A stretch of DNA of 32,000 nucleotides. Source: Vulcanisaeta distributa DSM 14429. GTDB taxonomy: Archaea; Thermoproteota; Thermoprotei; Thermoproteales; Thermocladiaceae. Of this stretch, positions 1-32,000 are shown piece by piece; the first letter of the stretch is position 1; the number at the start of each line of letters is the position of its first letter. The notes under the pieces are model-generated. The model had not been told where the DNA came from. It saw nothing but the letters and a program-made list of their open reading frames with translations, and did no database searches. The stretch covers positions 270,001 to 302,000 of the forward strand of contig NC_014537.1 of NCBI RefSeq assembly GCF_000148385.1, read 5' to 3'. Both the position numbers and the translations under genes were made by a program.

Positions 1-284
1 TTTATGGCCTACTATCCACGGCGCCAATAATGCTGATAGTGTTATTAATAGTCAGGCCATACGTGAGTGGTAATACGTGGACTAAGGGCTTCGGCTATAC
101 AGTTTCGCTGGCCCCGCTTTCTTACGTAATAATACTTATTATTGCTTTCATGTACATAAGGCTTTATCAACCTGGTTTGTCAACACTATTATTACCAACG
201 GAATTCGTGGGCCTCATATTGGTTATTACCTGGTTTTTAATGGTGATGAGAGGTCTCAGGCTGGGTGTTGGTCATGAGCTATGA
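1..284 (+). CDS. hypothetical small membrane protein, probably 5'-truncated by the window edge
   Basis: The frame is open from base 3, with no stop before the first ATG at 30. The product is strongly hydrophobic. The TGA at 282-284 overlaps the next gene start. No recognisable motif. Confidence 0.35.
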   Translation, partial: YGLLSTAPIMLIVLLIVRPYVSGNTWTKGFGYTVSLAPLSYVIILIIAFMYIRLYQPGLSTLLLPTEFVGLILVITWFLMVMRGLRLGVGHEL

Positions 285-1665
285 CGTAGCCATAATAGGT
301 TCTGGGGTTGTCGGCTTGTTCATTGCGTATGAGCTTGCCCACTATAGGGTTAGGGTTTTAGTTATTGATAAGGAGGTTGAGCCTGGCTTTGGTGTTTCAA
401 AGGGTCATGCAGGTGTTATTCACGTTGTTCAACCACCATTTAACTCATTAAGGAGTAAGTTGGCAGTTGAGGGCAATAGGCTGTATGATGGTATTGCAAG
501 GAGACTTCATGTTAAGGTTAGGAGATTGAGCGCACTCCTGGTGGCTAAGAACCCAGGTCAATTAATTGCGCTACCCGCCGTGTGGTTAATCCTTAATCAC
601 GTATATGGTAAGCAGGGCTTTAGGGTTAGGGTCCTCGGTCCGCGGGGTTTACGCAGGGTTGAACCCAACGTTAGCGGCTTAGGCGCGGTCGAGGTTGATG
701 GTTATGGAGTTATAAACTCCTTCGAATTAATATCGCAATTATACAACTTTTGTAGGTTAAATGGTATTGACTTCGCCCTGAGCACAGAAGTTAGGGATGC
801 CAAGGTTCTGGGTGATGAAGTTGTCCTAGTTACGAGTAGGGGTGAGTACAGGGCTAAGTACGTGGTTAATTCCGCAGGGCTTTACTCTACGGATATTGCG
901 AGACTATTTGGCGACGAGTATAGGCTTGAGTTTGGTAAGGGCGCCATGCTAGTATTCTGGGGAGAGCAGGTGAGGAACATTGTGGCGCCACTACAATTAA
1001 TACCGAACCCAAAGACTAAGGGCGGCGCCATCATACCCACCGTGTTCGGCACAACGATATGGGGACCAAGCCTATCAATGGGCGATAGAGGCGATAGGTC
1101 AGTCAACGAGGACGACGTTAATGTGCTGAGGGAGAAATTCGGCAGGTTATTAAGGAATAAGGATTTCACACCAATAAAGGCCTATGCAGGTGTTAGGCCA
1201 ATACCTGAGGGTGATGATTTCATAATAACGTATAGTGGGTCGAGTAGGCATGTAATTCATTTAATAGGTATTGAGTCGCCTGGATTAACGTCAGCACCGG
1301 CAATAGCCAGGAGGGTTGTGGAGATGCTCAGGGAGGCAGGTGCGATGCTCACGCCCAAGGATGGTGTTAAGGAGGTCGATCCAATGGTAATGACTAGGGA
1401 TATTATTAAGGACGGTGGATTAATAAGTGGCGATCAAGGGGAGGTCGTATGCCCATGCATGGGGGTTACTAGGGCAGATATTCGTGAGGCGATTAGGCGT
1501 GGTGCTAGGACGCTTGATGGTGTAATCTTTAGGACTGGGCTTGGCATGGGTATTTGCCAGGGAATGTGCCTCGGTAGAGCGATTAAAGTTATTTCTGAGG
1601 AGCTTGGTGTAGATCCGAGGGAGTTGACAAAGTCAGGTGGTGGTTCATGGCTGGTTACACAATAG
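274..1665 (+). CDS. glpA: FAD-dependent glycerol-3-phosphate dehydrogenase-like oxidoreductase (GlpA-like) with C-terminal BFD-like [2Fe-2S] domain
   Basis: N-terminal dinucleotide fold YDVAIIGSGVVGLFIAYELA (GxGxxG). C-terminal Cys cluster CPCMGVTRADIREAIRRGARTLDGVIFRTGLGMGICQGMC is typical of the BFD-like domain of GlpA-type enzymes. It sits in an operon with a glycerol-kinase-like gene. The track start is GTG 265; ATG 274 (MSYDVAIIG...) looks more likely. Confidence 0.7.
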   Translation: MSYDVAIIGSGVVGLFIAYELAHYRVRVLVIDKEVEPGFGVSKGHAGVIHVVQPPFNSLRSKLAVEGNRLYDGIARRLHVKVRRLSALLVAKNPGQLIALPAVWLILNHVYGKQGFRVRVLGPRGLRRVEPNVSGLGAVEVDGYGVINSFELISQLYNFCRLNGIDFALSTEVRDAKVLGDEVVLVTSRGEYRAKYVVNSAGLYSTDIARLFGDEYRLEFGKGAMLVFWGEQVRNIVAPLQLIPNPKTKGGAIIPTVFGTTIWGPSLSMGDRGDRSVNEDDVNVLREKFGRLLRNKDFTPIKAYAGVRPIPEGDDFIITYSGSSRHVIHLIGIESPGLTSAPAIARRVVEMLREAGAMLTPKDGVKEVDPMVMTRDIIKDGGLISGDQGEVVCPCMGVTRADIREAIRRGARTLDGVIFRTGLGMGICQGMCLGRAIKVISEELGVDPRELTKSGGGSWLVTQ

Positions 1666-2585
1666 TTGGTGCTGGGTTAGCCGGTCTATCACTGGCTCTT
1701 GAGTTACGTAGATTGGGAGTTGAAGCTGAGATCATTGAGTATAGGGACTATATCGGTGGTATTCATTCGATAATGCCTGAAACTAAAGGTTTCATTAATG
1801 ATGCATTAAAGAACGTTAGTGCTCGGTTAAATACGACAGCGGTTAGGGTTGGTGACGCGACATACATAATTTGGAGGGGAGGTTATAGGAAGCTTGCCGG
1901 TAATGTCGTTGTAGCCACGGGGTTCAGGGTAATGACATTACCTGAGTTGGGTATCTATGGTGAGAGGCCTGCAGGGATTTATCCGCACCATGCAGTATTA
2001 GATATGTTGCATTATGAATTATTACCTGGTAAAAACGTAATTGTGTATGGCGATAATCAATACGCGCTGTCGCTGGCTGGGGAATTAACGAAGCGTGGCG
2101 CTACCGTCCACGTAGTGTCGCCAACGAAGCTTGATACCGGGGCTGTGGGAGAGGATGTTGATATTATTATTGGTAGGGTAAGGTATGTTAAGGGCATGGG
2201 GAGGGTTGAGAGAGTCCTAGTAAATAATGAGTGGGTTACCGCGGACACCCTGGTGATATCCATGTTTAGACCATTCAATCCATTTCCCGAGTTTAGGGCT
2301 GTTGGTCAAGCGGTTATTGAGACATACGACCCAAGCATCGTCATTGAGAGCGGTAGGATAATGGCTGGGGAATTAGTGAATAGGTCTGGCGAGTTTATAA
2401 TCATAGATAGTGACCTGCCCATTTACCCAGGTAATAGGGTTAGTAGGGATGTGCGTAGAGTAATAATTCCCTGTAGGGGGTGTAGGGTCATGGTTAATGA
2501 TAGAGAGTACGTCATTAATAATGATGCCGCCATTATTGAATTACCAGATGTTGATAAGGTGATTATTAGGAGGGTGGTTTCATGA
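1647..2585 (+). CDS. NAD(P)/FAD-dependent oxidoreductase, probable second subunit of the G3P dehydrogenase complex
   Basis: N-terminal YTIVGAGLAGLSLALEL (GxGxxG) plus a second degenerate dinucleotide site VIVYGDNQYALSLAGEL. Overlaps the upstream gene by 19 nt and the downstream gene by 4 nt (ATGA). The C-terminal ~70 aa carries a CxxC (PCRGC). Confidence 0.55.
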   Translation: MAGYTIVGAGLAGLSLALELRRLGVEAEIIEYRDYIGGIHSIMPETKGFINDALKNVSARLNTTAVRVGDATYIIWRGGYRKLAGNVVVATGFRVMTLPELGIYGERPAGIYPHHAVLDMLHYELLPGKNVIVYGDNQYALSLAGELTKRGATVHVVSPTKLDTGAVGEDVDIIIGRVRYVKGMGRVERVLVNNEWVTADTLVISMFRPFNPFPEFRAVGQAVIETYDPSIVIESGRIMAGELVNRSGEFIIIDSDLPIYPGNRVSRDVRRVIIPCRGCRVMVNDREYVINNDAAIIELPDVDKVIIRRVVS

Positions 2586-3988
2586 GTCTTGGGGTAATTG
2601 ATGTTGGTACTACGAATATTAAGCTCATAATATATGACGAAGAGCTTAACCAGAGATATTCAGAAACCGTAAATGTACCGATGGCATTCCCCGGCAATTA
2701 CCGCGTTGAGCAGGATGCAAACGCACTTAGGTCTGCCTTCAATCACTTAGTTAGCACGGCTAGGGACAGGGGCGTTAAGTACCTAGGCATCTCAACCTAT
2801 AGGGCATCAGTACTTGCGTGGGATAGGTCTGGTAATCCACTAATAAACATAATCACGTGGTTGGATAGGAGGGGTCTGGAAATCGTTAATAAGTTCCCAT
2901 ACTCAATCATGAGACATTTACCATTACTGAGCAGCATCTTAATACCGACATCACCAGTAGTACAAATACTCTGGCTATTAAGGAATAGGCGGGGCTTAAT
3001 TGAACGTGTAAGGAGGGGGGAGGTCTTCATTGGTACGTTAAGTTCGTACTTAGCATACATAATTGGTAATAGGTATGTTAATGATGCCAGTAATGAGGCG
3101 TTAACTGGACTGTGGCATCCAGGTAATTTTAGGAGGATTGATGCGGTATATGAATTATTGGGAATACCTAGGGAGGTGGGGCCTGATGTTGTTGATAACA
3201 TTCATGAGTTCGGTGAGGTTAATGGAATGAGGGTTGGGGTCTTAATAGCTGATCAACAGGCAGCGATGGTTGGTGAGGGCTGCCTAAGCATTGGTTGTGG
3301 TAAGGTCACTAACGGTACTGGCTCCTTCGTGGATGCAGTCACTGATAAGTTTAGGCTCGCTGGCGGTGGTTTACTACCACTCCTCATACTTAAGTACGGT
3401 AACACGGTGTATTACGGAATTGAGGGCTTCCTGCCGGCGACTGGTTCAGTAATTGATTGGTTAATTAAGCTTGGGTTACTATCTTCACCGCAGGAGTTAG
3501 ATGGTTTAGTCAATGTTGATACTCAGGGCATAGTGGTTGTACCGGCGTTGGCAGGTGTTAATGTACCACCAAGGCCATGCGCCAGGGGCTTAATTGATGG
3601 CCTGACACTTAATACCACGAGGGAGTCCTTCGTGAGAGCAGTTATTGAGGGTATCGTTCAATTAATAGGCCTTATTTTCGACAAAATTAGGAATTACTCA
3701 AGGGTTAATGTCGTTAGGGTTGACGGTGGTTTATCAAGGAGCGTATTATTCCTTAAGTTATTGGCTACGGCATTGGATACCGCCGTTGAGAGGCAGAGGG
3801 ATGTGGAGGCAACGGCTAGGGGTGTTGCGGCATTATTGAAGGTTTTTAGGGGTGATTGGTCATTAAACGACATTATTAAGGGGGCCCACGTTAATGTGGA
3901 GTTACGTATTAAGCCTGGTGAGGAGAAACTATCATTAAGTAGGGATGTTGTTAGGAGGATTGTTGAGGGGATGAGATGCAGAATGTGA
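2582..3988 (+). CDS. glpK: FGGY-family carbohydrate kinase, glycerol kinase-like
   Basis: N-terminal LGVIDVGTTNIKLIIYD (the FGGY phosphate-1 motif) and ADQQAAMVGEG (the GDQQAALFG-type motif of glycerol kinases). At 468 aa it is slightly short for GlpK. Translationally coupled to the G3P dehydrogenase genes. Confidence 0.65.
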   Translation: MSLGVIDVGTTNIKLIIYDEELNQRYSETVNVPMAFPGNYRVEQDANALRSAFNHLVSTARDRGVKYLGISTYRASVLAWDRSGNPLINIITWLDRRGLEIVNKFPYSIMRHLPLLSSILIPTSPVVQILWLLRNRRGLIERVRRGEVFIGTLSSYLAYIIGNRYVNDASNEALTGLWHPGNFRRIDAVYELLGIPREVGPDVVDNIHEFGEVNGMRVGVLIADQQAAMVGEGCLSIGCGKVTNGTGSFVDAVTDKFRLAGGGLLPLLILKYGNTVYYGIEGFLPATGSVIDWLIKLGLLSSPQELDGLVNVDTQGIVVVPALAGVNVPPRPCARGLIDGLTLNTTRESFVRAVIEGIVQLIGLIFDKIRNYSRVNVVRVDGGLSRSVLFLKLLATALDTAVERQRDVEATARGVAALLKVFRGDWSLNDIIKGAHVNVELRIKPGEEKLSLSRDVVRRIVEGMRCRM

Positions 3989-5376
3989 TTGAAAGGTTAA
4001 TCAATGCACTGGGTCGTGATAGGGTGATAACGAGTAATGATGTTTTAAGGAAGTATTCCAGGGACTTTTGGCCCCTATTAATGATGCGTGAGCAGGTGTT
4101 TAACGAGGAATTACCAATGCCTCTCGCGGTTGTCGTGCCTGAGAGTGTAAATGATGTATCACTGGCCTTAAGGATAATTAATGAGGGTAATGACGTAGTG
4201 CCTGTGGTTGTTTATGGCGGCGGTTCAAGCGTTACGGGTGCCTCATACGGTGCCGGATCAATAATCATTGACATGTCTAAATTGAATAGGGTCATAGACA
4301 TTAATACCTATGACTCGTTGGTAACCGTTGAGGCTGGTGCAAGGCTGAGGGATGTTGAGACTAGGCTAAATGAGGTGGGTTATAGCCTTAGGCATATTCC
4401 GCAATCATTCAATTACGCAACAATAGGAGGCCTAATAGCGACGATGAGCTCAGGTCAGTATAGCACATTGTATGGCAATATAGAGGACATGGTAATAAAC
4501 CTGGAGGTCGTCCTACCCAATGGTGAAATAACCTGGTTAAGGAGTAATAACGTTCCACGTGCATCCACCGGTCCATCGCTTAAGTACCTATTTATTGGTT
4601 CGGAGGGCATGCTCGGCGTGATCACAAAGGCTGTGCTTAGGATCGTACCATTACCAACATCCACAATATACGGCGCATACTCATTTAAAACCCTTGAGCA
4701 GGGTGTGGAGGCCCTTAGGGAATTAATGATTAAGAGAGTTATTCCTGCCATTGCCAGGTTATACGATGATAATGAGGCGGCACTTAGGTTTAGCATTAAC
4801 GAACCATTACTAATAATAAGCTTTGAGGGCTACTATGACGACATAGTACAGGCCCTATGGAGGAGGGCTGATGAAATTATTAAGAGCCATGGCGGAGAAT
4901 ATGTGGGGAGTAAGTACTTCGAGGATTGGTTAAGGACCAGGTTTAATGTTGAGGAGGAAATAGAAATGATTAAGATGTACGGCCTGTGGTTTGACACAAT
5001 CGAGGTCTCAACCATCTGGTCTAGGGTTAATCAATTGTATAGGGACTTCAGGGAATCCCTGCTCAGGGTTAACGGTGTTGTGGGCGTCATGGCCCATATA
5101 TCGCACCTCTACATCAATGGCGCATGCATATACTTCACGGTACTATTCAAACCTAATGTAAACACCTACTGGGAGCTATGGAGTAGGGCAATGGAGGTTA
5201 CATTAAGGAATGGCGGATCCATAAGCCATCACCACGGCATTGGTATTGTGAGGTCTAGGTGGCTAGGCCGTGAACTTGGCAATGCACTTAACATACTAAG
5301 AACAATAAAGACCGCATTAGATAATAAGGGGGTATTGAACACAAAGAGCAATATGTTCTTTACAACTGAAAGATAA
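3976..5376 (+). CDS. FAD-linked oxidase (FAD_binding_4 type; GlcD / alkyl-DHAP-synthase-like)
   Basis: VVVPESVNDVSLALRII...VVVYGGGSSVTGAS is typical of the PCMH-type FAD-binding domain. The C-terminal GGSISHHHGIGIVRSRW signature is present. Overlaps the kinase gene by 13 nt. Confidence 0.7.
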   Translation: MQNVIERLINALGRDRVITSNDVLRKYSRDFWPLLMMREQVFNEELPMPLAVVVPESVNDVSLALRIINEGNDVVPVVVYGGGSSVTGASYGAGSIIIDMSKLNRVIDINTYDSLVTVEAGARLRDVETRLNEVGYSLRHIPQSFNYATIGGLIATMSSGQYSTLYGNIEDMVINLEVVLPNGEITWLRSNNVPRASTGPSLKYLFIGSEGMLGVITKAVLRIVPLPTSTIYGAYSFKTLEQGVEALRELMIKRVIPAIARLYDDNEAALRFSINEPLLIISFEGYYDDIVQALWRRADEIIKSHGGEYVGSKYFEDWLRTRFNVEEEIEMIKMYGLWFDTIEVSTIWSRVNQLYRDFRESLLRVNGVVGVMAHISHLYINGACIYFTVLFKPNVNTYWELWSRAMEVTLRNGGSISHHHGIGIVRSRWLGRELGNALNILRTIKTALDNKGVLNTKSNMFFTTER

Positions 5377-5450
5377 CTGAAAGTCTTGCCCCTTTAAGAT
5401 AAGAGGGGGCCAATGATTCGATAGAATCTCGTAGTAAAATTTAACAATGA

Positions 5451-5690
5451 TTTAGTAAATTAAGTTATAAGGTTACTAGGGATTACCGGGTTACGATACC
5501 CGCGGGCATTAGGGGGAGGCTCGGGATTAAGGTTGGTGATTTGTTAATTGTTTATGTTGAGGATGATAAGATCGTATTTAGGAAATTATCAGGTAATAGA
5601 AAGAGACTTACATTTGGTAGGAAGTTAACGCTTGAGGACATTGAAGCTGGTATTGAAAGGGGTGCACTAAATAGTGGAGGCAATAGTTGA
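5451..5690 (+). CDS. AbrB/SpoVT-fold antitoxin-like protein (VapB-like); no canonical start codon in the open frame
   Basis: Not in the ORF track. The frame opens after TGA 5448-5450 and reads ...KVTRDYRVTIPAGIRGRLGIKVGDLLIVYVEDDKIVFRKL...*, the classic looped-hinge AbrB pattern (xTIPxxIRxxLGIxxGD). No ATG/GTG/TTG lies upstream of the domain, so it is either start-defective or uses an unusual start. Confidence 0.5.
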   Translation, partial: FSKLSYKVTRDYRVTIPAGIRGRLGIKVGDLLIVYVEDDKIVFRKLSGNRKRLTFGRKLTLEDIEAGIERGALNSGGNS

Positions 5691-5754
5691 TACCAAGGCC
5701 GTAATTCTCGACTTATTCACCGATTCGGATTCAGTAATGAGGGTTCGGGTTTGA
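5674..5754 (+). pseudogene. truncated PIN-domain (VapC-like) N-terminal remnant
   Basis: A GTG overlaps the AbrB-like stop region and reads MEAIVDTKAVILDLFTDSDSVMRVRV*. The xxIVDTxxxI start is typical of VapC, but the frame stops after 26 codons. Confidence 0.3.
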
Positions 5755-5810
5755 GGATACTGCCGTATTCCCAAATTTTATTTTCATTATTTATTTTTTA
5801 GTATCAATTC

Positions 5811-6152
5811 TTAGACGTCGATTTCGAGAAATCCATCTTGGGTAACCCTGACCTTATACGTTGGTAATGGCGCCTTTACATCGGCATACTCACACTTCAC
5901 GTCAGGCCTGACCTGCGGCTTCTCTATCATCTCGCCGGTCCTAACATCATACTTAGCCAGGTGTGCTGGGCATGTGGCTACGTAACCATTGACATCCGTC
6001 AATAGGGCGCACCCCATGTGGGCGCATATGGCGAGCATTCCGTAGTAATTGTCACCGTACTTAACCACGAGTATTGGCTTGTTATCAACCCAGGTGATCA
6101 CGGAGTTCCTCCTTTCAAAGACCTTAACCAGTATGGATACCCTCCTCCACAT
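5811..6152 (-). CDS. Rieske [2Fe-2S] domain protein (small Rieske-type ferredoxin)
   Basis: The CxH...CxxH motif pair is present: ICAHMGCALL and TCPAHLAKYD. The product is a single 113-aa domain. Confidence 0.8.
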   Translation of the reverse strand: MWRRVSILVKVFERRNSVITWVDNKPILVVKYGDNYYGMLAICAHMGCALLTDVNGYVATCPAHLAKYDVRTGEMIEKPQVRPDVKCEYADVKAPLPTYKVRVTQDGFLEIDV

Positions 6153-6219
6153 GACAAGACCTGGGGCATAGGCACTAATTAATTAAGTTTATTGCACAGA
6201 GACGAGCCAAAATAACTAG

Positions 6220-6345
6220 TTGAGGATACTCACACGGGGATTACGGAATACGATACGCATTAGCGCCATGATTACGGTGAGAGAACCGAGAGAGTTTAGG
6301 GAGACCAGAGGTGGGTACTCCAGCACCATTAAGCTAGTGCGGTGA
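6220..6345 (+). pseudogene. degenerate second copy of the AbrB-like gene 5' end
   Basis: The TTG-initiated 41-codon frame MRILTRGLRNTIRISAMITV... aligns in frame, at DNA and protein level, with KVTRDYRVTIPAGIR of the 5451-5690 gene (gggattac..tacgatac..attag shared). It has a 6-nt deletion and no similarity afterwards. Confidence 0.25.
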
Positions 6346-6383
6346 GTTGAGGTAATGTGTAAATGTAGTAAAAATAAGGTCTC

Positions 6384-6737
6384 TCACTTCATTAGCATCC
6401 TGGCGGGGCGTAACTCCCTCCTGAATGGATCAAGGACTAGCCCGAATATCTCGAGCGTGACTGTACCGAGTAGGTTCTCATCCTCTGTCTCACCGAGTAC
6501 AACCGGCGTGTGTCTCTCACCGTAACCCCTCAGCTCAATCACGGCTTCCGAGACCCACCGCCTAATCACCGTACCATCGGCAAGGACGAACTCCATCTCC
6601 TGCATGGGCTTAAGTCCAAGGTACTCCCAAACATCCCTCCTTAAAACGGTATACACCGCGCCCGAGTCGACAAGTAGCTTAACCGGTACGGACTTATCCC
6701 CATGCTTAACCACGGCATCAACATATACCAAGCCCAT
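6384..6737 (-). CDS. retropepsin-like (clan AA) aspartic protease, single-domain
   Basis: KLLVDSGAVYTVL carries the D-S-G-A catalytic motif. Size (117 aa) and the C-terminal LLGTVTLEIFGLVLDP match small prokaryotic retropepsin-like proteins. It is a paralog of 16506-16853. Confidence 0.7.
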   Translation of the reverse strand: MGLVYVDAVVKHGDKSVPVKLLVDSGAVYTVLRRDVWEYLGLKPMQEMEFVLADGTVIRRWVSEAVIELRGYGERHTPVVLGETEDENLLGTVTLEIFGLVLDPFRRELRPARMLMK

Positions 6738-6763
6738 AGACAGCTTACGCAGTATTGGTAACT

Positions 6764-7864
6764 TTAATTATAAACCTTAATGACCCTGTACCAATTATCC
6801 CTCTCCGCAGGTGTTAAACCTAAGCCCTTAATTAAATTAATGAGGGTATCTCTGGTGAGTATGGGCATCTTAAGTCCCGTGGCTGGTATAACCCTCTCCT
6901 CATAGAGTGTGCCGCCGAAGTCATTGGCGCCGAACTTAAGGGCCAATTGCGCAACCTCTAGCCCATTTGTTAACCAACTCGACTGTATATTGGGCAACTC
7001 GTTCTTAAACACGAGCCTGGCCACGGCAACTACCCTCAAGAGTGTGGCTGAGGTCAGTGGGTACGGGACCTCCCTGGTCAACTCGCTATTGCCTGGCTCG
7101 AAGTTCCAGGCGGTGAATGACAGGAATCCGTGAGTCCTCCTCTGAAGCTCAATTATCCTATATAGGTGCTCAGCCCAGTCGCTCATGGTCTCCACGTGGC
7201 CGTACATCATGGTCGCATTGCTCATTATGCCCATCCTATGCGCCGTCTCCATTATGTTTAGCCAGGTGTCCGCATCTATCTTGTGCGGCGCTATGGCCCT
7301 CCTCACCCTATCAACGAGTATCTCACCACCACCGCCGGCCAGCGTATCCATGCCAGCGCCCCTAAGCCTATCAAGGACCTCCGCATAACTCATCCTATGC
7401 TTCCTGGCCAGGTAATCAACCTCTATTGGGCTTAACCCGTGAATAGCGACATGAGGCAACTTAGCCTTTAATGCCTTGAATAACCCCTCGTAATACTCAA
7501 TATCCAGCTCGGGGTTTATACCTCCCTGGACCAGGACCTGCCTAATACCGAACTCCCTATCAATGGCCGCAACCCTACGCACAGCCTCCTCAACACTCAA
7601 TGTATAGGCCTCCGGGTGTCCAGGCAGTCTATAAAAGGCGCAGAACCTGCAGGCTATTACGCACACATTCGTGTAGTTAAGTATCATGTTTGGTATGAAG
7701 GTGACTACATTACCAAAGTACTTCCTGGTCAGGTACTCGGCGGCGGATCCGAGCTCCCATAAATCGGCCCTAAACAACTCCTCAATATCGTGCGGATCTA
7801 ACCGCTCTTCATAAACGGCCTTCTCAACAACAGGACTCCAATTATTGGCCACGTCATTACGCAT
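6764..7864 (-). CDS. radical SAM enzyme of the MqnC/MqnE (CofH-like) family, futalosine pathway
   Basis: CVIACRFCAFY (CxxxCxxC radical SAM cluster), about 366 aa, with an NATMMYGHVE and GANDFGGT type C-terminal half. Divergent from a paralog and next to mqnA/mqnD. MqnC and MqnE cannot be separated by eye. Confidence 0.75.
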   Translation of the reverse strand: MRNDVANNWSPVVEKAVYEERLDPHDIEELFRADLWELGSAAEYLTRKYFGNVVTFIPNMILNYTNVCVIACRFCAFYRLPGHPEAYTLSVEEAVRRVAAIDREFGIRQVLVQGGINPELDIEYYEGLFKALKAKLPHVAIHGLSPIEVDYLARKHRMSYAEVLDRLRGAGMDTLAGGGGEILVDRVRRAIAPHKIDADTWLNIMETAHRMGIMSNATMMYGHVETMSDWAEHLYRIIELQRRTHGFLSFTAWNFEPGNSELTREVPYPLTSATLLRVVAVARLVFKNELPNIQSSWLTNGLEVAQLALKFGANDFGGTLYEERVIPATGLKMPILTRDTLINLIKGLGLTPAERDNWYRVIKVYN

Positions 7865-7963
7865 TGAACAGCATTATTTAAGTTATTACGTGTTGCGCCA
7901 TGGTGAGGTAAATAGTATAAAAATACCAATGCTTAAAAGGGATGTAGTTACTAACACGGTGTC

Positions 7964-9055
7964 ATGTGTACAATAGATGATTTACGTAATGCCATAATCA
8001 ACGGCATTACTAAATCTGATGCCGAAAAATTCATGGTAGAATGTGACTTTAAGGACTTAGCCCGTGTCGCGAATGAGCTTACGAGGAAGATAACCGGTGA
8101 TACTGCGACCGTGGTTAACAACGTCGTGATTAACTACTCAAACATATGCGTGGCCCAGTGCCCAATATGCGCCTTCTACAGACCCAGGGGTCACCCAGAG
8201 GCCTATGTTAGAACCCCTGAGGAGATAACAAAGGGCGTGCTAGAGGCCAAGGCTCGCTTTGGCGTAACGGAGCTCCACATAAATGGCGGCTTCAACCCAG
8301 ACCTAGGCATTGAGTATTTCGAGGAGGTGTTTAGGTCCGTTAAGAGGGCGGCTCCTGACGTAATTATTAAGGGGCCAACGGCCGCAGAAATAGACTTCTA
8401 TGCCAGGGTTTGGAGGATGAGTACTAGGGAGGTGCTTGAGAGGTTCAAGGCGGCGGGACTTGACGTGCTCAGTGGGGGTGGTGCGGAGATACTTAATGAG
8501 GAGGTTAGGAGGGTGATAACTCCGTACAAGTTCAATGCAGAGACCTGGCTCAGGATTCAGGAGGAGGCCCACAGGGTTGGGCTTATGAGTAATGCCACGA
8601 TGCTCTACGGCCACATCGAGAAACCAAACCACATTGTTGAACACGTCTTCGCGATTAAGGAGGTTCAGGAGAGGACTCATGGAATACTCCTCTTCATACC
8701 AATAAAATTCGTTCCCTGGAACACAAAATTGTATAGGGATGGTTTGGTTAAGGGGCCCGCGCCGGCGGAGTATGACGTGAAGGTCATAGCCATTTCAAGG
8801 CTAATACTCGGCGATACCATAAGAAGGATAGGCGCGTACTGGGTCTCAACGGGTAAGAGGTTGGCTTCGACATTACTAATGGCCGGCGCCAACGACCTAG
8901 TGGGTACAATGATAAATGAGCAAGTGCTCAGGCAGGCAGGTTCTAAGGAGTCCGTGACTCTTGGGGAATTGGCGCACATAGCCCGTGAGGCGGGTTTGAG
9001 GTTATTCCTTAGGGACACGTTCCATAGAATAATCACTGAGGTGGGTAGTGCCTAG
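7964..9055 (+). CDS. radical SAM enzyme of the MqnC/MqnE (CofH-like) family, futalosine pathway
   Basis: CVAQCPICAFY (CxxxCxxC), NATMLYGHIE, GANDLVGT. It is a paralog of 6764-7864 and is followed 2 nt later by mqnA. Confidence 0.75.
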   Translation: MCTIDDLRNAIINGITKSDAEKFMVECDFKDLARVANELTRKITGDTATVVNNVVINYSNICVAQCPICAFYRPRGHPEAYVRTPEEITKGVLEAKARFGVTELHINGGFNPDLGIEYFEEVFRSVKRAAPDVIIKGPTAAEIDFYARVWRMSTREVLERFKAAGLDVLSGGGAEILNEEVRRVITPYKFNAETWLRIQEEAHRVGLMSNATMLYGHIEKPNHIVEHVFAIKEVQERTHGILLFIPIKFVPWNTKLYRDGLVKGPAPAEYDVKVIAISRLILGDTIRRIGAYWVSTGKRLASTLLMAGANDLVGTMINEQVLRQAGSKESVTLGELAHIAREAGLRLFLRDTFHRIITEVGSA

Positions 9056-9057
9056 GG

Positions 9058-9801
9058 ATGACCACAATGAGCGTTATCAGGCTGAAGTACGCCCACTCAG
9101 ACCCACTCTTCCATTACTCGGGGCTTAACCCGATATGGGCCAGTAATAATGAGTCAATAAGGTTAATACTTGAGGGTAAGGCAAGCATCGGCTTCGTACC
9201 ACTAACATACGCTGCGCTAAACTGTGATGCACTTTATGTAATTCCCAAATTCGCTATATACAGCGACGGGCCCGTTATATCCGCTAGGTTATTTAAGGGC
9301 CTGGGCACTGGGTACGCGGCCGTTAGTGACACGAGCGTCAACGCGTTGGCAGTGAGGAGGTTGTTAAATATTGAGATTAAGGTCATTGATGACCCATACA
9401 CAGCATTAAGGAATTTCGGTGCGGTGCTCGTTATTGGCGATGACGCCCTGAAAATGGTTGACGCAGGCTACCCATACATAATTGACGTTGGTGAGTTGTG
9501 GAAAGAAAGGGTTGGTCTGCCCTTGGTTTATGCAGTCATGGTTGTTACCAGGAATTATAATTATCACGAACTTAACACAGTAATTAGTGCCATTGAGAAG
9601 TCCCTTGAATTGTTTGAGAGGGATCCGGAGCCCGTTATTCAGTATACCGCGAGCAGGATTGGCGTGTCTAGGGAATTGATTAGGCAGTACTTCGGCGCGA
9701 TTAGGTATAGGGTTGATGATAGGGTCATTTTAGGGATTAATGAGGAGTTGAGGATATTCGGTATAGGTAATTGCCTGCGCTTCCTAGGCAATAAAGCTTA
9801 A
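9058..9801 (+). CDS. mqnA: chorismate dehydratase-like protein (MqnA family)
   Basis: A 247-aa periplasmic-binding-fold-like protein located between the Mqn radical SAM gene and mqnD. The LILEGKASIGFVPLTYAAL pattern resembles the MqnA 'geldvalips' region. The assignment relies largely on context. Confidence 0.55.
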   Translation: MTTMSVIRLKYAHSDPLFHYSGLNPIWASNNESIRLILEGKASIGFVPLTYAALNCDALYVIPKFAIYSDGPVISARLFKGLGTGYAAVSDTSVNALAVRRLLNIEIKVIDDPYTALRNFGAVLVIGDDALKMVDAGYPYIIDVGELWKERVGLPLVYAVMVVTRNYNYHELNTVISAIEKSLELFERDPEPVIQYTASRIGVSRELIRQYFGAIRYRVDDRVILGINEELRIFGIGNCLRFLGNKA

Positions 9802-9826
9802 TACCGCAGGACGAGGCCTTGTCACG

Positions 9827-10627
9827 ATGGAATTACTAATTGGACATAGCCCGGACCCGGACGACGCATTCATGTTCTACGCACTGAAGAAAGGCCTGGT
9901 CAAGGCGCCTTTCACGGTCAGGGAATTCCTAATTGATATTGAGACGCTGAATAAATTGGCGATTCACGGTAGGATCGACGTCACGGCAGTGAGCACGCAT
10001 GCCATGGCATACATAGGGGGTAAATACTACATACTTAGGGTTGGCGCATCCATGGGGCTTAAATACGGCCCGGTTGTGGTGGGTAATACCGCAAAGCCCG
10101 AGTTGGTTGCGGTGCCTGGCACTTACACCACGGCAACACTACTTGTTAGGCTTGCAATGCCTAATGTAAAGACCGTGGAGATACCCTTCGATAAGATCAT
10201 GGATGCAGTAAGGGCCGGCGTGGTTGATGCCGGTGTGTTAATACATGAGGGGCAAATAACGTATGAGAGGTATGGGCTTAGGAAGATCATAGACCTAGGT
10301 GAGTGGTGGTATGAAGAGACGAAGTTACCAACGCCATTAGGCTTAGACGTCGTTAAGGCGTCTCTGGGCATTGATATGGCTAAGGCGGTTAAGGAGGCGT
10401 TGCTGGAGTCAATTAAGTACGCAATGAGCCATAGGGAGGAGGCCCTGGCATACGCCATGGAATTCTCGAGGGGCCTAAACATGGGCGATACTGATAGGTT
10501 CGTTAGGATGTATGTAAATGATTACACGATGGACATGGGAGTTGATGGTGAGAAATCAATCAAGGTACTACTTGAGATGGGTCATGAAAGGGGTTTATTA
10601 CCCGAGCCTCAATTACTATTTATCTAA
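9827..10627 (+). CDS. mqnD: 1,4-dihydroxy-6-naphthoate synthase (MqnD)
   Basis: The N-terminus LLIGHSPDPDDAFMFYAL matches the conserved MqnD HSPCPNDTF-type start. 266 aa. Confidence 0.7.
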   Translation: MELLIGHSPDPDDAFMFYALKKGLVKAPFTVREFLIDIETLNKLAIHGRIDVTAVSTHAMAYIGGKYYILRVGASMGLKYGPVVVGNTAKPELVAVPGTYTTATLLVRLAMPNVKTVEIPFDKIMDAVRAGVVDAGVLIHEGQITYERYGLRKIIDLGEWWYEETKLPTPLGLDVVKASLGIDMAKAVKEALLESIKYAMSHREEALAYAMEFSRGLNMGDTDRFVRMYVNDYTMDMGVDGEKSIKVLLEMGHERGLLPEPQLLFI

Positions 10628-11692
10628 CCTGACTACTACGCCTCGTTTAGCTAATCCCTCTATCTCGTCACGTGACAGTCCAAGCTCAGTTAAAATCTCT
10701 ACAGTATTCTCACCAAGCCTCGGCGCGCTGCCCCGCGTCTTCGGCCTAGCGTCATTTATTCGTAATGGGTTTAGGAAGTCCTTCTCATTGAACCCCCTTG
10801 CAATCAATTGAGGGTCCTTACCGAGGTTCCTTATTGAGTTTACGGGGGCTGCCGGTACGTCGTGACGCCAAAGTAACTCGAGGGCTTCGGCAACCGTGTA
10901 CTTACTGAGCTCCTTGCTTAATTCATTTATGGCGCCTTTATCAAATTGCCTATTGATTAGATCTTCACGATTTAATGCCCTGCATAATCCCTGCCAGAAC
11001 TTAGTCTCTATGGCACCAATGGTTATGTAACCATCCCTGCACCTATATACGTTGTAGAATGGGTACTTACCCGTTAGGCTTGGGTCAGCGCCTTCATAGG
11101 TCATTGCCATGTTTAGTGCATTAAATAGTAATGCGGATTCCATCATCGATACCTCGACCCTACCACCAACACCCCTCAGTAATAGGCTTAACACGCCAAT
11201 AACGCATAGTAGGGCTGAGCCGACATCCGCGACCTGCACGGTCAGTGGCCTAGACATACCATCACTGAATAAGTCTGGGTCAAGCAGACCCGCGACACCC
11301 ACGGTATTTATGTCATGATTTGGGAGGCCCGAGTATGGGCCGTTCTCTCCATAGCCATTTATTGAGCAGTAAACGATCCTATCATTAACGCCCTTAAGAG
11401 TTTCATAGTCAATACCAAGCCTCCTCGTAACACCCGGCCTAAAACCCTCAATGACAACGTGACTCCTTTTAACAAGCCTGTAAAACAAATCCCTACCCTC
11501 CTCAGTCTTTAGGTTAATCGCAATACTCCTCTTACCGGCATTCAACCATTCAAAGAGCGTTGGCGATATTTCCCTTAGGTAATCACCGGACTCCGTATCC
11601 TCAACCTTAATAACTTCAAAACCAAGGTCGGCCAATATTCTAGTGGCGACACCGCCAGGATAGAGCCTCGTAAGGTCTAGGACCCTAAACAT
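10616..11692 (-). CDS. family III CoA-transferase (CaiB/BaiF / alpha-methylacyl-CoA racemase type)
   Basis: The N-terminus FRVLDLTRLYPGGVATRILADLGFEVIKVE is the hallmark start of the family. 358 aa. Converges on mqnD with a 12-nt overlap. Confidence 0.8.
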   Translation of the reverse strand: MFRVLDLTRLYPGGVATRILADLGFEVIKVEDTESGDYLREISPTLFEWLNAGKRSIAINLKTEEGRDLFYRLVKRSHVVIEGFRPGVTRRLGIDYETLKGVNDRIVYCSINGYGENGPYSGLPNHDINTVGVAGLLDPDLFSDGMSRPLTVQVADVGSALLCVIGVLSLLLRGVGGRVEVSMMESALLFNALNMAMTYEGADPSLTGKYPFYNVYRCRDGYITIGAIETKFWQGLCRALNREDLINRQFDKGAINELSKELSKYTVAEALELLWRHDVPAAPVNSIRNLGKDPQLIARGFNEKDFLNPLRINDARPKTRGSAPRLGENTVEILTELGLSRDEIEGLAKRGVVVRLDK

Positions 11693-11735
11693 TAAGTAAA
11701 TTCCAGGCCTAGGTTAATAAGTATTTGTTATGGAC

Positions 11736-12251
11736 TTAGGAGTTACGATTATCACCCCTCTGCCCACTATTCTTCACCATGAACCATGTCCCTATTCCCA
11801 CTGCGCATAGTTTTTTGTTTGCGTCGTATACGTGGGCCTCGGCAACGGCTAGGTGCCTACCAGCCCTTATCACCCTACCCTCCACGGTGAATGGGCCGTT
11901 TACCAGCGGTTCCAGGAAGTGCACCTTTAACTCGGCCGTGTATTGATCAACACCATCATTAACCGTCATGACCGCTGTACCGAGCACCGTATCAATAACT
12001 GTCATAACAACGCCGCCATGAACCATACCACCCTTCCTAAGAATCTCACGCTTATAGGGAAAAACAGCCCTAACAAAACCATCACCAATCTCAACAAACT
12101 CAAGACCAATGAAGTTAAATAATGGTTCACTACGTAGGTAGTTATTCATTAACTCAGCAACATTAAAACCGGCGGACCTGGCCTTAAGAAATAACTCCTT
12201 AATGCTACTTATTGAACCGACGCCCTTTATTAACTCATCCCATGCCGACAC
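11736..12251 (-). CDS. PaaI-type hotdog-fold thioesterase
   Basis: The GGMVHGGVVMTVIDTVLG motif and a length of about 170 aa are typical of PaaI/YbdB/MenI-like thioesterases. Confidence 0.7.
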   Translation of the reverse strand: MSAWDELIKGVGSISSIKELFLKARSAGFNVAELMNNYLRSEPLFNFIGLEFVEIGDGFVRAVFPYKREILRKGGMVHGGVVMTVIDTVLGTAVMTVNDGVDQYTAELKVHFLEPLVNGPFTVEGRVIRAGRHLAVAEAHVYDANKKLCAVGIGTWFMVKNSGQRGDNRNS

Positions 12252-12317
12252 ATGATAAGGAGTAGGGAGGGCCTATTTAAGCAAAGTTTCGCTGATAAGT
12301 AAATAGTGGTAAGTAGC

Positions 12318-13520
12318 TTAAATAAAGCTAGGAATAACCTGCCCAGCCACTAGGGACTCCAGGGACTCCCTAAACCTGGCTATTCCATACTCATTCCCAT
12401 AAACAACAACCTCTGCGGGCCTGGGACGGCCATTATAATTACCGCTCATTGAATATACATAGGCGCCGGCATTGAGGATAATGAGTAAATCACCCTCCCT
12501 AACCCTCGGCAACTCCCTACCAATGGCCAACTTATCCGTGTTCTCGCAAATGGGCCCAACAACGTCCACCACCTCCCTCTCCTCATTATTACTACACGTG
12601 ATTATGTGGTGATAGGCACCGTAGAGCATAGGCCTAATGAGGACATTCATACCAACATCAACACCAACAAAGGTCCTACCACCCTTCCTCTTAACCTCAG
12701 TAACCCTAGTGACCAGGTAACCCGCATTACCAACAATGAACCTACCCGGCTCAACCCACAGCTCACCTGGGAAGAAATTCCTGAGAACCCCTAATCTACC
12801 TAAGTCAAGAGGCTTCTCATCGGGTCTATACGGGATCCCAAACCCACCACCCATGTCGAAGTACCTAATCCTAATGCCAACCCTGTCCTCAATCGCCTCA
12901 GCATATTCCTTAAGCAACTCAGCGATTTTAATGAAGTAATCAGCATCAAGTACATTACTACCCATCATTGCATGTATGCCGAACTCCCCAACACCCACAT
13001 CCCTAGCAAGCCTATAAGCCTCTACGGCATCGTCTAAGAACATGCCGAACTTACTCTCCTCACCAGCCAATACAACGCCCGGCGCGAAGCCCCTGCCATA
13101 GCCCAGGTCAACCCTGAAGAACGCGGTCTTAGGCTTATAACCAAGAGATAAAGCCCTCTCAAACTCCCTCCTCGAGTCGAAATTAAAGATAACGCCGGCG
13201 TCAATACCGTACTTAATGTCATTAATTGATCGAAAGGCGCCGGTGTACAATATATTACCCGGCTCAAAACCAGCCTTTAGTGCCAGGAATATCTCGCCAG
13301 GCGATGCAGCATCCGCGCCCGAACCAAGCTTCCTCAGGAAGGTAAGTATTGCCAAGTTGGGATTGGCCTTTATCGAGTATAAGACCCTGGCACCGGTGGC
13401 CTCCTTAATGACTCTATAATTCTCCTCAACCCTACCAAGGTCATAAACAATGAGCGGTGTGCCAAACCTGTCCGCTAACTCCATAAGGCTAATGCCATTA
13501 CCAACAACGCAATTGCTCAT
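12318..13520 (-). CDS. PLP-dependent decarboxylase, Orn/DAP/Arg decarboxylase family 2 (LysA-like)
   Basis: LYSIKANPN (PLP lysine), DMGGGFGIPY and EPGRFIVGNAG motifs. 400 aa. Substrate not resolvable by eye. Confidence 0.8.
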   Translation of the reverse strand: MSNCVVGNGISLMELADRFGTPLIVYDLGRVEENYRVIKEATGARVLYSIKANPNLAILTFLRKLGSGADAASPGEIFLALKAGFEPGNILYTGAFRSINDIKYGIDAGVIFNFDSRREFERALSLGYKPKTAFFRVDLGYGRGFAPGVVLAGEESKFGMFLDDAVEAYRLARDVGVGEFGIHAMMGSNVLDADYFIKIAELLKEYAEAIEDRVGIRIRYFDMGGGFGIPYRPDEKPLDLGRLGVLRNFFPGELWVEPGRFIVGNAGYLVTRVTEVKRKGGRTFVGVDVGMNVLIRPMLYGAYHHIITCSNNEEREVVDVVGPICENTDKLAIGRELPRVREGDLLIILNAGAYVYSMSGNYNGRPRPAEVVVYGNEYGIARFRESLESLVAGQVIPSFI

Positions 13521-13556
13521 TATAATACGGTAAGTAATGCCTCTTTTTTATCACTA

Positions 13557-14150
13557 TCACTTTATTATTTTTACACCGAGTACTTCCTGGAAGAACTTCA
13601 TTGCCTCAGCCTTACTTACCCTTTGTTCTCTGCCGACATCGTGCCTAGCCCTCCTCCTGTACATGACCCTTAACCCTGGCCTTGCGAGTACGGTCGCCAC
13701 GTTTAGGCCCCACACGCCTACCGCTGGGTCGTACTTAGTGCCTGGTATCATTATGTGCTCCCTAATTCCGAAGGCCACGTTGCCCCAGTCATCGAATGAG
13801 CTCTCCCTCAGTGTGAAGTCCACCGCAGCCAGCGTCCTCAGTAGGAACCAAACGGCCTTGTTTCTCCTTAGTGTTACGGCGACGCCTATCGGCTCACCCT
13901 TCCTAATGTTCCAGTCCTTAATTGACTTCTTGGCAAGCCTATAGCTTGGCTTCTGCATTGTTAATTCCTCAAGGACCTTGGCGGCCTTCTCGAGCCTCTC
14001 ACCACTCTGCCCAACGCCTATATTGGCGACCACCTTCTCAATCCTAATGACCCTCATTGGATGGTCCGCGGGTAATACGAACTTCCTCCAATCCACCTGG
14101 TCCGGTGTTAATGACTTTAGATCAATCTGTGTTAGGTCTATTGCAGGCAT
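13557..14150 (-). CDS. rpl5: 50S ribosomal protein uL5 (L5P)
   Basis: PMRVIRIEKVVANIGVGQSGERLEKAAKVLEELT...GEPIGVAVTLR is the conserved uL5 core. 197 aa. Confidence 0.85.
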   Translation of the reverse strand: MPAIDLTQIDLKSLTPDQVDWRKFVLPADHPMRVIRIEKVVANIGVGQSGERLEKAAKVLEELTMQKPSYRLAKKSIKDWNIRKGEPIGVAVTLRRNKAVWFLLRTLAAVDFTLRESSFDDWGNVAFGIREHIMIPGTKYDPAVGVWGLNVATVLARPGLRVMYRRRARHDVGREQRVSKAEAMKFFQEVLGVKIIK

Positions 14151-14284
14151 CGTTAAGCGTGGAGAATAAGCATTAATAAAAATTTGCCCCTTGGGCCTTG
14201 CGTTGATATATAGTCATACATATTAATAAATATGATTATTACTTTACTGACAAAAGCCCTATTAAGGCTTTAGCTTTACGGATC

Positions 14285-15676
14285 ATGATGTCGAGTAAGA
14301 CACCATTTGAACCACTTGATCGGTCGAAGCCAACACCAGGACATCTAAAGCTCCTATTCATATCCGGCGCAGGCTTCTTCGCAGATGCCTATGACCTATT
14401 CGCAATATCCATAGCCCTCGTCTTCCTGAAGCAGGTCTGGTCATTAACCACTTCAGAAATAAGCCTGATATCATCGGCCGCATTGTTCGGAGCAGTTATA
14501 GGGCCCTTCATATTTGGCAGAATAGGCGACATATTCGGTAGGAAGTACATATACGGCGTGGAGGCCGCCCTATTAACCGCCGGCGCCATAGCCTCAGCCC
14601 TCTCAATAAACCCAACAACGCTTTGGATAACGAGGTTCATACTTGGCCTTGGAGTCGGTGGTGATTACCCAATAAGTGCCACGCTAATGAGTGAGTACGC
14701 ACCAGCCAGGAGTAGGGGTTTGTTTGTGGCTGGCGTCTTCTCAATGCAGGGGTGGGGCATAGTCACGGCCGCCCTACTCGGCCTAGGACTACTGAATGCC
14801 AAGGTCAATCCAGACCTCGCCTGGAGGATAATACTTGGGTTCGGCGCTGTTATGCCCGCGCTAGTCATTTACTTTAGGCGTAGGGTTCATGAGACGCCCA
14901 GGTTTGAGTACTTCGTTAGGGGCAATGTCGAGGGTGCCAAGAGGGCAATAAGGGATGTGCTCAGGCAGGATGTGGAAATAAACGGTGTGAGAAACCATGA
15001 TAATGGCTTCCGCAGCAACTTCATAAGGTACCTACCAGTGGTTCTGGGCACCGCGATACCCTGGTTTGCACTCGACGTGTTTTTCTACGGCGTGAACATA
15101 TTTGGGCCCTTCGTGACATCAGCGATGGGCCTAGCCAAGAGCCCGTTGGCGGGTATATATGTTCAGTTATATGTTGTTTTGGCATTCCTAGTGCCTGGCT
15201 ATTACGTGGCGGCATTACTAGTGGATAAAATGGGTAGGAAGGCCATGCAGATAATGGGCTTCTCAATAGTAGCCGCTACGTATTTAGTCGCAGCGCTATT
15301 GCTTAGGAATGGCATAGTAAACCCAGTAATCATATTGGCGCTTTACGGCTTAGCCCAGTTCTTCACTAACGTTGGACCCAACGTGACGACGTTCATACTG
15401 CCAACGGAGGTATTCCCAACAAGGTTTAGGACGACGGGCCACGGGATAGCCGCCGGTAGCGGTAAATTGGGCGCAACAATAGCGGCATTACTAATACCGC
15501 TGTACTTCCCAATAACAAGCAGTGCATTAAGCACGGTGGCCAAGTACGTGGTTATGTCGAACCTACTGCTGGTCCTAGTCATCATGGCAATAATAGGCAT
15601 AGTATTCACCGCGCTCTTCATCAATGAACCTAAGGGCAAGTCTCTTGAACTATCCTCAGGGGAATTAACAACGTGA
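14285..15676 (+). CDS. MFS transporter, PHS (Pho84-like) inorganic phosphate:H+ symporter family
   Basis: GAGFFADAYDLFAISIAL near the N-terminus is characteristic of PHS phosphate transporters. About 12 hydrophobic segments and a GRIGDIFGRK MFS loop motif. Confidence 0.7.
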   Translation: MMSSKTPFEPLDRSKPTPGHLKLLFISGAGFFADAYDLFAISIALVFLKQVWSLTTSEISLISSAALFGAVIGPFIFGRIGDIFGRKYIYGVEAALLTAGAIASALSINPTTLWITRFILGLGVGGDYPISATLMSEYAPARSRGLFVAGVFSMQGWGIVTAALLGLGLLNAKVNPDLAWRIILGFGAVMPALVIYFRRRVHETPRFEYFVRGNVEGAKRAIRDVLRQDVEINGVRNHDNGFRSNFIRYLPVVLGTAIPWFALDVFFYGVNIFGPFVTSAMGLAKSPLAGIYVQLYVVLAFLVPGYYVAALLVDKMGRKAMQIMGFSIVAATYLVAALLLRNGIVNPVIILALYGLAQFFTNVGPNVTTFILPTEVFPTRFRTTGHGIAAGSGKLGATIAALLIPLYFPITSSALSTVAKYVVMSNLLLVLVIMAIIGIVFTALFINEPKGKSLELSSGELTT

Positions 15677-15709
15677 TGCATTAAAACCAAGCCCCAATGT
15701 AGGTGTTGT

Positions 15710-16129
15710 GTGAGCGTTTCTAGGGAATTTGTTAAGAATCTTATTAGGGACATTGAGTATGCTGTAAGGGAGGTTAATAGGATTGCGAGTAAGTCGTATG
15801 ATGAATTGAGTGATGAGGATAAGATGGCCATTAGGTATGAGTTGATAGTCATCGCTGAGGCATTAATGGCCCTGGTAATGCACATAGTGCGTAGGGGCCT
15901 GAACGAAAGACCCAAGACACCCATAAACGCGTTAATGATGGCCAGGGACAGGGGCTTACTGACTATGAATGAGTATGAGGACTTGACGAAGTTGGTAAGA
16001 CTTAGGAATCTCCTCGTCCATAGGTATTGGGTGATTGACGATTACTTAATATATCGAAGCATTAAGTCGGACTTTAAAAGCCTAGCGAGCTTTATAGATA
16101 GGCTAAGAAGCCGCTATGGCATTCGATGA
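15710..16129 (+). CDS. hepT: HEPN-domain (DUF86) protein, HepT-like putative RNase toxin
   Basis: The Rx4H HEPN motif sits in LVRLRNLLVHRYW. 139 aa with a GTG start. Overlaps the MNT gene by 14 nt. Confidence 0.75.
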   Translation: MSVSREFVKNLIRDIEYAVREVNRIASKSYDELSDEDKMAIRYELIVIAEALMALVMHIVRRGLNERPKTPINALMMARDRGLLTMNEYEDLTKLVRLRNLLVHRYWVIDDYLIYRSIKSDFKSLASFIDRLRSRYGIR

Positions 16130-16517
16130 AGGGTATACTTACCATTCAATAAGTCGTGAGGAGCGGGAATCATTGATTTCGAGGATTAGGGACGTACTTA
16201 GGGAGTATGGTGTTTCCCTAGGTATCGTATTCGGTAGCTTCGTAGACCTCGATGAGTTTAGGGACATAGATATCGCGGTTTATGGGAAGGATATCGACCT
16301 CAATAAGGTATTAAGCCTTGGGACCAGGCTTGAGGAGGTCCTTGGTATTCCGGTGGATGTGGTTTCATTAATGGATGTCGATCCCGAGTTCAGGCTTTCA
16401 ATACTGGAGCGTGGCATCGTAATTCTCGAGGATGTTGATGGTTTATACGAGGCATTAATAAGTGAGACCCTCGATGAACTTTACCTGGTGAGACACGGGG
16501 AAGACCTAGTACAGTAG
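16116..16517 (+). CDS. mntA: minimal nucleotidyltransferase (MNT), MntA-like antitoxin
   Basis: GIVFGSFVDLDEFRDIDIAVYG matches the GSx(9-13)DxD pol-beta-type NTase motif. 133 aa. Confidence 0.8.
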   Translation: MAFDEGYTYHSISREERESLISRIRDVLREYGVSLGIVFGSFVDLDEFRDIDIAVYGKDIDLNKVLSLGTRLEEVLGIPVDVVSLMDVDPEFRLSILERGIVILEDVDGLYEALISETLDELYLVRHGEDLVQ

Positions 16518-16853
16518 GTATGGTGCCTCCTTGAGCGTGCCTGTCATTGGGTCTATCATTAGGCCTAGGATCTCCAGTGTCGTTATACCTATGAGGACTT
16601 TATCAATTATGTCACTAATAACGACCCTAACCGTGGCCTCCCTACCCATTAACCTAACCCTAACCTCACTAAACTCAACATTAACAGGCCCGCCGACGGT
16701 CATGACCACGCCCCTATCCGTAACCCTCAGCCCAAGCTCCACAGCCAATGCCCTGGGTATGACAGTTAAGGTGGCGCCGCTGTCCACCAACGCCTTCACC
16801 CTGACCTCCCTATCCCCACTTATTAATTCGGCATCAACCCAAACATAGCCCAT
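16506..16853 (-). CDS. retropepsin-like (clan AA) aspartic protease, single-domain
   Basis: KALVDSGATLTVIP (DSGA) and C-terminal VLIGITTLEILGLMIDP. The paralog at 6384-6737 begins MGLVYVD, so ATG 16853 (MGYVWVD) is preferred over the track's TTG at 16874. A TATA-like box lies about 30 nt upstream. Confidence 0.7.
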   Translation of the reverse strand: MGYVWVDAELISGDREVRVKALVDSGATLTVIPRALAVELGLRVTDRGVVMTVGGPVNVEFSEVRVRLMGREATVRVVISDIIDKVLIGITTLEILGLMIDPMTGTLKEAPYLLY

Positions 16854-16880
16854 ACACTTCACCAATTCTATCAACGCGGC

Positions 16881-16890
16881 GCTTATAAAG
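16881..16890 (-). promoter_or_regulatory. TATA-like box (minus-strand CTTTATAAGC) for the retropepsin-like gene
   Basis: Lies in the 50-nt gap after the coiled-coil gene stop and is centred about 33 nt upstream of ATG 16853. Confidence 0.3.
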
Positions 16891-16903
16891 CTTCTACAAG
16901 TAA

Positions 16904-17764
16904 CTACGTCGATGACACCTCAAGTGGTGTTAATTCCTCCCTCCACGTAAGTACCCAAATACCGTTTTTCCTAGCCTCCTCAATGGCCTCAGGGACATAC
17001 CTCATGCAGTAAAGGACCTTAACAACCCTAGGCCTCAGGTACTGCGGGTACCTACTCCTCAACTCATTAATTACACCCATCAACTCCCCAACCTTACCGA
17101 CCCTAAGGTCCAGGGTTGAATCACCAACCACGCAAAGGTCATCGATGACACCATAAATATTCAACTCAAGTACCTCCCTACCGCCCTCGGTAATTACCAA
17201 CCTACCCAGCCTAACATTGATGCCAAGCCTCTCCCTCAGCCTCCAGGAAACGACGTCTAAGGCCTCATCCTCAATACTGTAAGTTAGCTTCTGCAGCGTC
17301 CTATTCATTTGATTTAGTGTCCTTTTAATATCCTGGACATCCCTAGTGAGCTCATCAAGCTTAGCCGAGTGACTCTGCAGCACTTTTCCATGCTCATCAA
17401 GCTTACTACCGTGCTCCTGCAGTAGCCTTGTATGCTCATTCAAAATCCTACCATGCTCCTCCAATAACCTACCATGTTCCTCCAGTAACCTTCTATTCTC
17501 CTCAAGGGCTTTACTATGCTCCTGCAATAACCTAGTGTGTTCCTCGAGGATCCTCGCGTGCTCCTGTAATACCTCTCCATGCCTCTTCAACTCCTCCTCA
17601 ATACTCACGATCCTACTGAGCATGGCATTAAAGTCCTGCCTAAGCGCCTTAAGCTCGTTAAGTATTGAGTCGAGACCCAGGGCACCGGCTATGGCAAGTC
17701 TAAACTCCTCATCAGTCCTTATCAACTCCAGCACAATCTTCCTGACCTCATCCCTACTAACCAC
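16904..17764 (-). CDS. coiled-coil protein with 12 His-containing heptads and an alpha/beta C-terminal domain (function unknown)
   Basis: A 286-aa ORF with a GTG start. Residues 59-142 form heptads L-[QE]-E-H-x-[RK]-[LI]. The C-terminal ~120 aa (EVLELNIYGVIDDLCVVGDSTLDLRVGKV...) recalls restriction-endonuclease-like domains of paralogous crenarchaeal families, but a canonical D..(D/E)xK triad is not evident. Confidence 0.6.
   Translation of the reverse strand: MVSRDEVRKIVLELIRTDEEFRLAIAGALGLDSILNELKALRQDFNAMLSRIVSIEEELKRHGEVLQEHARILEEHTRLLQEHSKALEENRRLLEEHGRLLEEHGRILNEHTRLLQEHGSKLDEHGKVLQSHSAKLDELTRDVQDIKRTLNQMNRTLQKLTYSIEDEALDVVSWRLRERLGINVRLGRLVITEGGREVLELNIYGVIDDLCVVGDSTLDLRVGKVGELMGVINELRSRYPQYLRPRVVKVLYCMRYVPEAIEEARKNGIWVLTWREELTPLEVSST
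17339..17590 (-). repeat. about 12 tandem 21-nt (heptad-encoding) repeats inside the coiled-coil gene
   Basis: The plus strand shows recurring ...atgctcctc/ctgcag/taacct... units. The translation is LKRHGEV LQEHARI LEEHTRL LQEHSKA LEENRRL LEEHGRL LEEHGRI LNEHTRL LQEHGSK LDEHGKV LQSHSAK LDELTRD. Confidence 0.8.
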
Positions 17765-17840
17765 ACCAATCTACACTACAAGAACACCGCCAGAATTAAT
17801 AACCCTTCCCATAACGTGGCCACATCACCCTCAGAGGGCT

Positions 17841-17903
17841 CCGTGCTTTGGGTGTGCAGAGTCGCCGTAGTTCTATATACACGGCGACTCTTCAAGTCCA
17901 AGT
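17841..17903 (+). repeat. hairpin repeat unit, copy 1 (left arm of the 51-nt inverted repeat)
   Basis: ccgtgctttgggtgtgc + AGAGTCGCCGT-agttctatatac-ACGGCGACTCT + tcaagtccaagt. It has an 11-bp perfect stem. Positions 17841-17891 are the exact reverse complement of 19288-19338. Confidence 0.9.
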
Positions 17904-18336
17904 TATGACTAAGATCTAGCATTAATGCATCCTAAGGAGTTAGTGGTCGTCGCCAGGGTGTTGTGGAGTCCCTTTTTGATAAGGGTTAGGTTGCGATTGA
18001 GGACTACGGCAAGATAAGGCTTTTCAGGGGTTTGTGAAGAGATTCGGGTATTTTGGGTTACGCCATTGCGGTATATCGATGTTACTGAGGATATTGATGG
18101 TAAGGTTTAATGCCCGTGATAAACATGACTAAGGATGGAGGATTAAAGGGAGTTAATTAAGACGTATGATGACTCCGGCATAATATTAAGAAAACTAACA
18201 TCAGATTAATGAAACCCAACGAGATATTAATGAGAAACAAAATATCCAGAGATCTAAAACTTAATCATGAGGAAGTACCACGCCTAGTGATTACCTGCTT
18301 GCTAAGTAACAATCATGCAGGTATTGAGGTAATTTT

Positions 18337-18398
18337 CGCGCATTGGATGTGAAGAGTCGCCGTAATTATATAATTACGGCGACTCTCCAGGTCCAAAA
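18337..18398 (+). repeat. hairpin repeat unit, copy 2 (internal, same orientation as copy 1)
   Basis: cgcgcattggatgtga (12/16 identical to the copy 1 arm) + the perfect 34-nt palindrome AGAGTCGCCGTAATTAT/ATAATTACGGCGACTCT (18353-18386) + ccaggtccaaaa (8/12 identical to copy 1). Confidence 0.85.
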
Positions 18399-18661
18399 TA
18401 TGGCAGTAAAGAATAAGCCTAGGAGCCTAGCTTCACATTAACTTTATCATTATAGTGAGTTGATTCATTACTGTAAATTAGTTCATGAGCGTTACCATAC
18501 CATTATCATTAGTAATGACCTTAACAAACGTAGGCAGGCTTACATATATGCCGTAAGGTGCATCAACGCGTATTAAATCCCCTAGGTAAGTAATTGAAAT
18601 TGCCATGAACTTATTGATCGGTCAGGGCGTAACGTCAGTAATGAATGGATCAGACAGGTAA

Positions 18662-18868
18662 GTGAGGGTTATGGTAATATTCAGGAAGGTTTTAATTCCT
18701 GGTTTCCCGAGACTTTCTGTGGATGAGTACTTCCTTGAATTGATTAAGAGACGTAAGATGGGTATGAGGAAGCTGGGTTACATGAGGAAGAAAGCCGTGC
18801 TTACCAGGTTGGTGTCGGTGGAGGAGTATGGCGGTGAGGGTGAGGGTAAGGCTGAGGAGCGGAAGTAG
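18662..18868 (+). CDS. hypothetical small basic protein (doubtful)
   Basis: A 68-aa GTG-initiated ORF with no motif. Its 3' end is a GGTGAG-type hexamer low-complexity tract that also encodes the N-terminus of the next gene in another frame. Confidence 0.2.
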   Translation: MRVMVIFRKVLIPGFPRLSVDEYFLELIKRRKMGMRKLGYMRKKAVLTRLVSVEEYGGEGEGKAEERK

Positions 18869-19240
18869 GGATGTCGTAACCTCGGCCGTTATTAATACGG
18901 GTTTCGAAACAGACACACCCAACATTGCAATACCCACACCACTGGCTAGGATGCTCGGTCTATGGCCACTCAGCGGTGGTGAGTTAATAAGCCTTGAGAC
19001 AGGTGGTGGAGAGACGGAGGCTTATTTAGTAAATAATGCCTTATCCCTAAGCCTGGAACTTGAGGATAGGGTCGTTGGGCCAATAATGGTTAATGCCATC
19101 ATAAACCCAATATAAGTGAAGTGCTGATCAGCGATTACGTGACGACACAGCTAGGCATTGTAATACTAAATGCCAAGGAGGGCCTATGGAGATTAATGGA
19201 CGAGAATAAAGTAAGGAAAAGTGTGGAACCCACGTATTGA
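18828..19240 (+). pseudogene. retropepsin-like aspartic protease homolog, frameshifted and with the catalytic Asp replaced (INTGF)
   Basis: The frame-0 ORF 18828-19115 (MAVRVRVRLRSGSRDVVTSAVINTGFETD...AIINPI*) continues in the -1 frame as (N)ISEVLISDYVTTQLGIVILNAKEGLWRL...* to 19240. This matches the C-terminal VLIGxxxLExLGL region of the two intact paralogs. The DTG/DSG motif reads NTG. Confidence 0.6.
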
Positions 19241-19275
19241 CTTTAACGACATAATTCTTGTTTAGGATGATTCCT

Positions 19276-19338
19276 ATTTGGATATGTAGAGTCGCCGTGT
19301 ATATAGAACTACGGCGACTCTGCACACCCAAAGCACGG
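19276..19338 (-). repeat. hairpin repeat unit, copy 3 (right arm of the 51-nt inverted repeat)
   Basis: Positions 19288-19338 are agagtcgccgtgtatatagaactacggcgactctgcacacccaaagcacgg, the exact reverse complement of 17841-17891. The inner arm atttggatatgt is 8/12 identical to the other copies when reverse-complemented. Confidence 0.9.
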
Positions 19339-19430
19339 GGATCCCTAATTGTAGTGTTTGTATCATTTATATTTAATTAGTTTATTTGGCATAGTTCTTG
19401 GCATTATTTCTATTTTTTATTAGAGTAAAG

Positions 19431-19440
19431 CTTATAAACC
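19431..19440 (+). promoter_or_regulatory. TATA-like box (CTTATAAACC) upstream of ATG 19461
   Basis: Centred about 26 nt upstream of ATG 19461, which is consistent with a leaderless transcript. Confidence 0.35.
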
Positions 19441-19460
19441 CCTGGGTTATCTTGGCTTTG

Positions 19461-20078
19461 ATGTATGTGGTTTTTGGAGTAACGAGTGGGATGTCTTCAG
19501 TGGTCTTTGAGGGCAGGTATAAGGGTCCTAATGATGTTAGGGATGTTCATGTGAGTGATGTTCCTAGGATTAACCATGTGCTCCATAGCTTCGTCATTAC
19601 TAATGACGTTAATGATTTCGTCATATGGACCTTTGACATACCTGGTTATGAGACACACATTTACTCAATGATTAAGGAGAGGGCTACATTACTCCTATGC
19701 CCAAGGATTGATAACTCCACGTACCTACTGCCTGATGCTTCATTGGTTAATGAATTAAATTCAATGCTGTACAAAGATGCTAGGTCAGCTACGTACTTCG
19801 TTAGGCCCACGGATAGGTCTTTCGTATCCAAGGTCCTTAGGGACACGGTTAGCGCCGCCAGGGCTTTGATAATGGAGAAGGTCAGTAATCTACTTAGGTC
19901 TAGGGGCCTCGCCACGATTAGGCTGATGGATGAGCTTGGTGGCATTAGTGATGACATGATTACGGCGGCTAAATTATGGGCCAGTAAGGGGTTCGCTAAT
20001 GAGGTTGATGGTGTGTACTCGATGGTCGATTACGTCAGGTCATCCCTGGAACTGAAGAGGAGTAGGTCGAGGAGGTAA
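19461..20078 (+). CDS. hypothetical protein (orphan, no recognisable motif)
   Basis: The track ORF starts at TTG 19398, but its first 21 codons are AT-rich promoter-like sequence containing a TATA-like box. ATG 19461 is preferred. Codon usage resembles neighbouring plus-strand genes. The C-terminal tail is basic (KRSRSRR). Confidence 0.55.
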   Translation: MYVVFGVTSGMSSVVFEGRYKGPNDVRDVHVSDVPRINHVLHSFVITNDVNDFVIWTFDIPGYETHIYSMIKERATLLLCPRIDNSTYLLPDASLVNELNSMLYKDARSATYFVRPTDRSFVSKVLRDTVSAARALIMEKVSNLLRSRGLATIRLMDELGGISDDMITAAKLWASKGFANEVDGVYSMVDYVRSSLELKRSRSRR

Positions 20079-20095
20079 TTTTTACCTAAAAATGA

Positions 20096-20818
20096 TTAGG
20101 GCTTCACAGTGTAATAAACCCTCTTCTTATCCTTACCCCTACTCTCGGACTTCAGGAAGACAATCTCACCAATCTCCCTGGTATTAGCCACGTGGGGCCC
20201 ACCGTCAGCCTGAATATCAATGCCCTCAATCTCCACAATCCTCCACTCATCACCAGGCGGTGGCTCCCTCTCGGCAAGCTTAACAACGCCTGGTATCTTC
20301 ATAGCCTCCTCCCTCCTCAGGAAGTAAATCTTCACGGGAATGCCCCTCCTCACGATTTCGTTGGCCTCCGCTATCAAGTCCTGGAACGCCTTCCTAAGCG
20401 CATCGCCACTTAGGGTTAGGTTGTAGTCATCCCTAGCGTACTCAGGCGTTATGTCGCCGCCAGTCACCAATGCATTATACTTCTTATAGGCCAGTGCGGC
20501 TATTATGTGCGTTGCCGTGTGAAGCCTCATTAACCTATACCTCCTCTCCCAATCAATTACCCCATGCAACGTATCGCCGACCCTAAACCTTGGTTCCCTA
20601 TCGAGTATGTGCACCGCATCCTCACCCTCCTTAATCACCTCCTTGACCACGTACTCCTCACCCTGCCAAATCAGCCTGCCCGTGTCATTGGCAACACCAC
20701 CACTCCTTGGGTGAAAGAGCGTCTGGTCAAGCCAAACCCTATTACCATCAATCCTAGTCACGGTGGCATCAAACTCCCTCCTGTACGAGTCCCACCAGTA
20801 GAGGAATTTTGTTGGCAT
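20096..20818 (-). CDS. alaX: AlaX-type alanyl-tRNA editing protein (AlaRS/ThrRS second additional domain)
   Basis: HTATHII (HxxxH zinc motif), QADGGPHVANTREIGEI (the CGGTHV-type motif with Asp in place of Cys), and N-terminal LYWWDSYRREFDATV as in AlaX-M. By homology the start is MPTKF (20818) rather than the track's 20872. Confidence 0.7.
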   Translation of the reverse strand: MPTKFLYWWDSYRREFDATVTRIDGNRVWLDQTLFHPRSGGVANDTGRLIWQGEEYVVKEVIKEGEDAVHILDREPRFRVGDTLHGVIDWERRYRLMRLHTATHIIAALAYKKYNALVTGGDITPEYARDDYNLTLSGDALRKAFQDLIAEANEIVRRGIPVKIYFLRREEAMKIPGVVKLAEREPPPGDEWRIVEIEGIDIQADGGPHVANTREIGEIVFLKSESRGKDKKRVYYTVKP

Positions 20819-20855
20819 GGGTTTCAGGGAGAAGCCTGAAATTAATGTATTGCGC

Positions 20856-22100
20856 CTATGCCGGTATTCCAAAGAATCTCCTTATTGCGTAGAGCATGAC
20901 ATCGTGCGTCCTAACCAGGTCATCCACCGTAACATACTCATTATATGCATGGGCCAGCGCCAACTCACCAGGTCCATAAACAACGGTGGGTATACCCCTA
21001 GCCCTAAGGTACCTACCATCGGTTGCGCCAGTGACTATTATCGGCCTTGGCGTTGCGCCAAGGACCCTCTCAATGCCCTCGTGAATGATCCTGACAATGA
21101 CCTCACCAGGGCTTGTGTAGTTTGGCTCGCTTGTGTCCAGGACCTCCACATCGGCGATACCGCTCAACCCACTCCTTAAGTGATTAATTACCTGGCTTGG
21201 TGAAACCCCTGGCGGGACCCTCATGTCAAGTTCAAGCTCTGCGTAGTCTGGGACCATGTTTATCTTCGAACCACCCCTAACAACGCCTGGGTTAAAGGAC
21301 ACAGTACCAACAACCCTCTCAAAATCACTGAGCGTCAGATTAAGCCCCGAGGCCCTAGCAGCCTCTAGGTAGACCTCAGCCGAGTTCCTAATGGCCTCCG
21401 TCAACTCACTGGGTAACTTAATGCCCTTGTTAAACTCATTAATCAACTCCTCAGCCCTAGCTATGGCTGCGGCCAGCTTCATTATCGCATTCTCGCCGAG
21501 GATCGGTAAACTACCGTGGGCAGGCCTACCCCTGGTAACCAACTTAACCTGGCAAAGCCCCTTCTCACCAATGTAATACCTGGAACTACCGGATGGCTCA
21601 GCAACTATCGCAGCATCACCAACCAGCACGCCATCCCTAACCAAGGCCTCAACACCAGGGTGGCCGCCCGTCTCCTCATCCGCCGTTGCCGAGAATATTA
21701 ATGTACCTGAGCCCTGCCTCTCAATAAGTGGCGCTAATTCTGTGAATACCATCATTATCACCGCTAAGCCACCCTTCATATCCGTGGCACCCCTACCATA
21801 GATCCTACCCTCAACGATCTTCCCAGAGAACGGTGGGTAGACCCACCTGGAATCATCGCCGGGAGGAACTACGTCCATGTGGCCGTTAAGTATGAGCACG
21901 GGCTTACCCCTACCAACCCTGGCAATCACGTTTGGCTTATCCTTAGCATACTCCCTAAACTCACTTTTGAAGCCACGCTCACCTAGCCAATCCCTAATAA
22001 ATCCCGCAATATTAACGGTATAGCCAGGGGGATTAACACTGGGTATTTGAATAAGGTGTGAAGTCAGTTCAATTAGCCCTGTCTTTAGATTCTGTGACAT
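20856..22100 (-). CDS. M20-family metallo-deacylase (ArgE/DapE/LysK-like)
   Basis: GHMDVVP, GRGATDMKGG and ADEETGG motifs. 414 aa. Confidence 0.8.
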   Translation of the reverse strand: MSQNLKTGLIELTSHLIQIPSVNPPGYTVNIAGFIRDWLGERGFKSEFREYAKDKPNVIARVGRGKPVLILNGHMDVVPPGDDSRWVYPPFSGKIVEGRIYGRGATDMKGGLAVIMMVFTELAPLIERQGSGTLIFSATADEETGGHPGVEALVRDGVLVGDAAIVAEPSGSSRYYIGEKGLCQVKLVTRGRPAHGSLPILGENAIMKLAAAIARAEELINEFNKGIKLPSELTEAIRNSAEVYLEAARASGLNLTLSDFERVVGTVSFNPGVVRGGSKINMVPDYAELELDMRVPPGVSPSQVINHLRSGLSGIADVEVLDTSEPNYTSPGEVIVRIIHEGIERVLGATPRPIIVTGATDGRYLRARGIPTVVYGPGELALAHAYNEYVTVDDLVRTHDVMLYAIRRFFGIPA

Positions 22101-22120
22101 ACATTCTGATAATCTAAAAA

Positions 22121-22136
22121 TACTTTATAAATATTT
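22121..22136 (-). promoter_or_regulatory. TATA-like element for the M20 deacylase gene
   Basis: tactttataaatattt is centred about 28 nt upstream of the minus-strand ATG at 22100, within a 117-nt very AT-rich divergent intergenic region. Confidence 0.3.
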
Positions 22137-22182
22137 CATCTGTCATTTTTCTACTGATTTCGAACTTAAACATGAAGAAAAA

Positions 22183-22197
22183 TTTAAAAATACTAAT
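22183..22197 (+). promoter_or_regulatory. TATA-like element for the DUF3311/symporter operon
   Basis: tttaaaaatactaat is centred about 28 nt upstream of ATG 22218. It shares the 10-mer TAAAAATACT with 22115-22124. Confidence 0.3.
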
Positions 22198-22217
22198 AAA
22201 AGTAAAAATATTTAAAT

Positions 22218-22442
22218 ATGTACTCTAGACCTAAACTAAGCAAAGAGAATTTAGTCAAAATAATATTATTAATAATAGTGCCATGGTTATTCATAGTATT
22301 TCTAGCGCCCCTCTATAATAGACCTTATCCTCAGATTGGTGGATGGCCATTCTTATGGTGGTACTTATTTGCTTGGGTTTTTATTCAACCTATCATAACA
22401 TACATAGTGTATAGGTTAATTGATAAGGGTGGTAAGTCATGA
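22218..22442 (+). CDS. small membrane protein, DUF3311-like symporter-associated subunit
   Basis: 74 aa with two hydrophobic segments and a GGWPFLWWYLFAW motif. Overlaps the following sodium:solute symporter gene by 4 nt (ATGA), which is the usual arrangement for this small-protein family. Confidence 0.55.
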   Translation: MYSRPKLSKENLVKIILLIIVPWLFIVFLAPLYNRPYPQIGGWPFLWWYLFAWVFIQPIITYIVYRLIDKGGKS

Positions 22443-23905
22443 TGTTTACAGCGATTGATTATACCATATTTTTTGTGCTGGTTGGCTTAACCATAATTGC
22501 GGGGTTCCTTGGTGCTAAATGGAGGGCTCCTGATTTCTCAAAGATTTCGGAATGGAGCATCGGCGGTATGAAGTTTGGCACAGTAATTGTTTGGTTCTTA
22601 ATGGGTGCCGATATATACACTGCGTATTCTCTAGTGGCGATACCAGGCAGTGCATACGCGCTGGGTGGTTTTATATTGTATGCCGTGGTTTACGGCTCAA
22701 TATCATACCCATTCTTATATATCGTTGCTACGAAGTTCTACAGAATAGCTAAGCGGAGGGGTTATATCACGGCTGGAGACTACGTAAGGGATAGGTTTGA
22801 TAGTAGGATTTTGTCGTTATTAATATCATTAACGGGCATAATAGCCATGTTACCCTACATAGCGCTGCAGATAGTTGGTATTAGGTACGTCCTCGATGCC
22901 ATGGGATTCCCAGTAATCCCAAGCTTTATAATAGCATATATAATAGTCGCTGCGTTCGTGGCAATAAGCGGACTTAGAGGGCCAGCTCTGAGTTCATTAA
23001 TTAAAGATGTATTGCTTTGGGCGGTTATTTTAACAATAGTTATAGCGCTAGGCATAAGGTTCACGGGGTTTGGGCCCATATTTAGCGAGATAGGACCCAG
23101 TCACTATTTAATACCAAGTAAATTAATGCTTGGGTACATAACGTTAGCATTTGCTAGTGGGATATCATGGCTATTATTTCCAAACCTACTAGTTGGGCTA
23201 CTCGGCTCTAAAAGTGAGGAAATAATCAGGAAAAACTCCATCTTCCTACCACTGTACCAGGTATGGCTAATACTACTGGCAATTATGGGCTTAGTAGCCT
23301 TAGCTAAGAACCTGGTACCCCATGGCATATCAAGTCTCGCATTCCCATCAGTAATCAGCGCTTATTTCCCATCGTACTTCGTCGCATTAGCATTTGCGGG
23401 CATAGTAATTGGCAGTATGGTACCAGCTGGGCTACAAAGTCTTGGCGCTGCTAATTTAATAGCCAGGAATATTTATGTAGACTTCATAAATAAAAGAGCT
23501 ACAGAAAAACAACAGGTACTTTGGGGTAGGGTTTCCGTTTTCATAATGATAATCGCATCATTAATATTTGCAATAACACCCGCAGCCAGCGGATTAATAT
23601 TCTACTTATTAACATTCTCCTACGCATGGTTATTACAGACACTACCTGCAATAATATTGTCGATGTATTGGTACGATCTAGATAAGTACAGTGTGGCGGC
23701 TGGTTGGGCCGTTGGTACCGTATTCGTGACCTATGGTTTAGCCACCGTGAAATTCTCATCATCATTACTGCCCTGGTTCTATAACATCTACGTAGGATTC
23801 CTAGGACTTGTACTGAACTTAGTGGTAATGTTAGTAGTGTATGCAGTGGTTAAGGCCCTTAAGGTAAAAACAACAAGTAAATTAACACCGCAAGAGTTAA
23901 TGTGA
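22439..23905 (+). CDS. sodium:solute symporter family (SSS) transporter
   Basis: 488 aa with about 13 hydrophobic segments. The N-terminal EWSIGGMKFGTVIVWFLMGADIYTAYSLVAIPG pattern is typical of SSS proteins. Confidence 0.75.
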   Translation: MMFTAIDYTIFFVLVGLTIIAGFLGAKWRAPDFSKISEWSIGGMKFGTVIVWFLMGADIYTAYSLVAIPGSAYALGGFILYAVVYGSISYPFLYIVATKFYRIAKRRGYITAGDYVRDRFDSRILSLLISLTGIIAMLPYIALQIVGIRYVLDAMGFPVIPSFIIAYIIVAAFVAISGLRGPALSSLIKDVLLWAVILTIVIALGIRFTGFGPIFSEIGPSHYLIPSKLMLGYITLAFASGISWLLFPNLLVGLLGSKSEEIIRKNSIFLPLYQVWLILLAIMGLVALAKNLVPHGISSLAFPSVISAYFPSYFVALAFAGIVIGSMVPAGLQSLGAANLIARNIYVDFINKRATEKQQVLWGRVSVFIMIIASLIFAITPAASGLIFYLLTFSYAWLLQTLPAIILSMYWYDLDKYSVAAGWAVGTVFVTYGLATVKFSSSLLPWFYNIYVGFLGLVLNLVVMLVVYAVVKALKVKTTSKLTPQELM

Positions 23906-23934
23906 GGTCGTTCATTAACAATACCTCTTAAAAA

Positions 23935-24972
23935 TTAAGTAATTTTCATTATCTCCAATAACGCATTAAGGAGCGAGTCATCAACTTCCCGTGTCTTAAT
24001 ACTAACCCTAAAGTATCCCTCAGTCAGTGGTGGTATGTTTGATAAGTCCCGTATCAGGAATCCGCGTTTGAGGAGTTCCTCGTTAAGCCATGGCTGGTGC
24101 CTTATTACGAAGTAGTGAGTTGTTGATTCGTAATAACTAATGCCAAGACTCCTTAATGAATTTAATACTCTACTTCTCTCCTCCTCAACGTACTTAATCG
24201 TTAACTCCCTGAATCCACGGGCATGCTTCATGTACCTGGATACCGCGTACTCGGCTATTGAGTTTACGGGCCACGTTGGCACCAGGTCCTCGATGTTAGC
24301 CTTCGTATACACAGCACCAACCCTAAGCCCTGGTATTGCCAGGAACTTCGTGTATGACTTAACAACAAACACATTGTCATACCTTAGCGAATCCCTAATT
24401 AATGATTCATTCGATTTTACGAAGTCCATGAATGATTCATCAACGACCAAGACACCACCGCGCCTATATAGTTCCTCAGCCAGCCCAATTAGTGATTCAC
24501 GCTTAATTAAGTAACCCATTGGTGAGTTTGGGTTGGAAAGAATAACGGCCGTATTTGAAACCACCCCATCAATTAATGAATTCACCAGGTCCCCATATCC
24601 CCAATACTCAATTAATCTAATATCGGCATTTATCAGCCTGCCTAGGCGTAGGTAATCACTGTAATTCGGTATGGGTATTAATATGCGGTGAGGCCTTAGG
24701 TACATGAGTAGTAATTGAAGGGCCTCGGTGGCTCCATTAAATACGTACGTAAACTCAGGCCTAACGCCCTCAAACCCCGCCAGCGAATCCCTTAGTTCAT
24801 CACCAAGCTCCGTCGGGTAATGCGAGTAATGACCATTAACTACACCCTCCTCAATTAGCTTAATTAGCTCCTTTGGAGTGCCCAGTGGGTTCATGTTCGA
24901 GCTCATGTCTATTAACCCGTACCTCCATCCATACCCACCGTGACCCCGGGCACCACCAATTATGTTACCCAT
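23935..24972 (-). CDS. cobD: class I/II PLP-dependent enzyme, CobD (threonine-phosphate decarboxylase) / HisC-like
   Basis: N-terminal ARGHGG...IDMSSNMNPLGTP (the HGG + xxSxNxNPLG pattern of CobD) and SYTKFLAIPGLRVG (PLP-lysine motif). 345 aa. Confidence 0.6.
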   Translation of the reverse strand: MGNIIGGARGHGGYGWRYGLIDMSSNMNPLGTPKELIKLIEEGVVNGHYSHYPTELGDELRDSLAGFEGVRPEFTYVFNGATEALQLLLMYLRPHRILIPIPNYSDYLRLGRLINADIRLIEYWGYGDLVNSLIDGVVSNTAVILSNPNSPMGYLIKRESLIGLAEELYRRGGVLVVDESFMDFVKSNESLIRDSLRYDNVFVVKSYTKFLAIPGLRVGAVYTKANIEDLVPTWPVNSIAEYAVSRYMKHARGFRELTIKYVEEERSRVLNSLRSLGISYYESTTHYFVIRHQPWLNEELLKRGFLIRDLSNIPPLTEGYFRVSIKTREVDDSLLNALLEIMKIT

Positions 24973-25036
24973 AATTCAGTTTAGATTCTGCGAGATAAGT
25001 TAAATAAATCCCCGCTATTATTGAATCCGATAATTA

Positions 25037-25477
25037 ATGATGCATGGACATGGCCACTTCGGACCGCCACCACAGTGGTTCATAAAAAGGAGGGGCCTAA
25101 AGTACTTAATACTTTACCTACTCAGTAGTAGGGGTCCAATGACTGGTGCGCAGATTATCGATGAGATCGAGAGGTTGTCAATGGGTTTCTGGAGACCAAG
25201 CCCTGGCTCTGTGTATCCAGCCCTTGAGGAGCTTGAGTCTGATGGCTTAATTAGGGTGGCTAGGGTTGAGGGCACTAAGAAGTATTACGAAATCACCGAC
25301 AGTGGTAAGGCCTACATAGGCCTACCGAGCATTGATAAAACCACGGCTGCCGTTAATGACTTCGTGTCTCTGGCTAGGTACATTATTGATAATTGGGACA
25401 CACTTAGTGAGGCCGATAGGAATAGGGTTAGGGATGTTCTCAGGGACTTAATTAAGACGGCAAACATTCAATGTTAA
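25037..25477 (+). CDS. PadR-family transcriptional regulator
   Basis: The winged-helix signature MTGAQIIDEIERLSMGFWRPSPGSVYPALEELESDGLI is present. The N-terminus is His/Gly-rich (MMHGHGHFG). Confidence 0.8.
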   Translation: MMHGHGHFGPPPQWFIKRRGLKYLILYLLSSRGPMTGAQIIDEIERLSMGFWRPSPGSVYPALEELESDGLIRVARVEGTKKYYEITDSGKAYIGLPSIDKTTAAVNDFVSLARYIIDNWDTLSEADRNRVRDVLRDLIKTANIQC

Positions 25478-26508
25478 TCCATACTATAGAGCACTACGTG
25501 AGGCATTTTCAGCTCGTCAATAAACCACTTATTCCTAACCTCCATTATTAACTGCCTACTATCAATGTAATTACCCAATAACTTAGTCACTGCATTTCCA
25601 AGGCCCTCACTAAGGCAGTAATCGGCATTCTCAAGGAGTATTAATGATGGCTTCCTCGCCACGATTAATTGGGTTGTCAATGCAAGTATTGTCTTTATGT
25701 GGCATGGTAATTCATCACCAATATGAACAAGCCCCCTCTTATCCACGTAGGAGAGGACTAACTCGCCGCCGTACCAACCAGCCCTGAAATTCCTAAAGCC
25801 AAGCTCTCCAAGGACCTTCCTAAGAAACCTAACGTCAGAATCCCTTCTCGGGTCGGTGAATAGTTGGGATAATATCTCAATTATGTGCTCACCATGTTCA
25901 CCAATAAAGTCCGGCTGTGAAATTTCGGTGTTCTTAACGCGACCCCTGAAGTCTATGTATGGCCCTATCTTGTAAATACCGACTGAGAGCAGGTACTCCC
26001 TAATCGCCTTAATTACCGATAGTGCCGTCTCATAATCCTCAGAGGCACTACCCACCAATTGTAATGCCTGCTCCTTGGGCGCCAACCCATCTGGGTTAAG
26101 CAGTATCGATGCATCAACCACATCAACATCCAGTGGATACTTAACCCTGCTAACGCCGCTCCTAAACTCAGCAACCATGACCTCCCTCTCACCAACCTTA
26201 ACCACACTTACGTAACCATCATCAAGACCAACACTAATCGTTACAGAATCACCGGAATAACCAACCTCCTCAAGCCTCTTCTTAACCCTATCATCCAGCG
26301 ATATTGTAACATCAATCCTCGCATCACCAACCCTGGGTAAATCCTCGAGAAATAACCTATCCCTAATACCCCTGAAAAACCTCCACAATAACTCAATGAT
26401 CATTGACTTACCCGAGCCAGGCGACCCGGTAATTACTGTTAAGGGTCCAAGCTCAATGCTGGTATTTATTCCATAAAACCCCTTAATGCCTAGTCTTGTT
26501 ATTAACAC
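25474..26508 (-). CDS. ABC/SMC-like P-loop ATPase (AAA_21/AAA_15-like), orphan
   Basis: Walker A is VITGSPGSGKS at the N-terminus. FIGEHGEHIIEIL resembles the GENLxxxL motif of this family. The Walker-B-like region is PSLILLENADYCL. 344 aa. Confidence 0.65.
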   Translation of the reverse strand: MLITRLGIKGFYGINTSIELGPLTVITGSPGSGKSMIIELLWRFFRGIRDRLFLEDLPRVGDARIDVTISLDDRVKKRLEEVGYSGDSVTISVGLDDGYVSVVKVGEREVMVAEFRSGVSRVKYPLDVDVVDASILLNPDGLAPKEQALQLVGSASEDYETALSVIKAIREYLLSVGIYKIGPYIDFRGRVKNTEISQPDFIGEHGEHIIEILSQLFTDPRRDSDVRFLRKVLGELGFRNFRAGWYGGELVLSYVDKRGLVHIGDELPCHIKTILALTTQLIVARKPSLILLENADYCLSEGLGNAVTKLLGNYIDSRQLIMEVRNKWFIDELKMPHVVLYSMD

Positions 26509-26648
26509 GACATTGCGCTAAGGCGTTATTTATTAAGGTTGAGTTTCACGGTTAATGCGTATTACGAATATATGAAGTATATTGGAGTATAGTGTAGTTT
26601 ATATATTTGATAAATAAAGCTTAAATAGTAATTAGGAAATACGGTGTC

Positions 26649-27848
26649 GTGGACCTAGACCTAGCGCCCGACCCACTCCTTGCCATCCCGGGACCCTCAC
26701 AAATACCGCCTAGGGTTATGAAGGCATTAATGAGGATTGTCGATCATAGGTCACCCCACTTCCATAAGCTATATAGGGATGTGGTTGATGGTTTAAGGTA
26801 TGTTTTTCGGACGAACGGTGATGTTTACCCAATTACGGCAAGTGGAACTGGCGCTGTTGAGACCATGGTATTGAATTTCGTTAGGCCTAAGGACACGGTC
26901 CTCGTGCCGGTGTTCGGTAGCTTCAGTAGGAGGTTGGTTAATCATCTTAGGAGGGCTGGTGCTGAAGTTATTGAGGTTGATTACGGCTGGAATAGGGCGC
27001 CTACGTACGATGACTTAAGGGCTAAGGTTGAGTCCATGGGTATTAAGCAGATTGACGTATTCGCCACGGTTTATAACGACACAAGCCCCGGCACTGTGTT
27101 TAGGGACCTGCCAAAGGTTGTGAGGTGGATTAAGTCCTACGGCGCCTTAGTGCTTGTTGATAACGTGTCGGCCCTGGGCGGTGATTATTTCGAGGTTGAT
27201 TCCTGGGGCATTGACGTTGCTGTATCAAGCAGCCAAAAGTGCCTTGCCGCCCCGCCTGTCATGTCGTTCATTGCCGTGGCCTCGAGCGAGGCCTACCGTA
27301 AGGCCGACTCCGTGAATCATCCAAGCATTTACTTCGACATTAAGTTAATGAGGAAGTTTGGCGAGAAGTTTGAAACACCATTCACGCCAGCGGTCAATTA
27401 CCTATTTGCAATTAGGGAGGCCCTTGGCATAATTAGGGAGGTTGGTCTTGAGAACTGGATTAGGTGGCACATTGAGAGGGGTAGGGCGATACTCAATGCC
27501 CTTACTAAGGCTGGTCTAGAGCCATTCATCAGCAACGATTACTATAGATCGACTACTGTGCTTTCGTTCAAGTACCCAGCCGGCGTTAATCCTGATGAAT
27601 TTAGGAGGACTATTTATAGGTTTGGTGTTTCAATTTCTGATGGTATGGACGAGGTCAAGGGCAAGGCCTTTAGAATTGGTAATATGGGTTACTTAACTAG
27701 AAAGGACGTACTGACGCTTGTCTCGAGTATAATTGCAGTGTCATTAATTAATGGTGGTAATAATGCAAGTAACGACGCAATAAAGGATGTATTTAGGGAG
27801 GTTTTGAATTACTGGGAACCTGAACAGTTATCAGTGGGCGAGGGTTAA
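26649..27848 (+). CDS. class V aminotransferase (alanine/serine-glyoxylate/pyruvate aminotransferase type)
   Basis: VSSSQKCLAAPP (the SxQK PLP-lysine motif) and VDNVSALGG. 399 aa with a GTG start. Confidence 0.8.
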   Translation: MDLDLAPDPLLAIPGPSQIPPRVMKALMRIVDHRSPHFHKLYRDVVDGLRYVFRTNGDVYPITASGTGAVETMVLNFVRPKDTVLVPVFGSFSRRLVNHLRRAGAEVIEVDYGWNRAPTYDDLRAKVESMGIKQIDVFATVYNDTSPGTVFRDLPKVVRWIKSYGALVLVDNVSALGGDYFEVDSWGIDVAVSSSQKCLAAPPVMSFIAVASSEAYRKADSVNHPSIYFDIKLMRKFGEKFETPFTPAVNYLFAIREALGIIREVGLENWIRWHIERGRAILNALTKAGLEPFISNDYYRSTTVLSFKYPAGVNPDEFRRTIYRFGVSISDGMDEVKGKAFRIGNMGYLTRKDVLTLVSSIIAVSLINGGNNASNDAIKDVFREVLNYWEPEQLSVGEG

Positions 27849-28190
27849 TATCGCACCCGTCAGCGCTATCGTGCCTATTACGGCGACTGCGACACCTATT
27901 ATTATTAGTACCACGTCCACGGTTATCCTGGCATACTTCCAATGCCAGAGCTCAAGGAGTAATGTCCTGAACCCTATCAACCCATGCGCCAGCGCTGCGT
28001 AGAGCAATATGTATATTGCCGCTATGTATCCATAATTAAGTATTTGATTAACCACGACTGGGTAGGAGATTGATTGTTCGTAACTCGGCCACCTAAAGGC
28101 TAGGTGTATTCCAAGCACCACAATTAGCACTATCCCGAGAATGTATTGCCACCTTCTTAATGTGGATGCGTTCACCATACCCATCACCAC
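27831..28190 (-). CDS. sdhD: succinate dehydrogenase membrane anchor subunit (SdhD-like)
   Basis: A 119-aa three-TM hydrophobic protein with conserved-looking His residues (GIHLAF, ALAHGLIG). Overlaps sdhC by 7 nt. The assignment is mainly positional. Confidence 0.55.
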   Translation of the reverse strand: MVMGMVNASTLRRWQYILGIVLIVVLGIHLAFRWPSYEQSISYPVVVNQILNYGYIAAIYILLYAALAHGLIGFRTLLLELWHWKYARITVDVVLIIIGVAVAVIGTIALTGAILTLAH

Positions 28191-28663
28191 ACAAAGGCAA
28201 CTAGTGTTGCTAATATGAGGAATATGACAACTACAATCACAGCAATGTACTTAAGCCATGCCTGCCCAGTCTTCTTAACCGAGGGCACGGCCCTTGGGAA
28301 TGTATGTCTCTCAGGCCTTGGAAGGCCGACACCAAAATACTGCGTCAGTATTAGCCTGAAACCATTGGCACCATGCACAGCCGCCAGCAATGCTATTAAG
28401 TACTCGATTATCGTACCTACATGCGCCGGTCCAGCTACGTGTGGCCCCTCAACAAAGCCTATTACTGTATTCCACGTAATTTCTGAGGGATGACCGAAGC
28501 CAAGCGCTGTTGATATTACCAGGGTATGCGCGATTAGGTATATTACCAGTATTGCACCACTAACCTTCTGGAAAATCAGTAACCACTCATCAAGGCCCCT
28601 AAACCAGAGGGACCATTTTGGTGGGACTCTCTTTACTTGTTTCTGCTGTGCCATCCTCATCAC
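28184..28663 (-). CDS. sdhC: succinate dehydrogenase cytochrome b subunit (SdhC-like)
   Basis: A 159-aa hydrophobic protein directly downstream of sdhB with a 4-nt overlap. His-containing TM helices are present (IAHTLV, AAVHGANG). Confidence 0.6.
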   Translation of the reverse strand: MMRMAQQKQVKRVPPKWSLWFRGLDEWLLIFQKVSGAILVIYLIAHTLVISTALGFGHPSEITWNTVIGFVEGPHVAGPAHVGTIIEYLIALLAAVHGANGFRLILTQYFGVGLPRPERHTFPRAVPSVKKTGQAWLKYIAVIVVVIFLILATLVAFVW

Positions 28664-29472
28664 CTCCTACGCCTACCGGTTAATAACCAGTTCTTCAAAA
28701 GGTTTATCGCTAGGGCTGGATCAACATCCTTGGGGCAAACCTTACTGCAGGTTCCGCTGTAATGGCATGACCAAATACCGTTCTCGCTATCAACGACCTT
28801 TAGCCTTAGCACGGCGCCCTCATCCCTATTATCTGCACTCCACCTATAGGCCTGGGCAAGGGCTTGCGGGCCTAGGTAATCCCTGTTTAGGAAAACCATT
28901 GGACAAGCCGAATAACAAAGGCCGCACTTAATGCAGTACGCAAACTCTAGGTACTCGCTGAGTTGTTCCTCAGTCTGTGGGTAGTAGCTCTCTAATTTCT
29001 CAAATTGTTCGGTCTCATCCTTCCTAATTAACCAGGGCCTAACACTCCTATGCTTCCTAAAGAACTCTGAGAAATCAGCTGCCAAGTCCTTTATTGGCTC
29101 AAAATTGCTAAGTGGTTCTACCGTGATTACCTCAGTGCCTAAGTCATATGGCTTGGTCTCGCAGGCTAACCTTGGTGTCCCATTTATTATCATGCCGCAT
29201 GAGCCGCAAATCCCCATCCTGCAGCTATACCTAAATGATAACGTGGCATCTTGATACCACTTAATCTTTATTAAACCATCAAGCACCGTTTCATGATTAC
29301 TAAGTTCGATCTTATACTCACGCCAATAATAACCACCCCTCTCCGGATCATACCTCTTAACTCTAAATGTATACGTACGCTTAATGGGCGAACCAAGTGG
29401 TGGTTTCGTAATTGTTATCTTCTCCGTAGCGACCGCTGCCTGTAATGCACCACCAGATTGTTGAGAAGACAC
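28660..29472 (-). CDS. sdhB: succinate dehydrogenase/fumarate reductase iron-sulfur subunit
   Basis: The three cluster motifs are SCRMGICGSCGMIINGTPRLAC, CIKCGLCYSACP and CHYSGTCSKVCPKDVDP. GTG start. Confidence 0.85.
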   Translation of the reverse strand: MSSQQSGGALQAAVATEKITITKPPLGSPIKRTYTFRVKRYDPERGGYYWREYKIELSNHETVLDGLIKIKWYQDATLSFRYSCRMGICGSCGMIINGTPRLACETKPYDLGTEVITVEPLSNFEPIKDLAADFSEFFRKHRSVRPWLIRKDETEQFEKLESYYPQTEEQLSEYLEFAYCIKCGLCYSACPMVFLNRDYLGPQALAQAYRWSADNRDEGAVLRLKVVDSENGIWSCHYSGTCSKVCPKDVDPALAINLLKNWLLTGRRRR

Positions 29473-29493
29473 GCTCAGCTATAAATAATCATG

Positions 29494-29503
29494 CCTTTAT
29501 AAG
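29494..29503 (-). promoter_or_regulatory. TATA-like box for sdhB
   Basis: cctttataag (minus strand CTTATAAAGG) is centred about 27 nt upstream of the GTG start at 29472. Confidence 0.35.
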
Positions 29504-29580
29504 TTCTTCCTTGGAAAAGAATAAAATGGAATATCGATGAACCTTCAACGTGGTCATACCGTGCATCATCACGGAAAAAC

Positions 29581-29590
29581 GCATAAATAC
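29581..29590 (+). promoter_or_regulatory. TATA-like box for the XRE-type regulator gene
   Basis: gcataaatac is centred about 26 nt upstream of ATG 29612. Confidence 0.35.
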
Positions 29591-29611
29591 TAGACTTTTG
29601 TCTATTTCTTA

Positions 29612-30358
29612 ATGGTTGAATATGAGGGTTTTATAACAGATATAATGATTAGGATAGCCGGCGACATAGTGCTTTCTGACAACCCTGGTAAGGGGATTAG
29701 GAAGTGGCGTGAATTCTTCGAGATGTCCCAGGCAGAGTTAGCCGCTAGGCTCGGCACATCACCAAGCGTGATTAGTGATTATGAGTCTGGGCGTAGGAAG
29801 TCGCCAGGTTCTCAATTCATTAAGAAAGTGGTAAAGGCATTGGTTGATTATGAGCTTGAGAAGGGTGGTCAAAAACTGTACATACTAAGTAAGCAATTAG
29901 GTGGCGAGAGATTTTGGGAAGCGATACTTGACATGAGGGATTTCGATATACCCGTTGAGATTAACGACTTTGTTAAGGCCATAGGCGCCACATTGGCCGT
30001 CGGGCCTGAGGGCTATGTTGATATTCATGGGTATACCGTGGTTGATAGCCTTAAGTTAGTCCTTGATGTACCATCAAGCGAGTACCTAAAGCTTTATGGA
30101 AGCACTACACAGAGGGCTGCAGTTTTTACCAATGTTAGGTATGGCAGGTCTCCACTAATAGCCATAAAATCAATGATGGCATTCACGAACCTGAGACCAG
30201 CCGTAGTGGTTATGCATGGTGTTGATAAACCTGATTACCTGGGTCTTGAGATTGCCAGGAGGGAGCACATACCATTAGCTATTATTAATAGCTCAATTGA
30301 TGAATTACTGACAGCCCTAAGGAATTTAGCTGAGCGCCAAAGGGCAATTACTAGGTAA
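29612..30358 (+). CDS. archaeal transcriptional regulator with N-terminal XRE-type HTH and a C-terminal uncharacterised domain
   Basis: MSQAELAARLGTSPSVISDYESGRRKSP is a typical HTH_3 (Cro/C1) motif. 248 aa. Confidence 0.65.
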   Translation: MVEYEGFITDIMIRIAGDIVLSDNPGKGIRKWREFFEMSQAELAARLGTSPSVISDYESGRRKSPGSQFIKKVVKALVDYELEKGGQKLYILSKQLGGERFWEAILDMRDFDIPVEINDFVKAIGATLAVGPEGYVDIHGYTVVDSLKLVLDVPSSEYLKLYGSTTQRAAVFTNVRYGRSPLIAIKSMMAFTNLRPAVVVMHGVDKPDYLGLEIARREHIPLAIINSSIDELLTALRNLAERQRAITR

Positions 30359-30363
30359 TGCCA

Positions 30364-30900
30364 TTACCCAGCCTGCGATATTAATGACGTGAGTATTCTC
30401 CGAACATTCTCCCTGAACTCCTCAATGGATGATTCATTTACGACTATGTAATCCGCCCTAGCTATTAAGTCGCCAAGTCCATACCTCAATTCCCTAAGAT
30501 CCCTCATTAGGAAATCCTCGATTGTCCTTGGGTCGTCAGGCCTACCCCTTCTCAGCAGCCTCTCGAATCTAGCCTTCCACGGCGCCACCACATAGATCAA
30601 CACAACCCTCGTCGATAACGCCTCCTCTATCGCTTCAATCTCCCTAATGCTCCTCGCCCCATCAATAACAACGATATTCGACTGCTTAGGTATTTTCTCA
30701 AGGGTTTTATACGCAATAGCCCTAGTACCACCCCTCAGCCTTAAGGTTACCGATGCAGTTGATGAGGAAATACCGCTTTTAATCGCCTCATCCCTAATCA
30801 CGTCGCCCATAGTCACCACGGGAAGCCCCAACTCCCTCGCCACGTCAGACGCTATGGTCTTCCCCGAACCAGGTAAGCCCGTTATTACTATTACCAGCAC
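30364..30900 (-). CDS. P-loop nucleotide kinase-like protein (UPF0200 / dephospho-CoA-kinase-like family)
   Basis: Walker A is VITGLPGSGKT at the N-terminus. The following LGLPVVTMGDVIRDEAIKSGI is typical of archaeal UPF0200 proteins. 178 aa. Confidence 0.65.
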   Translation of the reverse strand: MLVIVITGLPGSGKTIASDVARELGLPVVTMGDVIRDEAIKSGISSSTASVTLRLRGGTRAIAYKTLEKIPKQSNIVVIDGARSIREIEAIEEALSTRVVLIYVVAPWKARFERLLRRGRPDDPRTIEDFLMRDLRELRYGLGDLIARADYIVVNESSIEEFRENVRRILTSLISQAG

Positions 30901-30929
30901 GTATGCTATGGATTATCTAGGGCTTATTT

Positions 30930-32000
30930 TTATTTACCTATAATAACCTCCCTAACCCTGAGTAGATCCGCGTTTGTCCTAAATCCCTTAATATGGAAGT
31001 GGGACCTCACGGCTTGATAACCAAGCCCCCTTATCACGCCTATTACATCATTGATTGGCAGCTCACGGCCTAGATCCCTACTAATCTCCGTTGTTAATGC
31101 ATAGGGTATGTTAGGACCAAGCGCCTCCTCAACAATCAACTTACTGATTTCCCTAGCCCTATCGCTGAAGTAATCCTTAACGTTACTCATAAAGTGATTC
31201 ATTAAGAACTCGGCATCCCATAGATTACCAATCCACAATGGGCCTGCCAGTCTATACCTAGTATTAGTTGGTATTGGATACCCAGGTATGAAGCCCCTCT
31301 GCAATGTACTCAATCTGTAATAAGCGTAGCCGAGGTTCCTAAGGGTCTCAAGGGCGTAGGCCCTATCCTTAAGAATCAATACGCACACCCTGTAGTAATG
31401 ACCATCGAGGAATGATACTAACGGCTGTATTCCGTAATCCATTGATAGGGCATAACGCGCAATCATCGAGATCAATATCCTAATACCCACCTCAAACCTG
31501 AAGGGGAACTTCTGCGGTAATGCCCCATAACGCCTAACACACTTAATGGGGTACTTACCCGATAAAACACCCACGTCAGTCGCAGTCACACATAGCAATC
31601 CCTGATCCCTAACCGCCCTAAGGCTATTCTCTATGAATGGCTGTGGGGACCCGAATGGGTCTATGTCGACCACATCGCAGCCACCCTCACGTGCAAGCCT
31701 TAACAGTAGGTTATTGGCATCATCCCTATACACACTCACTACGTCATTCAGTCCATTCTTATCCACGTTCAACCTTATTAACTCATAAGCCCTCTCGGAA
31801 ATATCGTTAGCTATAACCCTGGAAACACCATTAACCTCCCTAGCATACCTAACAGCCCTAACCCCAGTCCCCGATAATGGCTCGCAAATAGTAATCCCAG
31901 CTTTATTCATATAGCCTATGTACCCATTAATGATTGCAGTCGATAATGACCTATTAACCTCCATCCTAGGATTATAAAACACGGGTGCATGGGCAGGCTC
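30930..32000 (-). CDS. trm1: tRNA (guanine26-N2)-dimethyltransferase Trm1, 5' end beyond the window
   Basis: FYNPRMEVNRSLS and DIDPFGSPQPFIENSLRAV are the hallmark Trm1 motifs. The reading frame stays open to base 32000 (…EPAHAPVFYNP…), so the true start lies outside the window. Confidence 0.8.
   Translation of the reverse strand, partial: EPAHAPVFYNPRMEVNRSLSTAIINGYIGYMNKAGITICEPLSGTGVRAVRYAREVNGVSRVIANDISERAYELIRLNVDKNGLNDVVSVYRDDANNLLLRLAREGGCDVVDIDPFGSPQPFIENSLRAVRDQGLLCVTATDVGVLSGKYPIKCVRRYGALPQKFPFRFEVGIRILISMIARYALSMDYGIQPLVSFLDGHYYRVCVLILKDRAYALETLRNLGYAYYRLSTLQRGFIPGYPIPTNTRYRLAGPLWIGNLWDAEFLMNHFMSNVKDYFSDRAREISKLIVEEALGPNIPYALTTEISRDLGRELPINDVIGVIRGLGYQAVRSHFHIKGFRTNADLLRVREVIIGK

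Follow-up and report, generated by a model that had tools for sequence, protein, structure and literature searches.

The segment at positions 17841–19338 of the 32-kb stretch of Vulcanisaeta distributa DNA analysed here (the window) appears inverted relative to the layout of a sister strain and of another species, and it is bounded by inverted copies of a palindromic unit of approximately 68 bp. We consider it probable that the segment belongs to a shufflon-like, inversion-prone region and is not a transposon. Recombination between copies of the unit would flip, swap or delete the DNA lying between them, and general recombination is favoured over a dedicated recombinase as the activity responsible.

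A palindromic unit at the ends and in the interior of the segment

The segment is located between two divergently transcribed genes, each with its own promoter outside it. The features discussed below are as follows:

16904–17764, minus strand: coiled-coil gene (its orthologues match Pfam DUF8196), a conserved gene that anchors the variable locus on the left
17841–17908, no strand: unit A, whose outer half (17841–17857) faces the DUF8196 gene; fold z −3.9
17858–17891: core hairpin of unit A, with loop AGTTCTATATAC; the left exact arm is 17841–17891
17909–18335, no strand: non-coding stretch between units A and B, termed seg
18336–18404, no strand: unit B, with its core at 18353–18386; fold z −7.3
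18662–18868, plus strand: 68-aa gene, the first in a two-gene cassette
18828–19240, plus strand: 139-aa gene, disrupted near 19110 by a frameshift of 1 nt
19275–19338: unit A', an inverted copy of unit A, with its core at 19288–19321 and its outer half facing the orphan gene
19288–19338: right exact arm, within unit A'
19407–19443, plus strand: orphan promoter block, with the TATA-like element CTTATAAA at 19431–19438, approximately 25 nt before the ATG and outside the segment
19461–20078, plus strand: orphan gene (205 aa, P0001), the right conserved anchor

A script check showed that positions 17841–17891 are the exact reverse complement of 19288–19338 over all 51 nt, and the window contains no other exact inverted repeat of 20 nt or longer. 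The abrupt ends of the identity described in the initial annotation were also verified: the bases just beyond the outside edges are T and G, and those at the inside edges T and T. A looser repeat search extended the arm pair to 80 nt at 85% complementarity. The arms are part of the two inverted copies among the three units of the window, whose organization is TTGG-N6-AGAGTCGCCGT-N12-ACGGCGACTCT-N6-CCAA with an AT-rich N12. A search for the pattern AGAGTCGCCGT-N12-ACGGCGACTCT matched at exactly three positions of the window, 17858, 18353 and 19288, and in none of 100 shuffles, and single-strand folding of each unit yielded z values of −3.9 to −7.3 against shuffled controls. The hairpins with an 11-bp stem and a 12-nt AT-rich loop that had been noted at both arms were recovered in this way, as was the third copy reported in the interior (18353–18386). 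In this third copy, unit B, the loop AATTATATAATT is symmetric as well, so that the core forms a perfect palindrome of 34 bp.

The left arm is situated 76 nt from the GTG start (17764) of the coiled-coil gene, and the right arm 59 nt from a TTG at 19398 and 122 nt from an ATG at 19461, in agreement with the distances of 76 nt and 59–122 nt given previously. The ATG at 19461 is taken as the true start of the orphan gene, since P0001 is 205 aa long and the promoter is conserved (0.96 mean identity over the promoter block). The DUF8196 gene has a TATA-like element near 17797, outside the segment. A role of the AT-rich loop as a core promoter was rejected, since each flanking gene has a TATA box of its own approximately 25 nt before its start codon. 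The orphan protein contains no recognisable catalytic motif and belongs to no recognisable family; its AF2 model combines a weak Cas2/VapD-like fold (E 0.04–0.3) with a three-helix bundle.

Within the segment, the ORF listing confirmed the ORF-free stretch of some 790 nt, with no ORF of 60 aa or more from about 17870 to 18662. Parts of seg are kept at 77–79% in a different species (L028), and an archaeal gene of ATPase_2 type survives in seg only as faint traces (tblastn E 0.07–0.15). The 68-aa ORF, previously regarded as doubtful, is conserved in two other genomes (at 87% identity in the sister strain L057, and in L061) and is probably a real gene. The adjacent reading frame had been described as a frameshifted protease gene. 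The frameshift near 19110 stands, the gene being intact in L057 (4535–4954) and L061 (4743–5162); the protease identity is doubtful, since the 139-aa protein, with its INTG motif, is only weakly retropepsin-like, shows weak blastp matches to aspartic proteases (E 0.009–0.13) and has no Pfam match. Searches of Pfam, NCBIfam, PADLOC and PDB sequences assigned no family to the orphan, 139-aa, 68-aa or 126-aa proteins.

Inversion and gene conversion relative to a sister strain

L057 represents a sister strain that is 96–97% identical to the window and is a separate strain rather than a re-sequencing of the same one, since the differences are mostly substitutions. Positions 17841–19338 of the window map in reverse onto L057 5941–4443 (96.6% identity over 1501 nt), and both flanks of the block map forward, at 97.5% and 96.2%. 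As a consequence of this arrangement, the operon of the 68-aa and 139-aa genes points toward the orphan gene in the window and toward the DUF8196 gene in L057. The half-sites of the units follow the order a/b ... d/c ... e/a' in the window and a/e' ... c'/d' ... b'/a' in L057; the outer halves are thus fixed and the inner halves exchanged, as fits a crossover inside the units. Because L028 shares the layout of L057 beside the orphan gene, the orientation found in the window is the derived state.

The arms themselves bear the marks of exchange. Both arms of the window carry the loop sequence ...TTCTAT... and the flank gtgtgc, and both arms of L057 carry ...TTATAT... and gtgtgt. These strain-specific substitutions, common to both arms, indicate gene conversion, which would explain how perfect identity is kept beside diverged sequence. 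The conversion tracts differ in position, the exact repeat reaching outward in the window arms and inward in those of L057. The proposal in the initial annotation of an invertible segment whose arms are kept identical by ongoing recombination or gene conversion is therefore borne out at the evolutionary level, by the L057 inversion, the shared arm substitutions and the other inverted blocks described below. A 2.2-kb deletion in the window ends approximately 32 nt outside unit A; it was rejected as a unit-mediated event because its endpoint lies beyond the unit.

Recurrent rearrangements bounded by the unit

At least three further unit-bounded inversions and one cassette replacement separate the other genomes. 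A block of approximately 6 kb bounded by units is inverted in L060 and L084 relative to L065, the HepT-MNT cassette is inverted between L058 and L085 (93% identity), and the seg region of L061 lies opposite to that of L057 and L028. In the replacement, the same units enclose a DUF973 cassette in one of the two genomes and an ATPase_2 cassette in its counterpart. The units again resemble one another within a genome: all four units of L085 have one common loop, and both units of L060 carry the same compensated change from G-C to A-T. Among the internal HSP endpoints, 70 of 265 (26%) fall within 30 nt of a unit, compared with 3% expected, and the flanks are collinear over 6–9 kb in the same comparisons. 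Among the assemblies compared, several are draft genomes or contigs from metagenomes, although the junctions are distinctive and four independent comparisons agree. The inversions are known from comparisons between genomes, not within one population, the source strain being represented by a single assembly, and the inversion may be a rare historical event repeated a few times. A truncation of the orphan-proximal units of L058, L085 and L084 by breakage at their centre was considered and discarded, as the alignment shows decayed left arms instead.

Distribution and conservation of the unit

In nine genomes or contigs, the unit is confined to one hypervariable locus, located between the DUF8196 gene and the orphan gene, with two to five copies per locus and a locus length of 2–7 kb. 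The orphan gene is preceded, at a distance of 120–180 nt, by a unit, intact or decayed, in all Vulcanisaeta loci read. Beside the paralogue of the orphan gene, at a paralogous locus, the core is found as a variant that differs by three compensated substitutions. In the genome of V. distributa JCM 11217 the exact core is present at this locus only, and no unit was detected outside the locus in approximately 150 kb of flanking Vulcanisaeta DNA. A core scan of genome, metagenome and viral contigs, among whose matches the source genome did not appear, returned only L028 and L065 as real relatives; nearly all matches were chance occurrences in GC-rich bacteria. The viral contigs contained no copy of the unit, and BLAST of the segment against phage and plasmid collections gave no match. 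Caldivirga possesses the orphan gene and the same neighbour genes without the units. The restriction of the repeat to a single locus, which had been put forward as a sign of a local operator or terminator, thus holds, yet the orientation of the segment differs between strains; overall, this pair of observations is ambiguous.

The core arms show 0.88–0.91 mean identity, compared with 0.54–0.66 for the adjacent spacer and intergenic DNA, and the core together with the TTGG/CCAA boxes is more conserved than the neighbouring intergenic DNA. This conservation suggests a sequence-specific protein partner. The unit family appears not to have been described previously.

Three further assignments were rejected. 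An H/ACA-like or other guide RNA was dismissed on the grounds that pairing in the outermost helix reaches only about 50% and that the half-site types recombine like DNA. Rfam 15 gave no match at the gathering threshold, and in E-value mode only generic miRNA hairpins at 26–30 bits against a gathering threshold of 100; the window contains no tRNAs. A replication origin was discarded because the 32 kb contain no Orc1/Cdc6 or Cdt1-like gene and the locus content is hypervariable, unlike that of an origin. The dif site of the Xer system occurs once and has a 6-bp spacer between arms of 11 bp (PMC2958812); here three copies lie within 1.5 kb and the 11-bp arms enclose a centre of 12 nt, so the unit does not conform to it.

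Mechanism and alternative explanations

We infer that the general recombination, repair or template-switching machinery of the cell acts on palindromes able to extrude hairpins; conversion tracts with variable ends would result, and occasional crossovers would yield inversions. A domain search of the window and of the cassettes of all related loci detected no recombinase or transposase domain, extending the earlier statement that the segment holds no transposase or integrase gene, and the only recombinase seen was an IS607-type resolvase in L085, outside the locus.

That the 1.5-kb segment could be a non-autonomous transposon, as initially suggested, of a MITE-like kind inserted by a transposase acting in trans, would account for its perfect terminal inverted repeats and for the lack of an internal transposase. 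However, the flanks (...GAGGGCT at the left edge, GGATCCC... at the right) contain no direct repeat and hence, as already reported, no target-site duplication; divergence from the sister strain is alike in the interior (96.6% identity) and in the flanks (96.2–97.5%); and between species the interior is wholly different while the end units are retained. Copies of the unit do exist in relatives, at the same locus, but neither dispersed copies nor empty sites were found: the outer arm halves are orthologous in all related genomes, the exact copies of JCM 11217 occur only here, and the approximately 150 kb of flanking Vulcanisaeta DNA contain none outside the locus. This interpretation is therefore hardly tenable. 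The GC-rich 11-bp stem and AT-rich 12-nt loop also resemble the stem-loops of HUH endonucleases, and the initial annotation had offered IS200/IS605-style ends as another reading. The unit, as an IS200/IS605 end or a REP/RAYT-like or rolling-circle-origin-like element, would then be nicked in its AT-rich loop by an HUH/Y1 enzyme and mobilised as single-stranded DNA. The units are indeed extragenic palindromes like REPs, but they lack a GTAG or CGTC tag (PMC3733652) and number two to five per locus rather than tens to hundreds. Moreover, the block is closed by identical inverted copies, unlike IS200/IS605 elements, whose left and right ends are dissimilar and do not form inverted repeats; the window and 11 related loci encode no Y1/HUH gene; and the viral contigs, phages and plasmids searched carry no copies of the unit. 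The orphan protein, considered as an HUH Rep-like nuclease, was rejected for want of the HUH motif. No positive sign of IS200/IS605-style ends was found, and mobilisation by an HUH/Y1 enzyme is very improbable.

Two other proposals deserve more weight, although each is rather unlikely in our judgement. In one of them, the units would be mainly regulatory palindromes bound by a protein, for instance operators for the DUF8196, AbrB-like or orphan genes, with the rearrangements as side effects and the inverted layout mirroring the divergent promoters. Every unit is intergenic; in most genomes the DUF8196 gene and the orphan gene each have one unit upstream; and, next to the orphan gene of L084, L062 and L081, an inverted pair of units flanks a small gene whose MazE/AbrB-like signal is weak (E 0.022); the preservation of dyad symmetry by compensated changes is likewise as expected for sites bound by dimers. 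Nevertheless, the DUF8196-proximal unit lies 2.2 kb away in L057 and L028, where the promoter region is conserved up to window position 17812, and the left arm of the orphan-proximal unit is decayed in L058, L085 and L084, where the orphan promoter block is still 96% conserved. Units also occur just past gene 3' ends (the 139-aa gene, MNT and PaREP1), they lie 110–156 nt from start codons and so far from the TATA box at about −25, and Caldivirga maintains the same genes without them. In the other proposal, which we hold to be about as doubtful, the units would be sites of a dedicated recombinase encoded elsewhere or of the orphan protein, and the locus would act as a cassette switch of the shufflon or integron type in an archaeon, with frequent flipping inside populations. 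Consistent with such a switch are the nested inversions among multiple units, the cassette replaced between the same units, a recombinase-like geometry of inverted arms of approximately 11–14 bp around a symmetric AT-rich centre, the constraint on the core and the TTGG/CCAA boxes, and the fully symmetric unit B, which would permit both inversion and excision. Among the neighbours of the units only the orphan gene is constant, and the three compensated substitutions at the paralogous locus are as expected from co-evolution with a paralogue-specific protein. Against this, none of 11 loci has a recombinase in cis; the variable position of the conversion tracts, and their extension into the flanks, is the pattern more usual for homologous recombination; the orphan protein lacks a recognisable catalytic motif or family, its Cas2/VapD match being weak; its gene occurs in Caldivirga, where units are absent; and the orphan-proximal units are decayed in three lineages. 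A more specific version, which we consider decidedly speculative, is a new cassette-shuffling system whose hairpin or cruciform sites of approximately 68 bp would be recognised through the sequence at the foot of the hairpin (TTGG-N6-AGAGT) and through the structure of its centre, and cut and rejoined by a site- or structure-specific enzyme, with the orphan protein or an unlinked recombinase as candidates.

As regards the general recombination that we favour, an identity of 51–55 nt is short for homologous recombination, which speaks against it. The constrained core, the fixed geometry and the symmetric TATATA centre with inverted arms of approximately 14 bp also suit a dedicated recombinase site.

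Comparison with known systems and significance

Bacteria provide well-documented examples of programmed or quasi-programmed DNA inversion and cassette shuffling, whereas archaea have barely been documented in this respect. In the shufflon of plasmid R64, the Rci recombinase acts on asymmetric sfx repeats of 19–31 bp (PMC11852207). The Vulcanisaeta locus shares with shufflons the short repeats in both orientations and the blocks found in different nested orientations between genomes, but no gene for an Rci-like or other recombinase adjoins it, its sites are palindromes of approximately 68 bp, and its blocks contain whole unrelated genes (TA pairs, an ATPase, an ABC transporter) instead of alternative 3' ends of one gene. 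As in invertons such as fimS, hin and those of Bacteroides (PMC5903667, PMC11602134), an intergenic segment bounded by inverted repeats occurs in both orientations, here between strains or species; unlike in invertons, the flanking promoters lie outside the segment, no invertase is nearby, and the repeats are internally palindromic, present in at least three copies and found in an archaeal host. An archaeal parallel is provided by Int-pTN3 of Thermococcales, a tyrosine recombinase that can mimic homologous recombination on segments down to 104 bp (PMC5495485): both cases concern a hyperthermophilic archaeon with recurrent inversions between short identical sequences among close relatives. The Int-pTN3 inversions, however, are large, chromosome-wide and based on arbitrary repeats, whereas those described here involve one locus of 2–7 kb and one palindromic unit, and no pTN3-like integrase is present at the Vulcanisaeta loci examined.

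Like REPs and BIMEs, the units are short extragenic palindromes, single or in inverted pairs, that are tied to rearrangements. REPs, though, measure 20–40 bp, carry GTAG/CGTC tags, are scattered at copy numbers from tens to hundreds and are associated with RAYT genes (PMC3733652), in contrast to locus-restricted units of approximately 68 bp, two to five per locus, with no RAYT seen. The attC sites of integrons, including archaeal integrons (PMC9668308), are likewise hairpin-forming imperfect palindromes of approximately 60–70 nt located between accessory or TA cassettes whose content differs between relatives. Here, by contrast, there is no IntI, attI or Pc and the cassettes lie in both orientations; the units lack the R''/L''/L'/R' layout and GTTRRRY, and their cores are nearly identical, whereas attC sites are cassette-specific. 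Finally, long palindromes are local hotspots of breakage, conversion and rearrangement without a dedicated recombinase, in that their hairpins or cruciforms break and are repaired from ectopic copies (PMC8053094, concerning yeast nucleases). Such palindromes are usually unstable and lost, but the Vulcanisaeta unit has been retained across the genus with a constrained sequence.

This locus offers a compact and tractable case, with a 68-bp site, at least four natural inversions, a cassette replacement and gene conversion between arms. It also advises caution in annotation, as perfect non-coding inverted repeats are not necessarily transposon ends. If a new cassette-shuffling system were at work, it would constitute an archaeal counterpart of shufflons and integrons, flipping and exchanging TA and accessory cassettes at high frequency; a dedicated enzyme would imply a new pair of site and recombinase and, possibly, a function for the conserved orphan family. 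If general repair acts on the units, as we favour, a maintained palindrome would make one intergenic region a private rearrangement hotspot in a hyperthermophile.

Anatomy and setting of the palindromic repeat

The exact 51-nt inverted repeat described in the initial annotation was verified at every position (17841–17891 is the reverse complement of 19288–19338, with all 51 nt matching), as was the abrupt end of identity at both edges of the 51-mer, and no other exact inverted repeat in the window reaches 20 nt. The third hairpin copy proposed there was also recovered: the pattern AGAGTCGCCGT-N12-ACGGCGACTCT occurs three times in the window, at 17858, 18353 and 19288, with no match in 100 shuffles, and all three copies folded far better than shuffled controls. 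The locus comprises the following features:

15710–16129, HepT
16116–16517, MNT nucleotidyltransferase, forming a toxin-antitoxin pair with HepT
16904–17764, minus strand, DUF8196 coiled-coil gene
17841–17908, unit A
17909–18335, non-coding stretch between units A and B, with faint ATPase_2 remnants
18336–18404, unit B
18662–18868, gene for a conserved 68-aa protein
18828–19240, 139-aa gene, frameshifted in the window
19275–19338, unit A'
19461–20078, plus strand, orphan 205-aa gene (P0001)

A profile of all copies defined the unit as an imperfect palindrome of approximately 68 bp, (CCGTGC)TTTGG-N6-AGAGTCGCCGT-N12-ACGGCGACTCT-N6-CCAAA(GCACGG). Across 30 unit copies, the 11-bp core helix was 94.8% paired, with compensated double changes in 4 of its 11 pairs; the TTGG/CCAA boxes were near-invariant, the 6-nt spacers variable, and the outermost 6 nt paired only about half the time. 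An AT-rich sequence occupies the unit centre; that of unit B is itself symmetric, which makes unit B a perfect 34-bp palindrome. Mean identity between orthologous copies was higher in the arms (0.88–0.91) and the CCAAAGCACGG box (0.86) than in the spacer (0.54) or the next 45 nt (0.66).

The 32-kb window is ordinary chromosome, carrying futalosine-pathway genes, ribosomal protein L5, an MFS transporter, the HepT/MNT pair, a clan-AA aspartic protease, an AlaX-like protein and succinate dehydrogenase subunits. It contains no recombinase, transposase or Orc1/Cdc6 gene, in agreement with the earlier statement that transposase and integrase genes are lacking from the segment, and no tRNA or Rfam family was found in it. 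The futalosine-type menaquinone cluster (6764–10627) includes two radical-SAM CofH/MqnC-like and two VitK2_biosynth genes, and is adjoined by a second clan-AA aspartic protease paralogue (6384–6737), 40% identical to the one at 16506–16874. Residues 11–61 of the DUF8196 protein match the PADLOC candidate-defence model PDLC01085 'C3a181' (E 8e-14), the remainder giving generic coiled-coil matches alone (SMC, Rad50, JetC).

The distances from the arms to the flanking gene starts and the ORF-poor stretch of about 790 nt had been correctly reported, but the small ORF considered doubtful (18662–18868) encodes the conserved 68-aa protein. As for the supposed frameshifted protease, the 139-aa gene is intact in the sister strain (L057) and in the related locus L061 and frameshifted in the window, and its product is only weakly retropepsin-like. 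One base is lost from an A-run at approximately 19108–19111, giving ...AIINPI* in place of ...AIINPNISEVL...; the gene may truly be a pseudogene, or the finished genome may contain a homopolymer sequencing error here. A unit lies about 30 nt after the stop codon of this gene in all three genomes (window, L057 and L061).

The segment is inverted between strains

The sister strain (GCA_001316125.1) is 96–97% identical to the window, with mostly transitions as differences. Its sequence aligns forward to both flanks (15625–17812 and 19278–25893) and in reverse to 17841–19338 (96.6% over 1501 nt), so that the initial reading of an invertible segment is supported between strains. Interior and flanks have diverged to the same degree; hence, the interior was vertically inherited. 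Half-sites, labelled a to e (primes denoting inverted copies), read a|b, d|c and e|a' in the window and a|e', c'|d' and b'|a' in the sister strain, a pattern confirming a crossover within the units. V. distributa JCM 11217 (approximately 84% identical) shares the sister-strain arrangement beside the orphan gene; thus, the window state is derived. Both of these strains also keep a 2.2-kb block, encoding an M48 peptidase and three small ORFs between the DUF8196 gene and the first unit, that is missing from the window (17813–17840 versus 2202–4438 in L057), the deletion junction lying about 32 nt outside unit A.

Rearrangements recur among related loci. The whole interior of about 6 kb, carrying an ABC transporter, a CARDB protein, FtsX and ATPase_2, is inverted in L060 and L084 relative to L065. 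Between L058 and L085 (approximately 90% identical), a 1-kb HepT-MNT cassette, orthologous to the pair at 15710–16517, is inverted between two units, and a DUF973 cassette is replaced with ATPase_2 and an 88-aa gene. The non-coding stretch between units A and B is inverted in L061 relative to L057 and JCM 11217, the neighbouring 68/139-aa cassette keeping its orientation. Of 265 internal HSP endpoints, which are mutually non-independent, 70 lay 30 nt or less from a unit, the expected share being 3%, and the surrounding 6–9 kb are collinear in these same comparisons. By these alignments, the locus is a rearrangement hotspot with the units as its boundaries.

One metagenome contig (L085, 1–1520) carries an IS607-type element immediately left of the MFS transporter, encoding a serine resolvase with an HTH_17 domain, an MJ0013-like protein and a Cas12f1/TnpB-like protein; it lies outside the variable locus and is missing from the window. 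Separately, a contig from a JCM 14467-like strain (L059, 1–60; Logan DRR723723_157) ends at an exact unit edge (equivalent to L058 5237/5238), as would happen if assembly graphs broke at the unit, and is uninformative on orientation heterogeneity.

Distribution of the units and the orphan protein

Every unit found sits between the DUF8196 gene or the MFS transporter and the orphan gene. The exact core occurs genome-wide in JCM 11217 at this locus only, a metagenome search returned one true relative (L065), and none came from the viral, phage or plasmid collections. At a paralogous orphan locus in V. moutnovskia and JCM 16161 (L062 7341–7897, L081 4421–4989), two inverted units bracket a 126–129-aa gene, and the left unit marks the exact start of synteny between these genomes. 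These units have unchanged length, AGAGT/ACTCT ends and similar flanks; their core, AGAGTGGAGGT... / ...ACCTCCACTCT, bears three substitutions, all compensated, within a 34-nt AGAGTGGAGGTAAGA-N4-TCTTACCTCCACTCT.

Caldivirga (L086 1–1925, L087 170–2597) shares the neighbourhood (window 16506–17764 and 19461–20078), with a DUF8196-like coiled-coil protein, a 107-aa homologue of the 121–129-aa gene, an orphan homologue and a clan-AA aspartic protease. No units were found there despite the same genes; consequently, the units are a Vulcanisaeta innovation over an older gene module. The small 107–129-aa protein of this module, not in the window, gives a weak MazE/AbrB signal (E 0.022).

The orphan protein, 100% identical to a Vulcanisaeta distributa protein, is the sole constant neighbour of the units and has about 38 representative relatives, some in Caldivirga. 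It matched nothing in Pfam, NCBIfam or PADLOC and received no family assignment. Its AF2 model (pLDDT 77, good from residue 42 on) has a ferredoxin-like domain followed by a three-helix bundle; among PDB folds, the domain matches Cas2 and VapD best, though weakly (E 0.04–0.3). Assigning the protein any role would be speculation.

Arm homogenisation and mechanism of rearrangement

Of the three differences that separate the orthologous arms of the window from those of the sister strain, two (loop C/A and flank c/t) occur in both arms of each genome, and the exact repeat extends outward into the a-flank in the window and inward (ttcaagtccaa) in L057. One loop is common to all four units of L085, in alternating orientation, and both units of L060 carry a compensated G-C to A-T change. 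Arm identity is thus maintained by gene conversion, which explains perfect identity beside diverged DNA. Of the causes initially offered for that identity, gene conversion is upheld and recent transposition is not needed.

A MITE or TIR transposon, one of the initial readings, is contradicted by vertical divergence, by the finding of no empty site and by units that were not dispersed in the Vulcanisaeta DNA covered; no target-site duplication was found, as already observed. The IS200/IS605-style reading, together with REP-RAYT, is weakened by identical inverted ends, no Y1 gene seen in the window or in 11 related loci, low copy number and no GTAG/CGTC tag (PMC3733652). An integron would have IntI or attI, neither of which is present, and the cassettes lie in both orientations (PMC9668308); a dif site has the wrong geometry and copy number (PMC2958812), and an oriC is countered by hypervariable content and no initiator gene. 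That the units serve the flanking genes as an essential operator is likewise unlikely: L057 and JCM 11217 have the DUF8196-proximal unit 2.2 kb away, and in L058, L085 and L084 the unit nearest the orphan gene is decayed with the promoter block still 96% identical.

Recombination between units inverts and exchanges the intervening DNA. The variable conversion tracts, which extend into the flanks, and the lack of any nearby recombinase gene lead us tentatively to favour, within an overall reading that we consider probable, exchanges that would proceed via general recombination, repair or template switching at palindromes prone to form hairpins. Action of a dedicated site- or structure-specific enzyme on the units seems rather unlikely; a constrained core sequence, a compensated core specific to the paralogue and a recombinase-like geometry of inverted arms around a symmetric TATATA centre speak for it, and enzyme-driven inversions mimicking homologous recombination have archaeal precedent (PMC5495485). 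No description of this palindromic-unit locus was found in the literature searched; it is akin to known invertible or shuffling regions and to extragenic palindromes. The feature is real and unusual: in a crenarchaeon, a palindromic repeat specific to one locus underlies a shufflon-like cassette region prone to inversion.
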